DNA of 60,360 nucleotides, from NCBI GenBank assembly GCA_964502635.1, contig CAZCXI010000002.1:1-60360 (forward strand), in the 5' to 3' direction. This document shows, in pieces, positions 1 through 60,360 of the stretch. The notes beneath the pieces were generated by a model. The model was given only the letters and a program-made list of their open reading frames with translations. It was not told the origin of the DNA and ran no database searches. Origin of the DNA: an uncultured Desulfobacterales bacterium. GTDB taxonomy: Bacteria; Desulfobacterota; Desulfobacteria; Desulfobacterales; C00003060. Both the position numbers and the translations under genes were made by a program. Positions within the stretch are counted from its first letter, which is position 1; every line of letters starts with the position of its first letter.

Positions 1-438
1 ACACCCAGAAGTATCGGTCTCTTGCCAAGAGATGTTATCCAAAAATAGTAACCATTTCAAATGAATATTGAACTCATGCCCTCGGAATCCTCACATGGGC
101 TCCGAAAAGGCATATAGGCCTATCTCTTCTTGGACCTGCCCTTTATTAAGGACGGATGAACGGGCGTCCATGATTTTATGCTTTGATTAGAACTTCACTA
201 TCTTGCCTTATGACAATCGCCTAATTTCATAGACGCTTGAGTCGCAAGCGAGCCCTGCCTTTCCATACGGGGCCTCAACTACCTCTTACCCTTCATAGGC
301 AAAGCCGGTTTCAAGAACTTGGTTATGGCGGGCTCATCTTCGATGACCAGCGTCCTGGGCCCAGGAGAACCTCCTGATGAGGCATCCCGAGGCGTTGCCA
401 TGGCTTCGCCTTCCCACCTCCTTGATGAGGACAGTCAT

Positions 439-648
439 TCATATCCGTATAAAATAGGGTAAGATCACGAGGCAGATGCCGATGAGCACCAAAATATATA
501 CATTTGAGATGAAATATGGGAACACGAAAAGCCCCACCCCACAAAACAGGGGGACGACCTTTCGCTGTTTTTTGCCATAGGTAAAAAAACCCAGGCCGAT
601 GGCGCCAAACAACACAGCCCATAAAATTGTCGCTGTACTGCTCATCAT
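439..648 (-). CDS. small hydrophobic membrane protein (69 aa), unknown function
   Basis: ATG-ATG at 648/645 inside ORF 439..990. The upstream part of that ORF overlaps enolase and is unlikely to be coding. The product has two hydrophobic helices (ILWAVLFGAIGLGFF; VYILVLIGICLVILPYF). Confidence 0.4.
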   Translation of the reverse strand: MMSSTATILWAVLFGAIGLGFFTYGKKQRKVVPLFCGVGLFVFPYFISNVYILVLIGICLVILPYFIRI

Positions 649-689
649 AGACACCCCGTTTTTTCCGGGGAAGGTAAAGAAATGAAGCT

Positions 690-708
690 CCCCGACCAAA
701 GGTCGGGG
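690..708 (-). terminator. hairpin downstream of eno
   Basis: The minus strand reads CCCCGACC-TTTG-GTCGGGG followed by a T-rich tract (AGCTTCATTTCTTT). Confidence 0.4.
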
Positions 709-785
709 CTTGCGGGAAGCAGGCCGGTCAAGCTCCTCTCCGCTGGTGGGCTGCCGGAGAAATCCACGCCCCTCGGCGGAATCAT

Positions 786-2060
786 CTATTTCCAATAGTA
801 TTGAGCAGTCCCCCCGAGTTCGTTCTCGATCTCCAGTAAGCGGTTGTATTTTGCAATGCGCTCGCTTCTGCTGGCCGATCCCGTCTTCAGATGACCGCCG
901 TCCATGGCCACTGCAAAATCGGCCAGGAAGTCGTCTTCCGTCTCGCCGGAGCGATGGGAGAGGAAATATCTCCATCCGACCTCGCGGCACATCCGTATAG
1001 CTTCTATGGTCTCTGTCACCGTGCCGATCTGATTCAATTTGATCAGTGCTGAATTTGCCGTCTTTTCCCTAATACCCCGGGCTATGTACTTTGTGTTGGT
1101 GACAAAAATGTCGTCCCCAACGACTTCGATCCGATCTCCCAATTCTCCTGTAAGTTTGCGAAATCCATCCCAGTCATCTTCCGACAGTGGATCCTCCCAC
1201 AGGACAATAGGATATTTTTCCAGCCATTCCTTCGCCATTTCGATCAAATCAGCGCTTGTCTTTGTGCCGCCTCCGGACCATTTCAGGTCATAGTGGCCTT
1301 CTTTATCAGCGGCAAAAGAGGTGGCAGCCGAGTCAAGGGCAATCGCAATATCTTCTCCAGGTCTGTAGCCTGCCTTTTCAATAGCCTGAATGATTATTTC
1401 AATGGCCTCCTCGTTACTGCCCAGATTAGGGGCAAAACCGCCCTCATCACCCACGCTCGTCGCAAGACCGCGCCCTTTCAGAATCCCTTTGAGCACGTGA
1501 AATGTCTCCGCCACATAGCGCAGACCCTCGGCAAAATCGGGGGCGCCCAGAGGAACGGCCATAAATTCTTGCAGATCAACACTGTTATCGGCGTGCTCGC
1601 CGCCATTCAGGATATTCATACAGGGTACGGGAATCCGGCGAGCTACGGCACCACCCAAATATTGATAAAGCGGGAGCCGGCATGCCATGGCCGCCGCGCG
1701 GGCCACGGCCATTGAAACCCCTAAGACGGCATTCGCACCCAAATTCGATTTATTTTCTGTTCCATCAAGATCCAGCATTAAGCGGTCAATCTCAGCTTGG
1801 TTACTGGGATCCATTCCCACCAATTCCGGGCCTATTTTTTCGTTCACATGAGCAACAGCCTGAAGAACACCCTTGCCCCCATAGCGCTTCAGGTCCCCGT
1901 CCCGTAACTCAAGAGCCTCATTTTCACCGGTGCTGGCGCCAGATGGTACAGAGGCCGACACGCGTATCCCGCCGCTCAATTCCACGAATACCCGGACGGT
2001 CGGGTTTCCACGGGAATCAAGGATTTCCATGGCTTCAACAGATTCGATTCGTTCGCGCAT
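786..2060 (-). CDS. eno: enolase (phosphopyruvate hydratase)
   Basis: 424-aa ORF with the N-terminal EILDSRGNPTV motif, SHRSGETED, and the LLEIE C-terminus typical of enolase. Confidence 0.97.
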   Translation of the reverse strand: MRERIESVEAMEILDSRGNPTVRVFVELSGGIRVSASVPSGASTGENEALELRDGDLKRYGGKGVLQAVAHVNEKIGPELVGMDPSNQAEIDRLMLDLDGTENKSNLGANAVLGVSMAVARAAAMACRLPLYQYLGGAVARRIPVPCMNILNGGEHADNSVDLQEFMAVPLGAPDFAEGLRYVAETFHVLKGILKGRGLATSVGDEGGFAPNLGSNEEAIEIIIQAIEKAGYRPGEDIAIALDSAATSFAADKEGHYDLKWSGGGTKTSADLIEMAKEWLEKYPIVLWEDPLSEDDWDGFRKLTGELGDRIEVVGDDIFVTNTKYIARGIREKTANSALIKLNQIGTVTETIEAIRMCREVGWRYFLSHRSGETEDDFLADFAVAMDGGHLKTGSASRSERIAKYNRLLEIENELGGTAQYYWK

Positions 2061-2135
2061 AATTTATTCCTCCTTTGTCGTTCTACAGACATAATGGTTG
2101 AAAGTTTGTCCCCCTGACGCCTCCTTTCACTTTGC

Positions 2136-3062
2136 CTATTCGCTTCGTCTTGCCAACTTCGTTGCAAAGATGGCAATTAAGCCGCCAAGCATGACGTAAC
2201 CAATGATAACCTCAATCGTTAGCCATATTTCAGCTGCTAGGTTTTTTGGAACCACGTCACCAAAACCGAGTGTTGTAAAAGTCACGATGCTGAAGTAATA
2301 GGGTGTAAACCATGTTGCTGATCGGCCATGAAGATCAACATCGGGCGCCATGTGAACAAGCCACTCGGGAAACCACGTTGGTGCAGAGTATTCAGCGTAA
2401 GCAACGCCGCAAAGCACCGCAATGAACAACGACCATCCAACCCAGAGCAACATGGAACGTCCGCAATCCGAGCTAACAGCCCATATGAAATGTTTTATGG
2501 GATGATTGATTCTAACTTCTTCGATAAACTCATTGTCCTTGGCATCCCGTATGAACCTCGGGCTACCACTGCAACCCTGAAGATTTATCCCTCTACACCT
2601 GCCCAACTTCTTATATTGGGCCCCAAGAACAAAGACATTTTGTAAATCCGCACCCAAAAAACTGGCTCTTTCGAGGTGCGCACCTCCAAGATCGGCTCCT
2701 TCAAGGCGTGCACCCATAAAATCGGCTCCTTGAAGGTGTGCACTCCGAGCATTAGCTCCTTCAAGGTGTGCATAAAGAAGATTGGCCCTTTCAAGGTGGG
2801 CACCCCCGAGATCGGCTCCTTCAAGGTGCGCATGAAGAAGATTGGCCCTTTCAAGGTGCACACCCCCAAGATCGGCTCCTTCAAGGCGTGCACCCCCAAG
2901 ATCGGCTCCTTCAAGGCGTGCACCCGAAAGATCGATCCCTTCAAGGTGTGAAAGCCCGAGATTGGCTTTTTCAAGGTCGGGCCTGATGTCGGGGTGTTCC
3001 TTCCGCCATGTGTTCCAAGCCTCGACCCCTTCCCCAAGTTTATTGTAGTGCTCTTGATTCAC
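2136..3062 (-). CDS. pentapeptide-repeat protein fused to a 2-TM potassium-channel pore domain
   Basis: Long run of A(D/N)LxG pentapeptides (GADLGGAHLERANLL...). C-terminal TM-pore-TM with selectivity-filter-like TTLGFGDV. Start placed at GTG 3062, preceded by GGGGAGG; the open frame extends to 3245. Confidence 0.8.
   Translation of the reverse strand: MNQEHYNKLGEGVEAWNTWRKEHPDIRPDLEKANLGLSHLEGIDLSGARLEGADLGGARLEGADLGGVHLERANLLHAHLEGADLGGAHLERANLLYAHLEGANARSAHLQGADFMGARLEGADLGGAHLERASFLGADLQNVFVLGAQYKKLGRCRGINLQGCSGSPRFIRDAKDNEFIEEVRINHPIKHFIWAVSSDCGRSMLLWVGWSLFIAVLCGVAYAEYSAPTWFPEWLVHMAPDVDLHGRSATWFTPYYFSIVTFTTLGFGDVVPKNLAAEIWLTIEVIIGYVMLGGLIAIFATKLARRSE
2645..2975. repeat. about 30-nt tandem DNA repeat array encoding the pentapeptide repeats
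   Basis: The unit gatcggctccttcaaggcgtgcacccccaa recurs about 11 times. Copies at 2861-2920 are nearly perfect, and a 60-nt higher-order unit (..gcgcatgaagaagattggccctttcaaggtg..) is also seen. Confidence 0.85.
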
Positions 3063-3354
3063 AATACCTCCCCTTTTGGCCCCATCGCAAACCTTCGGCC
3101 CATTGAGTTTTGCCGATGAGGCTTCATCATTTGCCTCCCAATCGCGAAAGCATCCGGATGGAGGACGGAGGGCGTCATCATTTTCACAAGCAGACCCATA
3201 ACATATTCTGTTTGGTTGAAAAAGAACCGTTTTCGGCCAAGCCATGCTGTCGAAATTGGGCCTAAAGGGGCTCCGTGGTGCTTATCAATGTCAGGTTGAC
3301 AACCCTTCTGGATTGTGAGAAACAGGCAATCAATCAAGGGAAGGAGGGCCGATT

Positions 3355-3567
3355 ATGAAAGGATTTGTGTGGGGCATCGTTGATATCATCTGCTTTACTG
3401 CCGGCCCATTTTGTACGCTATATTTTCTTAGTGATTTTAGTCACGGACCGGCCGGCCCAGGTCCATTTTACTATTTTTACACCTATAATTCACGGCTTGG
3501 CTTGGCCCTCGGGGTGACGCTCATATGTGTCGGTTTTATGATCCGATCCTTGAGGAAACATGAATGA
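3355..3567 (+). CDS. small membrane protein, hypothetical
   Basis: 70-aa ORF with two hydrophobic segments. Its stop overlaps the next start (ATGA), suggesting translational coupling. Confidence 0.35.
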   Translation: MKGFVWGIVDIICFTAGPFCTLYFLSDFSHGPAGPGPFYYFYTYNSRLGLALGVTLICVGFMIRSLRKHE

Positions 3568-4301
3568 AAGCCGGCCGGCCCAGGGATGATTATACCGAAA
3601 GGATCAAAACAAACATCCTCGCCTTGGGAGCGGACCTTGCGGGAGTGGCAGATGCCGAGCCCTTAGAGGCGTTGAGACTCAATCCACCCCACCTGTTAGA
3701 CCCCTTCAGTCGGGCCATTTCCATCGCCATCCGGCTGCCCGCAGCGGTCTTCGAAGAGATCCTGGATCGTCCCACGCCGAACTATGCTACGGCTTATCAG
3801 AGCGCCAACCGCATACTGGACGAAATCGCCTTTCGCACGGCTGCCATGCTGGAAGACGATGGCTTCCCGAGTCTGCCCATTGCCGCATCGCAGGTCCTGG
3901 ACACAAGAAACTGGTATGGCGCCATTTCTCACAAGGCCGTGGGTCGTATGGCTGGATTGGGATGGCAGGGCAAGAGCCTTCTTCTGGTGAACTCCCTGTG
4001 CGGTCCGCGCATCCGTCTGGTCACGGTGCTGACCAGTGCACCGCTGAAGGTTGACGGCCCGATCAAGAACCGTTGCGGCAGGTGCACGATGTGTGAGGAT
4101 GCTTGCCCGGTCGGGGCGATCAAAGGGGTCGGCACCCAGGGCCATTACACGAGGAGAAGCGACGCCCTGCATTTTTCCCGGTGTGTGGAAAAACTGGTGG
4201 GTGAGTTTTCGAAACTTCCCAATGTGGGGGCGCCCATCTGCGGGATTTGCATCAAGGCCTGCCCCTTTGGACAAAAAGGTTCGAAAAAGGGATGGGAGTA
4301 A
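3564..4301 (+). CDS. 4Fe-4S dicluster protein, epoxyqueuosine-reductase (QueG)/reductive-dehalogenase-like
   Basis: Cluster motifs [12 protein letters not shown] and CGICIKACP. Overall similarity to the QueG-like family is recalled from memory. Confidence 0.65.
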
Positions 4302-4332
4302 GAAAACCAAGGGGAAAAAGGAGCTGCACCTT

Positions 4333-5622
4333 ATGAAAAAGCATGTATCTGAAGAACTCTTTGCCAAGGCCAGAAAGGTCATCCCGGGTGGCGTCAACAG
4401 CCCGGTGCGTGCTTGCCGCTCGGTAGGTATGGATCCGGTCTTTATCCAGCGGGCAGAGGGCTCCAGGGTGTTCGATGCTGATGGCAATGAGTATATAGAC
4501 TATGTGGGGTCCTGGGGCCCCATGATTTTAGGGCATCGGCACCCGGAGGTCATTTCAGCCATTGAAGGCGTGCTGGCACGCGGCACCAGCTTTGGCGCAC
4601 CCACGGACCTCGAGGTGGAGCTGGCCGAGATGGTGATTGAGGCGGTTCCATCCGTGGAAATGGTGCGTATGGTAAACTCCGGCACAGAGGCCACCATGAG
4701 CGCCGTTCGCCTGGCAAGGGGCGTCACCGGCCGTGACCTGGTCATCAAGTTTGACGGCTGCTACCACGGCCACGGCGACACCTTCCTGGTGCAGGCAGGT
4801 TCCGGCGTGGCCACCTTGGGCATACCGGGGAGTCCGGGTGTGCCGGAGGCGTGCGTCAAAAACACCCTGTCCCTGCCGTATAATGATATAGAGCGCCTGG
4901 CGGCCGTGTGTTCGGAAAACGGGGATGCCATTGCGGCCGTCATTGTGGAACCCGTGGCCGGCAACATGGGCCTTGTGCCACCCAATCCGGGATTCCTGGA
5001 AACCTTGAGGGAACTGACTCAGGACCGCGAGATCATCCTGATATTTGATGAGGTCATGACGGGTTTTCGCGTGGCCTATGGGGGTGCCCAGGCCCTGTAT
5101 GACATCAGGCCGGACCTGACCTGCATGGGCAAGGTCATCGGAGGCGGACTGCCGGTGGGGGCCTATGGCGGCAAGCGGGAGATCATGAGCAAGATTGCCC
5201 CGGAAGGGCCTGTCTATCAGGCCGGCACGCTTTCCGGCAACCCGGTGGCCATGGCTGCCGGCCTGGCCACGCTGAAATGCTTGCAGCAGCCGGGCTTCTA
5301 TGACGGCCTCGAAGCCAGGTCAGCCATGTTGGCGGAGGGGCTGAAAGAAGCGGCCGGCAAGGCAGGCCTTGCGGTGGTGACGAACCGGGTAGGCTCCATG
5401 TTAGGACTGTTTTTTGCGGATCAGCCGGTTTCAAACTTTGCCGAGGCCCAGAAGAGTGATGTGGCCATGTTTGCGAGGTATTACAAGGAGATGCTCCAGC
5501 GGGGGATCTATCTGGCTCCATCTCAATACGAGGCGGCGTTCGTCTCAAGCGCTCACAGCGAGGCAGACGTACAGACGACCGTTCAGGCCGCTGGGCAGGT
5601 TTTTGAGCAGTTGATAATTTAA
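4333..5622 (+). CDS. hemL: glutamate-1-semialdehyde 2,1-aminomutase
   Basis: [28 protein letters not shown]-terminus and an aminotransferase class III body. ATG 4333 was chosen because the ORF extension back to 4051 overlaps the previous gene. Confidence 0.95.
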
Positions 5623-5732
5623 GGATTGACTTGAAGGGTGTCATGTGGTAGGCAGGGCCTTGTTTTTCCAAAAGGCCCGCCATGTGTCTTAAAGGGCTTT
5701 TCGGAGGGACTTTTGCACAAGCGCTCTTTGTC

Positions 5733-5954
5733 ATGAAAAACGAGACAAAGAAACTGTTTGGGGATCTCTGGTACTACAGTAGCCTGAGTTTTTCCATTGC
5801 GCTGTCCATCATCATTGGACTAGGGATTGGGTACTGGCTGGACGCGCGGGTGTTTCACAGCTCACCGTGGTTCACGCTTATTTTTCTTGGTCTTGGAGTC
5901 ATCGCCGGATTCCGCAACATATACCTGGCCATGAAAAAGAGCCGGGAACAGTAA
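5733..5954 (+). CDS. atpZ: AtpZ/AtpR-type small membrane protein of the ATP synthase operon
   Basis: 73-aa two-TM protein immediately upstream of atpI-atpB-atpE, matching the ATPase_gene1-like pattern. Confidence 0.65.
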   Translation: MKNETKKLFGDLWYYSSLSFSIALSIIIGLGIGYWLDARVFHSSPWFTLIFLGLGVIAGFRNIYLAMKKSREQ

Positions 5955-5977
5955 CAGGAAAACGTCAGGTCGTGCGC

Positions 5978-6358
5978 ATGGAGAAGAAGCTTCTCAGATT
6001 CGTCATCTTCACCAACTGGATTCTTTTTTCTGCGGTGACGCTCTGTGGCTTTATCCTGACGTCAGGGCGTTTTGCCTGGGGGATCCTGGCAGGCGGTCTC
6101 CTTGTCACGGTTAACTTTCATCTCTTGTATCGGTCTCTGAAGCGTGCATTGACACCACCCCATCTTGCCGACACGAGGGTCGTTTTGGGCAAATACTATA
6201 TCCGATTCTTGGCGACTGCCGTTATCATCTATGTGTTGATAGCAGACCATTACGTTCATCCTTTGGGGCTCATCATCGGGCTTTCTGTGGTCGTTTCGAG
6301 CATTTTCATAGCGACGCTTAACGAAATAAGGAAACTCATCTTCAAGGAGGCGGCGTGA
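5978..6358 (+). CDS. atpI: ATP synthase protein I
   Basis: 126-aa four-TM protein between atpZ and atpB. Internal ATG 5978 of ORF 5867..6358 avoids overlap with atpZ. Confidence 0.65.
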   Translation: MEKKLLRFVIFTNWILFSAVTLCGFILTSGRFAWGILAGGLLVTVNFHLLYRSLKRALTPPHLADTRVVLGKYYIRFLATAVIIYVLIADHYVHPLGLIIGLSVVVSSIFIATLNEIRKLIFKEAA

Positions 6359-6359
6359 C

Positions 6360-7049
6360 ATGGAACATCCGATCCTATTTCTAGTACAGCTGTTTGACCT
6401 CATCGGCCTGGGACATTTCGCCCACGAGTATCCCCACGTGATTTATTCGTGGTTTGTGATGCTCCTTCTCATCTTGTTTGCGTTTCTTGGCACCAAGGGG
6501 ATCAGCATGATTCCCGCAAAGGGGCAAAACCTTTTCGAGATCGTGATTGGAGGAATGGAAGACTTCATCGTGGACATTACAGGGGAGGAGGGTCGGCGCT
6601 TCTTTCCCATCCTTGCCACGGTCTTCATCTATATTCTCATTTGTAATCTTCTGGGTGAATTCCCTGGTCTTTATCCGCCTACTGCCAAGATTGACACGAC
6701 CCTGTCGTGCGCCCTTGTAGTGGTCCCCATGACCCATATCATCGGTGTCATGTACCACGGGCCTAAATACATCAAACACTTTATGGGTCCCATCTGGTGG
6801 ATGGTTCCCATTATACTTCCCATTGAACTGATCGGCCACGCCGCTCGCGTCCTTTCACTGAGCATCCGTCTTTTTGGAAACATGGCGGGCCACGAGCTGG
6901 TTTCGGCCATCCTCTTTATGCTGGCCGGCGCCTTTTTTGCCCCTCTTCCCATCATGGTTTTGGGCATCTTTGTAAGCGTGGTTCAGGCCTTTGTGTTCTT
7001 CTTGCTGTCTACCATGTATTTTGCAGGTGCTATGGAACATGCCCATTAA
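6360..7049 (+). CDS. atpB: F0F1 ATP synthase subunit a
   Basis: 229 aa with the conserved LSIRLFGNMAGHE stretch that carries the essential Arg. Confidence 0.95.
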   Translation: MEHPILFLVQLFDLIGLGHFAHEYPHVIYSWFVMLLLILFAFLGTKGISMIPAKGQNLFEIVIGGMEDFIVDITGEEGRRFFPILATVFIYILICNLLGEFPGLYPPTAKIDTTLSCALVVVPMTHIIGVMYHGPKYIKHFMGPIWWMVPIILPIELIGHAARVLSLSIRLFGNMAGHELVSAILFMLAGAFFAPLPIMVLGIFVSVVQAFVFFLLSTMYFAGAMEHAH

Positions 7050-7112
7050 TATAAACTGGTGCTATGGAAGAAGCCCATGAACAAAAATCTTAGAGTAAAG
7101 GAGGGAGAGTCA

Positions 7113-7487
7113 ATGTTGAAGAAACTGTCATTTTCAACCCTGGGGGCCGCGTTGTTGGTCTGTGGCATGTCAACGGCGGCCTTTGCTGCAGGTGACGAGA
7201 TCGCCCTGGCGGCCTTGAAGTACTTCACGGTATCGGTCTTTACCGCCGGCTTTGCCATCGCGTTGGCAGCATTCGGGGGCAGTATCGGCCAAGGCTGGTC
7301 CATCAGGAATTCCGTTGAGGGCATTGCCAGAAACCCGGAGTCCTCGGGTAAGGTGACCGTGACGATGCTCATCGGCCTCGCCATGGTCGAGTCACTGGTT
7401 ATTTACACCCTGGTTATCGCCCTGATTCTGATTTATGCCCATCCGCAGGCTGGAGCGATTGCAGCCCTGTTTGGCGGTGGTCATTAG
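7113..7487 (+). CDS. atpE: F0F1 ATP synthase subunit c with a signal-peptide-like N-terminal extension
   Basis: RBS AAGGAGGGAG lies upstream of ATG 7113. The c-subunit hairpin is GSIGQG...ARNPE...MVESLVIYTLVIALIL. It is preceded by MLKKLSFSTLGAALLVCGMSTAAFA. Confidence 0.9.
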   Translation: MLKKLSFSTLGAALLVCGMSTAAFAAGDEIALAALKYFTVSVFTAGFAIALAAFGGSIGQGWSIRNSVEGIARNPESSGKVTVTMLIGLAMVESLVIYTLVIALILIYAHPQAGAIAALFGGGH

Positions 7488-7517
7488 TCAACATGAATTA
7501 ACGGACGGGAAAAAAGA

Positions 7518-7571
7518 ACAGGGTTGCAACCGCTGTTCCCTGTGGCGGTCGCAACCCTGTCTGTCTTTTTG
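7518..7571 (+). terminator. rho-independent terminator after atpE
   Basis: 10-bp stem ACAGGGTTGC/GCAACCCTGT with inner ACCGC/GCGGT pairing, followed by CTGTCTTTTT. Confidence 0.65.
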
Positions 7572-7578
7572 GGTTAGA

Positions 7579-7785
7579 CTAGTGCCCATCCATGAATGCG
7601 GGCTACCCGAGCCGACATAGCTCGGTTGAGCCCTGCAAGGTGTTCATTCAGAAATGGTGGATTTTGGTCCGAGGCAAGGCCGCACAAGGGTTTTCGCCGC
7701 AGGCGCAGCAGCGCTGCGTTGATGATGCAAACCCGCGGAGAACGCCGCATTGGGCCCAAAGATGCCATTTATCGATGGACACTAG
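7579..7785 (-). mobile_element. 207-bp MITE-like interspersed element, copy 1 (CTAG-bounded, terminal inverted repeats)
   Basis: Its reverse complement aligns along its full length with 30418..30624. Both copies are exactly 207 nt, begin and end with CTAG, and have termini CTAGTG(Y)CCATC...GATGG(R)CACTAG. Confidence 0.6.
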
Positions 7786-7854
7786 ACTACTCTTCTTCAA
7801 TCTATCCCGTAACATTTAAAGCCCTTTAGCACACACTGGCTGACCAGCTGTCCG

Positions 7855-8484
7855 ATGAAGTCTGTCAATATTCCTGCCATTGCCGTCCAACGCCTGACAC
7901 TGTACGCACGAAATCTTGCCCTGCTCGATCAAAAGGGGATGGAGGTTGTTTCCTCCGCGGGCCTGGCCGATATTTGCGGGGTAAATCCCGCCCAAATAAG
8001 AAAGGACCTGGGATACTTTGGCCAATTCGGCATTAGAGGTGTCGGCTATTACGTGAAAGAGCTTGCGTACGAGATTCGCAAGATCCTCGGCTTGGAAAAG
8101 GAATGGCGATTGGCTTTGGTGGGTGTGGGAAACCTGGGCTCAGCCCTCCTCAGGCATGCCCAATTCTTAGACCAGAGCTATACCTTTGTAGCAGCCTTTG
8201 AAAGAGACCCGAAAAGAATCGGTATGCAAGTTGGACAGATCACGGTGGCCCCGGTGAAGGCCCTGAAGCGTTTGGTCAAGGACAAAGGCGTTGAGATCGG
8301 CGTGATTGCAATAGGCCCCCGATGGGCACAACAGGTGGCTGACGAGTTCGTCGGGGCCGGGGTTCGCGGCATCCTCAATTTCACCCCTGTCCAGCTACGC
8401 TGCCCAAGTGATCTTCATGTCGAAAACGTAGACTTCACGCGGATGCTGGACATGCTTTGTTATCGGCTTACGTTAAACCAGTGA
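7855..8484 (+). CDS. rex: redox-sensing transcriptional repressor Rex
   Basis: The N-terminal wHTH motif (RLTLYARNL...[18 protein letters not shown]) and Rossmann motif ([10 protein letters not shown]) are typical of Rex. Confidence 0.9.
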
Positions 8485-11298
8485 CCGTAGTGCTTCGCGC
8501 AAGAATCGACCGGTATGGGAATCCGCAAGTTGTGCGATCTCCTCCGGCCGACCGCACCCCACGACCCGGCCCCCCTCATCCCCTCCCTCGGGACCGAGGT
8601 CAATGACCTGATCAGCGGATTTGATCACATCCATGTTGTGCTCAATGACGATGATCGTGTTGCCCGCATCAGCCAACCGGTTGAGAACATCAAGGAGTTT
8701 TTGAATATCGGCGAAATGGAGCCCCGTGGTTGGTTCATCCAGGATGTAGACCGTTCGCCCCGTGCCTCGCTTGCTCAGTTCTCTCGACAGCTTAAGGCGT
8801 TGGGCCTCGCCCCCGGAAAGGATCGTGGCAGGCTGCCCCAGGTGGATGTAGCCGAGGCCGACGTCGGCCAAGGTCTCCAGTTTGGTCCTTATGTTTCTGA
8901 CCCTGCCAAAGAATTCCATGGCCTGGTTGACGGTCATATCCAGCACATCCGCAATGTCCTTGCCCTTGTACCTTATCTCCATGGTTTCCCGGTTGTAACG
9001 CTTGCCCCGGCACACATCGCAGGTGACAAAGACATCAGGCAGAAAATGCATCTCGATCTTCATGATCCCGTCCCCGCGACACGCCTCACACCGGCCCCCC
9101 TTGACATTGAAGCTGAATCGTCCTGGTTTGTACCCTCGCATCCTGGCGTCTGGCGTTCTGGCAAACAGCTCCCGAATAGGCGTAAATAGCCCGGTATAGG
9201 TGGCCGGATTGGAGCGCGGCCTTCGTCCTATAGGAGACTGGTCTATGTGAACAACACCGTCGACCTTTTCAAGGCCGGTGAGCCGGCTGTACTTTGCTGC
9301 ACCTTTCCTGGCATGATAGAAGCGCCGAGCCAAGGCCCTGTAAAGGGTTTCAATGACCAAGGTCGACTTGCCTGAGCCGGACACCCCGGTCACACATACC
9401 AAGCATCCCAGGGGAAAGCGAACGGTGATGTCCTTAAGGTTATGTGCACAGGCCCCTTCAAGGGTCAGGCAGCCCTTTGTGGCGGGACGGCGCCTGGATG
9501 GCAAGGGTATGGTCCTTCGACCGGACAGGTACTGGCCTGTGATAGACGTCTCATGCTCAAGGAGCGCGGATGGTGGTCCGCTGAAGACCAGCTTTCCCCC
9601 TTTGATGCCGGCTTCGGGCCCCATGTCGATGACATGGTCGGCCGACAGGATGGTCTCTTGATCGTGCTCTACCACTAAGACGGTATTACCCAGATCACGC
9701 ATGTATTGAAGCGTCGACAAGAGTCTTTGATTGTCCCGCTGGTGGAGTCCGACACTAGGCTCGTCGAGCACGTAAAGAACGCCGGTCAGCTTGGAGCCGA
9801 TCTGGGTCGCAAGCCGTATACGCTGCCATTCCCCTGCCGAAAGCGTGGCTGATGCACGATCCAGCGTAAGATATCCCAATCCGACCCGGGTCAAAAACAG
9901 GAGCCTTTCGCCGACCTCCTTCACGATACCCTTTGCAATGGTGTTTTCTCGAGGGCTGAGCCGGAGGGAATCGAAAAATCCGATCAACTGGCTGATGGAA
10001 CGTGTGCTCACTTCATTGATAGACTCGCCTCCCAACTTGACGGCAAGGCTCTCCGGCCTAAGGCGTGCCCCATGACAATCAGGGCACGGACGTATGTCCA
10101 TGAACCGTTCAATCTCTTCTCGCACCGGCTGTGACGAGGTTTCCCTGTAACGGCGCTCAAGACTCGGGATGACCCCTTCAAAGGGCCTGCTATAGGTGTA
10201 GCGCCTGCCGTCCCGCTCCAGATAGAAGGCAATCGGTTCGCCCTTGGAGCCGTAAAGCAAGAGCTGCTCAAGGGGTTCTGAAAAATCCTTATAAGGCGTA
10301 TAGATGTCCACTCGATATTGGCGCGTGATGGCATCTAATACCTGGAAAAAATAAACCGAGTGGCGATTCTCCCATGGGGCGATGGCCCCGTTACGCAGGG
10401 AGCGTTCGGGATCAGGCACGATGAGGTCAGGATCAAGGATCTTCATGGAACCGAGCCCGTTACAGGTCGGGCATGCTCCATGAGGACTGTTAAAAGAAAA
10501 GCTGGCCGGCGTCCATGGAGGATAGCTCATGCCGCAAAGCAGGCAGGCGGCCTTTTCGCTGAAAACAAGCGGCTGTGCGCCCAAGACATCCACGCTGACA
10601 AGGCCTTCTGAAAGCCCGATAGCCAGTTCAAGGGAGTCAGCCAATCGATTCCGAACCGGGTCTTTAACGACCAGGCGGTCTACCACCACCTTCACCGTGT
10701 GGCTGGTATTTTTATCCAGTGAAAGGGTGTCGTCCAGGCTGAATGTCTCACCATCTACCTGAACACGGGCAAACCCCTCTCTTCTTAGCCTCTGAAACAG
10801 CCGTTGATGGGTCCCCTTCTGGTCGGTCACAACCGGAGACAGGATGATGACCTTGGTGCCCGGCTCAAGGGCCATGACCCGGTCTACCATTTGCTGCACG
10901 GTCTGGGTCGTAATAGACCGCCCACAGCGGTGGCAGTGGGGTATGCCGATACGGGCAAAAAGAACGCGGAGATAATCATGAATCTCGGTCACGGTTCCCA
11001 CGGTGGATCGCGGGTTTTTGGTGGTCGATTTTTGCTCAATGGCGATGGCGGGTGACAGGCCTTCAATGGTGTCCACATCCGGCTTGTCCATGCGCTCCAG
11101 GAACTGGCGCGCATAGGCGGAAAGGGATTCTACATATCGACGCTGACCTTCGGCATACAGCGTGTCAAAGGCGAGCGTGGATTTGCCGGACCCGGAAAGA
11201 CCCGTGATCACCACGAGTCGATTCCGGGGGATGTCCACGTTGATATTCTTGAGGTTGTGCTGGCGCGCGCCGCGCACGATGATCTTGTCAAGAGACAT
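8473..11298 (-). CDS. uvrA: excinuclease ABC subunit A
   Basis: Two ABC modules ([18 protein letters not shown]), zinc-finger CxxC pairs, and a [16 protein letters not shown]-terminus. The open frame extends to 11340. Confidence 0.97.
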
Positions 11299-11357
11299 AA
11301 GCTGATTTACACGTGATTCATGCGGCTTTCGGAGATCCAAATCATATAATCAGGATC

Positions 11358-11458
11358 ATTTCCAAAAGAGTTGCTGGGACCATAAGGGTTCAAGGATTCA
11401 AGGGTTCAAGTAAAATGCTTGAAGAAAAGCACTCGACCCCTTGAACCCTCGAACCCTT
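11358..11458. repeat. mosaic REP-like repeat: module X plus inverted GGTTCAAGG-type heptad arms
   Basis: TTTCCAAAAGAGTTGCTGGGACCATAAGG is shared with the reverse complement of 38409..38439. AAGGGTTCAAGGATTCAAGGGTTCAAG faces CTTGAACCCTCGAACCCTT. The same heptad motif occurs at 38266..38296. Confidence 0.6.
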
Positions 11459-11580
11459 TGCATCAACTAATCGGGAGAAGAACCTATAATCAAAACAAGC
11501 CGGGCCGGCTCCGTCATGTTGGGCGAAATGAACGGCAATGTTCATATATTGTATCGGAAATCCGCTATCGTCAACCGATA

Positions 11581-11697
11581 TTGAAGCTCCCTGTAGCAAG
11601 CTACGGGGAATCTTCACCGTAAGGAACGCTGACTTTTTTGGATGCGCTCGCTAACCCCGCCGCAAGCAGCGGGGGATGCGCTCGTTTTTGCGGTTCA
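11581..11697 (+). repeat. about 119-nt double-hairpin REP-like unit (copy A)
   Basis: TTGAAGCTCCCTGTAGCAAGCTACGGGGAATCTTC...GCGCTCGCTAACCCCGCCGCAAGCAGCGGGGGATGCGCTCG...GCGGTTCA matches the reverse complement of 38290..38408 and 38513..38631. Confidence 0.7.
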
Positions 11698-11947
11698 TGG
11701 ACATCCATACGCTTTCGGATGGGAGGCGGGGTATCTCCGTAATCCAAGGCAGACCATGCCGCTGTTGCTTTGTCACGGTTGAAATACTGAGAAAAAACGA
11801 GTAGTATCAAAAAGGTGGTTTGAGATAAGTATGATTCACAAGAGCGGTTTGACTGGATATTGGAACAAAGACGCTTTGTTTGACAAGTGGCACCGGGTTG
11901 GTAAACGCTAAACCGTTGCGGAGCTGTGAGGCCCGAAAGGAGGCAAC

Positions 11948-12397
11948 ATGAACAAGAAAATACTGGCAGCCATGATTTTGTCATTGGTCACCCTGTCCTG
12001 CTCTGCGAAGAAGCTTCCTGTAACCGGGGGCGACTACGTTGGATCGGATGCGGCCAAAATAGTGGTGATACGGGAGGCTTCGACCAGCAAGTGCCCGGCG
12101 TACGTGAGAGTGGACGGCGAGGTCGTTTGCCCGTTACCCAAAGGCGGCAATTGGTCCAGGTTTACTTTGGAGCCTGGATTGCACAAGTTCGAGGCGTTTT
12201 GCAGCGAGCGCGGAGCCAAGTGGGAGCCGAAGACCTTCAAAATCGAAGCCGGCATCACGCACTACTTCAAGGTCCACCACCGCCTGGCAGAGTTCGCGGC
12301 GCCGAAGATGCGCATCTCACAGATTACAGAAGTTGAGGCGAGCAACCTGATGGGCCTGAAGAAAAAGTACAAGTATGTTCCACCCCGAGGAGAATAA
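11948..12397 (+). CDS. lipoprotein, hypothetical (DUF2846-like by recollection)
   Basis: Signal peptide with lipobox (LVTLSC). 149 aa. Confidence 0.55.
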   Translation: MNKKILAAMILSLVTLSCSAKKLPVTGGDYVGSDAAKIVVIREASTSKCPAYVRVDGEVVCPLPKGGNWSRFTLEPGLHKFEAFCSERGAKWEPKTFKIEAGITHYFKVHHRLAEFAAPKMRISQITEVEASNLMGLKKKYKYVPPRGE

Positions 12398-12534
12398 GAC
12401 TGAAGGGAAGGCAAACTCGGCCGGGATGTCTTTGAGAAAGTAAAGAAATGGCGATTTCAAAAACACTGTTCAGGCAAAGCCCTATGACTCTGACCTAGCC
12501 CAAAGGGCCCGGGTCTTGAGACCGTACTCAACGG

Positions 12535-13389
12535 TTACTTTTCTTTCTTGATTGCCTGCAATCCTTTTTCGATCAGGGCACTAAACCCTTCAATGGTTCT
12601 TTGTCTCAAGAGCCTTCCGTTTACAAATACGGTGGGTGCTCCTCTCACCCCGGCTTTCTTCCCGTCCTGGATATCCTGGCTGATCTTAGCCGATATCTTA
12701 GGATCCTTCATGTCCTTCTGAAGTTTGTCCTGATTCAAGTTCAACTCACGCGTAATTTCCTGGATTTTCTTGTCATTGAGTTTGCTGAAATTCTTAAACA
12801 GGCGGGCCTGAAACTCCCAGAACCTCCCCTGGCTATTGGCAGCAAGGGCAGCCGCCGCGGCCATCCTGGCATATTTATGGTTTCTCAGTGGAAAATTCTT
12901 ATACACCAGTTTCACTTGGTCGGGATACTTAGCGAGCACCTGCTCGAGTAAAGGCAATAGCCTTGCACAGTACGGTCATTGAAAATCGCTGAAAACAGTG
13001 ATCACTACAGGGCCATCGGCCGGTCCCTTGAAGGGAGAATCTGAGACATCGATGTCATAGATGAACTCAATATGAATCTGTTGAATCGTCTTGTCCTTCC
13101 GGCTGGTGACGAAAAGGATGTCCTCCTTCGGGCCGGCCTTGATAGCATCTATATGGTTTCCGACCGTAATGCTGTCTTTCAGCTTGCCGTCCGCCGAGTA
13201 GATAAGGATGTTACTTTTGTCGGTAAGCACAAAAATCCACCGCCCATTGGCCGAAAATGCTACGTCGCATGGAGATTTCTCTAACTTCAATGTGTTGTGT
13301 ACGTCCCATTCGACTGAAGCCATACTGCCACTGATCAGAGCCAGGCCAATAACCCATATCACCGCCAACGTAACGCACTTGCTTTTCAC
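12535..13389 (-). CDS. secreted DsbA-family thiol:disulfide oxidoreductase with predicted selenocysteine (U-P-Y-C) encoded by in-frame TGA at 12976-12978
   Basis: ORFs 12976..13467 and 12535..12957 are in the same frame and separated only by TGA. The junction reads VFSDFQ-U-PYCARLL, which is the thioredoxin-fold CPYC position. RBS AAGGAGGGAGG plus GTG at 13389, followed by a signal peptide. Confidence 0.72.
12933..12975 (-). promoter_or_regulatory. candidate bacterial SECIS region downstream of the UGA
   Basis: On the mRNA: AAGGC-UAUU-GCCUU, then CGAGC-AGGU-GCUCG. The second loop lies about 37 nt after the UGA and contains G and U. The fold was not computed. Confidence 0.35.
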
Positions 13390-13783
13390 GTTAAGACCTC
13401 CCTCCTTGATGGCTGTTAGTAAGGTTGCTAGCAGCATGCACCCTGACAACCCGGACTCCTGGGACATTCGCGCGGGGTCAACGCGGGTGTGGCTGACCTG
13501 GTAGCTTTTGTCACAATGACGGACGCGATGTCAATAAGATAGACGCCACGGGATCTCTTGAGTTTTTCAAAAGAAACCTATATGGTTTTGCCGACAGGCG
13601 GAGCATCTTTCGTGGTCCCGGTTGGACTCAGTACCATACCGGCAGGCAGGGTTGAGCCTTGACAGCCCGGCAACGAACGCCGCCATGTCGGGGACGGCCA
13701 TTTGTATCTCAATGTCTGGCGGGAGCGAATTCGCCCGCCGGGTATTTTGCTTATGTTCAATCCAATGCTGGAAAACAGTAGCT

Positions 13784-14710
13784 ATGCCAACTAGTTATCT
13801 GGAATGGACCGATGAAAACGGCCAGGTTTGTCACCTGGAAGTCGTTGACAAGATTTTTGTTGGACGCAGTTGCCGGGGCATTGAAGAATCAAAACGGATT
13901 ATTGTCAAAGATCCCGGAGTATCCCGGGATCATGCCATCATTAGCATGAGTGGTTCAGGTCTTCAGATCACAGACATGAGCAAAAATGGTGTCTGGATAA
14001 ATGATGTACGGGTGGCGCCCGGTTCATCACAGGACTTGAACCACGGCGATGTCATCCGGGTGGGGAACGCCTTGCTCTATGTGAGATGTCCATGTCCTGG
14101 GCCCATTGAGGCAGATATGGACAGTACGAGGAGCGGGCCCATTGAAATGGTAGTGACCAGCCTGGTTGCTGATGTGAGAGGATTTTCAGCCTTGTCACAA
14201 AGGCAGGATTCGTCTGAGGTCTATGCCTTGATGAAGGATATCTTTGAGACGTTTACAGGGATCGTATGTGATTTCAAAGGCACGATTAAGGACTACGTTG
14301 GTGACGCGGTTTACGCCTTCTGGGATCATGGCTTTCAACCGCGCCAGGAACAGGCTCTGTTGGCCTGCCGCGCAGCGCTTAAACAGTTGAAAACTCTAGA
14401 CCAAATGCGCTCCTCCACGTCGTCCGGCAGATATGTGGCTGTCGAGGGTTTGCCCATGGGGTGGGGGATCACGACCGGCAGGGTGACCATGGCGCACTAC
14501 AGTTCGAGGGTCGCTGATTTGGCCCTGGTAGGAGACGCCACCAATCTGGCGTTCCGCTTGTCCGGTATGGCGAACAAAGATCTTTCCAGTCCAATTGTCA
14601 TCTGCTCTCAGACTGCCGACCTGGTGCAAGACACCCTGTCGCTGGTTGATCTCGGATGCTCCGCTGTCCGAGGGCGCAGGGGGCGGGAACATCTTTACGG
14701 AATCAGGTAG
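13784..14710 (+). CDS. FHA-domain protein fused to a class III adenylate/guanylate cyclase domain
   Basis: FHA-like N-terminus (FVGRS...VSRDHAII...GLQITDMSKNGVWIN) and a cyclase core (SLVADVRGFSALS...VGDAVYAFW). ATG 13784 is internal to ORF 13622..14710. Confidence 0.85.
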   Translation: MPTSYLEWTDENGQVCHLEVVDKIFVGRSCRGIEESKRIIVKDPGVSRDHAIISMSGSGLQITDMSKNGVWINDVRVAPGSSQDLNHGDVIRVGNALLYVRCPCPGPIEADMDSTRSGPIEMVVTSLVADVRGFSALSQRQDSSEVYALMKDIFETFTGIVCDFKGTIKDYVGDAVYAFWDHGFQPRQEQALLACRAALKQLKTLDQMRSSTSSGRYVAVEGLPMGWGITTGRVTMAHYSSRVADLALVGDATNLAFRLSGMANKDLSSPIVICSQTADLVQDTLSLVDLGCSAVRGRRGREHLYGIR

Positions 14711-14779
14711 AAGGGTTGCCAAAGAATAGATGCTAGTGCTATAGGACCCTGCACGAGGCGAGGCTGAGAGACACCACAC

Positions 14780-15418
14780 ATGAAATGCCCGAAATGCCAA
14801 TCTGAACTCTTTGAGAAGGCAAAATTCTGCCCTGAGTGCGGTAACCCAGTCGGATCAGACGAACAGGGTCGGTTCCGTGCGAACACCTTGTCGCCCTTGG
14901 CCGGAGAGAAAATCACGGGCACGAGCAGTGCTGGCGAAGCGTTGGGAACCCCCACTGGCCTAAAACGGACGTTGTCTACGGAACTGGTTGGCACACACGC
15001 TGAAAGGGATACGTCCGTTGAGCTGAATGCATTAGTCGAAAGCCAAACATGGGAAGCGGGAGAAATTATTATACGGAACGGAGACAGGAACAGGGACCTT
15101 CTTTTCCTGATCAAGGGTCATGTTGAAATATTAACGAGCCCGGAGGGTGGGGATCTTGTACTCAATGAAGTTGACGCCCCGCACATCCTCGGAGATATCG
15201 CCTTTCTTTCCGGCCTTCCCAGAACGGCTACCGTCATGGCAAAAACGCACGTGAACGCTTTCGTCTTAAGATATGATAACTTCAAAAAACTGTTTGGAGA
15301 ATTTCCCGAGTGGCTTCATCTTCTCTTAAGTTCCTTTACGAGTGGCATCAAGTCACTTCACTATAAGATCGCAGAACTGGAAGGACAAGCTGAAGCCCTT
15401 AAAAACCGTTCGGACTGA
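14780..15418 (+). CDS. zinc-ribbon plus cyclic-nucleotide-binding domain protein
   Basis: N-terminal CPKC...CPEC, then a cNMP-binding fold (IIIRNGDRNRDLLFLIKGHVEI...GDIAFLSGLPRTATVMA). Confidence 0.8.
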   Translation: MKCPKCQSELFEKAKFCPECGNPVGSDEQGRFRANTLSPLAGEKITGTSSAGEALGTPTGLKRTLSTELVGTHAERDTSVELNALVESQTWEAGEIIIRNGDRNRDLLFLIKGHVEILTSPEGGDLVLNEVDAPHILGDIAFLSGLPRTATVMAKTHVNAFVLRYDNFKKLFGEFPEWLHLLLSSFTSGIKSLHYKIAELEGQAEALKNRSD

Positions 15419-15478
15419 GATTGCGGCCCGAACCCGATATGCCGGACAACCTCTTTCATTTTGTAGGGTACAAGGGCA

Positions 15479-16702
15479 GTGGAAACCCCATTGATCGAAT
15501 TCAGGAACGTCAGCAAGCGTTTTGGAGACCGAACGATTCTGGATGACGTGAATGCGCAGATTTTCGAGGGCCACGTAACGACCATTATAGGCAAGAGCGG
15601 AGGCGGCAAGAGCGTACTCCTCAAACACATCATAGGCCTGCTCTCGCCCACTGAGGGAACCATCCTGTTTCGCGGCAGGTCTGTTGATGAGATGAGCAAG
15701 ACGGACTGGGACGTCTTCAGGAGTCAGTTCAGCTACTGCTTCCAGAATAACGCCCTTTTCGATTCGCTTACGGTCTTCGAGAATATTGCGTTGCCGCTGC
15801 AGCAAACGACCAAGTTGACCAAGAGAGAAATTGACAGCAGAGTTATGGAGAAAGTGGATCACCTCGACCTTGCCGAAGTCCCGCACAAATACCCGTCTGA
15901 ACTCTCTGGCGGGATGCAGAAGCGGGTGGCTTTGGCTCGTGCGCTGGTCACAGATCCCAGTATTGTTCTTTTTGACGAGCCCAGCACCGGCCAGGACCCG
16001 ATCAGAAAGAATGCCATCTTGAGCATGATAGTGCAGAACCAGGAAAGGTTTGGATTCACGACCATCATGATCAGTCATGATGTTCCGGACGTCTTCTTCA
16101 TTTCAGACCGCATACTCGTTCTCTACGAGAAACAGATCGTTTTTCAGGGCACGTATAACGAACTTGACCAGTTCGAACATCCCATGGTCGACGAATTCGT
16201 CAAGAGCCTTGAAGGCATCCGGGACGAACTCACTGGTCTGCGTTCAAAAAACAGTTTCATGAAGCTCTATGAAGATGTGAGGGACAAAGCACCGCATGAG
16301 AGCACTATCGTGGCCACGTTTGCCCTTGACGACACGGATCGGCTCAGTGAAGAACTGGGACACACACAGGTACAGGGGATCATTCAGAGCCTCGGGGAAT
16401 GCGTGAACAGACACTTTGGGGATGCCGGGATTTCTACCCGGATCGGAAGAAATCAGATAGCAACGATCCTTCAATGCTCGGACCCGGACAAGGCCGAGCT
16501 TGTGCTGGACGATTTCGCCGGCAAGCTTCAGGACAAGGGATTGGGCGCCTTTGAGGGTGAAGTCCACGCCAACGTCGATTCGCTGAAACCCTATTCGTTT
16601 TCGGTCTCTGTTGGACTGGCCGAAGCCAATCCCGGCGAGGACATACAGGTTACCGCGAAAAGGGCAGGATCGAGGACGAAAAAAATAAAACTGACACATT
16701 AG
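15479..16702 (+). CDS. mlaF: MlaF-like ABC ATPase with a roughly 150-aa C-terminal degenerate GGDEF-like domain (paralog 1)
   Basis: Walker A GKSGGGKS, signature LSGGMQKRV, Walker B IVLFDEP. The C-terminus begins LTGLRSKNSF and has RIGRNQIA where GGDEF would be. Confidence 0.85.
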   Translation: METPLIEFRNVSKRFGDRTILDDVNAQIFEGHVTTIIGKSGGGKSVLLKHIIGLLSPTEGTILFRGRSVDEMSKTDWDVFRSQFSYCFQNNALFDSLTVFENIALPLQQTTKLTKREIDSRVMEKVDHLDLAEVPHKYPSELSGGMQKRVALARALVTDPSIVLFDEPSTGQDPIRKNAILSMIVQNQERFGFTTIMISHDVPDVFFISDRILVLYEKQIVFQGTYNELDQFEHPMVDEFVKSLEGIRDELTGLRSKNSFMKLYEDVRDKAPHESTIVATFALDDTDRLSEELGHTQVQGIIQSLGECVNRHFGDAGISTRIGRNQIATILQCSDPDKAELVLDDFAGKLQDKGLGAFEGEVHANVDSLKPYSFSVSVGLAEANPGEDIQVTAKRAGSRTKKIKLTH

Positions 16703-16734
16703 GGCTATGAAGGACAGAGATAGGGCTGAATGAC

Positions 16735-17550
16735 ATGGGAATGCAATCGTCAGATCCCGAAAAGACTCTCCTGGCGCCTTTTGCGCTACTGGGTCGGACC
16801 GTCACGGGTTGGGTGAATGAACTTGGGGCCGTAGCTATCTTTCTATGGAGGGCCTTTGTCATGATCTTCAGGCCCAGGCAGGTTTCCAGCATCATTCAAC
16901 AAGTCTACTATATCGGGGCCAAATCCACGACTATTGTCATGCTGGTGGCACTTTTTACGGGTATGGTCCTGGGGCTGCAACTCTACTACGCTTTGGTCCA
17001 ATTTGGCTCGGAGGGGGTCCTGGGCACCACCATATCTCTCTCGCTGGTCAGGGAACTAGGGCCCGTGCTGGCGGCCATCATGATTACGGCTCGGGCAGGT
17101 TCCTCCATGGCTACGGAAGTGGGCATCCAGCGTATCTCTGAGCAGATCGACGCCCTCTATACCATGCGCATCGATTCGTTGCGCTACCTGGTAAGCCCTA
17201 GAATTGCTGCCTCGGTCATCAGCTTTCCCCTGCTGACGGCCGTATTCGACCTGATCGGGATTGTTGGCGGATACATCAGTGCTGTCTTGCTCCTGGGCCT
17301 CAACGCCGGCACATACTTACATGGCGTGCAATCCGGCGTGGAGATGAAAGACATCACCGGTGGCTTTGTGAAGTCTATTGTCTTTGCCATTATTGTTTCC
17401 ACGATTTGCTGCTTTCAGGGCTATTTCACGCACATGCGCAGGGATAGCTACGGCGCGAAAGCAGTTGGACTCTCCACCACGTCGGCCGTTGTGCTGTCGT
17501 GCGTCCTTATCTTGGTGGCAGACTATGTTGTGACGTCTTTTCTCATGTAA
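16735..17550 (+). CDS. mlaE: MlaE-type ABC permease
   Basis: 271-aa multi-TM protein with MlaE family conservation (LVRELGPVLAAIMITARAGS). Confidence 0.9.
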   Translation: MGMQSSDPEKTLLAPFALLGRTVTGWVNELGAVAIFLWRAFVMIFRPRQVSSIIQQVYYIGAKSTTIVMLVALFTGMVLGLQLYYALVQFGSEGVLGTTISLSLVRELGPVLAAIMITARAGSSMATEVGIQRISEQIDALYTMRIDSLRYLVSPRIAASVISFPLLTAVFDLIGIVGGYISAVLLLGLNAGTYLHGVQSGVEMKDITGGFVKSIVFAIIVSTICCFQGYFTHMRRDSYGAKAVGLSTTSAVVLSCVLILVADYVVTSFLM

Positions 17551-17556
17551 GGGTCC

Positions 17557-18798
17557 ATGACAAACCATCCCTTGATCGAATTTAGAGACGTCACGAAGCG
17601 CTTTGGGGAGCGTACCATACTGCACAAGGTCAATCTGAAGATCTACGATGGCGATGTAACCACCATCATTGGCAAAAGCGGTGTGGGTAAGAGCGTGCTG
17701 CTCAAGCACATCATCGGGCTCTTAAAGCCGGATGAAGGTAGCGTTCTGTTTCAGGGCGAACCCATCGACAAGATGACGAAGGTTGAATGGAATGAATATG
17801 TCACTCGGATAAGTTACATGTTTCAAAACAACGCCCTTTTCGATTCGATGACGGTCTTTGAAAATGTGGCCATGCCCCTGCGACAAACCACTAGATTGAG
17901 CGAGAAAGAAATCAAAGAGAAGGTCATGGCCCGGGTTGAGCAAACAGAGCTGATGCCGGTGGTGAACAAATACCCGTCGGAGCTTTCAGGGGGGATGCAA
18001 AAGCGGGTGGCCCTGAGTCGGGCCCTGGTGACTGATCCGAAGATTGTCCTTTTCGACGAGCCGACGACCGGCCAGGATTTGATCCGGAGAAATGCTATAT
18101 TGGGGATGATCGCTGAATGCCACAAGAGCTTCGGGTTCACCGCTATCTTGATCAGCCACGATCTGCCTGACGTTTTCTTTATCTCAAACCGCATTATCGC
18201 CCTGGATAAAGGAGAGGTTGTCTTCGAGGGCACACCGGAAGAACTGGAAAACTTCGAACATCCTTTTCTGGATGAATTCATTGATAGCCTGGAAGGATTC
18301 CAGGAACACCTGACCGGCCTTTACTCCAGGCGAAATTTTAGGGTGCGATATCAAAAGCAAATAGGCCAAAAACACGCTGATGAAACATTCGTGCTACTCA
18401 CCTTTTCTGTAGAAGACATAGGACTGGTGGGTACCACTCTGGGGCAAGAAACGTCACAAAAACTGATCAGGGCCTTGGGCATATACTTGAATAAACACTT
18501 TGGCTCGGTAGGGGGATTCTCGACGCGGCAAAACACCGAGCAGTTTGTCACCGTGCTGCCGTTTTCGGATCTCAATGAAGCGCAGAAGATTCTGGACGAT
18601 TTTGCCACGGATCTTGTGGAACGGGGGTTGTCCAATATTCAAACCAGTGCCCAGATTCCTGAAGGAGAATGCTTCGACTTTTCCATCTCTGCCGGGCTGG
18701 CCGAGGGTAAGCAGAACGAGGAAATTGGTTCGGTATTGGAACGGGCCGGGGCTCAACGGAAAACCATTGCACGATTTCAATGTGACAAGCGGAGGTAG
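17557..18798 (+). CDS. mlaF: MlaF-like ABC ATPase with a C-terminal degenerate GGDEF-like domain (paralog 2)
   Basis: GKSGVGKS, LSGGMQKRV, IVLFDEP. The C-terminus begins LTGLYSRRNF and has RQNTEQF at the GGDEF position. Confidence 0.85.
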   Translation: MTNHPLIEFRDVTKRFGERTILHKVNLKIYDGDVTTIIGKSGVGKSVLLKHIIGLLKPDEGSVLFQGEPIDKMTKVEWNEYVTRISYMFQNNALFDSMTVFENVAMPLRQTTRLSEKEIKEKVMARVEQTELMPVVNKYPSELSGGMQKRVALSRALVTDPKIVLFDEPTTGQDLIRRNAILGMIAECHKSFGFTAILISHDLPDVFFISNRIIALDKGEVVFEGTPEELENFEHPFLDEFIDSLEGFQEHLTGLYSRRNFRVRYQKQIGQKHADETFVLLTFSVEDIGLVGTTLGQETSQKLIRALGIYLNKHFGSVGGFSTRQNTEQFVTVLPFSDLNEAQKILDDFATDLVERGLSNIQTSAQIPEGECFDFSISAGLAEGKQNEEIGSVLERAGAQRKTIARFQCDKRR

Positions 18799-18804
18799 AG
18801 GCAA

Positions 18805-19278
18805 ATGCAAAAGTACGCCCATGAAACAGTGGTGGGAATCTTCGTCATCATCGGGTTGGTGTGTGTGGGGTATATGGCGGTAAAACTCGGCGATGTTTCT
18901 CTTTTTGGTGACAATTCATACACGATATACGCGCGGTTCAACTCGGTGTCCGGCCTGAAAGCGGGCAATCCCGTGGAAATGCTTGGGATGGAGATCGGAA
19001 AGGTAGCAGCCTTTAAGCTGGATCAGGATGACCTGCTGGCCATGGTGGAGTTGAGAATCAAGCCAGACATAAAGATCTATGAGGATGCCATTGCCTCGAT
19101 CAAGACAGCCGGACTCATTGGAGACAAATATGTCAGCATCGATCCTGGGGGCGGGGGGGGTCTCCTAAAACCCGGCGACACCATCACGGAGACTGAATCG
19201 CCGGTAGATATTGGGGAACTCATCAGCAAATATGCCTTCGGAGACGTGAAGAAAGAGGAGGTGGAAAAAGATGAATGA
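18805..19278 (+). CDS. mlaD: MlaD (MCE-domain) substrate-binding component
   Basis: N-terminal TM anchor plus an MCE domain (ARFNSVSGLKAGNPVEMLGMEIGKV...GLIGDKYVSIDPG). Confidence 0.9.
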   Translation: MQKYAHETVVGIFVIIGLVCVGYMAVKLGDVSLFGDNSYTIYARFNSVSGLKAGNPVEMLGMEIGKVAAFKLDQDDLLAMVELRIKPDIKIYEDAIASIKTAGLIGDKYVSIDPGGGGGLLKPGDTITETESPVDIGELISKYAFGDVKKEEVEKDE

Positions 19279-19900
19279 GAAGTCAAGAAGCGTGGACATG
19301 AAAAGACAGGTTCTCGCATGGATCATGATGACGGTGATGGCCCTTTTTGCTTTTCCCCTTCAGGTGAGTGCGGGCACGCCGCAGCAAATCATTGAGGCAC
19401 AAGTGAACAAAGTGCTTGATGTGTTGCGGGAGCCCGCCTCAGAGGGCGAATCTGGTAAAAAGGCCAAGGAAGAGAAGATCTGGTCTATATTCGATAGCAT
19501 TTTCGACTATGCCGAACTTTCAAAAATGACCTTGAGTCGGAATTGGAAGAAACTGAATGGCGATCAACAGAAAGAGTTTGAAGAACTCTTTAGAAAGCTT
19601 CTTGGAAATGTCTACATGGACAGAATATTGGCCTACAAGGACGAAAAGGTCGCCTTTGAGAGGGAGACCATGCTTTCAGCGGACAAGGCCGAGGTTCAAA
19701 CCAAAATCCGTACAAGCACCAAGGAGATCCCCATGAACTACAGGATGATCGCCAAGAATGATCAATGGAAGGTGTATGACGTCATTATCGAGGGCGTGAG
19801 CATGATCAAGAACTACCGCAGCCAATTCAATGACATCCTCGCGAAGAAACCTCCCGAAGAGTTACTGAAAATCCTCCGGAAGAAGGTGGGCAACGCATAA
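19271..19900 (+). CDS. mlaC: MlaC/Ttg2D-family periplasmic lipid-binding protein
   Basis: Signal peptide (an alternative start is ATG 19298), a toluene-tolerance-family pattern, and position after mlaD. Confidence 0.8.
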   Translation: MNEKSRSVDMKRQVLAWIMMTVMALFAFPLQVSAGTPQQIIEAQVNKVLDVLREPASEGESGKKAKEEKIWSIFDSIFDYAELSKMTLSRNWKKLNGDQQKEFEELFRKLLGNVYMDRILAYKDEKVAFERETMLSADKAEVQTKIRTSTKEIPMNYRMIAKNDQWKVYDVIIEGVSMIKNYRSQFNDILAKKPPEELLKILRKKVGNA

Positions 19901-19911
19901 ATCCCTGATCA

Positions 19912-20769
19912 ATGACGAAAGGAGCCATATATCCTATGAGACGTCTATCATCTGCCGTTGTCATCATTGTTGTGTTCTTTATCATCTCCGTCTTCAAGCT
20001 GATCCCGTCGTCTTCTCTTGCATGGGCGGATGCATGGAATGTTGACAGACAAGAAACAGGGGCCTCGCTGGTAGATCAAGCCGTGTCCACACGGCAGGAC
20101 ATCGCGCTGGCCTCTGTTGACGATGATCCTGCCTCGCTGGACGAGGAAGAGGAAGAAGAAGTCGTGGAGATAGCGGATCCTATCTATTACTGGAACAAAG
20201 GCATGTATCATTTCAATGACAAGCTCTACTTCTGGTTATTTAAGCCCGCGGCAAGGGGATACAGGTGGGCGGTGCCTGAGTTGGTCAGGACGGGAGTCAG
20301 TAATTTCTTCTATAACCTGCGGTTTCCCATCCGGTTTGTCAGCTGTCTCCTTCAGGCCAAGGGAAGTGCGGCAGTGGGTGAACTAGGACGATTTGTCGTC
20401 AATACGACTGCAGGTGTCGCCGGTCTTAGAAATGTAGCCAAAGCCCACCCCAAGTTGAACCCAAGCGAGGAGGATTTAGGACAGACCTTCGGCCGGTGGG
20501 GGATCGGCAGCGGCTTTTATATCGTCTGGCCCTTTCTGGGCCCTTCCACGCTGCGAGAGTCCGTGGGGTGGGTGGGAGATCTGTTTCTGGATCCTGTCAC
20601 CTATGTGGACCCGAGAGAAGCGTCTGCAGGGATCATGGTATACGAAGTGCTGAACAAGGCCTCATTTACGATCGGAGATTACGAAGCCTTGAAGGAAGCG
20701 GCCCTTGAACCCTATGTGGCCATTCGTGACGCCTACGTCCAACATCGGAAAAAGAAGGTCGAAGAGTAG
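19912..20769 (+). CDS. mlaA: MlaA/VacJ-family outer-membrane lipoprotein
   Basis: The VacJ-like core (DPIYYWNKGMYHFNDKLYFWLFKP...NLRFPIRFVSCLLQ...NTTAGVAGL) is typical of MlaA. Confidence 0.85.
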   Translation: MTKGAIYPMRRLSSAVVIIVVFFIISVFKLIPSSSLAWADAWNVDRQETGASLVDQAVSTRQDIALASVDDDPASLDEEEEEEVVEIADPIYYWNKGMYHFNDKLYFWLFKPAARGYRWAVPELVRTGVSNFFYNLRFPIRFVSCLLQAKGSAAVGELGRFVVNTTAGVAGLRNVAKAHPKLNPSEEDLGQTFGRWGIGSGFYIVWPFLGPSTLRESVGWVGDLFLDPVTYVDPREASAGIMVYEVLNKASFTIGDYEALKEAALEPYVAIRDAYVQHRKKKVEE

Positions 20770-20847
20770 CTTCACGGCTGGATCTTCCCTGGCAGGATAT
20801 CCAGCGACCGGGCGGCCGGTAAACCTATGATCCTTCACGTGCCCTGA

Positions 20848-21567
20848 ATGATCTTTTTTGGCCAGACGGATGTTGGTCTGAAACGGGCCAAGAACGAAGA
20901 TAGCTTCGTTGTGAAGCCTGAACTGGGTCTTTGCCTTGTGGCGGACGGCATGGGTGGGGCTGCTGCCGGGGAACTGGCGAGCCACCTGTTTGTTGAGACC
21001 GCGGTGGAGGTGTTTTCGAGATCCCCGAGTCGATCTGAAAAGGAGACCGCTGACCTTACTCAAAAGGCTTTTCAATGGGCAAATGAACGAATCCTTGATC
21101 ACGTCGGGACGGAGCCTCGGCACAAGGGCATGGGCTGTACAGCAGAATTGGTGGCGTTTTGTAAAGACAGTTTTGTTGTAGGACACGTAGGAGACAGCCG
21201 CACCTATCTCCTTAGAAACGGGCAGCTGAAGCAATTAACCGAAGATCACTCTGTTGTCCAAGACCAGATAAACCGGGGCATCATCAGCCCGGCCCAAGCA
21301 AAAAACCATCCGCTCAGAAACGTCATACTTCAGGCAGTGGGGGTTAAAGAAAAGATAGAGGTGGACGTCATGACAGGCAAAGCACTTGCGGGCGACCTCT
21401 TTCTACTTTGCTCGGACGGACTCACGGATATGGTTGATGACACATCGATTCAGGAAACGCTTTCCGTGACCGGCGCTGTCCCTGCAAAGGCAAACAACCT
21501 GATTGAGCTTGCAAAATCCGCTGGCGGCCACGACAATATTACCGTGGTCCTGTCTCAAGTAGTCTGA
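20848..21567 (+). CDS. PP2C-family Ser/Thr protein phosphatase
   Basis: GQTDVGLKRAKNEDSF, ADGMGG, GDSR, LCSDGL and GGHDNITVV motifs. Confidence 0.9.
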   Translation: MIFFGQTDVGLKRAKNEDSFVVKPELGLCLVADGMGGAAAGELASHLFVETAVEVFSRSPSRSEKETADLTQKAFQWANERILDHVGTEPRHKGMGCTAELVAFCKDSFVVGHVGDSRTYLLRNGQLKQLTEDHSVVQDQINRGIISPAQAKNHPLRNVILQAVGVKEKIEVDVMTGKALAGDLFLLCSDGLTDMVDDTSIQETLSVTGAVPAKANNLIELAKSAGGHDNITVVLSQVV

Positions 21568-23240
21568 TCATCGGCGATCTCGTCCTCCGGCGCGTTGTTG
21601 TCCTCCGACGCGTTGTCGGTTGCCTGAAATTGTTTCCGCATGAAGTCTGAAAGATTGACCCTGTCGTATCTCTGAGTCAAATCCTGTCTGAGGGCAGTCA
21701 TGTCCTGTAGAAGTTCTCCTGCGCTTTGATATCGGAGCCGCTTGTCTTTCTCCAGACATTTCATGATGATGTGATTCAACGCGTCCGGAACATCCTGCCG
21801 GCAGTCTGTTATGGGTGGTATCTCCCTTTCCGGGATGGATCTGATGGCTTCTATATCACTGGTGAATTTATAAAGTCTTTTGCCTGAAAGCATTTCATAA
21901 AACACGATCCCCAGGGCATATAGGTCTGCCTGGTGGTTCACCGTTTGCCCCAGGGCCTGTTCGGGAGACAGGTAAGCAAGCTTTCCCTTGATAACGCCCG
22001 AGTGGGTCAGGCTCGGTTCAGAACTTGTCTTCGATATTCCGAAGTCGCTTATTTTTACTTCTCCTTGAAATGAAATCAGAATGTTCTGAGGACTGATATC
22101 TCGATGGACAATGTTGAGGGCCTCCCCTGACTTGTGGTCTTTTTTCGAGTGGGAGTACTCCAGCCCCATAGCCACTTGAGAGGCAATAAAAACGGCTTGG
22201 TCGACGGTCATTTGGTCCTGAAGTTTGGCCATCACCTCGCCCAGATTCTTTCCCCGGACATACTCCATGGCAATAAAATAAACGTTTGCGATTTTACCAA
22301 AATCAAGGACCTGGACCACGTTCGGGTGCTGCAACAAGGCCGCCAATCTCGCTTCTCGGATGAACATGTTGACAAAATCCGAATTCTCAGCAAGGTGGGG
22401 CAGAACCCTCTTGACAGCCACTGTCTTGCGAAAACCGTCCTGGCGTTCGTAGCCCGCCACGAATAGTTCAGCCATCCCCCCTTGTGCCACCTTCTTTTCC
22501 AACAAATAGGGACCCATCCTGGTCATACCCTCCATGGCCTTTTGTGCCTTTAGGGCTCTTGCCATGGACAGGCGATCCATGGTCACAAGTATGGCTAACA
22601 ACAAGACAAGGCCGAAAACCACCCCGAAAACAAAAACGGTCCTGTACCTGCTCAAAGAAGCATGCAGGTCGGCTGCCGACAGGGCCAAATAAACCTTGCC
22701 TATTCTTACGCCCGAATAGACCACGGGAGCTGAGAACCGAACGGTTTTTTCATTCTTGACGGACACGCCCTCCTCAACGGAGACCCCCTCAATGGTCCCT
22801 TGGTAGCTTTCATGTCTTAAGGAAGGCAGCGTCCGGTTGACCAATCTCGCGTCCGTGTGCGCCACGATCTTATCCTGGTGGTCCACGATGGCACAAAATA
22901 TCAGGCCTGCACTGCTTTCAAGCTCGCCGATGGCCATGTTCAGGGATAAAACATCATTTTCCAAAAGGGATGGGCCGATTTGAGCGACAAGATTATGGGT
23001 CCGTTCCAATCCAACCTGGTAGAAATCGTCCTTCAGGCCTTTCACCGTCTTTTGGAGCGTCACATAGCCGGCCAGGCAGCCGACGACCCAAATCAAAAGA
23101 CACAGGTTGATTCGTTTCCTGTTGCGCTGAATCGCGTTTATTCTGAATACCCCCCTGCCAAACTTCAGGAAGATATTCGTCGAGAAATCCTTGACCCACA
23201 ACATAGTCGTTGAAGCTGTTTCGCGAACCGTCATGATCAA
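21555..23240 (-). CDS. Hanks-type Ser/Thr protein kinase with an N-terminal extracytoplasmic sensor domain
   Basis: C-terminal kinase domain (VAVKRV, HRDISPQNIL, DFG, SPEQ). The N-terminus has TM, a roughly 150-aa sensor, then TM. It is convergent with the PP2C gene and overlaps it by 13 nt. Confidence 0.9.
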   Translation of the reverse strand: MIMTVRETASTTMLWVKDFSTNIFLKFGRGVFRINAIQRNRKRINLCLLIWVVGCLAGYVTLQKTVKGLKDDFYQVGLERTHNLVAQIGPSLLENDVLSLNMAIGELESSAGLIFCAIVDHQDKIVAHTDARLVNRTLPSLRHESYQGTIEGVSVEEGVSVKNEKTVRFSAPVVYSGVRIGKVYLALSAADLHASLSRYRTVFVFGVVFGLVLLLAILVTMDRLSMARALKAQKAMEGMTRMGPYLLEKKVAQGGMAELFVAGYERQDGFRKTVAVKRVLPHLAENSDFVNMFIREARLAALLQHPNVVQVLDFGKIANVYFIAMEYVRGKNLGEVMAKLQDQMTVDQAVFIASQVAMGLEYSHSKKDHKSGEALNIVHRDISPQNILISFQGEVKISDFGISKTSSEPSLTHSGVIKGKLAYLSPEQALGQTVNHQADLYALGIVFYEMLSGKRLYKFTSDIEAIRSIPEREIPPITDCRQDVPDALNHIIMKCLEKDKRLRYQSAGELLQDMTALRQDLTQRYDRVNLSDFMRKQFQATDNASEDNNAPEDEIADDQTT

Positions 23241-23276
23241 ACCTCTGTCCCTGGCAAAACCCCTCAGTTTCCCCTC

Positions 23277-24236
23277 TTACACAGCCAGTTTCCTGATGAT
23301 CTCAGTGCACCTGAAGACCACCTGTCGTTTCAACCAACCCAGACCTTCTGTCTCACCGATGTCTGTCAAGGACATCCCTTCAGATTTTGAGCTCTTTGCG
23401 GTTCCTGGTTCGCCATCTCCCGCGCGAAGACATACAAAACCATCCAAATTGATGCGACTCACCGCTTCGTGCGTGAAGGGCTTGTCCAACCCACATAGAG
23501 GGCACGCCATATGGGAGGTTTTTCCCAGAGGAACATGCTCGGCCTTCAATGCGCTCTTTGGGCCCCTTGACCCCTTGGCTGTAAGGGTAAAATCACTAAA
23601 GGACAACGCAACAGCGAGCAGCAAAAGCACACCAAAGCTTGAAATCGTGATCAAACTGAACCGGCGCTTGAAGTGGTTGATCTCAATAGCTGAAAGGGCC
23701 AGATAGATTTCGCCAATCTTCGTCCCAGCATAGGTGACATTCGTCGAAAAGCTAAAGATCTTTTTCCGGTCCGCTGCAAACCCTTCCCAAAAAGACACCC
23801 GGTCAATGGTCCGGGCAAAACCCCCTTTGTTCACAGGCATGATGAGTTCAGCATTGGTATAGGCGACGATATTATTCTTGTGATCGATAATGGCCGCGTA
23901 AACAACACTTGGGTTGTCTGTCGCTTCATGGAGCAGACCACTCAGCGTGGCCATGTCTCGCTCTAGCAGGGGCATGCCGACCTTCTCCGAAAACGCTGTG
24001 GCCATGGCGATTCCAGATTGACTGATATTGCGCTTGACCTGGCCGATGCTGATTCTCACAATCACATACGTGATGAGGACAAGCAAAAGCCAAGCCAGCA
24101 GGCAGAACATGAGAACGCGTTTGTTTCTACGGTTCGGCCCCACTCCAAGCATCTTCTCCCTTGTGCAAACCAAGAACTTCCATAAGGGGTTTTTCCGGCG
24201 CCACATTGAATGGCCAGTCATCCTCTCACCCGCCAT
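23277..24236 (-). CDS. membrane protein with a sensor domain paralogous to the kinase N-terminus; Cys-containing C-terminal tail
   Basis: AAIIDHKNNIVAYTNAELI / GTKIGEIYLALSA parallel AIVDHQDKIVAHTDARLV / GVRIGKVYLALSA in the kinase. The tail contains CPLCG. Confidence 0.6.
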   Translation of the reverse strand: MAGERMTGHSMWRRKNPLWKFLVCTREKMLGVGPNRRNKRVLMFCLLAWLLLVLITYVIVRISIGQVKRNISQSGIAMATAFSEKVGMPLLERDMATLSGLLHEATDNPSVVYAAIIDHKNNIVAYTNAELIMPVNKGGFARTIDRVSFWEGFAADRKKIFSFSTNVTYAGTKIGEIYLALSAIEINHFKRRFSLITISSFGVLLLLAVALSFSDFTLTAKGSRGPKSALKAEHVPLGKTSHMACPLCGLDKPFTHEAVSRINLDGFVCLRAGDGEPGTAKSSKSEGMSLTDIGETEGLGWLKRQVVFRCTEIIRKLAV

Positions 24237-24718
24237 GATCCGTCACGATTTATTGGGACAGCACGGGTTCTCTGCGGACCCCGCCCAGGGGCAATGTTTC
24301 AAGTGAATCACATGGATGGTGACAGAAATAGAAACCCTTTGGTCCTTCTTCCTTTTGCCGCGAACAACGTACGACGGACAATCAACAAGTGAACATTTAT
24401 CGCCCCGTGAATATATAAGAATCCTATAATCATCTTAAGGTGTTGTCAAGCAACTTGACCACCGGCATCCTCTCTGGTCAGCAGGGGTTTTCCTTCAGCC
24501 CCTGCCATCTTTAAGATACCCCCCAACGACAGGGCGCCGTGACACCAAAGGACCACGAAAAACCCCACTATCGGCGGCCAACTCTGGGCGGATGGTCAAT
24601 ATTTCCTTGATATTTTGATGCCTTTGTGTTCTTAATTTAGACGGCTTCTAAAAAGTTATTTCCTCGCTCCGTCGACATTTTATGGGCAATCTTGCATGCC
24701 TATTCGTGGTTTGTCATC

Positions 24719-25762
24719 ATGGGCGATTTCAACAAGAAAGGAAACGATCCCTTGTCCAGAAGAAGCCTAACAAGCTTGAAGTCTCTGGTTGTGGTGGTGT
24801 TGATGGTCGGAGGTGGCCTCGTCCTGCTGTCGTCCTGCGCCATGACGAGTAGGACACCTCTGTTCGTCAAATCAGAGGATTATATCGTTTACAGGCTTCA
24901 GAAAGGGGAGACGCCCGTCACACTGGCTGAAAGATTCTTGGGCGATGACAAGAGATCATGGGTCGTGGAGGAGGCCAACAAGGACATTTCTTTTAAAAGG
25001 GGACATGTCGTCGTCGTCCCTTTAAAAGAGGAAAACAAGGCAGGACTCAGACCGGACGGATTTCAGATGGTGCCGATTCTTGCCTACCACCGCTTTGCCG
25101 ATGATTGTGAGGGCCCTCTCTGTCTGCCTGCCCGTGTTTTTGACCAGCAGATGAAGTATCTGAAAGAAAACGGTTACAGGTCCGTGACCTGCCGTGAGCT
25201 ACTCGCCTTTCTTCAGTATCAACACGCCCTTCCCGAGAAGGCAGTCGTTATCACCATAGATGACGGCTACAAATCGATCTATGACATTGCCTACCCCATC
25301 CTGAAGAAGTATGGTTTCACCGCAACGCTTTTTATATATACCGATTTCATAGGTGCGTCCAGAAATGCCATGACATGGGCCCGGCTCAGAGAGATGAAGG
25401 CACATGGTTTCGAGGTGGGTGGGCACACCATGTCTCACGCCGATCTGACGCAACAAAGGAAAGGGGAGGATCTCCAGACCTACAAGGCCAGGATTGAGAG
25501 AGAGCTCCGGGTTTCGAAGCAGATCATCGATAAGAATGTGAGGCAGAACACGATTCTCCTGGCGTTTCCTTACGGACGTTACGACGAGACCATACTAGCC
25601 ATGTGTAAACGCCTGGGTTATAAGATGGCAGTGTCTGTGAAAAGGGGAAGCAACCCTTTCTTTGCGGACCCGCTGGCCCTGAGAAGGAACCAGGTACTGG
25701 GAAGAGACATGAAAACCTTCGTTTCCAGATTGAAGACCTTTCAGAAGGCTTCATTGAGGTAG
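24719..25762 (+). CDS. LysM-domain polysaccharide deacetylase (NodB family) lipoprotein
   Basis: Lipobox LLSSC, LysM (YIVYRLQKGETPVTLAERF), and NodB motifs (TIDDGY, GGHTMSH). The frame is open from TTG 24692. Confidence 0.85.
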   Translation: MGDFNKKGNDPLSRRSLTSLKSLVVVVLMVGGGLVLLSSCAMTSRTPLFVKSEDYIVYRLQKGETPVTLAERFLGDDKRSWVVEEANKDISFKRGHVVVVPLKEENKAGLRPDGFQMVPILAYHRFADDCEGPLCLPARVFDQQMKYLKENGYRSVTCRELLAFLQYQHALPEKAVVITIDDGYKSIYDIAYPILKKYGFTATLFIYTDFIGASRNAMTWARLREMKAHGFEVGGHTMSHADLTQQRKGEDLQTYKARIERELRVSKQIIDKNVRQNTILLAFPYGRYDETILAMCKRLGYKMAVSVKRGSNPFFADPLALRRNQVLGRDMKTFVSRLKTFQKASLR

Positions 25763-25770
25763 ACTGCCCC

Positions 25771-27024
25771 ATGAGATACAACCGAGTGCTCTTTGGGCTT
25801 GTCCTTGTGTTAGCCACCGCCGCCGGCTGTGCCGGCCTAGGTAAAAAATCGGCGGACCTGGGCAAGAAATCGCTGGAATTGGGCAAGAAACCGCTGGACA
25901 AGATCTTTAACAGTGAGCAAGAAAAACTGCTTCACACGTATTTAGACAAAGGGCAGGATTACGAACAAAAGGGGGATCTGAAGGAGGCACTCACGCAATA
26001 CAAGCTGGCGCTGGCGATGAGTCCTCAAAACCAACTGGCTATTGAAAGGCATCATAAGCTCGAAACAAAGTTGCGGGCGATCGCACAAAGGCACTATCTA
26101 GCGGGGTTGAAGTTTCAAAAGAGGGGTAAATATGCCTTGGCCCGCCTCCAGTTTTTGACGGCGCTCAGATTGTGGCCGGGCCATCCGTATGCGAAGAAGA
26201 TGCTCACCACCAAAGAACAGATCCGGGCAGAAAGGTATGTGATGCATCAAATTCAGCCAGGTGAAAACCTTTCAAAGTTGGCCAAGATCTACTACGGGGA
26301 TTACCACAAGTTTGGCGTCATAGCGCAGTACAATAACCTGGCAGATGCCACCCAGGTGAAGGTTGGTCAAGAAATCAAGGTTCCGGAAATGGATGGCTTG
26401 CCATTCTTGGCTGGCAAGAAAGACATTGAGATCGAAGAGAAAAAGCTCCCCGGTTTTGTCGCTTCCGTAGAAGAAGCCGAGGACATGGCACCCCCAGAGG
26501 AAGAGATACAAGAAGAGATACAAGAAGAGATAGAGGGTGTGACAGAGGAAGAACCGGAGCCCGTTGTGGATGTGGTCGCCATGTACCGAGATCAGGGCAT
26601 TGGTCTGTTTAACCAAAAAAAATACCAGGAAGCTATCGTTGAATTCACCAAGGTTGTGAACGTGGATCCTGAGGATGGCACGGCGCTGGAATATCTTTAC
26701 AAATCACACTTTCAACATGCCGTGACATTATTTGATAAAGAGGACTACCTGTCAGCCAAGAAGGAATTTGAAGCGTGTCTCCGATTCAAACAGGACAGCC
26801 GGCAATGCCGAGAGTACGCCGCAAAGTGTCAGCAAATGTATAAGGACCTTCATTACAACAGGGGGGTTTCATACTTCGGGAAAGAACAATTGTCAGAGGC
26901 CATCAAGGAGTGGCAACTGGTGCAGACCGTCGATCCCGGCTATAAACAGGTTGAGGACAATATCAACAAGGCCCAGGCACTCTTGAAACGATTAGAGGAG
27001 ATAAGAAAGCTTCAGGGGCAATGA
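25771..27024 (+). CDS. TPR-repeat and LysM-domain lipoprotein
   Basis: Lipobox LATAAGC, TPR-like repeats, LysM (YVMHQIQPGENLSKLAKIYYGD), and an acidic EEIQEEIQEEIE linker. Confidence 0.75.
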   Translation: MRYNRVLFGLVLVLATAAGCAGLGKKSADLGKKSLELGKKPLDKIFNSEQEKLLHTYLDKGQDYEQKGDLKEALTQYKLALAMSPQNQLAIERHHKLETKLRAIAQRHYLAGLKFQKRGKYALARLQFLTALRLWPGHPYAKKMLTTKEQIRAERYVMHQIQPGENLSKLAKIYYGDYHKFGVIAQYNNLADATQVKVGQEIKVPEMDGLPFLAGKKDIEIEEKKLPGFVASVEEAEDMAPPEEEIQEEIQEEIEGVTEEEPEPVVDVVAMYRDQGIGLFNQKKYQEAIVEFTKVVNVDPEDGTALEYLYKSHFQHAVTLFDKEDYLSAKKEFEACLRFKQDSRQCREYAAKCQQMYKDLHYNRGVSYFGKEQLSEAIKEWQLVQTVDPGYKQVEDNINKAQALLKRLEEIRKLQGQ

Positions 27025-27169
27025 TGGGCGAGAAGTCGTTAGCCCCGATCCGGGCGGCTGCGACCATGGTGACGATTCATACAAAGGTTGTTTTGTGACT
27101 TCGTCAACGATGATGGTTTCGTCAACAATGAGAATTCATGTGTGAAAGTCATGCTGAAGGGGGGCATGG

Positions 27170-27484
27170 ATGGCTATTGCGGAAATTAGCATTGTCCCTA
27201 TCGGGACCGAGTCTACGAGCCTGAGCACCTATGTGGCTGCGTGCCTCGAGGTATTGGAGGGCTCGGGTCTCACCCACGAACTCCACGGCATGGGAACGAT
27301 CATCGAGGGAGACCTCAAGGATCTTTGTGAAACCATCTTGAAGATGCACGAGGTGCCGTTTAAAGCCGGGGCTCTTCGGGTGGTGACGACCCTCAAGATC
27401 GATGACAGGCGGGACAAAGAGACGTCAGCCGAAGAAAAAGTCAAGGCCGTATTGAGAAAAAAATCCAAGGCCCAAGCGTCCTGA
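27170..27484 (+). CDS. MTH1187/YkoF-family (DUF77) thiamine-binding-like protein
   Basis: MAIAEISIVPIGTESTSLSTYVA...HGMGTIIEG pattern. Confidence 0.8.
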   Translation: MAIAEISIVPIGTESTSLSTYVAACLEVLEGSGLTHELHGMGTIIEGDLKDLCETILKMHEVPFKAGALRVVTTLKIDDRRDKETSAEEKVKAVLRKKSKAQAS

Positions 27485-27559
27485 CCATCTTTGTCTCTTC
27501 CACGGGGCGTAAAGCGATATCGTCGGTTTTTCAGTCGGTTAACAGCAAAGTCGCCGGAA

Positions 27560-28039
27560 TCAGACTTTCACGATTTGCCCGGTGAGTTTCTCTCCCAGGA
27601 TCAGGATACCCACTGAGCCCCCTGACAGAAACGGGGCCCTGCCATAAAAGGCCCCTGGATTGAAGAAGAGGATCCCGTCTCTCACCTCATTGTCGGACCT
27701 ATGGGTATGCCCGTAGACAATGGCATTCACCTCGTCAAAGCCGGCCATGAGTCCTTTCACAGAAGCAAATGACTTTCCCCAGCCGTGGGTTAAGCCGATG
27801 CGAAAGCCCCCAACCTCTACGATCCTTTTGGACGGCAGTTGATTCTTGACCACCGCAGAATCCATGTTGCCGCTCACAGCCAAGACCTCTTTGTCGCAAA
27901 AAGCCTCCAGCACATCGAGTTCGGTGAGGTCGCCTGCATGAAGAATCATTGAGACATCGGCAAAGGCACCGCGTCGCAGCTCGTAGAGCGCTTTTGTCGG
28001 CTTTCTGAGGTGGGTGTCCGAGATCACGCCGATTTTCAT
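27560..28039 (-). CDS. YfcE/MJ0936-family metallophosphoesterase
   Basis: MKIGVISDTH, GD...., GNMD and GHTH motifs. Confidence 0.85.
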   Translation of the reverse strand: MKIGVISDTHLRKPTKALYELRRGAFADVSMILHAGDLTELDVLEAFCDKEVLAVSGNMDSAVVKNQLPSKRIVEVGGFRIGLTHGWGKSFASVKGLMAGFDEVNAIVYGHTHRSDNEVRDGILFFNPGAFYGRAPFLSGGSVGILILGEKLTGQIVKV

Positions 28040-28192
28040 GGCAATGCCTTGATAGAGTGCGCGAAAGGGTGGTATGGGTTCACCACTGGGGCATCTGTGA
28101 AACGTATGTCGTCCAAGCTATGGGTCTTATAACACATCACACACCTTACATACAATTTGCCTTGGCTGAAAACAACTGTTTAGAGGGTTGTT

Positions 28193-30421
28193 GTGAAACC
28201 TCCCCTGATCGCGCTTAATTTCTGGGCCATACCGCCCTTTGTCAGTTTCATCACCCTGTTCGCCTTGGCCGGCCTGGCCGTGGTCAAGGGGAAGGGTAGA
28301 AAAGTCAACCTGCTTCTTGCGGCGATTTGTTTCCTGGGAGGGCTTTTGAGTCTGGACAAGGCCTTCGCATCGGTGGTGACCGATCCGAACCTGGCCCTAC
28401 GGATCAGTCGCGTAGATCACCTGTTCGTCGTCTTTTTTATCCCGGTCTACCTTCACTTCACTTATTCTTTCCTGGGCATGACTAGTCGAAAATGGCTCAT
28501 CCGTCTTGCCTACGTCTTCAGCGGGTGTCTGAGTATCTTCTCACAAGGGCACTATCACCTGTCAGGGGTGAAGCATTATTTCTTTGGTTACTATGCCCAG
28601 GGAGGCCCCTTGATTTATGTCTTTGGGGTCGCCAGCACGACAAACACGCTGTATTGCCTCTATCTTCTTTTTCGCAGCCTGAGGCAGGAGAAGGATCCGG
28701 ACCGCAAGAACAAGACAAAATACATTATCTTGGGCCTTGGTGGGGCGGCCCTCATGGCCCATTTCGACCTGTTGCCCCTGGCAGGGATCAGCTTTTACCC
28801 GTTGGGAAATTTCGCTTTCATTCCCATCCTCCTCCTGGGCTTTGCAGTACTGAAGCACGACTTGTTGGACATCGGGTTCATGGTTCAAAAGGGCCTGACC
28901 TACTCCGTGCTGACAGGTCTGCTCACGGGGACCTATGCCCTCATGATTATCTTGTTCAATCAGGTCTTTGAAGGAGTGGGGCAGAGATGGTCTATCCTTT
29001 TTTTCATCTCGTTTTTCCTTGTGATCGTCTTTGTCTTTGAGCCATTGAAAAAGCGAGTACAGCTTTTCATTGATCGACTGCTCTTCAAGGGAAAATACGA
29101 TTACCAAAAGACACTCATGGCCTTGAGTGATGCCATGGCTTCCATGCTGAACCTGGACGAGATCATGCACAAGACCCTCGGGACCCTGACCGAGGCCATG
29201 TATCTTGATCGGGGCTATGTCATGCTCGCCGATGATATCGGGGACGAGTTTCGGGTCCGCAGCCACATGGGCACCCTGTCAGACATTGAGGGCCTGTCCA
29301 TGACTCATGCGAGCCCCCTGATTCGGGAAACGGCTCGTCTGAATAGAGAGGTCACCCGGTACAACATCGAAGAATGGTCAGGCGCTTGCGATGATCCCTC
29401 TCGTTTCAGGGAAGATTTCGACCGCCTGGGCGGTACTGTGCTACTGCCTATCGTTTTCAAAGGGGACATGAAAGGACTTCTTGTCCTGGGAAACAAGAAA
29501 TCAGGGGACCTTTTCACGGCCCAAGACTTTGAACTCCTTCGCACCCTGGCCAACCAATGCGCTATCGCCATCGAGAATGCCAAGTCCTACCAGCTTATAG
29601 AAAATCTGAATGAAAACCTCGAGGCCATGGTGGACGAGCGGACCGAAGCACTGAAAAAAGCCCTGGAGGAGAAGGACAAGACGCAGGACCTCCTCATCAG
29701 ATCCGAAAGCCTGGCTGCCGTGGGTGCACTGGTGGCGGGCGTCGCCCATGAATTGAACAATCCCCTGGCCAGTGTTTCCAGTCTGGTTCAGTCAGCCGTG
29801 GAAACCATGGAAAAGGCATCTTCCGAGCCTGTTGCCGGGGCAACGGATCGTACGGAACAAGACGAGGAATTGGTTGATGATTTGAGATTTAGCCTGAAAG
29901 AATTGAATCGTGCCAAGGATATTGTGGCAAGCCTCCTTGGGATATCCCGTCAGACCCAAGAATACTCTGAACCTGTCATACTGAACGACGTGTGCAGAAA
30001 CGCCCTGAAAGTCCTCTACAACCGGTATAAACGGACCGGCATCGAGATGAACGAGGCCTACGAAGACGACCTGCCTGAAATTAGAGGAAATTTTTCCAAC
30101 CTGGGGCAGGTCTGCCTGAATATTATAACCAATGCCATCCAGGCCGTGGACAGCGATCAAGGGAGGATCGCCCTAAGGACCCGGTCCGATAAGGAAAAAG
30201 GGCTGGTCATCTTCGAATGTGAGGACAACGGCCCCGGAATCACAAAGGACGTCATGAGCAATATTTTCAAGCCGTTCTATACCACGAAGGAGGTGGGTAG
30301 AGGCACCGGCCTGGGGCTATATATCTCCTATGAGATTGTCCGCCGCCACAACGGCAACATCTTTGCCCATCATAACGCCCGAGGTGGTGCTACCTTCCGT
30401 GTGGAGCTGCCCGTCAGCTAG
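28193..30421 (+). CDS. multi-TM sensor histidine kinase with a GAF domain
   Basis: About 7 N-terminal TM helices, a GAF-like region, H-box AHELNNPLA, and HATPase N/G boxes (NAIQA, DNGPGI, GTGLGL). Confidence 0.9.
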   Translation: MKPPLIALNFWAIPPFVSFITLFALAGLAVVKGKGRKVNLLLAAICFLGGLLSLDKAFASVVTDPNLALRISRVDHLFVVFFIPVYLHFTYSFLGMTSRKWLIRLAYVFSGCLSIFSQGHYHLSGVKHYFFGYYAQGGPLIYVFGVASTTNTLYCLYLLFRSLRQEKDPDRKNKTKYIILGLGGAALMAHFDLLPLAGISFYPLGNFAFIPILLLGFAVLKHDLLDIGFMVQKGLTYSVLTGLLTGTYALMIILFNQVFEGVGQRWSILFFISFFLVIVFVFEPLKKRVQLFIDRLLFKGKYDYQKTLMALSDAMASMLNLDEIMHKTLGTLTEAMYLDRGYVMLADDIGDEFRVRSHMGTLSDIEGLSMTHASPLIRETARLNREVTRYNIEEWSGACDDPSRFREDFDRLGGTVLLPIVFKGDMKGLLVLGNKKSGDLFTAQDFELLRTLANQCAIAIENAKSYQLIENLNENLEAMVDERTEALKKALEEKDKTQDLLIRSESLAAVGALVAGVAHELNNPLASVSSLVQSAVETMEKASSEPVAGATDRTEQDEELVDDLRFSLKELNRAKDIVASLLGISRQTQEYSEPVILNDVCRNALKVLYNRYKRTGIEMNEAYEDDLPEIRGNFSNLGQVCLNIITNAIQAVDSDQGRIALRTRSDKEKGLVIFECEDNGPGITKDVMSNIFKPFYTTKEVGRGTGLGLYISYEIVRRHNGNIFAHHNARGGATFRVELPVS

Positions 30422-30624
30422 TGTTCATCCATAAATGGCATCTTTCGGCCCGATGCGGCGTTCTCCGCGGGTCTCCGTCCTCGACGTAGCGCTGCTACGC
30501 CTGTGGCGAAAACCCTTGTGCGGCCTTGCCTCGGACCAAAATCTGCCATTTATGAATGAACACCTTGTCGTGCTCAACCGAGCTATGTTGGTTCGGTGGC
30601 CCCGGGTTCGTGGATGGACACTAG
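30418..30624 (+). mobile_element. 207-bp MITE-like interspersed element, copy 2
   Basis: Same element as 7579..7785, in the opposite orientation. Its terminal CTAGs contain the TAG stop of the kinase (30419-30421) and the TAG stop of pdxA (complement of 30621-30623). Confidence 0.6.
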
Positions 30625-31631
30625 CTGGCTCTCATCCTTGTTATTGCCTGGTGGGCGGCCATGTCTATGGCGGCCAGCAGGCTCCCGGGGTCTGCCTTGC
30701 CGGTGCCTGCAATATCATAGGCTGTACCATGATCCACAGAGGTCCGCACGATGGGAAGACCCAAGGTTGTGTTCACGCCGTCGGAAAAATGGACCATCTT
30801 AAAGGGGATAAGGCCTTGATCGTGGTACATGGAGATGACCGCATCCCACCTATCTTTCAAAGCCCGATAGAACAGGGTATCTGCCGGGTAGGGACCCGAC
30901 ACATTGACCCCCGCCCTGGCAGCCTGCTGGAGAGCTGGGGAGATGACCTGGATCTCTTCATCTCCGAACAGGCCATCTTCCCCGGCATGGGGGTTTAAGG
31001 CCGCCACGGCAAGGGTGGGTTTGGGGATACCAAAGGAGTCTTTGAGGGCCTGGTTTGTAATGAGGATCGTCTTAAGGACGGCGCCGGTCGTCAGGCTGGT
31101 GGAAACCCGAGCCAGAGGCAGATGGGTCGTTACCAGAGAGACCCGGAGCCGAGTACCCGCGAGCATCATGACACAGTGTGAAGTTCTTGTCTGCTCAGCC
31201 AGAAGCTCGGTGTGGCCGTCAAAGTTGAACCCGGCTGCGTGCATGGCCTTTTTGTTGATGGGACACGTGGCCAGGCCGTGGATGCGGCCCTCCATGGCCC
31301 ACTTCACACCCTCGATGATATAGCTTACCATGGCCCGGCCGGTTGCTTGAGTAGGCCGGCCGGGTCGAAGCTGACTGCAATCCAGATCAGAGAGCCCCAC
31401 GACGTCTATCCTGCCGTATTGCCCGCCTGCGGCCTCGACGCCTTCAACGCCTCGAATGGTCAACCCGGCCCTCAGGAGCTGGTTTGTTGCAGCCAACACC
31501 TGGACATCGCCCAAAACAAAGAGGCGGCAGGTTTCATACGCAGATTGGCGGCAGAGGGCTTTGAGGATGATTTCAGGCCCGATCCCCACGGGATCTCCCA
31601 TGGTGATGCCTATAATGGGACGGTCGGTCAT
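30621..31631 (-). CDS. pdxA: 4-hydroxythreonine-4-phosphate dehydrogenase
   Basis: IGITMGDPVGIGPEI N-terminus, GHTE, and VDHGTAYDIAGTGKADPGS. RBS AAGGAAG lies before ATG 31631; the frame is open to 31682. Confidence 0.93.
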   Translation of the reverse strand: MTDRPIIGITMGDPVGIGPEIILKALCRQSAYETCRLFVLGDVQVLAATNQLLRAGLTIRGVEGVEAAGGQYGRIDVVGLSDLDCSQLRPGRPTQATGRAMVSYIIEGVKWAMEGRIHGLATCPINKKAMHAAGFNFDGHTELLAEQTRTSHCVMMLAGTRLRVSLVTTHLPLARVSTSLTTGAVLKTILITNQALKDSFGIPKPTLAVAALNPHAGEDGLFGDEEIQVISPALQQAARAGVNVSGPYPADTLFYRALKDRWDAVISMYHDQGLIPFKMVHFSDGVNTTLGLPIVRTSVDHGTAYDIAGTGKADPGSLLAAIDMAAHQAITRMRAS

Positions 31632-32379
31632 GGTGGCTTCCTTTGAGCCGTCGTACAACGGGCTGTGTTGGGCACGCTGCAATGGTTTCCCTACAGGTTC
31701 GGAACACAGAAGTCAAACGGCCGGGCAACTGAACACAACCCCTTTGCCGGCGCTGCCGGGGGTTCACGGTCCAGACCCCTTCAAACCGCTCCATAGGTCC
31801 TCTCGTCGGTCGTGTAAAGACCTTTATTTCCAGAAAAACAAAGTGTTAGGATATCACGTCATATTTAGTTACAATTCTTAGAAAACAGAAGAAAATGCGA
31901 GAAAATAGACGTTTTCTCAAACCGGGACAGATCTATACATGCACAACAAAATGCGCTATGGCTCTAAAATACTTCGACATAAGGGGGCTCGCAGGAAAAG
32001 GTGAGTGATAGAGCCTTTAAGAGCAATAGCGACATAACACAGTTCAATATTCGGATGTTATGACATGTTGAAAACTATTTCACGAGCCGGCCAAGACTCC
32101 CTCTTTTTCGGTTTGACAATGGATCGTTCCTGTTCTACAAAGCGCACATCCTTTCAGGGTGCGAGGCCGCACTTTTTGAATTTCTAATCAAAATCCAATA
32201 TTTTGGCGTTTTTTTAGACAAACGATGCGTCGACCCGGGATGCCTTATGCGCAAGATGCATGAAGACGATTGCGTGAACACCGGGCAATCGGGCAAGGCG
32301 CCCTCACCGTGATTTGGCATTGTTAATCGTTATGAAGGCAACAAGTATTTCAGAAGGTTCCCAGACAGTGAGTGACGCC

Positions 32380-33720
32380 ATGCAAGCCGCTTGGAATCGA
32401 GCCAAAACCGGCATCCACAAGAAGGTCCCTCACCACAACTTCATGCTCTGGGTTGAACCGCTGGCGTATGTCGCCCAGCGAGAAGAAGAATTTGTCCTAA
32501 GTTGTCCGACGGTTTTTTTCAAGAAGTGGCTCACGCGTCACTATCTCGGTCTGATCGAAAGAGAGCTGGAAGGGGCGTGTGGGAGACCATACCGTGTCAC
32601 TTTCAAGATTTCTGATGAGCCCAATGGAAATGGTTATCATGGGCACGAGGATGACCAACTCTTGCTTCCCCACGTCACCGACCGGCAACCCCAGCTGTCT
32701 GCACTTCATGCTGATTTCACATTCGATCAATTTGTCGTGGGAATATGCAACGATTTTGCCTACAACGCAGCCCTCTCATTGGCCTGTTCGAAAAACGTCT
32801 GTCACAATCCCCTCTTCTTGTTGTCCAATATCGGCCTAGGGAAAAGCCACCTTTCCCAGGCCGTAGCAAACCACATCTTGAGAAGTGACCCCACCCTCCG
32901 GGTTTGCTACATCACGGCTGAGGAGTTTACCAATGCCATGATTTGTGCGCTCCGCCATGACAGGATCGAGGAGTTCAAGGACAAGTATCGAAGGCAGTGC
33001 GACGTGCTGCTGTTGGAAGATGTGCAGTTTCTGAGTGGCAAGGTGAAGACACAGGATGAAGTGGCCTTCACGTTGGATGCCCTGTTGGAAGCCAAGAAGA
33101 AACTGATTTTTACAGGGACCTATCTGCCTCGTGACATCCCAAAGATGGATGAAAAACTGGCGTCACGGCTTTCGGCCGGTATCATTTCGAGCATTGAGTC
33201 TCCGGACCACGACACCCGTGTGCGGATCCTCAAGAAAAAAGCTTCGTTGAAACAACTCGATATTTCGGAAGATGTCGTGCATTACTTGGCGAGCAAGCTT
33301 ACCCAAAATGTGAGGCAACTTGAAAGCGGCTTGATCGGCGTTGGGGCTAAGGCCTCTTTGCTGAATCTCCCCATAGACACCGAGTTGGCCAAGAGTGTTG
33401 TAAAGAACATTGTGCGGCGGTCGCGAGAGATTACCATAGAACGGATTCAAGAACTCGTGTGCAAGTATTACAAACTTACTATGGAGGAATTCCTGTCGCG
33501 CTCCCGTAAGCGCCGTATTGCCCAGCCGAGGCAGATTGCCATGTATTTGGCACGACGCTATACAGACAAATCCCTCCACACCATCGGCCGAAGCTTCAAT
33601 CGGTACCACGCCACCACGTTGCATGCCGTAGGAACGGTGGAGAGACTGATTCGAGAAAACGGGCCTGTTCAGAAGCAGGTAGAGTTCCTTTCCACGAGGC
33701 TGGAATCAGGCGGTCTCTAA
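32380..33720 (+). CDS. dnaA: chromosomal replication initiator DnaA
   Basis: AAA+ core (NPLFLLSNIGLGKSHL, LLLEDVQF) and the C-terminal DNA-binding signature (IAQPRQIAMYLARRYT...GRSFNRYHATTLHAV). Alternative starts are at 32332 and 32314. Confidence 0.95.
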   Translation: MQAAWNRAKTGIHKKVPHHNFMLWVEPLAYVAQREEEFVLSCPTVFFKKWLTRHYLGLIERELEGACGRPYRVTFKISDEPNGNGYHGHEDDQLLLPHVTDRQPQLSALHADFTFDQFVVGICNDFAYNAALSLACSKNVCHNPLFLLSNIGLGKSHLSQAVANHILRSDPTLRVCYITAEEFTNAMICALRHDRIEEFKDKYRRQCDVLLLEDVQFLSGKVKTQDEVAFTLDALLEAKKKLIFTGTYLPRDIPKMDEKLASRLSAGIISSIESPDHDTRVRILKKKASLKQLDISEDVVHYLASKLTQNVRQLESGLIGVGAKASLLNLPIDTELAKSVVKNIVRRSREITIERIQELVCKYYKLTMEEFLSRSRKRRIAQPRQIAMYLARRYTDKSLHTIGRSFNRYHATTLHAVGTVERLIRENGPVQKQVEFLSTRLESGGL

Positions 33721-33754
33721 CATCTCCTCACGCTTTTGCGGTTCAACGTGACCC

Positions 33755-35275
33755 ATGAACAGGTTCCTCTATCCGGCCAAGGCCATCGTCCTGGGACTGT
33801 TTACAACACAGATCCTGGCCACCCTGCACGTGTATCTTTCCGATGCCGACCTCTACCGCACCGTCACGGCTATCACAGAGGCGGGCTATTTCCCTATTCC
33901 CAACCAGCATGTCCTGCACACGCTCAAGGAATTCGGACCTGCATTTTTCGGAGGGTGGTTCTTCACCCTGAGCCTTGGCGCAGGGCTGTCTGTCGTTTCT
34001 GTTGTCTGCGCCTGGATCTGGGATCGAATCCTGGGCCGAAGCCGGGCTTCGCTGATACTCATTGGGCTCCTGTGGTTGGGCGCGGTTGTCGCCGTCAATA
34101 GCCACGGCTTTTGCCCTATGGTCTCCTCCTATTTCCTCGCCACCCCCCTTGTGGTCTTTGCATCCGCCTTGATGTGGATGCCGAAACAGAGTGCGAAAAA
34201 GGGTTGGTTGAACAGGCTTGCCCTGTTGCTGCCCATCGTCCTTCTGACTATCATATGGTCGGCTCATGCGAACCGCTTCTTGTTCCTGGATCTTCGAGAC
34301 TTCCTCCTGTTATCCAACCCCATCGGAAAAAAGGTCGATGATTTTTACTACCGTTATACCCTTTACCCGGCACAGGTGTTCAAGTCCTTGGAGCAAAGAA
34401 CCCTCAAGACGTGCCGTCTGACAGCCATCGAGGGCCAGGCCGTTGGCCGACGCATGGAACGTGTCTTGATCGACTATGACTATCTGCCTGTGTCCCAAGA
34501 GGCCCCCGTTGATCTGGAAGTCGCGGGATCGGCGAACGCCCTCCTCTTCAAACATCAGGGCAAGGCCGTTCTTCGAATCTCCTCCAAGACATTTTTCCTG
34601 CACCCCGAACAGACCCTGAGGCGGTTTTCTGCGGCAACGGACAGGCACGCCCTCTTTCGACAAGCGACCATGGTCTGCCTGCTGATCGGCTTTCCTGTCA
34701 CCTTGTACATCATTGTCTTTGCCCTGTTTCAGTTCGTGTTGGGATCTTTCCTTGGTCCAACACGCTCTCCGGTCGTTGCCGGGGTTGTCTGTTTCCTCAT
34801 TGGCCTGGCTTTACTCGTCCCCCTGCATCTTGCGAGGATGCCGGCACACGATCAAACCGATTTGTCTAAGGCCTTGGATTCTAAGTCCTGGCAGCAAAGG
34901 GTCGCGGCCCTCAGAACTGTGGTAAACCGAAGGCTGGATATTGCGGACTTTCCGGTCTATCGCCGCATACCGGCGAGCCCGAACGTGCCCGAGCGCTACT
35001 GGTTGGCAAAGACGTTGGGGATAAGCCGGCACCCGGAGACCTATCCAGACCTGCTGGCTTTGCTGGATGATCCCCATCCCGACGTGGTTTCCATGGCATT
35101 TTGGGCCTTGGGGCAGAGAGGAGACAGGCGGGCCATCAAGGAGATCTTGAGGAGGATAAAGGCGTCCGATCACTGGTACAACCAGTGGTATGCCTACAGG
35201 GCCATGAGGGGCCTGGGGTGGAGGCAAGAACGTTCCGGCTTTCGGCCTACACGTCTTGGAATACCGTGGCAATGA
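33755..35275 (+). CDS. polytopic membrane protein with C-terminal HEAT-like repeats
   Basis: Multiple TM helices. The C-terminus has [23 protein letters not shown] and [17 protein letters not shown]-lyase-like repeats. Confidence 0.6.
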
Positions 35276-36095
35276 AGCAACCGGTACCGCCACCGTCTCC
35301 AATGCCGGCCTCGCCATCTGCTGGAGGGGGTCCCTGCGCAGTGTTGGGCTCCGGGGCAGAGATCTCGCCGCCCGGATAGGCTGCCCCGTTTGACACGCCT
35401 ACGGCGTCCAAGTCCAGGCCCGCGCTTCCAACGGTCGGGTAAGGGTCGTAAATGACATGCCCGCTGGTGTCCTCGTCCGCGCCGTCGCCAACGATGTCGA
35501 TCAGCCGTACGTAGCTGACTTGGTCGAGCCCCACATCTTCCAGGTCAAAGGGGGTGCCATATCCTTGCCTGTACTTGCCGGCAAAACCAGCGATGTTCGT
35601 GGGATCCACGGCACCGAATCCGGCTACAGGCTCCGGGGTTAACGAGTCATTATCGAATCGGACAAAGGTTTTGCCGTCTGCCGATACCTCCACATAGGCC
35701 AATTCCAGGAACGTGTCGCTGAAGGCGTTTTCAAACACGGCAAAATCCCATCCTTCCCCATTTTCAATGGGCGTATTAAAGGTCATGGTGATCTGCCCGC
35801 CCCGGCCCAGAGACACCACGTCAGAAGCGGTTCCAGACGCCTTCCCAACCGCTTCTTCAGGCGTTTGAAAGGCGGCGTCCACCTCTGAGCCGGGCTCGTA
35901 ATCTTCCCACCCTGTGGCCCAGGCCACAAAGGCTGAATCATCCTTGTCTATGGCCGTGGAGCCGGGCTCCCCTGCGGCCGGGGGATAAGGCCCGGCCATG
36001 GCCGACATCGACAAGAACGGTGCAGCCAGCAAGAAGGCACACCAGAAAACCCATCCTAAACGAAGCCGGCGTCTGGTTTTCTTCAGAAGATCCAC
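35247..36095 (-). CDS. secreted protein of unknown function, last gene of the cobalamin-riboswitch operon
   Basis: Signal peptide ([12 protein letters not shown]). The C-terminus is [15 protein letters not shown]. The start overlaps the stop of the TonB-dependent receptor gene. Confidence 0.6.
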
Positions 36096-38131
36096 GTTAT
36101 GCCTCCGAAATAGTTGCGAGTCGGCATGGGATAATAGGTCTCACTAAAGGCAATCGTTGAGTACAATTCATCAAAGATATTATTCACCCCAACAAAGCAC
36201 TCCACCCCTTTGTAGCGGTAGGTCAGCTTGCCATCGAAAACCTTGTAGCGGTCCAGGACATCGAACCGGTTGTTGTCCTGGTCATTACCGTCAAATCTTG
36301 GGCCCACATAGGTCCCGGTCAGAGATAGCACCAGCGGCTCAAGGATCTGCCATTCCAGCCCGACCGATGCCTTATGCTCCGGAACCAGGGGGACCGTGGT
36401 GTCTTTGTCTTCAAACTTGGCTTCCGTGTAGGTGTAGTTACCCCAAACATAGAGGGACTCCGTCGCATAAAGCCTGACGTCGGTTTCCAGTCCGCGCCGT
36501 TTTGTTGTGTCCCTAAAATTGCGATTCACCCGGGCGTCTTCGTCAAAGAAGATTTCATCTTCCATCTCGATTTGAAAGACGGTGAATGCGACTTCCACGA
36601 GACCCTTAAAACCATATCGCCCTCCAATATCGATGTGGGTTCCCTCCTGAGGTTTTAATTCCTCTTCTGCCTGGGCGAATTCATCCACATTGGGGATGCG
36701 AAAACTCGTGGCATAGCTCGCAAAAATACTCACTTCAGGACTCAGGGTGTAAACCATGCCGGCATCGTAGACGTTATTGGAAAAATTTCTCTTCAATACG
36801 TCCCCGTTTACCCATCTTTTCACATCGCCGAAGAAGAGCAGTTGATCCGTCCGGAAGCGACCGTCGTAGTCGTTGTACCGGTACCCCAAACGCACGCTGA
36901 GATCCTCTGTCACGGACCAGTCGTTGGTCACAAAAAAGCCGATGCTTTCCGCGTCACTGTTCTCACGATTCTTTGCCGCGAGCTCTTCCCTGATGTAGTC
37001 GGTCTTATCATGATCCAAACCGCACTCAAATTGATGCTCGAGCCCCTTGATTTCGTATGCCTTATGATAGGTCACATCCAAGTTTCTCGTGTCTTCATCG
37101 ATGTTGCTTGTTTGATCCGCTTTCGTGATAAGGGGACTAAAAGCCAGAATAAAGTCATTGTCCCGAAAACGGTATCCTCGGTGGGCCTTGACATCACCCC
37201 ACCGACCCAGGTCGATTTCAATGCCACCCACGCATCGCTGGTCAGAGAGTTCTCCGAAATCTTCCGGACGATCGGTTGAGGTGCGTCGATCCCTTGAAAA
37301 GAGGTCCTCTTTACTCACAGGGCCGGGCAAGCCGTACCGATCTTCATGGTAGGAAGCGGTTAACGTCAGTTTGACAACATCCCTCCAATTGTAGTCCAGA
37401 TGGCCACCGGCATCCTTCTTTTGAAGGTAGCCGTTATCCCTGTATCCATCGGAATCATAATAATCCGCATTCAAATTAAAACCGAGGTTCTTGACCTGCC
37501 CTCGCTGGGACGCCCGCCCGTCAAAGGTGTCATAGCTGCCGTACGACGTGTACAGGCGTGTCTCAGGCTCTTTTTGTCCTTTCTTCGTAATGATATTGAT
37601 AACCCCGCCAACCGCCCCACTTCCATAGAGCACTGAGCCGGCACCGCGTAAGATTTCTATACGTTCGATCTGATCCAACGGAATCGAAGAAAGATCGGGA
37701 GGCAGCAAATCAGGTGTGTTGAGCTTCACCCCATCAACCATGACAATCACGTTACTCACAAAGCTTTCCCCCATGCCCCGCAGATCGACCCCCGCCCATT
37801 TATCGTGTCCGAAAAAGCTCCGGAGGTTTACGCCAGACTCTCTGCCGAGGAGGTCCACGACGTTGTTGCTCGGTGCCTGCTCAATATCGTCTCTCGTGAT
37901 CACGGTCACGTTTCTCGGGATGTTGCGGACTGACTCTTCAATCCTGGCCGCCGTCACCACGACCTCATCCATTTCAAACCGAGGCTGCTCTCCCTGCCCC
38001 CCACGAACCTGACCCGCGTTCTGAGCGTGGGACACACCCCCACCAAAAAGGACACACGACAACAAGCAGGTCAAGCACCACCCCGCTCGGAGGATGCCGG
38101 CCAGGGCAAGGCGAAACTTCGACATGGACAT
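36083..38131 (-). CDS. TonB-dependent outer-membrane receptor (BtuB-like by context)
   Basis: Signal peptide, TonB box DEVVVTA, plug domain ([15 protein letters not shown]), beta-barrel, and a terminal GGITWIF. ATG 38131 was chosen; the frame is open to 38236. Confidence 0.9.
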
Positions 38132-38235
38132 TGACTTTTCCAAAACAATCTCCCAACCCCGCCTCATAGGTTCTTGTACCCCTTCGCAATCATGTGAAAG
38201 GAGGCCGGATTGATTGGAGGGGGTATGCAGATCCA

Positions 38236-39969
38236 TTAATTGTTTATGATTCTTAAGCAGTTTACTCGAACCCTTGAACCCTCGAATCCTTGAACCGCGA
38301 AAGCGAGCGCACTCCCCGCTGCTTGCGGCGGGGTTAGCGAGCGAATCTGAAAATGAAAAACTTCCTTACGGTGAAGCCTCCCCGTGGCTTGCCGCGGGGA
38401 GGCTTCAATCCTTATGATCCTACCAACTCTTTTGGAAAAGAACCTTATGAATGCCCCCAACGTCAAGCAGCCTGCCGCAGCAATCGCCCAGACCAGCATC
38501 GCCATAGGTGTGTTGAACCGCAAAAGCGAGCGCATTCCCCGTAGATTGCTGCGGGGTTGGCGAGCGCATCCAAAAAAGTCAGCGTTCCTTACGGTCGAAG
38601 ATTCCCTGTAGCTTGCTACAGGGAGCTTCAATGTCTTGGGCGCCCATCCCGAGGCGGCCGCAGCCACAAAGCAGCCGAGGCTGCCACGGCCGCTGCCGTC
38701 AGCCCCCTCGCTGGGAGCAGCGGACTCCGGCGGTGCCGTGGCCTCAGGCAGCAATCCCATACCACTGGGATCAACGATCATGCCGTCTTCAATCCTGTCA
38801 GCATCACCCAAGTCAAAGTCTCCATCCTTGAGTTCGAGGTCAACATATGTGCCGTCAGGACTGAAATGGGCGTGCGCGTATTCCCGCCAGCCGTCTATTG
38901 CATCATACTTGTACCATCTGGCTCCGGTTGGCGCCGGTTCAGAAAGATACACCCTCACGGTCACCTGATCCCCGGGGTCCTGCACCTGCAAGGTAAAGCT
39001 CAGTAAACCCAGCGGGATGGTCACATCCTCGGGAATCGGTGACGGGGGGTTCACGGACTCGATATCGACGATTTCAGTCACATGCGGCGAATTTTCGATG
39101 CTCAACCCCATTTGCCCATTTCCCACGACCGTGTTCACGGACTTGATCTCAGACTGGAACAAATCGGGGATGCCGTCCCCATTCAGGTCGACACGGACAT
39201 CCACCTCCTGATCATCCGGTATGCCGTCCCCATCCAGGTCCGTGCCGGCGGCAAAGGGCAAGCCATTCAAGTGGTCCATGGCAAAGTAGGCCGGGGTATT
39301 CATGCCAAAGTCCCCCGTGTCGGAGGAACTCAAGGCAAACTCAAGGCTCATGACATCACCCAGACTGCTCAGATCCACCCAAGTCCACTGGTCCACGATG
39401 AAGTCCTTGGTGTTGTCATCAAAACGGTAGTCCGCCAGATAAAAGTCGACGGTGCCCGTCGGGTTGTTTTCCTCGTCCGTGCCGGTGATCGTCAGCTTGA
39501 ACCAATCCGGATCGTCTCCGCCGTCACCGCCAAACTTCTTGCTAAAGGCCCCGCCCTCCATGATCGTCCAGAAGGCGTAGGTCGTATTCGTCAAATAGGC
39601 GCCGGACACGGTGATCGGTTCAGAAAAAGTGACCGTGGGTATAATCCCATAGAACCCTGAGTACGACACCCCATAGTTGCTGGAGCTGTTGATCCCAACG
39701 CCCGTGATCGCGCTGTACTGGTTGCCGAAACCCCGGGTTTGTGTATCCGTCATGTTCGAGTATGCGAACCCTTCCCAGTACGGCCCATAGGTATCATCAT
39801 AAAGGTTGTTAAAACCGGCGCCGCCGCTGGTGAACCCCCCCGAACCATCAGAACCGTTCCAGTAAGAATCCGTGCTTAGGGAAAGATCTTCAAAATCGGT
39901 GACTTCAGCGTTTGCTGTGGCTGTTGTCAGCACAAACAGTGAAAGCAATGAAACAAGGATGTGTTTCAA
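38236..39969 (-). CDS. surface/secreted protein with a DUF4465-like N-terminal domain; the 3' end is encoded by REP-like repeats
   Basis: RBS AAGGAGG plus TTG 39969 gives MKHILVSLLSLFVLTTATANA. FEDLSL..SYWNGSDGSGGFTSG...FAYSNMTD...NQYSAITG resembles DUF4465 by recollection. The last ~130 codons run through the repeat units at 38262-38631. Confidence 0.65.
   Translation of the reverse strand: MKHILVSLLSLFVLTTATANAEVTDFEDLSLSTDSYWNGSDGSGGFTSGGAGFNNLYDDTYGPYWEGFAYSNMTDTQTRGFGNQYSAITGVGINSSSNYGVSYSGFYGIIPTVTFSEPITVSGAYLTNTTYAFWTIMEGGAFSKKFGGDGGDDPDWFKLTITGTDEENNPTGTVDFYLADYRFDDNTKDFIVDQWTWVDLSSLGDVMSLEFALSSSDTGDFGMNTPAYFAMDHLNGLPFAAGTDLDGDGIPDDQEVDVRVDLNGDGIPDLFQSEIKSVNTVVGNGQMGLSIENSPHVTEIVDIESVNPPSPIPEDVTIPLGLLSFTLQVQDPGDQVTVRVYLSEPAPTGARWYKYDAIDGWREYAHAHFSPDGTYVDLELKDGDFDLGDADRIEDGMIVDPSGMGLLPEATAPPESAAPSEGADGSGRGSLGCFVAAAASGWAPKTLKLPVASYRESSTVRNADFFGCARQPRSNLRGMRSLLRFNTPMAMLVWAIAAAGCLTLGAFIRFFSKRVGRIIRIEASPRQATGRLHRKEVFHFQIRSLTPPQAAGSALAFAVQGFEGSRVRVNCLRIINN
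38262..38440 (-). repeat. mosaic REP-like block: heptad motif plus 119-nt double-hairpin unit (B1) plus module X
   Basis: CTCGAACCCTTGAACCCTCGAATCCTTGAACC, then the unit 38290..38408 with hairpins CCCCGCTGCTTGCGGCGGGG and GAAGCCTCCCCGTGGCTTGCCGCGGGGAGGCTTC, then the reverse complement of the module X seen at 11358. Confidence 0.7.
38513..38631 (-). repeat. 119-nt double-hairpin REP-like unit (B2)
   Basis: Same orientation and architecture as 38290..38408. The hairpins are CCCCGTAGATTGCTGCGGGG and CCCTGTAGCTTGCTACAGGG. Confidence 0.7.
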
Positions 39970-40174
39970 CGTGAGCCCCTCCTTCAGCAGTGAAGCCGTC
40001 TGGTTTCTTTCCGGCCTCTCCATAGGCAGCACGACCGCGCAAGCAAAAAGACCTCACCATGAAAAAAAACGGTCCCGGACACCAAAAGGCAGGCAGCGCC
40101 CCACGGGTGGTCGCTCCTGACAAGCGCTTCACGCGATGGGCACAGACAAAACCAGCCAAATATATCCTTTGACA

Positions 40175-40365
40175 GACTCGTAAAAAGTATTTTGCGAACG
40201 ATATTGAGCATTTTGGGAGAAAGGCACTTAAGATGTTTGGCGTTAAAAAATGCTAACTGTTTGAGGGCGTTAGCCCGAGTCTTAGCATTTTAGCTGAACA
40301 TCTTAAGGGCCCCCAAAATGTTCACGGAGTGAGTAAAATCGACTTTTTACGAAACCATCACCCTT
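40175..40365. repeat. about 190-nt imperfect nested palindrome in the riboswitch-to-CDS leader
   Basis: Paired arms are TCGTAAAAAGT/ACTTTTTACGA, CATTTTGGG/CCCAAAATG, CTTAAGATGTT/AACATCTTAAG and AAAATGCTAA/TTAGCATTTT. Confidence 0.5.
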
Positions 40366-40371
40366 TGGGCC

Positions 40372-40405
40372 AAAAAAAACCCCAGACTGATTGCTCAGCC
40401 TGGGG
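40372..40405 (-). terminator. rho-independent terminator (riboswitch expression platform)
   Basis: The minus strand reads CCCCAGGCTGA-GCAA-TCAGTCTGGGG followed by TTTTTTTT. Confidence 0.75.
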
Positions 40406-40478
40406 ATGTCCCTTTTTTATCCTCAAACCGTTCTTGTGTCCACAACCCTGGCTCGCGAGGACGTGAGACGCGGTGTCT

Positions 40479-40657
40479 TGTGGCAGGTCTTCTGGCTCCC
40501 CCACCCTTCCAGCGGCCTTCCCATCCCCGGTCATCAGAACAGTGGCACAAAAATGCTAGAAAAGCTCCCTTTCCAAACGGAAAAGGGCGGGGTCACAGCG
40601 GCGGGCCCGCTCCCGATTCCAACGGGATTCCCTATTAAGCCCCAAAGGGCACCACAG
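40479..40657 (-). promoter_or_regulatory. cobalamin (B12) riboswitch aptamer
   Basis: The minus strand reads CUGUGGUGCC...UUAAUAGGGAAUCCCGU..GGAAUCGGGAGCGGGCCCGCCGCUGUGA...GCCACUG...GGGAAGGC...AGCCAGAAGACCUGCCACAAG. The B12 box and the GCCACUG core motifs are both present, and P1 is UGUGG/CCACA. Confidence 0.88.
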
Positions 40658-40662
40658 TTTGC

Positions 40663-40691
40663 CGTTTATGCCAAAACGGTTGCCGTGTCAA
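40663..40691 (-). promoter_or_regulatory. candidate sigma-70 promoter for the riboswitch transcript
   Basis: Perfect TTGACA (complement of 40686-40691), a ~17-nt spacer, then a weak -10 (TAAACG/CATAAA) just upstream of the P1 stem. Confidence 0.4.
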
Positions 40692-40816
40692 GGGAAAAAC
40701 GGCCGGCATGCATCACACGGCCTGGTGTACCCAAAAAGCATTGCAGATCTTGGCGGGTTTTGATACGTGTTATTCTTGCTTGATCCTGACACCACGGAGA
40801 AAGGATAGAACACCCC

Positions 40817-41716
40817 ATGAACATCTATGTCAAAGCCATGCGCCTGCCCTTCCTGACAGGTTCTCTTCTTCCCGTGATTCTGGCGGCTGCCCTCGGCTTC
40901 TCGCACGGAGCCATTCACCTGGGGCGTCTCATTGTCGTCTTGTTCGGCGTCGGCGCTCTCCACCTGGGTGCCAATTTGATCAATGACTACTACGATGATC
41001 CAGGAAGCGACCGTATCAATCTTCACCCGACCCCCTTTAGCGGTGGCAGCCGCGTGATCCAGGACAACCTCATGGACGCCAAGACAGTATGGACCATGGC
41101 CATGGGTTTCTTTGTCCTGGGCACGGCTTCAGGCGTGTGGCTGGCCCTGACAGGCCGCCCCTTTGTGGTCGTGATCGGGCTGATGGGGTTTTTGGCTGGA
41201 TACCTCTATTCCGCAGCTCCTGTGAGCTTCATGTCACGGGGGCTTGGAGAGGTGACTATCTTCCTGGCCTTTGGCCCCCTGATCACGTGGGGGACCTATT
41301 ATGTCATGACCGGGCTTCTCACCTGGCAGGCCTTCACTCTGGGCATTCCCCTGGGCTTTCTGATCGCGGCGGTGATCTGGATCAACCAGTTTCCAGACTA
41401 CGGCGCAGACAAAGGCGCCGGAAAACGCAACTGGGTCGTTCGACTGGGCCGCAACCGGTCGCGCTGGATTTACTATGTGCTCATGCTGGGCCCTTACGCA
41501 GTGGTGTTCTACTGGGTTTTGGCCCAGAGAGGCTCGTGGCTGTATCTCATAGCCCTTTTGACCTTGCCCCTGGCCTTAAAGGCGATGAAGATCCTGCACC
41601 TTCACTACCAGACCTATGACGAGATCATCCCGGCCCAGGCCCTGACCATCCAGACCCATCTCGCCCTGGGCTTGGTCCTGACGGCTGCCCTGGTTGCTCA
41701 TAAGCTGGTCTTTTAA
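40817..41716 (+). CDS. UbiA-family prenyltransferase (MenA-like)
   Basis: Polytopic membrane protein of 299 aa with the NLINDYYDDPGSD Asp-rich motif. Confidence 0.8.
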   Translation: MNIYVKAMRLPFLTGSLLPVILAAALGFSHGAIHLGRLIVVLFGVGALHLGANLINDYYDDPGSDRINLHPTPFSGGSRVIQDNLMDAKTVWTMAMGFFVLGTASGVWLALTGRPFVVVIGLMGFLAGYLYSAAPVSFMSRGLGEVTIFLAFGPLITWGTYYVMTGLLTWQAFTLGIPLGFLIAAVIWINQFPDYGADKGAGKRNWVVRLGRNRSRWIYYVLMLGPYAVVFYWVLAQRGSWLYLIALLTLPLALKAMKILHLHYQTYDEIIPAQALTIQTHLALGLVLTAALVAHKLVF

Positions 41717-41788
41717 CGCCCACGGACCGAATGCTTTTGGGGGACCGTGGGCTCTGCCTTTGCCCGGTTTATTGTGCTGGTGTCATCT

Positions 41789-42199
41789 ATGAAAAGGCCC
41801 GCATATATCCTAACTGCTCTCCTTGTCCTATCTGCCGCCGTGGCCGTGGCCCAAGATGATCCCATGAAAGGTCCATGGCAAGGGCCTGAGGCGACGGATA
41901 TCCACCGAGGCAAGGCAGCTGGCCCGCAAAATGTACCGGTCGCCCTCGTCAGGTTTTTCAGAAAGTATCTTTCACCAGTTGACGGGAGCGAGTGCCCCAT
42001 GTACCCATCCTGCTCTCAGTACACTATGACATGCTTTGAAAAACACGGCCTTTTCATGGCCTGGATGATGACATGGGATCGCCTCTACCGATGTGGCCGC
42101 GATGAGTTAGAGCTCTCCCCAAGGGTCATGGTTCATGGGAAAGAGAAGTGCTACGACCCCGTGGCAAACAATGATTTTTGGTGGAAGCATGGAAAATAG
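41789..42199 (+). CDS. YidD-domain (membrane protein insertion efficiency factor-like) protein with an N-terminal signal/anchor
   Basis: LVRFFRKYLSPVDGSECPMYPSCSQYT...DRLYRCG matches the YidD/DUF37 pattern. It is preceded by MKRPAYILTALLVLSAAVAVA. Confidence 0.7.
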   Translation: MKRPAYILTALLVLSAAVAVAQDDPMKGPWQGPEATDIHRGKAAGPQNVPVALVRFFRKYLSPVDGSECPMYPSCSQYTMTCFEKHGLFMAWMMTWDRLYRCGRDELELSPRVMVHGKEKCYDPVANNDFWWKHGK

Positions 42200-43133
42200 C
42201 AAATACTGGAAGGTTCTCGTCACGGCCTTAGGGCTTCTTTTGTCCGTTCTTGCGCCGCCCCTTGTCCATGCGCAGACAACCATTGTCATAAAAGCCGACG
42301 ATCAGTTCCAGTTTGCCGAAACCTATTTTGCGAAAGGCGAGTATTACAGGGCCATCGGAGAGTATGAACGCTTCATGCACTTCTTCCCTCAAGACCCTCG
42401 GGTGGCAATGGCCCGGTATAAAATCGGGTTATCATACCTCAAAGGGGCGCGATTCACACAAGCCGTACAGTCCTTTCATGCCATGATTGAAGAGTGTGAG
42501 GACGCAGGGCTCGTCATGAAATCGTACTTCAAGATGAGCGAGTCTTACGTCAAACTTAAGCAGTTCAGTAACGCCCTAAGTGCGCTGGACGGCCTGATAA
42601 AGAAATCCTCGGATCTGGATGTGAAGGATAAGGCTTACTACAAGCGGGGATGGATCTACCTTGAGATGGACCAATGGGAAAAAGCCCGGGCCTCCTTTGA
42701 CAGCATCAGCCCAAAGAACAGGGATACCTACCGGCTAAAACAGCTTTCAGACGATATGAACAAAAAAGAATCCCTGGAAACTAAGAACCCAGCCACGGCA
42801 GGCTGGCTTGCCGTGGTCCCCGGCGCCGGCCACGTCTATTGTGAGAGGTATCGCGACGCCTTCATCGCCTTCTTGTTAAACGGAGCCATGATCTATGCCG
42901 CCTACGAGGCCTTTGATCACGACAACGAGGGTCTCGGCGGTCTCATCGCCTTTTTTGAAATCGGACTTTACTCCGGCAATATCTATAGTGCAGTAAACAG
43001 TGCCCATAAGTACAATCGCAAACAAAAACGCGACTTCTTCCAATATCTAAAGGATCACTCAATGGTAGAGGCCTCGGTGATGAGACTGCATGAAGGTCAG
43101 GCCTTGGCCCTGTCGTACAGGATCACTTTCTGA
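42189..43133 (+). CDS. TPR-repeat protein with a C-terminal membrane segment
   Basis: Signal peptide (ALGLLLSVLAPPLVHA) and TPR-like repeats. Its start overlaps the end of the YidD-like gene by 11 nt. Confidence 0.65.
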   Translation: MENSKYWKVLVTALGLLLSVLAPPLVHAQTTIVIKADDQFQFAETYFAKGEYYRAIGEYERFMHFFPQDPRVAMARYKIGLSYLKGARFTQAVQSFHAMIEECEDAGLVMKSYFKMSESYVKLKQFSNALSALDGLIKKSSDLDVKDKAYYKRGWIYLEMDQWEKARASFDSISPKNRDTYRLKQLSDDMNKKESLETKNPATAGWLAVVPGAGHVYCERYRDAFIAFLLNGAMIYAAYEAFDHDNEGLGGLIAFFEIGLYSGNIYSAVNSAHKYNRKQKRDFFQYLKDHSMVEASVMRLHEGQALALSYRITF

Positions 43134-43196
43134 AGGGCGCATGTTCGGCAGACGGCCTGCCTCTTTCAGCATTCTCGACTCTTGCTGCGTTTTGGT

Positions 43197-43631
43197 TCAC
43201 TTGCATTCACCAATACGCCTTCCACTAATGTGATTAATTATCTTCATTTTTCCCTCGTCCGGATCATTTGATATCATGGTCATAGTGCCCTCGAACGTAT
43301 CACCGTGATATGTCGTCCGACCAGTCACTTCCATAGCACCTTCGCCCTTGCATTTCATAATCCATGTCACCGTATTGCCGCTTATCTTGGTGTCTGTAAT
43401 CTTGCAGTCTTCTTCCTCATCCTGTTCTCTCGGCACCATCGTCTTGAGCATGTTGTTTTTTGTCAGACATTGTGTGTGCTTTCTCGGGGGCATCTTCATC
43501 GGCATGCCTTGCATTTCCATCCTTGTGGTGATTTCCCACAGTCCTTCATGCATTTCAACTCCTGCAAACGCAAGTGTTCCCCACAGAAATACCCCCGCAA
43601 TCGCTACGGCTAAAGCTACTCTCTTTAACAT
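43197..43631 (-). CDS. secreted DUF3617-like protein
   Basis: RBS AGGAGGAGG before ATG 43631, a signal peptide, and the GLWEIT...QCLTKNN...CKITD...GNTVTWIMKC pattern. Confidence 0.65.
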   Translation of the reverse strand: MLKRVALAVAIAGVFLWGTLAFAGVEMHEGLWEITTRMEMQGMPMKMPPRKHTQCLTKNNMLKTMVPREQDEEEDCKITDTKISGNTVTWIMKCKGEGAMEVTGRTTYHGDTFEGTMTMISNDPDEGKMKIINHISGRRIGECK

Positions 43632-43774
43632 CTTACCTCCTCCTTTCATTTGATTGTTGCTTCCTATCAAGATATTCCATTGGCATCATATAACCTTACG
43701 GCTCAACGCCGCCAACGGTGTCCGGTGGAACCGGTGGTTGGCTCTTGTATGACTATGCCCTTTCGCATAGGACA

Positions 43775-44467
43775 TCAAACGTTGAAGCGAATATCGAGAA
43801 TGCTGTTCATTGGGATGACGTAATCGCGGTCGACGAGTTTGGTCAGTTTCTTGGAGCGTGCATCCTGCATGTTGTGGACTGTCATCATATCCTCACAGCG
43901 CACGAGTTCCGCCTTGACAAATCCCCGGGCCAGATCTGAATGAATCTTTCCGGCACACGTTAAGGCGCCGGCGTCTTTCTCAACCAACCATGCATGAACC
44001 TCCTGCTTGCCCACTGTGTAGAAAAACATCATGCCGGCTTTCTCCATTGCGTCACGGCACAAAATATTGGCGTCCGGTGAGGTGTCCTTGTAAACCAGCG
44101 TAGGTGTGAAACTCAATGGTCTGAGCGCTTTGACAATAGTCCGCTCAACATTGTCAAGGGACAGATCACAGATTGGCTTCTGATCCTCAATTTGCGCCAG
44201 GCATTTTTCCAGCACCCCCTTTTCAGACGGGTCCTGTGTTCTCGACAGTCTGCCTTCGATTTTCTCCATGTCAAGAATAAGCAAATCCAGAACATATTCA
44301 TTCGCCATTGCTATGACGTCAGCCGACTCGTAGTCGTCTGGCAAAAACTCGAAGTAGTACGGCGACACCTTTGCCGGCTCAAACTTCTCGGCAAGGCCCA
44401 CGAAGATCCCATCATTGTACTTTATCTTCCCCTGCGGTAGATTTAATCCTGTATATGCTATTTTCAT
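43775..44467 (-). CDS. YchF-related protein (DUF933/TGS-like C-terminus) lacking a P-loop
   Basis: C-terminal FFTVGKQEVHAWLV..GALTCAGKIHSDLARGFVKAELV resembles the YchF C-terminus. The N-terminus has no GxxxxGK[ST]. Confidence 0.6.
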   Translation of the reverse strand: MKIAYTGLNLPQGKIKYNDGIFVGLAEKFEPAKVSPYYFEFLPDDYESADVIAMANEYVLDLLILDMEKIEGRLSRTQDPSEKGVLEKCLAQIEDQKPICDLSLDNVERTIVKALRPLSFTPTLVYKDTSPDANILCRDAMEKAGMMFFYTVGKQEVHAWLVEKDAGALTCAGKIHSDLARGFVKAELVRCEDMMTVHNMQDARSKKLTKLVDRDYVIPMNSILDIRFNV

Positions 44468-44666
44468 TCCGTAGAAAGACCCCTTTCGTTGTTTAACCCG
44501 TTTCTTTATAGTACCAAATTAAGACCGATATCAAGCACAGAATTTTAAGTGCAACGCAGCAGATTGCAAGACAGCCAAGCTTGTTACACGTCCGCTGCGG
44601 CGAAGCTTAGAAGTGTTTATATCTCTAGTCCAAATGACGCGGAGGGGACGCTGGCGACTATGTGAA

Positions 44667-45644
44667 TCATGGTTTTGACAATCTGCTAATGGCCTTGGAA
44701 ATGGCAGAAGTGGTAACTCCCAGTTGGCGACCAACTTCTGACAGTGGAAATCCATAGTTTTCAACCAATTGGCTGGCTATTTGCGCCCTTACATTCGCAA
44801 TGCGGCCGCGCCGACTACCCATGCGGAGCTCTTTCGGATTAATGCCTTCGGCTTTGCACGTTTGCTCTATCTCCTGTTTGGCTTTCCTATTCCTCCACTC
44901 ATGGCCTCCAAGTTGACATTTGATCCGTTCATCAGCCTCACCAACGATCCTTTGAACGAATTCGCCAGTGCCCAGTATTCGCTGATCTGAAAGCACCCGC
45001 CGGTTGTCTCTACGAAGAGAAAGCACCTGAGACCAGCCGCCTAAAGACCGAATCAGACCGCCACCAACCAGATCAGGGCGTTTGCCCTCATCCATGCCAT
45101 CCTGAACATACTTCCGATACGCCCTCCTGGCATCGCCCTGCCTTTCGCCAAACCATGACAAGACATAGTCCCGGTCCTGCCACTCATTGTTGATCTTGCC
45201 CATTAACACGCCATGGCCGCACCAGTGGTACTGGTCAAGCTCAGAAATGCTCTTTACCACCCCGGCCCGTAAAGGATTCAGGTGGATGTACCGCACAAGT
45301 TCCCGCAAATAGCTATCCTCATCACACACTATCGACTTGTAACGATCCTGGAAAAGGTGACCATGGCGTTTGTGGCGCAGGTTGTATGTAATCGCGTAGC
45401 CAGTTAAGAAACGCCGCATAAATCGGGACAAGCCATGCCGGCTGCTTCGCAAAAGAATATGGGCATGGTTGGTCATCAATGCCCAGGCATAGATGGCCGT
45501 CTCAGTATCAGACGCCACCTGACCTAATCGAGACACAAAATTCCGCCGGTCCCATCGGTCGTCAACGATCCTGCGCTTTTCTATCCCCCGGACTATCACA
45601 TGGTGCAGCGTCCCAGGTGAGTCCAGCCTCGCTTGTCTTGGCAT
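44667..45644 (-). CDS. IS200/IS605-like Y1 (HUH) transposase, REP-associated-tyrosine-transposase-like, with a C-terminal HTH
   Basis: PRQARLDSPGTLHHVIVRG, the HUH motif NHAHILL, and the Tyr motif RYIHLNP. No terminal repeats were recognised around it. Confidence 0.8.
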   Translation of the reverse strand: MPRQARLDSPGTLHHVIVRGIEKRRIVDDRWDRRNFVSRLGQVASDTETAIYAWALMTNHAHILLRSSRHGLSRFMRRFLTGYAITYNLRHKRHGHLFQDRYKSIVCDEDSYLRELVRYIHLNPLRAGVVKSISELDQYHWCGHGVLMGKINNEWQDRDYVLSWFGERQGDARRAYRKYVQDGMDEGKRPDLVGGGLIRSLGGWSQVLSLRRDNRRVLSDQRILGTGEFVQRIVGEADERIKCQLGGHEWRNRKAKQEIEQTCKAEGINPKELRMGSRRGRIANVRAQIASQLVENYGFPLSEVGRQLGVTTSAISKAISRLSKP

Positions 45645-45944
45645 ACCACCTCCAACTCCGGCCTGTTACCCCTGCCTTATCACAACAATTCAATATAGAA
45701 TGTCCCCTTTTTTCCTAAGGCCAGCTACCTATCTGTTGGAGAAATCACAGATTTAATACTAGATGCCATCACCGCAATATCTTGTGTATAGTCATATAAA
45801 GAACAAAAACTTGGAATATTATGAATAATCTTTGCTTTCTTTTATTGAATTGGACCGAGCACTTATGACCATTTTATGCAGTAACGCTTGGCATGAGAAG
45901 CGTGACGTTTGGAGCGTCCTCTTCCAAGCTGAACTTCGGTGATT

Positions 45945-47360
45945 TTAATCATTCAAGGATTGCACCGAACACAAATAAACACCAGTTTCTGCAGCAACAG
46001 CCAAGTAGTCACTTTCAAAGCTGAATGCCACGTCAGTAAAAAAAACCGCATCATCGATGTTATTCATTTTTGGCGATGAAAGACGCCTGAGTTCGCGCGA
46101 TTGAGATATGTCCCATATTACAACATTACCGCCGTTGGTAGCAGCAATCTTATTTCCGTCTGAGCTAAAGGATAGCTGTCCGCTTCCATATATATCTCCG
46201 GATGGCAAAAGAAACACATCCAGTAACTCGCCAATTTGATTATGGGCAGGCGATAATATGTCGGTCCCACGTTGCAGGACAGTCCACAACTCTACATGAG
46301 TTCCCTTATTGACTGCTAGTATGTTTCCTTTCGGAGAGAATGCAATCCTATCATTAAATCGCCTTTTCTGTGGATCCAAAATCCCTTAATAAGAACCTTT
46401 AATAGCATCCCAAATCCCTACACCGTTAACAGTTGTTCCAGCTAATAGCTTGCCGTCAGAAGAAACTGCGATAGATGTAAGATTTCTATAAATTGATTTA
46501 ATTGGCACATCAATTGTCATAATTTCACTACCTGTTAAATAATCCCATATTTTTAAGGAGTAGTGTCCTTTCTGGTAACCACCGATCGCCACCTTATTGC
46601 TATCAGGAATGAACGAGAGAGAACGGGCCCCATCCCTGCTCCAGCTCCAGGAAGAGCTTTCTCCGTGACCCCGAAAAACAACAAGTTCCTTCCATGTTAT
46701 AGTATCCAAAATCCTAACAAAGCCTTTTTCATCTATCATCGCTATGCTTCTGCCATCAGGTGAATATCTAAAGTTATTAAATTTTTGTTTGTCCAATAGA
46801 TATAATTCACCAGTATCAAGGTCGTTCAACCACAAACGACCCTTTATATCACGGGCGGCAACCATCTTGCTGTTAGGCGAAAAAGCAACGCACGTGATTC
46901 CAACGCCTGTCAAAATTAATTCTCTAAAACCGGCCTTTTGAAAAAGAACTTCTTTTCCCGACGTTGTCTGATTGTCGGGCAACTCAGACAGGCTGCCCAC
47001 TTTTTCTCTGTAAATTGGCTCAACGTTGTATCGCTTGACAACTTCATTTTCAGTGAATTCAAAAAGGATCCTATACTTTTGTTCACTTACAGAGACAATT
47101 GGACCTTGGCTAATAATATATCCATAGCTTTTCCCGGAGTCATATACATAAAATTGTGGATGTTTTAAAAGGTCGGGCTTTCCGAGAAGATTAGTCACCT
47201 CTGCTTTAGTAGTAGAGCCGATCCTAATTGCTTTAAGCTCCTCGTTTCCAATTTGACGCCCGAGAGGGGGTATGTAGAGGCATCCAGTGAAAGGTAACAA
47301 TAGCATAAGAATTGTGATGAAGCGAAAATGCTCTCTCATAACTTTGTCATTCGGATCCAT
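45945..47360 (-). pseudogene. BamE(SmpA/OmlA)-like plus WD40/beta-propeller lipoprotein gene interrupted by an in-frame TAA (46386-46388)
   Basis: ORFs 46386..47360 and 45945..46379 share a frame. The junction reads GIWDAIKGSY-TAA-GILDPQKRRFNDRIAFSPKGN, inside a WD-like repeat. Lipobox LLPFTGC at the N-terminus. Confidence 0.6.
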
Positions 47361-47399
47361 ATTAACACAAATGGTTGAGCGGACTGGTGTTATTACAAT

Positions 47400-48056
47400 T
47401 CAAAATCTAAACGAAACACCAACTGAAAGGAAATGGGTGCTAAAAATGGGTTCCATAACAATTTCCCCTCCCGTCGCACTGCTTTTAAAGTTAGGACTAA
47501 ATTCTGTGAACCTGTATTCAAGAAAGATCCCAGTTGTTTCTTTAAATAATACATATATGCCACACCGTGCGTCCAAACCCAAATCAAATAACCTATCATC
47601 TAAAACTCTTCCCGCAGTTGGTGCTTCTTCTATGAACTCTGACATACCTGTATAAAAGAACCCCGGTCCAACTCCCAAATATGGTTGAATTTTACCTCTT
47701 GGAAACGCCTGGCTTGAATGTAATGGTAGACGAACCATTAATAATGTCGAAACAGGGGCAACCCCAACGTCTATCTCATCGAAATCTAATTGAAAAACTG
47801 ATGCATCTATTGCCAATGCGAGCCATGGGCAACTTTCGAACCAATACCCAATGCGCCCCCCGAATAGAGACCCAGTATCAGAGTCTGAAAGGGTTTTAAT
47901 TGTTGTTCCATCAAACTGAATTTTATTTTCATCAGCCTCAGTAGAGTGAATACCAAGATAAATGTCGCCAAACCATTCGCCAAGTGCATAGTTTGGGATT
48001 AAAATCATAATTATTGACAAAAAAATAAGAATGGTTGCCCTGTTTTCATTTTTCAT
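47400..48056 (-). CDS. outer-membrane beta-barrel protein
   Basis: Signal peptide, alternating hydrophobic strands, and a terminal aromatic SVGVSFRF. Confidence 0.7.
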   Translation of the reverse strand: MKNENRATILIFLSIIMILIPNYALGEWFGDIYLGIHSTEADENKIQFDGTTIKTLSDSDTGSLFGGRIGYWFESCPWLALAIDASVFQLDFDEIDVGVAPVSTLLMVRLPLHSSQAFPRGKIQPYLGVGPGFFYTGMSEFIEEAPTAGRVLDDRLFDLGLDARCGIYVLFKETTGIFLEYRFTEFSPNFKSSATGGEIVMEPIFSTHFLSVGVSFRF

Positions 48057-48539
48057 TTTACCAGCCTCCGTTTTATTTAGTTTAGTGTATTCGATTGCTT
48101 TACACTATTTCTAATATTTCAAGGCGACATCTTTTCAAACGTCTTCCCAGTATCCATTCTGACTCCAGGGAAAATCCGGTCATCAATAGCTTGCCATCCT
48201 TGAATATTCGAAGCTGAGAGTTTCTCAACATTCCCAAATTATGGAAACTCACATCATCGAGAAACCCAGTAACATAAGCTTGCCAATGTTGACACTCGTC
48301 ACCCACACAGTTTCGCTATAGATCTCTAATGGGAACCCAAAAAATTCAAACTCTCAAACAGGAACACAACATTGCAGAACTCGAAACTCCACGCCGACTC
48401 GGTGGGACTGGCTATATACGGGCATTCAAGCAAGAAAGAGAGATCCAAATTTGACCCTGTTCTTGTCTTTGACAATTGAACATAGATTCACTTCTCGAAG
48501 CTCCTCTTCAAGCCGGCAAGCTCGATGGCTCAGCAAATT

Positions 48540-49187
48540 CTAGTAATGATAGCCAACTCCTAAAGTCGTGTTAAAATATTTAATCGCATCAAGGTCTCCG
48601 AAGCCCCACACATAGCTTCCTTCTAATGTGACTGAAACTCTTTTGGTTACAAAAAAGTCTACTCCCAGGCCCAGCTTGGCACACAAATCTGACTGTGGTT
48701 CTGAATATGAGGTGGTGACTCGGAGATCTGGTGCGTTGGGTGCGGTGTAGTAAAGGTCAGCGTCCATATTGCCTCCTCCAACAACAATAAAGGGCTTCAG
48801 CGGTTCAAGGCCGCAAGTAAACTTGGCGACTGCCATACACGTTATCACATCCAGCACTCCGTCCAGATCACCGGCCCAACCAATCTCCATTGATTGGCCC
48901 GTTTCAAATGCGACCAACCAATTAAAGTCAAACTCAAGTGAAAGCCAATCGGCAACATGATAACCAACTGTTACATTCAATCCAGAAGTGTCGTCAAAAT
49001 CTAAATCTGTTCCCCTGGCGATTCCCTCGAGGTCATTCTCTGCCTTCTCTGCGTCAAAATCTTCGAAAGCATAGGAGGCACCGATGCCAAAATACCAACT
49101 TCTGCCAACAGCATCTGCAGCATAAGATGAGGTTGATGAGTATAGCACTGTCACGATCAACACCGCAGAAATCAAGAACTTGTTCAT
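48540..49187 (-). CDS. outer-membrane beta-barrel protein
   Basis: Signal peptide (SSTSSYA), WYFGIGASYAF, and terminal LGVGYHY. Confidence 0.7.
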   Translation of the reverse strand: MNKFLISAVLIVTVLYSSTSSYAADAVGRSWYFGIGASYAFEDFDAEKAENDLEGIARGTDLDFDDTSGLNVTVGYHVADWLSLEFDFNWLVAFETGQSMEIGWAGDLDGVLDVITCMAVAKFTCGLEPLKPFIVVGGGNMDADLYYTAPNAPDLRVTTSYSEPQSDLCAKLGLGVDFFVTKRVSVTLEGSYVWGFGDLDAIKYFNTTLGVGYHY

Positions 49188-49228
49188 AGTGCACCCCTTT
49201 CCTTCTTGGGTGGGTGACGGTGCTCAGC

Positions 49229-49549
49229 TCATCTTACATTGAAGACTCGCAACACAACACCGCGCCCCCATGGCAGCGTAAAGCCAATACCTAAAGTCAA
49301 TGCGTTGTGCTCTTGGTCATCCGCCTCGCCGAAGCTATAGGTTACAAATGGAGTAATCGCCAAATTCTTATTTAGCGAGAAGTCATAGCCTCCGCCAAAG
49401 GTCAAGCCCCCCCTGTCTTTTCTTTGGGGTTCTCCTGGCCGATTATTCCAATGACTCACGTAACCGCCCCCCACCTTTGCAAACAAACCAGAGTCTCGGC
49501 CCAACCCGGTCCGCAATTTATCCGAGCATCGCATAGATCCTCTGACCAT
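49229..49549 (-). pseudogene. fragment of a small outer-membrane beta-barrel gene (possible frameshift with 49518..49775)
   Basis: Only C-terminal strand-like sequence (GGLTFGGGYDFSL...ITPFVTYSFG...LTLGIGFTLPW) and no signal peptide. It overlaps the upstream ORF in another frame. Confidence 0.3.
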
Positions 49550-49775
49550 CTGCTGCGAACTTGATCATGATGGACATAGCCGTGATGCCAAGGCCCACGC
49601 ACATCAAAACGAGAACCGTCCTTTTTAGGAGGGTCATCTCCCTCTTTCTGTCGGGATCTTCTTTGTGGCAGCGCTCCATGGCCCTGACAAACTTCCTGTC
49701 CAGTTTCTCGGTGACCAAGTCTAGGACCATGTCCACACACGTCGTCTGCACCCCAATGAGTTTCAGCGATTCCAT
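49518..49775 (-). CDS. hypothetical 85-aa protein with a C-terminal hydrophobic/signal-like segment
   Basis: GGGAG lies 9 nt upstream of ATG 49775. This is the first ORF downstream of the sigma-54 promoter. An internal MTLLKRTVLVLMCVGLGITAMS resembles a signal peptide. Confidence 0.35.
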   Translation of the reverse strand: MESLKLIGVQTTCVDMVLDLVTEKLDRKFVRAMERCHKEDPDRKREMTLLKRTVLVLMCVGLGITAMSIMIKFAADGQRIYAMLG

Positions 49776-49838
49776 ATCTTCGCTCCCATATCAAAGGTCT
49801 TGTTATCGACAATTTGTTGATGCTTTGCTTTTCGCTTG

Positions 49839-49854
49839 GGCAATACGCGTGCCA
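49839..49854 (-). promoter_or_regulatory. sigma-54 (-24/-12) promoter
   Basis: The minus strand reads TGGCACGCGTATTGCC, which fits TGGCAC-N5-TTGCW with correct GG/GC spacing. It lies about 65 nt upstream of ATG 49775 and is divergent from the sigma-54 activator gene. Confidence 0.6.
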
Positions 49855-50000
49855 AGAAAGAGACAAAGAGATAAACTCTTGTATTTTCAATTGGTTATGT
49901 AGTTTAGCACCAGATAGGCGAAGGCATTCCCTTGACTTTTTCTGTGAAACGTGTCAGAAACGGCTAACATATTTGACGGTTGCATGCTGGGCTGATAAAT

Positions 50001-51572
50001 ATGACAGAAACCCTGCACTTGGAGGAGGGCATGCCAGTGGATGAGAATGATTTTTTTCGGGAGGCCACACTCAGAATCTGCGAGAGCTTAATCATAGAGA
50101 AATCCCTATGGCGGTGCCTATCGTACATCAAGGACTATATTCCAGCAGAGGAATCGGCTCTGCATTGCTACTCCCCCGGCATGGGAACAGTGACCCTGTA
50201 CGCTATCGCTGATCGTGAGGGCGGAAAGTACGTTAATCTGCCGACGGCCTACCCTCCTGAAATTCGTGCGCTGATGCAAAAAGACGAGTATTCAAGAGGC
50301 TATGTTACCAATCGGGCCGATGAGCATCCCCTTGCTGGACCGGTGCTTAGAGCCATGGGAAGGGGAAAATCATCGTTGATTGTTGTTCGTCTCATTCTTG
50401 AGGAGCAATGGCTCGGCAGTGTCTCCTTTTGGGCTGAAGGGTGGGATCAGTTTACCGAAGAACACCTGAGGCTGCTTTCGCTTCTGAGAGAACCATTCGC
50501 CATAGCCCTGTCCAACAACCTCAGATATCGGGAATTGCTCGAACTCAAGGACCTCCTGGTCGATGACAACCGCTACTTGCACGATGAACTTCAAAGGATA
50601 AGCGGTGCGGAAATCATTGGTGCCGATTTTGGGTTAAGGGGGGTCATGGAAATGGTCCGTCAGGTGGCACCTCTTTCCAGTCCGGTGTTGTTGCTGGGAG
50701 AAACGGGGACGGGTAAGGAAGTCATTGCGACTGCGATCCACAATGCTTCTCCTCGTGAGGGGGGCCCCTTCATCAAGGTCAACTGCGGAGGGATTCCGGA
50801 AACGCTCATGGACAGCGAGCTTTTCGGCCACGAAAGGGGAGCCTTCACAGGCGCCCTTAGCAGAAAGCGTGGCCGCTTCGAACGAGCCCATGGAGGCACC
50901 ATATTCCTTGATGAAATCGGAGAGCTTACACCAGAGGCTCAGATAAGACTCTTGAGGGTGCTGCAGGAAAAGGAAATTGAGCGAGTGGGGGGTACTGAAC
51001 CCATACAGGTGGATATCAGGGTCATAGCCGCCACACACCGTGACCTTCAGAGCATGATCGAAAGAGGGCGATTTCGCGAGGACCTTTACTTCCGGCTGCT
51101 GGTTTTTCCCATCGCCATCCCGCCTCTCAGGCAGAGAATCGGTGACATCCCAGCCCTGGTGCAGCACTTTATGCAGAAGAAATCCCGAGAAATGAAGCTG
51201 ACCGGGATTCCCAGCCTGGCTCCTGGCGCCCTTGACCAGCTGATGGCCTATCGCTGGCCAGGAAACGTGCGGGAGCTTGAAAATGCAGTGGAGCGTGCAT
51301 TGATTATAAGTCGGGGGGAGCCTCTTACGTTTTCTTATCTACAGCCCCCTGTCTCTGAGCACGAGGGGCAGTCTTTCAGTGCCTCAGGAGATGGGTTTGT
51401 AAACCTGAACTTGGCTATGGCTAGGCATATTCGCACCGCTCTTGAAATGACAGGCGGCAAGGTGGAAGGAAAGGGGGGAGCTGCCGAACTTCTGGGCGTA
51501 AACCCAGGGACTCTCAGGCATCGCATGCGCAAACTGGGCATCCCGTTCGGCAGAAACTCAAGAAAGAAGTGA
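50001..51572 (+). CDS. sigma-54-dependent transcriptional activator (GAF-AAA+-Fis HTH)
   Basis: GETGTGKE Walker A, the GAFTGA loop, the ELENAVERA region, and a C-terminal HTH ([21 protein letters not shown]). Confidence 0.92.
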
Positions 51573-51857
51573 CGTGATTGAAGCAACCAGGTTTTTGCTG
51601 GACGGCTTCTCCACAGGTGGCAAGGTTGCTTCCACGGGGAGCAGTATCAGCCGAAAGTTGTCCCGTGACCCAAAGTGACTGACCAAGAGGTCTGATAGGG
51701 CCTCTGTGTCCTGAGCGTCGGCAAGAATACGAACAAAGCCGGTAGCATTCGCCGATTCTGACGTCCCGACTTGAACGACCGGTATGTCTTGAAATAAGAC
51801 GGCAATTCGTTCGAGTTCCTCTATGGGAATGGTCACTTCAAGCAGACGAAGCGGCAC
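51558..51857 (-). pseudogene. possible N-terminal remnant of a DUF389/TIGR00341-family gene
   Basis: LRLLEVTIP...VRILADAQDTEALSDLL...FRLILLPVEATLP resembles the soluble N-terminal domain of that family by recollection. The TM body is missing. The 3' end overlaps the activator gene by 15 nt. Confidence 0.3.
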
Positions 51858-51978
51858 GGACGTCTTTCCTCCTTACACTTCCAGCCGAGAGTGGTAACGC
51901 TCGATGTCACGGCATTTTACGAAGCGGAGCGTAATAAATTTCCGGTGGACCGACTTGTTATGCTGCTTCACTATTTTA

Positions 51979-52350
51979 CTAAACGAAAGCATAAATAAGA
52001 AATGCGCCAAACGCCGCTGCAAAGACACCGCCAACACGGCCAAAAGGCTTTGATAAAGACAAAGCCCATGACATTAACCGATTGAAATTACGGCGCCCCA
52101 TTACAGCTAGAAATACAGCGGCAACAATTGAGAGCCAACCAATAATTTCAATTACAAACGGAAATTCAGATACGTTGGATTGATATATTAGTAAAACACC
52201 AATAACCAGTCTTACTGCAACAGCTAAAATATGCAGTAACAGCTTGTCCAAATTATTTTGCAGAAAGCCGAATATAACTTCCGGATTAATTACAATGACT
52301 ATTCCGGCCAAAAGAGTCAGAGCACCAAATATTATTATCAATAGGGTCAT
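51979..52350 (-). CDS. small integral membrane protein (4 TM), hypothetical
   Basis: 123 aa and strongly hydrophobic, in an AT-rich context. Confidence 0.5.
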   Translation of the reverse strand: MTLLIIIFGALTLLAGIVIVINPEVIFGFLQNNLDKLLLHILAVAVRLVIGVLLIYQSNVSEFPFVIEIIGWLSIVAAVFLAVMGRRNFNRLMSWALSLSKPFGRVGGVFAAAFGAFLIYAFV

Positions 52351-52446
52351 AATCTATTTCCTACAGCAACATAACGCAGAAGTCACCGGTCGGTGTGAAG
52401 CGCGGCGAAACAACCGTCTGGTGAACTGGCCGGTTGTCCACCCTAC

Positions 52447-52821
52447 TTATTTCTTGGGGAAATACTTCACATCTTCTATATTCTTAAAATCTGAATCTTG
52501 AGTCCAAATGGTAGCCTCGAATTCTTTTGCTGTTGCGAGAATGATACTGTCAGCCATTGGGATCTTGTGCTCCAGACTTGTTTTTGCGGCAGCAATCGCC
52601 ATAGAAGCTGTTAAATCCACAACCCTTCCTTTTTGCATAGCAACGGCTGCGAGCAAGGCTTCATTCTCACTGGACTCTCTTAGAACTACCTTGAAAACCT
52701 CATATATCGTTACCGTTGGGACAACAAGCGAATCCGCGTCATTCAAAGGTGTCAAGAACTTTTTGGCATTCGGCTCGTCCGCGAAGTATGCAAGCCAGCC
52801 TGAAGAATCAACGATATTCAT
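52447..52821 (-). CDS. vapC: PIN-domain toxin VapC
   Basis: MNIVDSSGW (Asp5), MADSIILATA, and TQDSDF acidic residues. There is a 4-nt ATGA overlap with the upstream antitoxin gene. Confidence 0.85.
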   Translation of the reverse strand: MNIVDSSGWLAYFADEPNAKKFLTPLNDADSLVVPTVTIYEVFKVVLRESSENEALLAAVAMQKGRVVDLTASMAIAAAKTSLEHKIPMADSIILATAKEFEATIWTQDSDFKNIEDVKYFPKK

Positions 52822-53024
52822 AATCTATCTTCCTCACGTTCGAAGTCAGTATTTATGCCTTTGAGAAATCCGCGAAGCTCTTTAATATCTCGTTCTGGAA
52901 TAAGTTCGATCCGCCCACCATATTCTAAAACCTGCATTTTTTGACCCGGGCGAAGTCGCAATGCCTCCCTGACCACTTTTGGTATAACGACTTGATATTT
53001 TGGCGATACAGTTACGGTCAGCAT
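52818..53024 (-). CDS. vapB: AbrB/SpoVT-fold antitoxin VapB
   Basis: TVSPKYQVVIPKVVREALRLRPGQKMQV swapped-hairpin motif. ATG 53024 is preceded by GGAGG. Confidence 0.8.
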   Translation of the reverse strand: MLTVTVSPKYQVVIPKVVREALRLRPGQKMQVLEYGGRIELIPERDIKELRGFLKGINTDFEREEDRL

Positions 53025-53411
53025 GTCATAACCTCCATCGATCTTGTTTCGTATTACAATAACATGAACGATATCGTTTGGCAATCCTATCGATGGTCAA
53101 CGGAATTGACCTGCAACCGCAGACGTCGCGAGCAGGAAAATGCTGCGCATTTTCCGCATAGCGACGGCAAGGCGGCAGCTCCGCCGAAGGCGGGGTTGTC
53201 TGGTCGAATGACTTGTGAGATGCGACCCTGTTCGTTTCAAGCCATCTTATCGCAGGTTTGTCCAAGAAACCTCAAGACTTCGGGCTCTGAATTCCTTGCC
53301 TGTTAGAGCATAAAGCAAACATTGGCAATGCTGAATCACTGATGCAGATAAAGAGGGAATACCTCCACCTCCACCAAAGGGATAGAAAAGCAACACGTGA
53401 CGCCTTCACGG

Positions 53412-56129
53412 TCACTTCTCATCCAGCACTTCCCGGACTGTTGTGGCTATATCGCGCTTCAGGAAAGGCTTCATCACAAAGGCACGAATGCCAATGGCCT
53501 TTGCCTCTGGTTCTGAAATCTTTCTGCTGAAACCCGTACAGAGAATCACCGGGATGTCAGGTCGGATCTTCATCAGTTCTGTGGCCAATTGATCCCCTGT
53601 CATGGTCGGCATGGTCATATCGGTAACAACCAGGTCAAATCTGCTCGGCTGGTTTCGAAAAACCTCCAAGGCTTCCAGGCTGCTTGTCCTGGTGACCACG
53701 CCATACCCAAGGCCCTCCAGCATCTGCTTTCCCAGGTTCACCAAGGAGAGCTCATCGTCAACAAGAAGAATGGTCTCCGATCCGGTGGGGAGAACTCCTT
53801 CCGCTGTGATCTCAGCCGGTGCGTCCTGTTCAACAACCGGGAGGTACACATGAAAGGTGCTGCCCTCGCCTGGCTCGCTGTATACCGTGATAGCACCACC
53901 GTGGCTCTTTACGATGCCATGGACCACAGAAAGACCCAAGCCGGTGCCTTCCCCCTTTTCCTTTGTAGAAAAGTACGGTTCAAATATCCGACTCACTGTT
54001 GACGGGTCCATGCCGTGTCCTGTGTCGGACACGATCAGTCTCACATAGAGCCCGGAGGAAACATCCGGGTGCTGGGCTACAAAGTCAGCATCGAGCAGCA
54101 CATCTTCAAGAGATACCTCCAGCACACCGCCCTTTTCCTCCATGGCATGGGCCGCATTGGCGCACAGGTTAATGACCACTTGATGGATCTGTGTGGGATC
54201 AGCCATGACCGAGGAATCGCTTAGCATACTTGGGACCATCTCAATGGTTCTAGGGATTGATGCCCGCAGGAGCCGGGTCGCTTCCCTTACCACCAGCTTC
54301 ACCTTGACGGGCTTGGTCTCCTGTTCGGTCTGGCGGCTGAAGGTAAGGATCTGATGGACCAGCTCCCTGGCCCGAACGCCTGCCTTGAGGACTTCATGTA
54401 AATCCGTTTGCACTGTTGGTTGGTCGGAGGTGCTATCCATGGCCATCTCGGCATAGCCTATCATGGCAGCCAGGATGTTATTGAAGTCGTGGGCAATGCC
54501 TCCGGCCAGGGTGCCGATGGCCTCTATTTTCTGGGCATGGCGAAGCCGTTCTTCCGCCATTTTCTGCTCTGTAACATCCCTTCCTATGGCTACAATGAAT
54601 TTCGCTCCCTTGGCACTTTCGTAAAGGCTCTTTTTGGTATGCAAGAAGATGGTTCTCCCTGAAGCGGCATTGGTGAGAGTTTCCTCGCTAAAATTCTCCT
54701 TGCCGGTTTCCAGCACCCCCTCATCCATCTTCCAGAAGACATCTGCTTCTGCCTTTGGAAAGTAATCGTAATCCGATTTCCCGAGCAACCCTTGCCGGGA
54801 AATCCCCGATATCTCACAGAACTTGTCATTGACCAGCGCCCAACGATGCTTCTCATCTTTGATGCAAATCGGATCAGCTATGCTATTCAGAATCGCATTC
54901 AAGAACGCCTCGCTTTCCTGCACTTCTTCCTCAGCCTGCTTCCGCTCTGTGATATCCTGAAAGGTCCCCCTCAATTTGACAATCTTGCCATCCCTCTCTA
55001 CAACTTCCCCAATAGCTTGGCACCATTTTAAGTTCCCTCTTTTTGTCTTGAGCATTGCTTCGAACCGCATGGGCTGTCTTGTTTCCACTAAGTTTTGCAT
55101 TTTCTTCTTTATCATCTCGCGATACTCCGGAAGATACCAATCTACATGTTCATTCGCTCCTGGTATTGGTTCGTCCGGTTCGATCTCGACAATATCGTAA
55201 GTCCCTTTCGTCCATGTTGCCTTGCCGCCTTTTTCAAGGTCCATCTCCCAACCACCGATCTTAGCGATATCCCCGACTCTGTTTAACAATCTCTCGCTTT
55301 CTTGCAGGGCCCTCTCCGCCTTCTTGCGTTCAGTGATGTCCCGACACACACAGAAGACCAGCTTCTGCCCCCCGTACACGGCCCCATTGGTGCTGATCTC
55401 GACGTCATAAAGCGTGCCGTCCTTGCGACGGTGCCGTGTCTCGAAGTGAGCGCCGGTATCGTCGACCGCCAGGATCATTTCCAGCAATTGCTCCTGCGTC
55501 CACTGGGTGTCCCAGTCCCACACGTGGAGCTGATGTAGTTCCTCCATAGAGTAACCGAGCATATTGGCATATTGCTGGTTCGCCTCGTGCACCTTGCCGT
55601 TTTGGTCGACGACAACGATCCCGTCTCTGGATTGCTCGACCAGAATACGGCGGCGGATCGCTTCGTCCCGCAGCACCTCCTCCGCCCGCTTGTGCTCAGT
55701 GATGTCTCTCGTATTTGCGATAACGCCTGCAATGCGATTACAATCATCCCGATACGGCAAATAGGTGACATCCACGAACCTTTTGCCCAATGTTGGATAG
55801 TTGAACCATTCCTGATAATTGACAATTTCGCCTTGCAGACATCGATCAAAATTCGGTTTAATAAACTGCTCGAAGACCTCCTTACCAAGGTATTCAGACA
55901 CGGTTAACCCTAAAAAATGTCCCCGATCAAATCCTGAAGCCCCTTCATAAGCATCATTGACAATAATATATCGATAGGTTTTATCGAGGAATGCGATACC
56001 ATCGGGAGTTGAAGAGACTATATTTTGGTATTTCTTCAGTTCTTCCACATACTCTTTGTTTTTAAGTCCAGCTTGTTCTAATTCCTGGACTCTTTTTTCC
56101 AATTGCTCATAGGTAGGTTTGTTGGTCAT
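53412..56129 (-). CDS. hybrid sensor histidine kinase (multiple PAS, HisKA-HATPase-REC)
   Basis: About 4 PAS/PAC modules (..DITERK.AE..), H-box [18 protein letters not shown], and a receiver domain (LLVDDE...[12 protein letters not shown]). Confidence 0.9.
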
Positions 56130-56512
56130 GAGCCCGTCCTCCCTTTGTCAAAAAGACAAAAAGGCCCCGCACAAACGTATCTTTGACACGATGAACGGAG
56201 CCCTGTTCGGTCCCATAGGGTTTCCCCTTTGAAATTCCTTATCTTTGAAGACGAGGCACCCTGAAGCAGAGGTAACTATATACCTTATTAACAGGAGTCG
56301 TCAAGTCGCAGTGCTAGCTGCCAGCGCATCCAAAAGCCATAACCACATCATGGGTCAGTTCAGCGCTACGCGAACGATAGCGGGGACGGCCACAAGTATA
56401 TGACTGTTTCGACACGACCACGTATGAATGACAGCGGGCATATTTAAACAACTGCTCCACGCAAGCTTAGGTTTATTTATGGCCGCATCTTATATCTGCA
56501 AAGCCTTCACGG

Positions 56513-59500
56513 TCACTTCTCATCCAGCACTTCCCGGACTGTTGTGGCTATATCTCGCTTCAGGAAAGGCTTCATCACAAAAGCTCGGATTCCCATGGCC
56601 TTGGCCCGTAGTTCATCAATCCTGTCGCTATGGCCAGTGCAGAGAATGATTGGGATGTCTGGGCGAATTCTAATGACTTCTTTGGCCAACTTATCGCCCG
56701 TCATATGGGGCATGGTCATGTCCGTAATCACGAGATCAAACTTGTCAGGTTGGGCACGGAATGCTTCCAGGGCCTCCAGGCTGCTCATCCTGGTAACAAC
56801 CGCGTAGCCCAGCCGCTCCAGCATCTTTTTTGCCAAGTTCACCAAGGGTTGCTCATCATCAACAAAGAGTATTCGCTCGCTGCCTCCAGGAACGGCTTCA
56901 GGGGCCTCGGCTTCTGGTATGACTCCGCTCTCAACAGCGGGAAGGAGTATACGGAAAGTAGCCCCTTTTCCAGGCTCGCTATCTACCATGATGACACCAC
57001 CATGGTTTTTCACAATACCATGGACCACGGCAAGCCCCATGCCCGTGCCCTGGTCTACTTCCCTTGTGGTAAAATAGGGGTCAAAGATCCGGTCCATTAT
57101 TTCCGGCTCAATGCCATGGCCTGTGTCACTTACCGTGAGCCTGACATAGTTTCCTGGCTTTAAATCATCATACTGGCGCACCGCATCCTCATCAAGCTCC
57201 AGGTCCTCCAGGCCTATCTCCAGGAGTCCCCCCTCTTCTGCCATGGCATGGGCCGCGTTGGTACAAAAATTGATCAATACCTGGCTTATCTGGGTGGCAT
57301 CAGCAGACACCGTGTCTGACTCGGCTGAAATATGCTGGCGAATGTCAATGGTGGTTGGAAGAGAGGATCGCAATAGTTTTACAGATTCTTTGATAATGGG
57401 GCTAAGTTTTACAGGCTTTCGCTCCAGTTCTGTCTGGTGGCTGAAGGCAAGAATCTGCTTTACCATATCTTTTGCTCGTAAGCAGGCTTTGCGCACCTCC
57501 TTCAGGTTCTCTTGGGCTGTATACCACTCAGGCACTTCATCCATGGCCAATTCCGCATTGCCTAAAATGATACCAAGGACATTGTTAAAATCATGGGCAA
57601 TGCCTCCAGCCAGCGTGCCAATAGCTTCCATCTTGTGGGCTTGCTGGAGTTGCGCTTCGAGTTTCTTCTTGTCAGTGATGTCTTCCACAACCTCTATGAA
57701 TCCTGTCGCCCTTCCATCTTTTCCCGAAATTGGAAAAGCTTGAATCCTCCCATTAAAACGGCTTCCATCGTCTCTTACGCCCTCAGCCTCAACCTCCTCT
57801 GGGTGACCAGTCCCCATAGCCCGAACTCCAGGACAATGGGAACACATCCTCTCTCGTTTTTCGAATTCCCTAAAACATTTCTTGCCGACGAAATCACTAG
57901 GAGATTTCTCAAACATTCTTCCCTGGGCAGCGTTTGTCATAATTATGTTATGATCTAAATCTATCAGTGTCACCCCAAGTTCAATATTCTCCACAAGAGA
58001 TCGGTAGTGCTCTTCACTCTCCCGCAGCGCCTCCTCCGCTCGCTTGCGCTCCGTCACGTCTATACCCGTTCCCAATATCTGGACGATTTGGCCCGATGAA
58101 TCGCATATGGGAGTCAAGTTGACTAAGACATCAATAAATCCTCCATCTCTTGTTTTTGATCTGAATTCATAGTTTCCTACGAACTCACCCTTTAAGACTT
58201 GGGCAAAGTTCTTCCTGACTTCTTCCATTGAATCAGCACTAATCAGATCAGATCCGTTTGTGCCAATGATCTCTTCGGCAGAATAGCCAACTTTTTCAGT
58301 CCAGAACCGGTTGACGAAACCAAAACTTCCATTAGCATCGAGAGAAAAAACGAAGCTGTTTGTGGATTCAATCAACATGCGATACATGCTTTCACTCTTG
58401 CGCAGCTCCTCCTCCGCCCGCTTGCGCTCGGTGATCTCACGCCTCAGATCACTGTGCGTCTTCATAAGCTGTTCCAACATCCTGTCGAATTCTCTTCCAA
58501 GGGTCCCGATTTCATCTTGGCGCTGCATGGATAGACGACGTGAAAGATCACCGGTCCTTCCAATTGATAGGGCATGCTCCGTCAAAGCTGTTATCGGCCT
58601 GATAATTGTTCGCTGCAAAAGCAACAACATCAATATCAGTACAACCAGTGCTGATATCGACGTTGAAGTCAACACATAGCTCATTGTAGCGTGTCCTTTA
58701 GCAGAGATTTCCCTTGGAATCTTTGCCTTTATCAGGAGCGCTGGTTCGTTTTTGATGTCGGGATAGTTCGCGTAAATCAGCAGGTGGCTGTCTTGTTGAA
58801 TCACATGGGATGATTCTTGTGTGATCCGATTTGAGATTTCTCTTGTGGGTTCAGCCAATGAATCATCCTGAACAGGAAAAACCTTAAAGGGCACTTGTGT
58901 TTGGTCAACGAGCATCTTCACCATCTCATCGTTAAAAAAACACCCCATAATTAAGGAACCTCGAGCTGGTCCCTCATCATTGCTAGTTAGAATTGGCCGA
59001 GAGGATACCAGCATGGGGCCTTGCTCAGTCATAAAAACGCCGCAGATCTTTGCCTCCGACAGGGGCCTCTCGCCCGTTTCGTATGAGATTAAAGGATGAG
59101 TCTTTGGGAAAGCATCTTTTGGAAAACCCGCCAGTTCCACGGGTTCTTCTGTTTCCAGGTCATATATCTCACCCCAAACCACTATCCCATGTGTGTCGAT
59201 GACATAGATGAGATTAAGTCTACTAGCTGTGAACGTACTCAAAACCAGGTTGCTCTCAACATATTCCTTGGACCGAGATTTAACGAAGTCATATGTATCG
59301 TCCCACGACGACCAATCCAAGCAAGTAGTGTCGAGATGCTCAACCTCTCTTGTAACTGCTCGCATGCAGCGCCGCAAATCCGTTTGGGCTTCTTGGTATT
59401 CAAGATCTGTAAAGCTTGGGAGAATAATGAATTGTTGGATGACATAATTCGCTGCCCCGGACAAAATAAATACACCAAATAAGATGAGCCCAACTATGGA

Positions 59501-59515
59501 TCTTAATGATTTCAA
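56513..59515 (-). CDS. hybrid sensor histidine kinase (CHASE4-like, HAMP, PAS, HisKA-HATPase-REC)
   Basis: TTG 59515 with AGGAGGG upstream. Periplasmic DWSSWDDTYDFV (CHASE4-like), a HAMP domain, 3 PAS domains, AHDFNNVLG, GTGMGLAVV, and a receiver domain. Confidence 0.9.
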   Translation of the reverse strand: MKSLRSIVGLILFGVFILSGAANYVIQQFIILPSFTDLEYQEAQTDLRRCMRAVTREVEHLDTTCLDWSSWDDTYDFVKSRSKEYVESNLVLSTFTASRLNLIYVIDTHGIVVWGEIYDLETEEPVELAGFPKDAFPKTHPLISYETGERPLSEAKICGVFMTEQGPMLVSSRPILTSNDEGPARGSLIMGCFFNDEMVKMLVDQTQVPFKVFPVQDDSLAEPTREISNRITQESSHVIQQDSHLLIYANYPDIKNEPALLIKAKIPREISAKGHATMSYVLTSTSISALVVLILMLLLLQRTIIRPITALTEHALSIGRTGDLSRRLSMQRQDEIGTLGREFDRMLEQLMKTHSDLRREITERKRAEEELRKSESMYRMLIESTNSFVFSLDANGSFGFVNRFWTEKVGYSAEEIIGTNGSDLISADSMEEVRKNFAQVLKGEFVGNYEFRSKTRDGGFIDVLVNLTPICDSSGQIVQILGTGIDVTERKRAEEALRESEEHYRSLVENIELGVTLIDLDHNIIMTNAAQGRMFEKSPSDFVGKKCFREFEKRERMCSHCPGVRAMGTGHPEEVEAEGVRDDGSRFNGRIQAFPISGKDGRATGFIEVVEDITDKKKLEAQLQQAHKMEAIGTLAGGIAHDFNNVLGIILGNAELAMDEVPEWYTAQENLKEVRKACLRAKDMVKQILAFSHQTELERKPVKLSPIIKESVKLLRSSLPTTIDIRQHISAESDTVSADATQISQVLINFCTNAAHAMAEEGGLLEIGLEDLELDEDAVRQYDDLKPGNYVRLTVSDTGHGIEPEIMDRIFDPYFTTREVDQGTGMGLAVVHGIVKNHGGVIMVDSEPGKGATFRILLPAVESGVIPEAEAPEAVPGGSERILFVDDEQPLVNLAKKMLERLGYAVVTRMSSLEALEAFRAQPDKFDLVITDMTMPHMTGDKLAKEVIRIRPDIPIILCTGHSDRIDELRAKAMGIRAFVMKPFLKRDIATTVREVLDEK

Positions 59516-59531
59516 GTCACCCTCCTAGTCG

Positions 59532-59711
59532 TCAAAGCATTCTCTTCCAAATCCCTTGACCTTTTGCTCCATAAGTCTCCTTCACCTCATCATAGATGAA
59601 GTCAAAATCGACCCCGTTTTTAACCTTGCGTAGGATGTGATTCTGAGAGACTCTTTGATCCCCAATTATTCGTCGACAACGCCCCTGGCGGTCAGATATG
59701 TGAAAGGTATC
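59532..59711 (-). pseudogene. remnant of an IS5/IS1182-type (DUF772) transposase N-terminus
   Basis: A 59-codon frame without a start codon reads ..SQNHILRKVKNGVDFDFIYDEVKETYGAKGQGIWKRML*. This resembles the conserved DHLLRKID..IDFSFI...Y...GRP..DP..LFKML region, recalled from memory. Confidence 0.4.
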
Positions 59712-59764
59712 ACAGGTCTCAAGGCCTGGAATTCAAAGAGTTGAATTATCTCGACCAAAAAAAG

Positions 59765-60340
59765 CTAGTTCAAGTCTTTAGCTTTCCAGAATTTGGTTCC
59801 GGCTATGGTTGCTTGAAGAGCTACTCCGGCTTCTGTCAACTCGTAGATAATAATGCCAGTTTCGATGTAGGTTTCACCGCTCGCAGCGCCACCTTTATCT
59901 CCTGATTTGGCAGCAGCATCAGCCTGCCCCCCAAATCCCCACCCTTTCTCGACAAACTCATTCAATACTTCCTTGTTTTTGAATATGAATACTGCTCGGA
60001 AGTCCTTTATACCCATCCCCACACCGACCCCTACTGATCTCATTTTCATGTAGGTCTTCTGCTCTGTCGAATTATCGACCACGACCCCATAGCCACTGCC
60101 TCCGGCGAGCAGAAATATATATGTACCAATATTGCTAAATACTCCGTACCCAGCCGCCTTCTTGACCATGCTTTTTGTTTCTGGTTTCTCGGCATATAAT
60201 TTCGCCAGTGTCTCGTTTTTCATTTTCAGCACATGAGATCTTTGTTCCTGCTTGGTGATCCCCTTCGGAGTAGCACAACTCACTAGAGATCCAATGATTA
60301 CAAGAGATAGAAAACAATTTATGAGGCGACTCTTTCTCAT
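59765..60340 (-). CDS. lipoprotein, SYLF/DUF500-like
   Basis: Lipobox SLVSC. Gly-rich GGSGYGVVV...GVGVGMG...GFGGQADAAA pattern. Confidence 0.5.
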   Translation of the reverse strand: MRKSRLINCFLSLVIIGSLVSCATPKGITKQEQRSHVLKMKNETLAKLYAEKPETKSMVKKAAGYGVFSNIGTYIFLLAGGSGYGVVVDNSTEQKTYMKMRSVGVGVGMGIKDFRAVFIFKNKEVLNEFVEKGWGFGGQADAAAKSGDKGGAASGETYIETGIIIYELTEAGVALQATIAGTKFWKAKDLN

Positions 60341-60360
60341 AGCTAAACCTCCTTTTGTTT

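Follow-up and report, generated by a model that had tools for sequence, protein, structure and literature searches.

A TGA codon very probably read as selenocysteine in a split DsbA-like gene of an uncultured Desulfobacterales bacterium

Why should a gene for a thioredoxin-fold protein carry one stop codon exactly where its catalytic nucleophile is expected? This question is raised by a locus in the stretch of DNA analysed here (60,360 nt from an uncultured Desulfobacterales bacterium, hereafter the window). On its minus strand two open reading frames, listed at 12976..13467 and 12535..12957, share one frame. The preliminary description of the locus held that they are separated only by the TGA at 12976-12978 and together form a single DsbA-like selenoprotein gene. 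The first part of this statement was confirmed by the ORF list and by our own translation of the minus strand. Frame 1, read from 13389 to 12535, contains 284 codons and a single internal stop, TGA 12978..12976, whose flanking residues are ...GPVVITVFSDFQ*PYCARLLPLLEQVLAKYP...; the predicted read-through junction is ...VFSDFQ-U-PYCGQISPLLEQVLK. The parts of the predicted gene are as follows.

13389..12535, minus strand: predicted selenoprotein gene, complete, with GTG start, 284 codons including Sec138, and TAA stop at 12537..12535
13397..13407, minus strand: strong ribosome-binding site AAGGAGGGAGG, ending 7 nt upstream of the GTG, read directly from the DNA
13318..13389, minus strand: predicted Sec-type signal peptide, residues 1-24 (MKSK, a hydrophobic core and S-M-A, recognized by inspection), with putative cleavage after it
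13045..13317, minus strand: N-terminal domain, residues ~25-115, two four-stranded beta-propeller blades
12565..13038, minus strand: DsbA-fold catalytic domain, residues 118-275, delimited by Pfam, PDB profile search, Foldseek and invariant columns
12976..12978, minus strand: UGA codon 138, putatively read as selenocysteine, residue 1 of the U-P-Y-C redox motif
12967..12969, minus strand: Cys141 (TGT), resolving cysteine of UPYC, invariant among orthologs
12634-12636, minus strand: invariant proline P252 of the cis-Pro loop, of presumed cis conformation

The start codon is well placed, as GTG 13389 is the point at which the N-termini of the orthologs align, and orthologs of 279-290 aa match from end to end. 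The codon in question is the commonest ordinary stop of the window, terminating 15 of its 34 long ORFs; we therefore rejected a reassigned genetic code and consider the event to be local recoding.

Does one protein run across the TGA? For the Pfam search of the full-length protein we placed Cys at the TGA position. Two domains were found, and both span it: Thioredoxin_4 (PF13462) at residues 118-275 with 93.4 bits (cut-off 23.2, E 2e-26), and DSBA (PF01323) at residues 130-260 with 76.5 bits (cut-off 25.6, E 3e-21). A search of a collection of 5.8 billion proteins returned 421 relatives, the best of which are full-length, with 40-65% identity from end to end. We aligned first 22 and later 58 full-length orthologs, and the TGA column was occupied by Cys, the first Cys of C-P-Y-C, in 58 of 58 sequences; the second Cys, P252 and other residues of the thioredoxin fold were likewise invariant. 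The expectation that the TGA stands for the N-terminal Cys of the CPYC motif was thus borne out by about 60 full-length orthologs, and the frame downstream of the TGA proved intact and conserved.

The same comparison bears on the possibility of two separate genes, a secreted two-blade protein of 137 residues and a thioredoxin-fold fragment of 140 residues starting from TTG 12957. The ORF list does give this TTG, 18 nt after the TGA, as a start. During Sec decoding, moreover, selenium limitation leads to termination at UGA and a truncated product, and in this locus such termination would release the N-terminal part. The downstream ORF, however, would have no signal peptide and would miss strand beta-1 as well as the two residues of the active site, and the Pfam domain starts at residue 118, 20 residues before the TGA. 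Orthologs end at this point only where the TGA is present. For example, the N-terminal fragment P0083, which is 95% identical and ends at the same place as the window ORF, is encoded on metagenome contig L001, where it is followed by the same TGA and then the same 140-residue ORF. We consider two separate genes very unlikely.

How far is the TGA itself conserved? In a scan of related loci, one genome per species and with the loci translated, TGA was found at the same codon in 32 of 80; these carriers are 36-57% identical to the window protein. Further carriers are the metagenome-assembled genome L082, detected by exact-match DNA search, and contig L001, and with them the range of protein identity becomes 36-95%. 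In total at least 33 species-level genomes carry the TGA. They belong to Desulfobacterales, Desulfatiglandales, Desulfobulbia (Desulforhopalus, Desulfopila, Desulfocapsa), Deferrisomatales and Nitrospirota, and their motifs include UPYC, UPHC, URYC, UKYC, UAYC, UQYC, UVYC and UGYC. The exact halves of the window protein recur in four or more independent SRA assemblies, in each case as separate ORFs of 137 and 140 aa, and the identical TGA is present in independent assemblies from at least five samples. At the nucleotide level the window gene is 96.6% identical to that of L001 and only 81% identical to that of L082, which must therefore represent a different species from the source of the window. 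After the TGA there is no stop or frameshift in comparison with either L001 or L082. Synonymous and non-synonymous codon differences from L082 number 24 and 29 before the TGA and 32 and 39 after it, so the ratio is the same on both sides.

These data can be set against the suggestion that a nonsense mutation, or an assembly or sequencing error, has damaged an ordinary CPYC DsbA-like gene. Such a suggestion may appeal to the gene callers, which, as the preliminary description foresaw, split the gene: every public copy that we examined appears as ORFs of 137 and 140 aa. Close relatives with TGC or TGT at the codon also exist. A pseudogene or an error is nevertheless hard to reconcile with an identical TGA in independent assemblies and in 33 species-level genomes, with a downstream frame free of further lesions at 81% nucleotide identity, and with the covarying RNA structure described below, which is kept only where the TGA is present. 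This reading is extremely improbable and already effectively refuted; judging from the alignments, the TGA is conserved and is not a lesion.

If the TGA is recoded, then we can ask: what signal would direct the recoding? To answer this question we aligned 34 Sec forms over the region that begins 9 nt before the TGA and ends 81 nt past it; this alignment has no gaps. Two hairpins follow the codon on the mRNA, with the arms AAGGC/GCCUU and CGAGC-AGGU-GCUCG that the preliminary description had placed at about +14 and +32.

12951..12964, minus strand: hairpin 1 (AAGGC-UAUU-GCCUU; arms 12964-12960/12955-12951, alignment columns 24-28/33-37), in the spacer between the UGA and the SECIS hairpin
12931..12948, minus strand: hairpin 2, core bacterial SECIS, family consensus CUCGAGC-AGGU-GCUCGAG, alignment columns 40-46/51-57

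In the window hairpin 2 has 5 bp (12946-12942 with 12937-12933), the apical loop AGGU at 12941-12938, and two mismatched outer pairs; in most relatives its stem has 6-7 bp. It is present in all 34 Sec forms tested, 34 nt downstream of the UGA, and absent from the 41 Cys forms tested. The apical loop, 34 nt from the UGA (alignment A2, columns 13-46), reads AGGU in 30 Sec forms and AGUU in the remaining 4. Across these 34 sequences 93% of the cells of the hairpin are paired, and four of the seven pairs show compensatory double changes (G-C to C-G, C-G to U-A, and G-C to U-A). RNAalifold found this hairpin unaided. In some of the compensations a change that alters the amino acid on one arm is matched by a silent one on the other: GAG to CAG (E to Q), for instance, goes with CUC to CUG (Leu). 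Such coupling argues for selection on the RNA rather than on the peptide. Synonymous sites are frozen only in Sec forms, Val being GTG in 30 of 30 against 5 of 19 Cys forms, and Glu being GAG in 27 of 27 against 4 of 8. In the 34 Sec forms the energy of hairpin 2 averages -8.9 kcal/mol, against -1.0 for the 41 Cys forms (Mann-Whitney p = 1e-13).

Hairpin 1 also covaries, less regularly than hairpin 2. All five of its pairs show double changes and 70% of cells are paired at fixed register, the register of the 5' arm being shifted in some lineages. When folding was allowed in free register, the mean was -7.3 kcal/mol for Sec forms and -4.0 for Cys forms (p = 5e-6). For the whole two-helix structure pairing is 84% and falls to 32-46% when the 3' partners are slid by 1-3 columns, and its covariation was reached by none of 500 shuffles. 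The signal is seen only in the comparative analysis: folded as a single sequence, 12910-12985 is not distinguishable from shuffles (z = -0.9). No SECIS-type Rfam match was obtained, either for the whole window at gathering thresholds or for 12400-13500 at E up to 10.

A recent review (PMC13188914, 2026) describes the consensus bacterial SECIS as having an apical loop of 3-9 nt and an upper stem of 4-16 bp. Within the first two positions of the loop there is a G, with G or U after it; the UGA is 16-37 nt away, and the free energy does not exceed -7.5 kcal/mol. Hairpin 2 agrees with these rules in loop size, loop G[G/U], stem length and spacing. In the window its own energy, -6.7 kcal/mol, is just short of the limit, and the region from +1 to +50 reaches -15.1. 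The earlier proposal that this hairpin acts as a SECIS gains support from its conservation throughout the family, its covariation, its loop and its 34-nt spacing.

Could the ribosome read through the UGA without selenocysteine, with Trp or Cys inserted by near-cognate decoding or with the help of a suppressor tRNA, the hairpins doing no more than promoting read-through? The 60-kb window offers this idea some room, as it contains neither Sec machinery nor any tRNA gene, hence no selC. Yet the position is that of the catalytic nucleophile, where only Cys or Sec works, and the loop is of SelB type (G[G/U] at loop positions 2-3) with appropriate spacing. Related Desulfobacterota are, in addition, documented as heavy users of Sec (PMC1794560, PMC1976440). 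The chance that read-through occurs without Sec seems to us exceedingly small.

Thus the TGA 12978..12976 very probably encodes selenocysteine, and the locus would then be one gene for an exported selenoprotein of 284 residues, as the preliminary description proposed for the split DsbA-like gene; the Cys column, the intact downstream frame and the covarying SECIS all support this reading. Translation would start at GTG 13389. Hairpin 2, with its apical loop AGGU 34 nt downstream, would recruit SelB with Sec-tRNA(Sec) at UGA codon 138, and the smaller hairpin 1 would compact the stretch that separates hairpin 2 from this codon. With selenocysteine inserted, translation would continue to the TAA at 12535. 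Cleavage of the signal peptide would leave a periplasmic protein of about 260 residues, composed of the two-blade beta-propeller N-domain and the DsbA-fold domain. There the selenol/thiol pair of Sec138-Pro-Tyr-Cys141, opposite the cis-proline loop, would perform thiol-disulfide (selenosulfide) exchange on periplasmic proteins.

The comparative signal was also expressed as a covariance model, R1, built from 31 Sec forms, with the window and its two closest relatives left out.

12928..12981, minus strand: whole R1 match (UGA, hairpin 1 and hairpin 2), 63.5 bits, E 1.5e-19

This match (12981..12928) is the only significant one on both strands of the 60 kb, the next best having 10 bits, and it supplies the covariance-model check of the TGA region suggested together with the first proposal. 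Other held-out full-length Sec forms score 61-69 bits, the 5'-truncated L052 scores 55.5, and most Cys forms score 8-30.

It is possible to trace the loss of selenocysteine in the Cys forms. Locus L033 (3409-3462) has a TGC codon, yet retains a perfect hairpin 2 (UUCGAGCAGGUGCUCGAA) and scores 49.7 bits with R1; by its sequence, this element is a fossil SECIS. Hairpin 2 is decaying in the close Cys forms L034, L087, L088 and L089. A partial hairpin was also seen to be retained in the Cys form L040. On a rough neighbour-joining tree no Sec form lies outside the subfamily that has the N-terminal domain, and at least nine changes between Sec and Cys are needed. Since the hairpin is the same everywhere, a single gain of Sec followed by repeated replacement of Sec by Cys would be the simplest history.

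What kind of protein does the gene encode? The AF2 model that we used is that of the closest full-length Cys ortholog, P0001 (65% identical; alignment of 58 sequences), not of the window protein. It has a mean pLDDT of 94 and consists of an N-terminal helix, two blades, and a thioredoxin fold into which a helical domain is inserted. The lone helix at residues 3-20 lies in the region of the predicted signal peptide, whose A24 is invariant in the ortholog alignment. Seven to eight beta strands (E43-109, pLDDT >92) form two four-stranded blades at residues ~40-110. In the PDB profile search residues 27-122 of the family profile matched the YVTN beta-propeller 1l0q (1.9e-11). The N-domain sequence of the window protein matched the WD40-like blade repeat of the Nostoc WRAP propeller 2ymu (7e-14), and also 6r5x, 6r5y and 6r5z, which are fragments of two or three blades of that WRAP-type repeat that assemble into oligomeric propellers. 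The only Pfam family found in the N-domain was DUF6476, near the cut-off, in 26 of the 58 orthologs. The strands of the model and the matches to 1l0q and 2ymu bear out the earlier remark that the protein has an extra N-terminal domain of about 110 aa.

For the catalytic domain, PDB profile matches included 3gyk, the C. diphtheriae DsbA/TsdA, BdbD and ScsC (E 1e-15 to 8e-27). Foldseek with the P0001 model agreed, giving 3gyk, 3eu3 and 4gxz with TM about 0.8 on target length. The thioredoxin fold, the inserted helical domain, the CxxC-type motif and the cis-Pro loop are all present in the model. From these matches and the model we take the mature protein to be a selenol/thiol oxidoreductase of the periplasm that combines a DsbA fold with two N-terminal blades, its export being predicted from the signal peptide. 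Selenocysteine at the attacking position speeds up thiol-disulfide exchange. Such faster exchange would suit an isomerase or a reductase in an anoxic periplasm; judged by its sequence, the enzyme may be an oxidase, a reductase or an isomerase.

The role of the N-domain may be approached by analogy. Given the precedent of 6r5x, 6r5y and 6r5z, in which blade-repeat fragments assemble into oligomeric propellers, the domain could conceivably serve as a self-assembly module, three or four chains completing a propeller of six or eight blades and the enzyme thus becoming multi-headed. We offer this tentatively and regard it as rather doubtful. If it were true, the protein would resemble DsbC or ScsC in function, as a multi-headed isomerase or reductase of periplasmic disulfides that depends on selenium; the N-terminal folds of DsbC and ScsC are unlike the two propeller blades. 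Oligomerisation would then follow a principle undescribed for enzymes of this class and restricted to anaerobic Desulfobacterota and Nitrospirota.

The genomic neighbourhood was examined for partners of the gene. It appears to stand alone: a small lipoprotein-like gene at 11948-12397 (plus strand) converges on it, an FHA-cyclase gene at 13622-14710 (plus strand) diverges from it, and UvrA and Rex lie beyond. Pfam searches of 40 window ORFs revealed no sel genes, DsbB, VKOR, DsbD or CcdA within the 60 kb, and a scan for same-frame ORF pairs split by TGA gave no second convincing selenoprotein gene in the window. Across 82 loci no neighbour is conserved family-wide, and no redox partner is adjacent or conserved nearby. 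Only the Desulfobulbia loci have a common context, formed by PhoH/YbeY-PdxJ and by genes of a release factor and a GlpC-like protein. In L026 (1317-2660) and its equivalents the DsbA-like gene is preceded by the release factor and GlpC-like Fe-S/CCG oxidoreductase genes and followed by those of PhoH and YbeY-PdxJ. The GlpC-like Fe-S oxidoreductases, too, form a known selenoprotein family.

Several other features of the window were observed in passing. The divergent FHA-domain adenylate/guanylate cyclase gene is followed by one for a zinc-ribbon cNMP-binding protein (13622-15418, plus strand, for both). There is also an Mla-type lipid transport operon (15479-20769, plus strand), in which two ABC ATPases flank MlaE, and MlaD, MlaC and MlaA follow; each ATPase (15479-16702 and 17557-18798) carries a GGDEF domain at its C-terminus, a fusion that looks unusual. 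Genes of a Ser/Thr kinase and a PP2C phosphatase lie at 20848-23240. The presence of dnaA with its N-terminal, ATPase and C-terminal domains (32314-33720, plus strand) suggests that the window may be near the chromosomal replication origin. An operon on the minus strand (35247-40671), which comprises the genes of a DUF4465 protein and a TonB-dependent receptor plus a third ORF, is headed by a cobalamin riboswitch (40465-40671, 89.8 bits) and probably serves B12 uptake. At 43775-45644 (minus strand) the YchF GTPase is matched in its C-terminal domain only, by a 230-aa ORF that adjoins an IS200/Y1-type transposase-like gene (325 aa); ychF may be disrupted here, or its start mis-set. Finally, a 324-aa protein with weak WD40/beta-propeller matches (46386-47360, minus strand) is encoded beside OmpA-like beta-barrel genes (47400-48056 and 48540-49187), and no link was found between this protein and the N-domain of the selenoprotein.

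What does the locus mean for annotation and for further study? All public copies that we examined are split into a 'hypothetical protein' and a truncated 'DSBA' ORF, and no NCBIfam model covers this subfamily; a widespread selenoprotein subfamily, with at least 33 species-level genomes, therefore appears to be systematically mis-annotated. Our alignment and the covariance model R1 could correct this. The natural series of Sec forms, Cys forms and the Cys form with a fossil SECIS (L033) could be used to study the loss of Sec and the decay of the RNA element. The protein joins a small number of candidate selenoproteins of the periplasm, and since the cultured Desulforhopalus sp. IMCC35007 carries the gene (L041; NZ_SWCN01000003.1, about 313.4-314.3 kb), its role in envelope thiol-redox chemistry under anoxia is testable. 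The current understanding of Sec decoding is unchanged by these results, and the two-blade N-domain as a possible oligomerisation module is the only mildly novel angle.

It remains to compare the gene with known systems. Deltaproteobacteria are the richest users of selenoproteins, and thioredoxin-fold UxxC selenoproteins named DsbA-like, DsbG-like or 'thiol:disulfide interchange protein' have been catalogued since 2005-2006 (PMC1088965, PMC1794560, PMC1976440, PMC13188914). The preliminary description was right to call Sec-containing DsbA-like proteins a known class, as it is a listed family in three of these sources (PMC1088965, PMC1794560, PMC13188914). As UxxC DsbA-like and DsbG-like selenoproteins have been known since 2005, the window gene is real but ordinary; arguably it represents a distinct, currently mis-annotated subfamily. 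Our literature search found no paper linking PF13462 with selenocysteine and none on DUF6476.

The closest catalogued family is 'DsbA-like protein form 1' (PF01323, UxxC), described by Zhang and Gladyshev from the Sargasso Sea in 2005 and included in PMC13188914. At the Pfam level the sequence of the window protein, which JGI names 'protein-disulfide isomerase', falls within this definition. The two have in common a DSBA domain above the gathering score, Sec in place of the N-terminal Cys of CxxC, a SECIS just downstream, and widespread Cys-containing homologs. In contrast, the Sargasso family was assigned to COG2761 (FrnE-type; NIP15863.1) and the window protein matches Thioredoxin_4 (PF13462) best. 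The signal peptide and the two-blade N-domain are also distinctive, the catalogue entries that we consulted describing neither. Judged by its assignment, the COG2761 family may be a different branch of DsbA.

The DsbG-like selenoprotein is represented in the 2026 review by NCBIfam NF041057 (PMC13188914), the Rcas_1661 family thioredoxin-like (seleno)lipoprotein. Likeness to it extends to UxxC and an exported thioredoxin fold, and it is the best NCBIfam match of the window protein (E 1e-17, in the catalytic domain). However, the score of 64.3 bits is below the curated cut-off of 190, and the N-terminal region is unmatched; membership was rejected on the score.

With the consensus bacterial SECIS (bSECISearch; the SelB-binding hairpins of E. 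coli fdhF and Moorella) hairpin 2 shares the small loop with G[G/U] at positions 2-3, an upper stem of 5-7 bp and a position 34 nt from the UGA, within the range of 16-37. It differs in that its spacing is close to the upper limit of this range, the spacer is occupied by another conserved hairpin, and Rfam gives no match.

The nearest solved structures are BdbD of B. subtilis, ScsC of Salmonella, Proteus and Caulobacter, alpha-DsbA1/2 of Wolbachia and the Silicibacter oxidoreductase 3gyk. All share with the window protein the DsbA fold with an inserted helical domain, the CxxC-type motif and the cis-Pro loop, but all use Cys and are only 20-28% identical in sequence. Proteus and Caulobacter ScsC also have an N-terminal oligomerisation module; theirs is a helical trimerisation stalk, in contrast to the propeller blades of the window protein.

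Follow-up and report, generated by a model that had tools for sequence, protein, structure and literature searches.

An Mla-type lipid transport locus with two MlaF-type ATPases fused to degenerate GGDEF domains and a cyclic-nucleotide-binding partner protein

Introduction

What is the role of a second ATPase gene in an Mla operon that encodes only one permease? The question is raised by a locus in a 60,360-nt stretch of DNA (the window) from an uncultured Desulfobacterales bacterium, in which two different MlaF-like ATPase genes flank a single mlaE and both ATPases continue into an extra C-terminal domain. A first-pass annotation of the window had described this arrangement and interpreted it as a heterodimeric pair of nucleotide-binding domains (NBDs) with regulation built in through pseudo-GGDEF domains. 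Our analysis confirms the observation and partly supports the interpretation as a whole. The explanation that we favor, with somewhat more confidence than doubt, is that the locus combines an MlaF variant bearing a dead GGDEF domain with a cNMP-sensing "second engine" module.

The Mla core of the locus

A check of the open reading frames placed six co-directional genes on the plus strand at 15479-20769, in the order MlaF'-MlaE-MlaF''-MlaD-MlaC-MlaA (Table 1). Pfam agreed with this order, which the first-pass annotation had already given, and neighboring genes of the operon are separated by -8 to 32 nt. The two ATPases are referred to here as F1 and F2.

Table 1. Features of the Mla locus and its flanking genes (positions are those of the window)
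Feature	Coordinates	Strand	Remarks
FHA domain and class III nucleotidyl cyclase (FHA-cyclase)	13784..14710	+	308 aa from ATG at 13784
Small Zn-ribbon and cyclic-nucleotide-binding (CNB) protein	14780..15418	+	without HTH; partner of F1-type ATPases
F1, MlaF-type ABC ATPase with degenerate GGDEF domain	15479..16702	+	407 aa, GTG start
F1, ABC domain			residues 1-~243
F1, degenerate GGDEF domain	16205..16702	+	residues ~244-407
MlaE permease	16735..17550	+	271 aa; sole permease gene of the operon
F2, MlaF-type ABC ATPase with degenerate GGDEF domain	17557..18798	+	413 aa; GGDEF at nt 18286-18798
MlaD, single MCE domain	18805..19278	+	157 aa
MlaC-family periplasmic lipid-binding protein	19271..19900	+	
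MlaA-family outer-membrane lipoprotein	19912..20769	+	
PP2C-type Ser/Thr phosphatase	20848..21567	+	same direction as the operon; link seen only in this clade
Ser/Thr protein kinase	21555..23240	-	membrane or sensor region at the N-terminus; link seen only in this clade

MlaE matches Pfam MlaE (PF02405; 245.9 bits, 4e-73, against a cut-off of 22.5) and TIGR00056 (222.2 bits, above the cut-off of 212.2, the profile alignment beginning at residue 19), and MlaD matches PF02470 (78.6 bits, 4e-22) and the equivalog TIGR04430 OM_asym_MlaD (145.2 bits, above the cut-off of 135). MlaC (PF05494, 160.5 bits, 4e-47) and MlaA (PF04333, 230 bits, 2.6e-68) are recognized by Pfam and score under the cut-offs of the E. 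coli equivalog models; the top NCBIfam match of MlaC is HpnM (92.7 bits, below cut-off), which fits better than the E. coli MlaC model. Judged from its sequences, the locus is an Mla-type envelope lipid transporter with a predicted MlaE permease, MlaD MCE ring, MlaC shuttle and MlaA lipoprotein. By homology it would move phospholipids between the outer and inner membranes, and the substrate lipid is assigned on the same ground.

The window thus shares the six-component logic of the E. coli and A. baumannii MlaFEDB-MlaC-MlaA system, save for MlaB (PMC7367683): an MlaE permease, a single-MCE MlaD, a periplasmic MlaC, a lipoprotein MlaA and ATPases that best match MlaF and carry the Mla-typical LSGGM signature. 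It differs from this system in its order E-F-D-C-A, with mlaA inside the operon, in its second ATPase gene and CNB accessory gene, and in lacking a nearby gene for the STAS protein MlaB. The first-pass annotation had reported the absence of an MlaB-like gene, and indeed none of the genes called up to 10 kb to each side in identical public contigs is of the STAS family. This absence is, however, nothing unusual: MlaA, MlaB and MlaC are sparsely distributed among diderms, and systems without MlaB are commonplace outside Proteobacteria (PMC10665443). The MlaEFD system of Veillonella parvula has no MlaB either (PMC10665443), but in MlaB-less systems of this kind MlaF is short and carries no fused domain, whereas the window has, besides its fused ATPases, a Proteobacteria-like set of short MlaD, MlaC and MlaA.

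Both ATPases score 121 bits against Pfam ABC_tran and contain the canonical motifs that had been ascribed to them, namely Walker A (GKSGGGKS and GKSGVGKS), the signature LSGGM and Walker B (IVLFDEP), in addition to the H-switch SHD. Their best NCBIfam match is MlaF (NF008809), with 205.6 and 207.1 bits against an equivalog cut-off of 441 bits, and both synteny and their LSGGM signature argue for a role as MlaF. F1 retains 92 of 94 family-invariant positions and F2 all 94, and F1 has a dN/dS of 0.135 relative to its counterpart in the related locus L022; purifying selection acts on both ATPases. The two are 53% identical across their full length.

A degenerate GGDEF domain behind the NBD

The C-terminal extension of both ATPases matches Pfam GGDEF above the gathering score of 23.8 (F1, 29.4 bits, residues 248-405; F2, 34.0 bits, residues 251-398). 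It opens with the GGDEF entry motif (LTGLRSKNSF in F1, LTGLYSRRNF in F2) and closes with SVSVGLAE or SISAGLAE, and TRIGRNQIA or TRQNTEQF stands where R-x-GG(D/E)EF is expected; the motifs quoted in the first-pass annotation are all present. A PDB profile search with the domain returned almost only GGDEF chains, the best being DgcR (6zxb, 7e-13). The AF2 model of the F2 domain (pLDDT 87.6, pTM 0.84) had only GGDEF domains among its top 50 Foldseek matches in the PDB (probability 1.0, TM 0.6-0.7), in agreement with Pfam and the profile search on the proposed GGDEF family. PleD GGDEF structures with bound ppGpp are among the Foldseek matches, and LapD and FimX among the PDB profile or Foldseek matches.

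In the alignment with DgcR (6zxb), NTEQF (F2) and GRNQI (F1) lie opposite GGEEF, the metal-binding Asp is replaced by a non-acidic residue, and the guanine-binding Asn and Asp are replaced by Ser/Gly and Gln. These metal- and guanine-binding positions show no conservation across the fused family, which we sampled as 152 non-identical locus-derived members and a further 238 database members, and G[GAS][DE]EF occurs in none of the sequences (0/152 and 0/238, or 0/390). The I-site RxxD, five residues upstream of GGDEF, is replaced by a conserved HFG-x; a family-specific NKHFG is conserved at this position, as is a Ser-x-Arg in the beta-hairpin. The C-terminal domain is therefore a GGDEF fold without catalytic, metal-binding, guanine-binding or I-site residues, and the earlier suggestion that cyclase activity is unlikely stands.

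Regulatory reuse of a GGDEF fold that has lost its catalytic motif is also seen in LapD, PelD, FimX, GdpP and CsrD. In these proteins the GGDEF domain is joined to an EAL, HAMP or membrane module and has often retained its I-site, whereas the domain in the window sits on an ABC NBD and has no I-site. The architecture itself is that of ABC ATPases with a C-terminal regulatory domain: in MalK, MetN, ModC and OpuA, too, an extra domain lies directly behind the NBD. Domains of the MalK/MetN/ModC type dimerize below the NBDs and relay the binding of a ligand or partner to ATPase activity, and the CBS domains of OpuA bind c-di-AMP. The fold in the window is GGDEF and not TOBE, ACT-like or CBS, and in the literature searched we found no case of a GGDEF domain at the C-terminus of an ABC ATPase.

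Could the pseudo-GGDEF domain be mainly a small-molecule receptor? It would then gate ATP hydrolysis directly through a non-canonical site, in a manner comparable to the C-terminal domains with which MetN and ModC bind their ligands, or to OpuA's CBS domains; candidate ligands would be GTP, ATP, (p)ppGpp, c-di-GMP and other nucleotides. Degenerate GGDEF domains act as nucleotide receptors in PelD and GdpP, and this precedent, the conserved NKHFG and Ser-x-Arg and the ppGpp-bound PleD structures among the structural matches are consistent with such a function. Nonetheless, we find it improbable, given that the canonical substrate-site and I-site contacts are all replaced family-wide, that nothing in the sequence points to a ligand, and that the F1 subfamily already has a separate, dedicated nucleotide sensor in the CNB protein.

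We rather propose that the pseudo-GGDEF domains probably serve as dimerization or docking platforms that replace MlaB. Like their regulatory counterparts in MalK, MetN and ModC, they would pair below the NBD dimer, keep its two MlaF subunits joined and offer a docking surface. The full-length monomer model is of moderate confidence (pLDDT 70.7) with a low-confidence hinge at residues 246-253, and so gives no domain orientation. In E. coli, stable dimerization needs both a C-terminal "handshake" of MlaF and MlaB, and truncated MlaF can be rescued by artificial dimerization (PMC7367683). The handshake of about 25 aa is replaced in the window by the degenerate GGDEF domain of about 165 aa, which might thus do the job that handshake and MlaB do in E. 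coli.

Spread of the fusion and the two ATPase subfamilies

In many Desulfobacterota, Nitrospirota and Binatia and in some PVC genomes, MlaF usually takes the form of this MlaF-GGDEF fusion. It is the normal form in dozens of species-level genomes, it was found in 240 of the 240 best metagenome homologues listed (120 per search), and it is nearly always the sole ATPase of its E-F-D-C-A operon. The fused form is common in anaerobic bacteria. The first-pass annotation knew of no Mla system of this kind; we likewise found no publication on the fusion in the literature searched, but the fusion itself, once its phylogenetic spread is profiled, is far from rare.

In a neighbor-joining tree, F1-type and F2-type ATPases form separate subfamilies, with all ATPases that neighbor a cNMP gene in one clade; both subfamilies are old. 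The F2 type is the common one, its gene being placed between those for MlaE and MlaD. Only nine positions distinguish the two types, and these outline no obvious partner-binding surface. Only one narrow clade, with an F1 identity of at least 84%, has the two-ATPase layout. Outside this clade, the nearest relatives of the window's E, F2, D, C and A all lie in one single-ATPase operon (L019).

The heterodimer proposed by the first-pass annotation would make F1 and F2 an obligate NBD pair on the MlaE dimer, with the two differing pseudo-GGDEF domains heterodimerizing as a built-in regulator. A single mlaE flanked by two distinct ATPase genes in a tight co-directional cluster, a layout kept in all close relatives (L022, L027, L105, L106, L185-L187), and purifying selection on both ATPase genes would suit such a pair. 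So would the loss from F1, in this clade, of a near-invariant C-terminal strand motif (IARFQC), which could reflect specialization within a mixed dimer. However, complete Mla operons with only an F1-type or only an F2-type ATPase occur in many other genomes; either type can therefore work as a homodimer, and an obligate heterodimer is left without support. In addition, both proteins have fully canonical ATP-site motifs and lack the degenerate site of classical heterodimeric ABC pairs, and the one MlaE implies a symmetric membrane dimer. A useful comparison is offered by MCE-type operons of Bdellovibrionota (L284-L294), which also encode two different MlaF-like ATPases. These are about 245-255 aa long, carry no GGDEF domain and are accompanied by two paralogues of MlaE, as would suit a transporter that is heterodimeric throughout, whereas the window has one MlaE. 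Given these points and the narrow distribution of the layout, we regard an obligate heterodimer as unlikely.

A proposed cyclic-nucleotide-sensing module next to the operon

The more distinctive features of the locus are the CNB partner of F1 and the neighborhood of cyclase, phosphatase and kinase genes, all of which the first-pass annotation had overlooked. The CNB protein matches Pfam cNMP_binding (60.4 bits, 1.6e-16) and carries a zinc ribbon, and its best PDB matches are the CNB domains of PKA regulatory subunits. The invariant phosphate-binding cassette of its family, G[DE]IAFLxGxPRTAT, which is PKA-like and accompanied by an equally invariant RTLSTE motif, is intact here. Unlike CNB proteins of the PKA or CRP type, it combines an N-terminal Zn ribbon with an ABC ATPase as invariable genomic partner. 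A CRP/FNR transcription factor was considered and ruled out, since the CNB domain comes without an HTH: Pfam found none, and only about 40 residues lie beyond the CNB domain. We know of no kinase-inhibitor function for this protein.

A CNB gene lies upstream of every F1-type gene found. The true CNB-family members found in genomes (L188-L208), in turn, all adjoin an F1-type ATPase unless the contig breaks off, and this linkage is seen in four gene orders. The invariable pairing of F1-type ATPases with the small Zn-ribbon/CNB protein suggests that lipid transport is under the control of a second messenger. The FHA-cyclase (Pfam FHA 1.1e-14, Guanylate_cyc 1.9e-10) has adenylate cyclases as best PDB sequence matches (CyaB 3r5g, 1e-12), with DxRGF, GDA and NxxxR aligned and an atypical substrate-specifying position (KD in place of DK/K). 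Its longest ORF begins at a TTG at 13622. Orthologues adjoin the cNMP-F1 module in two gene orders, upstream in L022, L105, L106 and L188 and downstream of MlaA in L191. The PP2C phosphatase (PP2C_2, 1.9e-18) is conserved in L022 and L185-L187; the kinase gene, for which Pkinase is recorded in identical public contigs, is convergent with it.

Upstream of a standard E-F2-D-C-A operon, members of this clade have a module of FHA-cyclase, CNB protein and F1. We propose that the operon gained this module as a cNMP-sensing second engine. The CNB protein would be a dedicated accessory subunit of F1-type ATPases that binds or releases F1 according to cAMP or cGMP from the FHA-cyclase, an enzyme that the neighboring kinase and PP2C plausibly control via phospho-Thr. 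The single MlaE dimer would be either contested or shared by F1 and F2, with F2 as the basal and F1 as the cNMP-controlled engine.

Alternatively, the cyclase-CNB-F1 module may be functionally independent of the Mla transporter, its position being a by-product of insertion, and F1 may drive a different permease or be a soluble ATPase with a signaling function. Pairs of cNMP and F1 genes without Mla genes within 7-8 kb (L023/L024, L029=L207), a clade of orphan F2-type genes (L135, L148) and the resemblance of the window's Mla core to single-ATPase operons would agree with this. We consider it very unlikely, however, because MlaF is the best family match of F1, because F1 ends 32 nt ahead of mlaE on the same strand, with no terminator signal above chance, and because some 20 further genomes have the pair directly beside MlaE-MlaD-MlaC, with F1 as the only ATPase available.

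Operon architecture

The Mla operon consists of six co-directional open reading frames, spaced from an 8-nt overlap to a 32-nt gap, which lie exactly where the first-pass annotation had placed its six-gene order, at 15479-20769 (see table). F1 and F2, the two MlaF-type ABC ATPases with a C-terminal degenerate GGDEF (pseudo-GGDEF) domain, each match Pfam ABC_tran with 121 bits, and their near full-length matches to Pfam GGDEF reach 29.4 bits in F1 and 34.0 bits in F2 (gathering score 23.8). The best NCBIfam match of both is MlaF, in each case under the equivalog cut-off. F1 and F2 share 53% identity over their whole length and contain all the ATPase and GGDEF-region motifs that had been quoted for them. 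In public annotations MlaE begins about 126 nt further downstream (229 aa); the longer, 271-aa start is more likely, because the alignment to the MlaE family profile already begins at residue 19 of that ORF. A scan for promoters and terminators returned counts no higher than the shuffled expectation.

The MlaC-family protein scores 92.7 bits against the hopanoid-associated HpnM model, which is below the cut-off, versus 35.5 bits against E. coli MlaC. Hopanoids as cargo, a reading prompted by this match, were set aside, since the match is sub-cut-off and no hpnN- or shc-type Pfam families were seen among the called genes within 10 kb on either side; the reading is kept as a caveat on the substrate.

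Features of the Mla operon and its surroundings in the window
Feature	Position	Strand	Note
FHA-cyclase (FHA + class III nucleotidyl cyclase)	13784-14710	+	
Cyclase substrate-specifying Lys position	14300-14330		residues ~173-182 of 308-aa form
CNB protein (Zn-ribbon + cyclic-nucleotide-binding)	14780-15418	+	
RTLSTE motif of CNB protein	14960-14980		residues ~61-67
F1, MlaF-type ATPase + GGDEF	15479-16702	+	407 aa ORF
F1 C-terminus	16640-16702		
MlaE permease	16735-17550	+	Pfam high score
F2, MlaF-type ATPase + GGDEF	17557-18798	+	413 aa ORF
MlaD	18805-19278	+	Pfam high score
MlaC	19271-19900	+	Pfam high score
MlaA	19912-20769	+	Pfam high score
PP2C	20848-21567	+	
Ser/Thr kinase	21555-23240	-	
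319-aa protein	23277-24236	-	
Low-G+C segment	46001-50000		

Fold and catalytic loss of the C-terminal domain

Three independent lines agree with the initial proposal that the C-terminal extension is GGDEF-like. A profile built from 15 C-terminal domains and searched against all PDB sequences matched almost only GGDEF chains, with DgcR (6zxb) as the best match (E = 7e-13). The AlphaFold2 model of the F2 domain is confident (pLDDT 87.6, pTM 0.84) and has the secondary-structure order of a GGDEF domain, and the top Foldseek matches in the PDB were GGDEF domains in 50 cases out of 50 (probability 1.0, TM 0.6-0.7).

In the HMMER alignment to DgcR, NTEQF (F2) and GRNQI (F1) stand at the position of GGEEF. 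The Asp that binds metal is gone, Ser/Gly and Gln take the place of the guanine-binding Asn and Asp, and the RxxD I-site position is occupied by a family-specific HFG motif. G[GAS][DE]EF was found in none of the 152 non-identical members derived from the compared loci (genomes and metagenomes) and in none of 238 database homologues. What is still conserved across the fusion family is structural, namely LTGL, GH, the Arg preceding the hairpin and the beta4 motif G-[LF]-A. Given this loss of motif and ligand residues and the purely structural conservation, cyclase activity and canonical I-site c-di-GMP binding are very unlikely. The first-pass annotation had likewise considered cyclase activity unlikely, and the replacement of the GG(D/E)EF, metal, guanine and I-site residues bears this out; the reading as an active diguanylate cyclase was rejected on the same grounds.

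In a full-length F1 monomer model, the GGDEF-fold domain is joined to the nucleotide-binding domain (NBD) by a continuous helix, like the stalk of diguanylate cyclases; no reliable orientation of the NBD relative to the GGDEF domain could be read from this model (pLDDT 70.7, below 50 at the hinge residues). In the clade with two ATPases, the C-terminus of F1 is devoid of the near-invariant I-A-R-F-Q-C strand and Cys, and ends in KKIKLTH in the window and in RRIMTSKS in L022, a close relative.

Distribution of the fusion

Profiling the spread of the fusion shows that it is very common, which weakens the case for its uniqueness, and that it is normally the sole ATPase of its operon. ABC_tran and GGDEF occur together in 120 of the 120 best database matches to F2 and in 120/120 of those to F1, which bear only generic names in their sources. 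One-genome-per-species contigs and JGI metagenomes were scanned for the fusion. A single-sequence genome scan with F2 yielded only 3 true relatives and alignment-based scans were required; the A2-based scan, which used generic patterns, returned mostly short MlaFs.

Within Desulfobacterota the fusion is found in Syntrophaceae/Smithella, Syntrophorhabdales, Desulfobacterales (including the cultured Desulfamplus magnetovallimortis), Syntrophobacteraceae, Desulfatiglandaceae, Desulfomicrobiaceae and Desulfovibrionaceae. It is also present in Nitrospirota/Thermodesulfovibrionales, Dissulfurispiraceae, Ca. Binatia and a few PVC genomes (Opitutae, Lentisphaerales). Desulfobacterales also have a more divergent group, of about 403 aa, which matches Pfam GGDEF with up to 75 bits and is likewise degenerate. 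Searching 1.84 billion representative proteins with the isolated domain returned mostly fragments of the fusion family, followed by ordinary multi-domain GGDEF proteins, which makes this domain subtype all but specific to MlaF. Among the loci, all annotated with the window's own proteins, the commonest layout is MlaE-F-MlaD-MlaC-MlaA with one ATPase.

When short-MlaF operons of Desulfobacterota were inspected for a STAS gene, whose presence would make its distribution complementary to that of the fusion, most of the small ORFs considered proved to be spurious frames. One F2-type clade is orphan, with no Mla genes within 8 kb (L135:7989-9230, L148:8001-9239, and also L123, L134, L136, L139, L144, L153 and L157); in L135 and L148 the gene is preceded by those for a HAMP-SpoIIE phosphatase and an Ada-like regulator.

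Two ATPases and one permease

Identity is about 65% within the F1 type or the F2 type and about 55% between them. In a neighbour-joining tree, the ATPases with a neighbouring gene for the CNB protein (a small Zn-ribbon and cyclic-nucleotide-binding protein) form one clade, while the window F2 falls elsewhere, beside single-ATPase operons. Only nine positions are F1-specific; scattered along the protein, they outline no clear partner-binding surface. Both types occur together only in the window and its close relatives L022, L027, L105, L106 and L185-L188, whose F1 is at least 84% identical. Outside this clade, the nearest relative of each of the window MlaE, F2, MlaD, MlaC and MlaA is in the single-ATPase operon L019. 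The arrangement is most simply explained by the gain of a cyclase-CNB-F1 module upstream of a standard E-F2-D-C-A operon. F1 and F2 keep 92-94 of the 94 family-invariant positions and have low dN/dS relative to L022 (0.135 and 0.156, respectively), hence both are functional genes. Synonymous divergence from L022 is very uneven along the operon (dS 0.87 in F2, 0.51 in F1, 0.28 in MlaE and 0.15 in MlaD), a pattern suggestive of mosaic ancestry or of recombination inside the cluster.

The first-pass annotation had proposed a heterodimeric NBD pair of F1 and F2, which is possible but weakened by two observations: neither protein has any sign of the asymmetric ATP site typical of obligate heterodimers, and the operon has one MlaE gene only. 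In contrast, MCE/Mla-type operons of Bdellovibrionota (L284-L294, e.g. Bdellovibrio bacteriovorus L289) encode two distinct short ATPases and, downstream of these, two MlaE paralogues and MlaD; they look like a fully heterodimeric transporter. For these reasons we do not favour the heterodimer model; alternative or mixed F1/F2 dimers on the single permease fit the evidence better. The original observation stands, and its interpretation in part; the claims of a unique fusion and of a heterodimer are weakened.

A cyclic-nucleotide-binding partner of F1

All F1-type genes located in the loci have a CNB gene directly upstream; that of the window had escaped the first-pass annotation. Scanning with a CNB alignment recovered 21 true family members (L188-L208), the next matches being generic CNB domains of at most 36% identity. 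Wherever the contig continues, each true member adjoins an F1-type ATPase and nearly always Mla genes too. Four gene orders were seen (C<D<E<|cNMP>F1; E>D>C>cNMP>F1; cNMP>F1>E>D>C>A; cNMP>E>F1>D>C), all with F1 as the sole ATPase. A full-text literature search, thin on subscription journals, found no paper describing the fusion or the CNB partner.

The phosphate-binding cassette of the CNB protein is PKA-like (G[DE]IAFLxGxPRTAT). Just before the CNB domain, an RTLSTE motif, invariant in all CNB partner proteins, resembles in sequence a basophilic-kinase or FHA-ligand site. In PKA regulatory subunits an inhibitor site precedes the CNB domains, and the placement of RTLSTE recalls this arrangement. 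A role as a CRP-like transcription factor was considered and excluded, as the protein has no HTH.

Orthologous FHA-cyclases are linked to the CNB-F1 module at two positions: in the window clade the cyclase gene precedes the module, and it follows MlaA in Desulfobacterales bacterium S7086C20 (L191:5917-12038; cNMP>F1>MlaE>MlaD>MlaC>MlaA>FHA-cyclase), whose cyclase matches that of the window with 498 bits. The strict co-occurrence of the CNB protein with F1, together with this associated cyclase, strengthens the finding. At the usual substrate-specifying Lys position of class III adenylate cyclases, the window cyclase has K-D, not D-K or x-K (TIKDYVGD versus TIDKFVGD in CyaB), and the nucleotide it makes is therefore uncertain.

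A possible regulatory route

How Mla transporters are controlled post-translationally is poorly understood, and even the direction in which E. coli Mla transports has been contested. To our knowledge, the only known control handle on Mla is MlaB, which is absent from most bacteria. Described here are a known transporter, a known fold in a new place and a previously unnoticed candidate subunit. The large and phylogenetically broad set of MlaF proteins with a built-in GGDEF fold and the obligate CNB partner of the F1 subfamily point to a concrete, testable regulatory route.

Stable dimerisation of E. coli MlaF and its binding to MlaE need MlaB and a C-terminal handshake of about 25 aa, and truncated MlaF is rescued by artificial dimerisation (PMC7367683). 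Among diderms, MlaB has a sparse distribution (PMC10665443). The fused GGDEF-fold domain may supply the dimerising and regulatory function of MlaF, in analogy to MalK, MetN and ModC. The CNB protein would be an accessory subunit of F1-type ATPases that docks on the F1 pseudo-GGDEF domain, making transport respond to cAMP or cGMP and coupling these nucleotides to inter-membrane lipid flux. The presence of genes for an FHA-cyclase, PP2C and a Ser/Thr kinase beside the operon suggests that, in this clade, phospho-Thr signalling acts upstream; the cyclic nucleotide would come from the FHA-gated cyclase under control of the kinase and PP2C. In the same clade, one permease could then be shared by two interchangeable engines, F2 acting constitutively and F1 under cNMP control. 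The dimerisation, docking and cNMP control of MlaF are all predicted interactions. Taken as a whole, a cNMP-gated envelope lipid transporter with the small CNB protein as an unrecognised, dedicated Mla subunit analogous in function to MlaB, a kinase/PP2C-controlled cyclase, and F2 and F1 engines on one permease is a tentative and rather doubtful reading.

If true, second-messenger and Ser/Thr-phosphorylation signalling would be tied to the lipid homeostasis of the outer membrane in sulfate reducers, syntrophs and Nitrospirota, and the GGDEF fold would join the few regulatory domains known as fusions to ABC ATPases. The fusion is also a further fate of degenerate GGDEF domains.

Neighbouring regions

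The 319-aa protein has no kinase domain, and its N-terminal region is paralogous to the sensor part of the adjacent Ser/Thr kinase (phmmer 89.6 bits). Further along, G+C is 0.41-0.46 in the low-G+C segment versus about 0.52 elsewhere in the window, and this segment may be foreign.

What the first reader, a model, noticed from the sequence alone, without database searches (positions are those of the whole stretch)
30418..30624. MITE copy fills the gap between two convergent genes exactly, its terminal CTAGs supplying both stop codons
The kinase ends with TAG at 30419-30421, inside the left CTAG. pdxA ends with TAG on the other strand at 30621-30623, inside the right CTAG. If CTAG is a 4-bp target-site duplication, the ancestral site was a single palindromic CTAG in which the two stop codons overlapped, and insertion regenerated a stop for each gene. 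Copy 1 is also flanked by CTAG on both sides. CTAG (YTAR) 4-bp duplications are characteristic of IS5-group transposition. The element may also serve as a bidirectional terminator.
Basis: partly seen in the sequence, partly recalled or inferred. Interest (0 to 1): 0.62.

Follow-up and report, generated by a model that had tools for sequence, protein, structure and literature searches.

The report
MITE wedged between two convergent stop codons
A 201-base non-coding mobile element (a MITE) sits exactly between a histidine-kinase gene and pdxA and completes both TAG stop codons, but it belongs to a widespread family that duplicates 6 bases (TARYTA), not CTAG, so this is an ordinary if tidy case of a known kind.

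Summary
The kinase ORF ends with TAG at 30419-30421 and pdxA with TAG on the other strand at 30621-30623. A 201-nt repeat (30421-30621) fills the gap, and a second copy lies at 7582-7782 (87% identical, inverted). All four ends read CTAG.

It is a MITE, but CTAG is not its duplication. Among 51 and 56 family copies from metagenomes and MAGs, 24 and 22 have perfect duplications of 6 bp (rarely 7). Random pairing of flanks predicts about 3. The target consensus is the palindrome Y-TARYTA-R.

The G and C of the "CTAGs" are the invariant first and last bases of the element. TAG arises as TA (host) plus G (element). Copy 1 has a perfect 7-bp duplication, TAGTCTA. Copy 2 has a decayed one, CAGCTA/TAGCTG.

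This excludes both a 4-bp IS5-type and a 2-bp IS630-type duplication. No autonomous parent element was found.

Family-wide, about half of occupied sites abut the stop codon of a long ORF, against about 14% of free TARYTA sites.

More distant relatives without the element have the two genes overlapping by 11-23 nt. Closer relatives carry different family members at the same junction, so the site has been hit or turned over repeatedly.

No U-tract terminator is present, and no RNA data could be found.

The parts
28193..30421 (+). Sensor histidine kinase ORF (742 aa), stop codon included.
   Evidence: HisKA_7TM, GAF, HisKA and HATPase_c domains; HATPase_c reaches residue 741 of 742.
30415..30420 (.). 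Left flanking hexamer CAGCTA. It is the left copy of the decayed 6-bp target duplication and also encodes the last kinase codon (Ser) plus the TA of the stop.
   Evidence: L001 has a perfect CAGCTA/CAGCTA duplication at the same junction.
30419..30421 (+). Kinase stop codon TAG, made of TA from the flank plus the G that is the first base of the element.
30421..30621 (+). MITE copy 2, 201 nt, with termini GTGTTCATCC...GGATGGACAC.
30421..30563 (+). Core unit: a 143-nt near-perfect hairpin with 36-nt arms. It corresponds to the 141-142-bp basic form of the family.
   Evidence: pair I1; -87.9 and -100.8 kcal/mol, z = -5.4 and -8.5; 141-142-bp elements with their own 6-bp duplications.
30564..30621 (+). 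58-nt tail that ends in a second, shorter right-end repeat (GTGGATGGACAC).
   Evidence: The family has length classes of about 141, 175-188 and 200-225 bp.
30621..30623 (-). pdxA stop codon TAG, made of TA from the flank plus the last base of the element (C on the + strand).
30622..30627 (.). Right flanking hexamer TAGCTG, the right copy of the decayed duplication (4 of 6 match the left copy).
30621..31682 (-). pdxA ORF (353 aa), stop codon included.
   Evidence: PF04166, positions 1-286 of 286.
7582..7782 (-). MITE copy 1, 201 nt, in the opposite orientation. It is intergenic, between an ATP synthase subunit c gene with its own terminator and a Rex-like gene.
7575..7581 (.). One copy of the perfect 7-bp duplication of copy 1. 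It reads TAGACTA on the + strand and TAGTCTA in element orientation.
7783..7789 (.). The other copy of the 7-bp duplication of copy 1.

Best explanation
The 201-nt sequence at 30421-30621 is a non-autonomous transposable element (MITE). Its family is abundant in uncultured marine and salt-marsh Desulfobacterales. The family has 18-20-nt terminal inverted repeats (GTKTCCATCCATAAATGG...) and folds into a long hairpin. It inserts by a DDE-type staggered cut that duplicates 6 bp (occasionally 7) of a palindromic, stop-codon-rich target, Y-TARYTA-R.

The element always begins with G and ends with C, and the duplication usually ends in TA. Each junction therefore reads TA|G inward, which is a TAG stop codon in one frame. 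The duplication itself usually begins with TAA or TAG in a second frame.

At this locus the element landed where the 3' ends of the kinase gene and pdxA met or overlapped. The duplication gave each gene its own copy of the shared bases, and the element's terminal G and C completed a TAG for each, leaving both proteins at about full length.

Shown: MITE anatomy, the 6-bp duplication, the target consensus, the association with stop codons, and the positions of the stop codons. Inferred: the exact ancestral sequence, DDE chemistry, and whether the stop-codon association comes from target choice or from survival of harmless insertions.
For: Anatomy:
- Two copies in the window, 86-87% identical.
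- The TIR motif occurs 3 times in the window against 0.01 expected.
- Both strands fold far better than shuffles, z = -5.4 and -8.5.
- No Rfam match.

Copy number:
- Contig depth over the element is 20-50 times that of the flanks in salt-marsh metagenomes.
- A scan with a 20-mer from the element core found at least 118 metagenome contigs.
- A scan with the TIR found at least 117 MAG contigs.

Duplication length:
- 24 of 51 full copies have a perfect 6- or 7-bp duplication, against 3.2 expected from shuffled pairing (p about 7e-16).
- An independent set gives 22 of 56.
- Copy 1 has the perfect duplication TAGTCTA.

Target:
- Flank composition over 296 distinct ends: Y(-7) T(.70) A(.76) R Y T(.84) A(.78), then the element's G.

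Stop codons:
- Of 67 incoming ORFs of at least 90 codons, 23 end exactly at the junction TA|G and 18 end at the first triplet of the duplication.
- In reconstructed empty sites most of these ORFs stop at the same position.
- 20 of 41 occupied sites are stop-associated, against 51 of 374 free non-genic TARYTA sites (Fisher p = 6e-7).

This locus:
- Relatives without the element have the two genes overlapping by 11-23 nt.
- The kinase's last domain and the PdxA domain are both complete.
Against: - Copy 2 does not itself show a clean duplication: CAGCTA against TAGCTG, 4 of 6. The 6-bp rule is therefore imported from the family. If the original was TAGCTA, both differences are synonymous third-position changes, but that is conjecture.
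- No empty site was found in a close relative or in 8 metagenome runs.
- No autonomous element or transposase with matching ends was found. Mobility is inferred from duplications and copy number only.
- The ORFs used for the stop-codon statistics were not checked to be real genes.
- The class of 'free' control sites is approximate.
Confidence: 0.8

Rival explanations
1. The element is 30422-30620, and CTAG is a 4-bp target-site duplication made by an IS5-group transposase. The ancestral site was a single CTAG that held both stop codons.
For: Both window copies are flanked by CTAG. IS5-related MITEs with CTAG/YTAA duplications do exist, for example MITEPsy1 (PMC3189936). Removing the element and one CTAG leaves both proteins unchanged.
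Against: In the family, G and C stay at the ends whatever the flank (TAATTA|G...C|TAATTA and so on). Only about 25% of ends read CTA|G. The correlated flanks are 6 bp long. Copy 1's duplication extends to a perfect 7 bp, TAGTCTA, which a 4-bp model does not predict. L064 has CTAG on the left and CTAA on the right, yet a perfect TAACTA duplication.
Confidence: 0.03
2. An IS630/Tc1-mariner-type MITE. The element is G...C, the duplication is TA only, and the preferred target is CTAG.
For: Copy 2 shows only TA as a perfect repeat. IS630 duplicates TA within CTAG (PMC2577343, Table 1). 67% of family ends are preceded by TA.
Against: Positions 1-4 of the hexamer co-vary between left and right flanks, even when they are not TA-like: CAGCTA, GAGTTA, TCCTTA, CAGTTA, TTGAAA, TCTCTA. 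A 2-bp duplication cannot produce that.
Confidence: 0.04
3. The copy has been co-opted. As a long hairpin at the 3' end of both convergent mRNAs, it acts as a bidirectional terminator, a barrier to read-through, or a block to 3' exonucleases. That function is why the junction stays occupied in several lineages. This is compatible with the MITE origin.
For: The hairpins are very stable on both strands. The junction is occupied in the window, in L001 and, as a remnant, in L008. Other bacterial repeats are enriched between convergent genes, and SPRITE repeats have been proposed to act as terminators (PMC3049150).
Against: No U-tract follows the hairpin on either strand, and the terminator scan finds nothing in the element. 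Copy 1 lies just beyond a separate canonical terminator. The occupants in the window and L001 are different family members, only 68% identical against 91-92% for the flanking genes. That pattern fits repeated insertion better than conservation. No RNA data exist.
Confidence: 0.15
4. Not a transposon at all, but a REP/BIME-like or structured-RNA element spread by another route, such as a RAYT-type enzyme or recombination.
For: It is a long palindromic structure, lies in intergenic 3' positions, and no transposase was found.
Against: Copy-specific direct repeats of fixed length flank the elements. That is the signature of staggered-cut transposition, and REP elements lack it. No Rfam family matches. 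In a TIR-selected alignment the interior is only moderately conserved.
Confidence: 0.02

Closest known systems
Pneumococcal BOX, RUP and SPRITE repeats (Croucher et al. 2011, PMC3049150)
   Same: They are small non-coding mobile repeats, significantly enriched between convergent genes. In 36 genes a BOX element encodes the stop codon without evident truncation of the protein. They fold tightly with their TIRs paired.
   Different: The host phylum and sequences differ. RUP is thought to be mobilised by an IS630-type enzyme (TA duplication; my own knowledge). BOX is modular and has no clear duplication. Here the duplication is 6 bp in a defined palindromic target.
MITEPsy1 of Pseudomonas syringae (IS5-family derivative, PMC3189936)
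   Same: It is a bacterial MITE whose insertion sites contain CTAG or YTAA.
   Different: MITEPsy1 duplicates 4 nt and has IS5-like ends (GGAAGGT...). The present family duplicates 6 nt and has GTKTCCATCC ends.
IS630 and Tc1/mariner-derived MITEs
   Same: The target is palindromic and centred on TA. IS630 prefers CTAG (PMC2577343, Table 1). The junctions read CTA|...|TAG.
   Different: They duplicate 2 bp, against 6 bp here.
Correia (nemis) elements of Neisseria, and ERIC/REP elements of enterobacteria (from my own knowledge, not checked here)
   Same: They are abundant hairpin-forming intergenic repeats, co-transcribed with neighbouring genes. They often abut or overlap the 3' ends of genes and can affect mRNA processing or stability.
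   Different: Correia elements duplicate TA and carry promoter, IHF and RNase III features. REP elements have no duplication. None of these features was shown here.
ISNCY family, ISDol1 group (Desulfococcus oleovorans). A lead from memory only.
   Same: I recall ISfinder listing 6-7-bp direct repeats for this group, and its type host is in the Desulfobacterales. Both points would fit.
   Different: Nothing was tested. I had no ISDol1 sequence with which to compare TIRs or transposase.

Membership tests
Bacterial MITE | Short (under about 300 bp), with no coding capacity. | tested here: met
   The element is 201 nt. The family ranges from 141 to 250 bp. Only spurious ORFs cross it.
Bacterial MITE | Terminal inverted repeats. 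| tested here: met
   GTGTTCATCCA / TGGATGGACAC at the ends, and 36-nt arms within the core. The TIR is conserved across 296 distinct ends.
Bacterial MITE | Target-site duplication of fixed length that differs between copies. | tested here: met
   A perfect 6-bp (or 7-bp) duplication in 24 of 51 and 22 of 56 copies, against about 3 expected. Copy 2 itself is degenerate (4 of 6).
Bacterial MITE | Many dispersed copies. | tested here: met
   Two copies in 60 kb. Depth is 20-50 times the flanks. More than 118 and more than 117 contigs were found.
Bacterial MITE | An autonomous IS with the same ends that supplies the transposase. | tested here: inconclusive
   None was found in about 2 Mb of fetched loci. 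Whole genomes were not searched.
IS5-group derivative | 4-bp duplication of YTAR/CTAG. | tested here: not met
   The duplication is 6 bp, and G/C belong to the element.
IS5-group derivative | TIRs matching those of an IS5-family element. | not tested
   No IS5-family reference sequences were compared.
IS630 / Tc1-mariner derivative | 2-bp TA duplication. | tested here: not met
   All six flank positions co-vary between left and right.
ISNCY / ISDol1 derivative | 6-7-bp direct repeats (figure recalled from memory). | tested here: met
   6 bp in 43 copies and 7 bp in 3. The family's defining value itself was not verified from a source.
ISNCY / ISDol1 derivative | Ends matching those of an ISDol1-group element and its transposase. 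| not testable with these tools
   No ISDol1 sequence was available. The only papers found that mention it give no sequence.
Intrinsic (Rho-independent) terminator | GC-rich stem-loop directly followed by a U-tract. | tested here: not met
   The terminator scan finds none within 30418-30624 on either strand. The hairpin is followed by CTTGTCG on the + strand and TAGCTGAC on the - strand.
Any Rfam RNA family | A covariance-model match. | tested here: not met
   No hit up to E = 10 in 30300-30750.

The most novel reading that the evidence does not exclude
The family may be a 'stop-codon-homing' MITE. Its transposase would recognise an 8-bp palindrome (YTARYTAR) that is essentially two stop codons on each strand. 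Its invariant G...C termini rebuild TAG at both junctions. Insertions would therefore be aimed at gene ends and be protein-neutral by construction.

This would let the element colonise compact genomes. It would also let it re-colonise the same convergent junction independently in different lineages, as seen for kinase/pdxA in the window, L001 and L008. Under this reading the excess at stop codons reflects target choice, not only the survival of harmless insertions.
Probability: 0.3. Interest if true: 0.55.

Novelty: new member of a known kind. Interest (0 to 1): 0.38.

Why it matters
For annotation, the two stop codons are half host and half transposon. The kinase and pdxA 3' ends should be called as they stand, and the 201 nt between them should be masked as a repeat.

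More generally, the locus shows how a transposon with a stop-codon-like palindromic target can separate two overlapping convergent genes without changing either protein. It also documents an undescribed and very abundant repeat family in uncultured sulfate-reducer lineages, which breaks metagenome assemblies at exactly these points.

If the target preference is real, the family would be a natural system for studying insertion that is neutral by design. None of this overturns what is already known about bacterial MITEs.

Tried and rejected
- Empty site. I laid contigs of 8 salt-marsh or marsh runs on the locus and found no joint that skips the element. The only pdxA-bearing Logan contig ends inside the element. 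The 63 pdxA loci from GTDB genomes contain no close relative with an empty site.
- Autonomous parent. I looked for inverted TIR pairs 600-5000 bp apart, for ORFs beside solo TIRs, and for multi-copy ORF clusters. Everything found was a host gene (GAPDH, EtfA/B, RseP, PurL and others).
- RNA evidence for termination. No usable RNA runs were found.
- Known RNA families. None match.
- Functional constraint on the element's interior. In a TIR-selected alignment the interior is only 30-80% conserved, so I rejected this as evidence of function.
- Orthology of the occupants in the window and L001. I rejected it: 68% identity, against 91-92% for the flanking genes.
- Tandem arrays as a frequent mode. 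Only 2 of about 290 ends, plus L001, so they are real but rare.
- Literature. I found no description of this family. The IS review I wanted for family duplication lengths is not held in the library.
Full report
**1. What is there**

- The ORF at 28193-30421 (+) is a sensor histidine kinase with HisKA_7TM, GAF, HisKA and HATPase_c domains. Its last domain reaches residue 741 of 742. It stops at TAG, 30419-30421.
- The ORF at 30621-31682 (-) is PdxA with a complete Pfam domain. It stops at TAG, read as CTA on the + strand at 30621-30623.
- The DNA between them is one copy of a repeat. The other copy lies at 7579-7785 in inverted orientation; the pair is 207 nt and 86% complementary (aligned).
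- CTAG occurs at 30418-30421, 30621-30624, 7579-7582 and 7782-7785.
- CTAG is strongly under-represented in the window: 39 sites against 119 +/- 9 in dinucleotide shuffles. Four of the 39 lying at element ends is not chance.

**2. Anatomy**

- The ends are inverted repeats: CAGCTAGTGTTCATCCA / TGGATGGACACTAGCTG.
- Inside the element, 30421-30456 pairs with 30528-30563 (36-nt arms). Bases 30421-30563 thus form a 143-nt hairpin unit.
- A 58-nt tail follows and ends in a second, shorter right-end repeat.
- Both strands fold far better than shuffles: -87.9 kcal/mol (z = -5.4) and -100.8 kcal/mol (z = -8.5).
- Rfam has no match, even at E = 10.
- No hairpin-plus-U-tract terminator lies within the element.
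- Copy 1 lies between an ATP synthase subunit c gene, which has its own canonical terminator at about 7544-7571, and a Rex-like repressor gene.

**3. The family**

- In salt-marsh metagenomes that hold this genome, contig depth rises from about 8-30 on the flanks to 600-1500 over the element. Assemblies break inside it.
- A 20-mer from the core found at least 118 metagenome contigs.
- The 18-nt TIR found at least 117 contigs of Desulfobacterales and other Thermodesulfobacteriota MAGs.
- The basic form is 141-142 bp with symmetrical ends GTGTCCATCC...GGATGGACAC. Longer forms of 175-188 and 200-225 bp carry a tail, as the window copies do.
- In an alignment chosen only by the left TIR, the interior is moderately conserved at 30-80% per column. 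Nothing there points to a constraint beyond that of a transposon.

**4. The duplication is 6 bp, not CTAG**

- Among 51 non-redundant full copies from metagenomes, 21 have a perfect 6-bp direct repeat at the two junctions and 3 have a 7-bp repeat. Random re-pairing of left and right flanks gives 3.1 and 0.1 (p about 7e-16).
- In the independent MAG set, 22 of 56 pairs have a perfect 6-bp repeat.
- The repeats differ from copy to copy: TAATTA, TAACTA, TAGTTA, TAGCTA, TAAATA, TATTTA, and also CAGCTA, GAGTTA, TCCTTA, TTGAAA and TCTCTA. The element always starts with G and ends with C.
- Over 296 distinct ends the flank composition is Y at -7, then T (.70), A (.76), R, Y, T (.84) and A (.78) at -1. 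The target is the palindrome Y-TARYTA-R.
- Only 25% of ends read CTA|G.
- The "CTAGs" of the window are therefore (C)TA of the duplication plus the element's G, and the element's C plus TA(G) of the duplication.
- Copy 1 has a perfect 7-bp duplication, TAGTCTA (7575-7581 and 7783-7789).
- Copy 2 has CAGCTA on the left and TAGCTG on the right, a 4 of 6 match.
- A 4-bp IS5-type duplication is excluded (known example: MITEPsy1, CTAG/YTAA, PMC3189936). So is a 2-bp IS630-type duplication (TA in CTAG, PMC2577343).
- I recall that the ISDol1 group of ISNCY makes 6-7-bp repeats and comes from a member of the Desulfobacterales. That is a lead from memory and I could not test it.
- No autonomous element turned up in about 2 Mb of fetched loci.

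**5. Stop codons across the family**

- Of 140 element ends with at least 300 nt of flank, 67 are approached by an ORF of at least 90 codons that is still open 9 nt before the junction.
- Of those 67 ORFs, 23 stop exactly at the junction TA|G and 18 stop at the first triplet of the duplication (TAA or TAG).
- When the element and one copy of the duplication are removed in silico, most of these ORFs stop at the same position. Those insertions did not change the protein.
- The most common end configuration has stops in all three inward frames by element position +14 (77 of 286 ends).
- Per site, 20 of 41 occupied sites are stop-associated. Among free TARYTA hexamers in the same contigs the figure is 51 of 603, or 51 of 374 once sites inside long ORFs are set aside (Fisher p = 2e-10 and 6e-7).
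- Caveats: the ORFs were not verified as genes, and the class of available free sites is approximate.
- I cannot tell whether the excess reflects target choice (the 8-bp consensus is two stop codons on each strand) or survival of harmless insertions.
- The phenomenon has precedent. In S. pneumoniae a BOX element encodes the stop codon of 36 genes, and BOX, RUP, SPRITE and IS elements are all enriched between convergent genes (PMC3049150).

**6. History of this junction**

- Sixty-three pdxA loci were fetched. In 16 of them the kinase is the convergent neighbour.
- In L002, L062, L010, L012, L011 and L061 there is no element and the two genes overlap tail to tail. The span from one stop codon to the other is 11-23 nt. 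Only L061 has a CTAG there.
- L001 is the closest relative, with PdxA 86% identical. It reads, in kinase-to-pdxA order: CAGCTA | 175-nt element | CAGCTA | 37-nt remnant (GTTTCC...GGAAAC) | TAACTGG. The 175-nt element has a perfect 6-bp duplication. In L001 too, both genes end at junction TAGs.
- L008 keeps only the last 16 nt of a TIR next to the kinase stop.
- The occupants in the window and L001 are not orthologous. They are 68% identical, while the flanking 300 nt of both genes are 91-92% identical (80-83% at third codon positions). Window copy 2 is 87% identical to copy 1 and 85% identical to a copy in a much more distant MAG, L064.
- The junction has therefore been hit more than once, or its occupant has been replaced.
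- Back-to-back elements that share one hexamer (L064, L141, L001) show that a new copy can land on the duplication of an old one. This is rare: 2 of about 290 ends, plus L001.
- For the window lineage, a 6-bp model with an original TAGCTA needs two later substitutions, both synonymous (GTT to GTC in the kinase, GCT to GCC in pdxA). It implies an 8-nt ancestral overlap of the two genes, close to the 11-nt overlap seen in L002, L062 and L061. This reconstruction is inference.

**7. Function**

- The sequence gives no support for a canonical bidirectional terminator.
- A long hairpin at the 3' end of both mRNAs could still slow read-through or block exonucleases. No RNA runs holding this locus could be found, so this remains open.
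- I rate co-option as possible but unproven. The turnover of occupants at the site argues for repeated insertion rather than conservation.

**8. Verdict**

It is wrong on the length of the duplication and on the IS5 attribution. The terminator role is unsupported.
- It is a new, very abundant member of a known kind of element. Its stop-codon-like palindromic target is its most interesting property.

Noticed in passing
window 11349-11701 and 38255-38656: A second, unrelated repeat family in inverted orientation (83-95% identical), with two tandem sub-copies at 38290-38372 and 38513-38595. It contains GC-rich hairpins (CCCCGCCGCAAGCAGCGGGG; CCCTGTAGCAAGCTACGGGGA) and GGGTTCAAGG-type short repeats at its edges.
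   Followed up: partly
window 40465-40671 (-): A cobalamin riboswitch, RF00174, at 89.8 bits. It is the only Rfam hit in the window.
   Followed up: no
window 32314-33720 (+): A DnaA-like ORF (468 aa) lies about 600 bp from pdxA, so the window probably spans the replication origin region (judged from the translation only).
   Followed up: no
window 2619-3010: Nine overlapping copies of a repeat with a 30-nt period (64-77% identical), probably a coding decapeptide repeat.
   Followed up: no
window 53402-54554 versus 56503-57658: Two stretches about 3.1 kb apart are 73-77% identical, and a related 42-nt motif recurs five times. These look like paralogous genes with internal repeats (families D2, D4 and D5).
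   Followed up: no
whole window: CTAG is three-fold under-represented: 39 sites against 119 expected from dinucleotide shuffles.
   Followed up: no
L233 3521-3662 and 5019-5160: Two 142-bp family copies, each with its own TATTTA duplication, bracket an EtfA-like gene just downstream of etfB. The etfB ORF ends at the TAA inside the first copy's TIR (position +14).
   Followed up: partly
L233 3651 and L299 3462 (-): The right-end repeat ...ATGGATGGGCAC|TA contains an outward-facing ATG, so ORF callers start neighbouring genes inside the element (peptides beginning MDGHY...). This is probably a start-codon artefact.
   Followed up: no
L003 about 5054-5109 and L008 about 5000-5170: At the same kinase/pdxA junction these relatives carry other inserts: a CTCTATT tandem repeat in L003, and in L008 an unrelated inverted-repeat element (CTCCATCATGGGTGTAAATCA...) that sits inside the TIR remnant.
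   Followed up: no
L231 336 and L252 5657 (-): Solo left-end TIRs lie directly upstream of rseP-like genes in two different MAGs (L220 has one next to an epimerase-like gene). These are truncated elements about 35 nt before a start codon.
   Followed up: no
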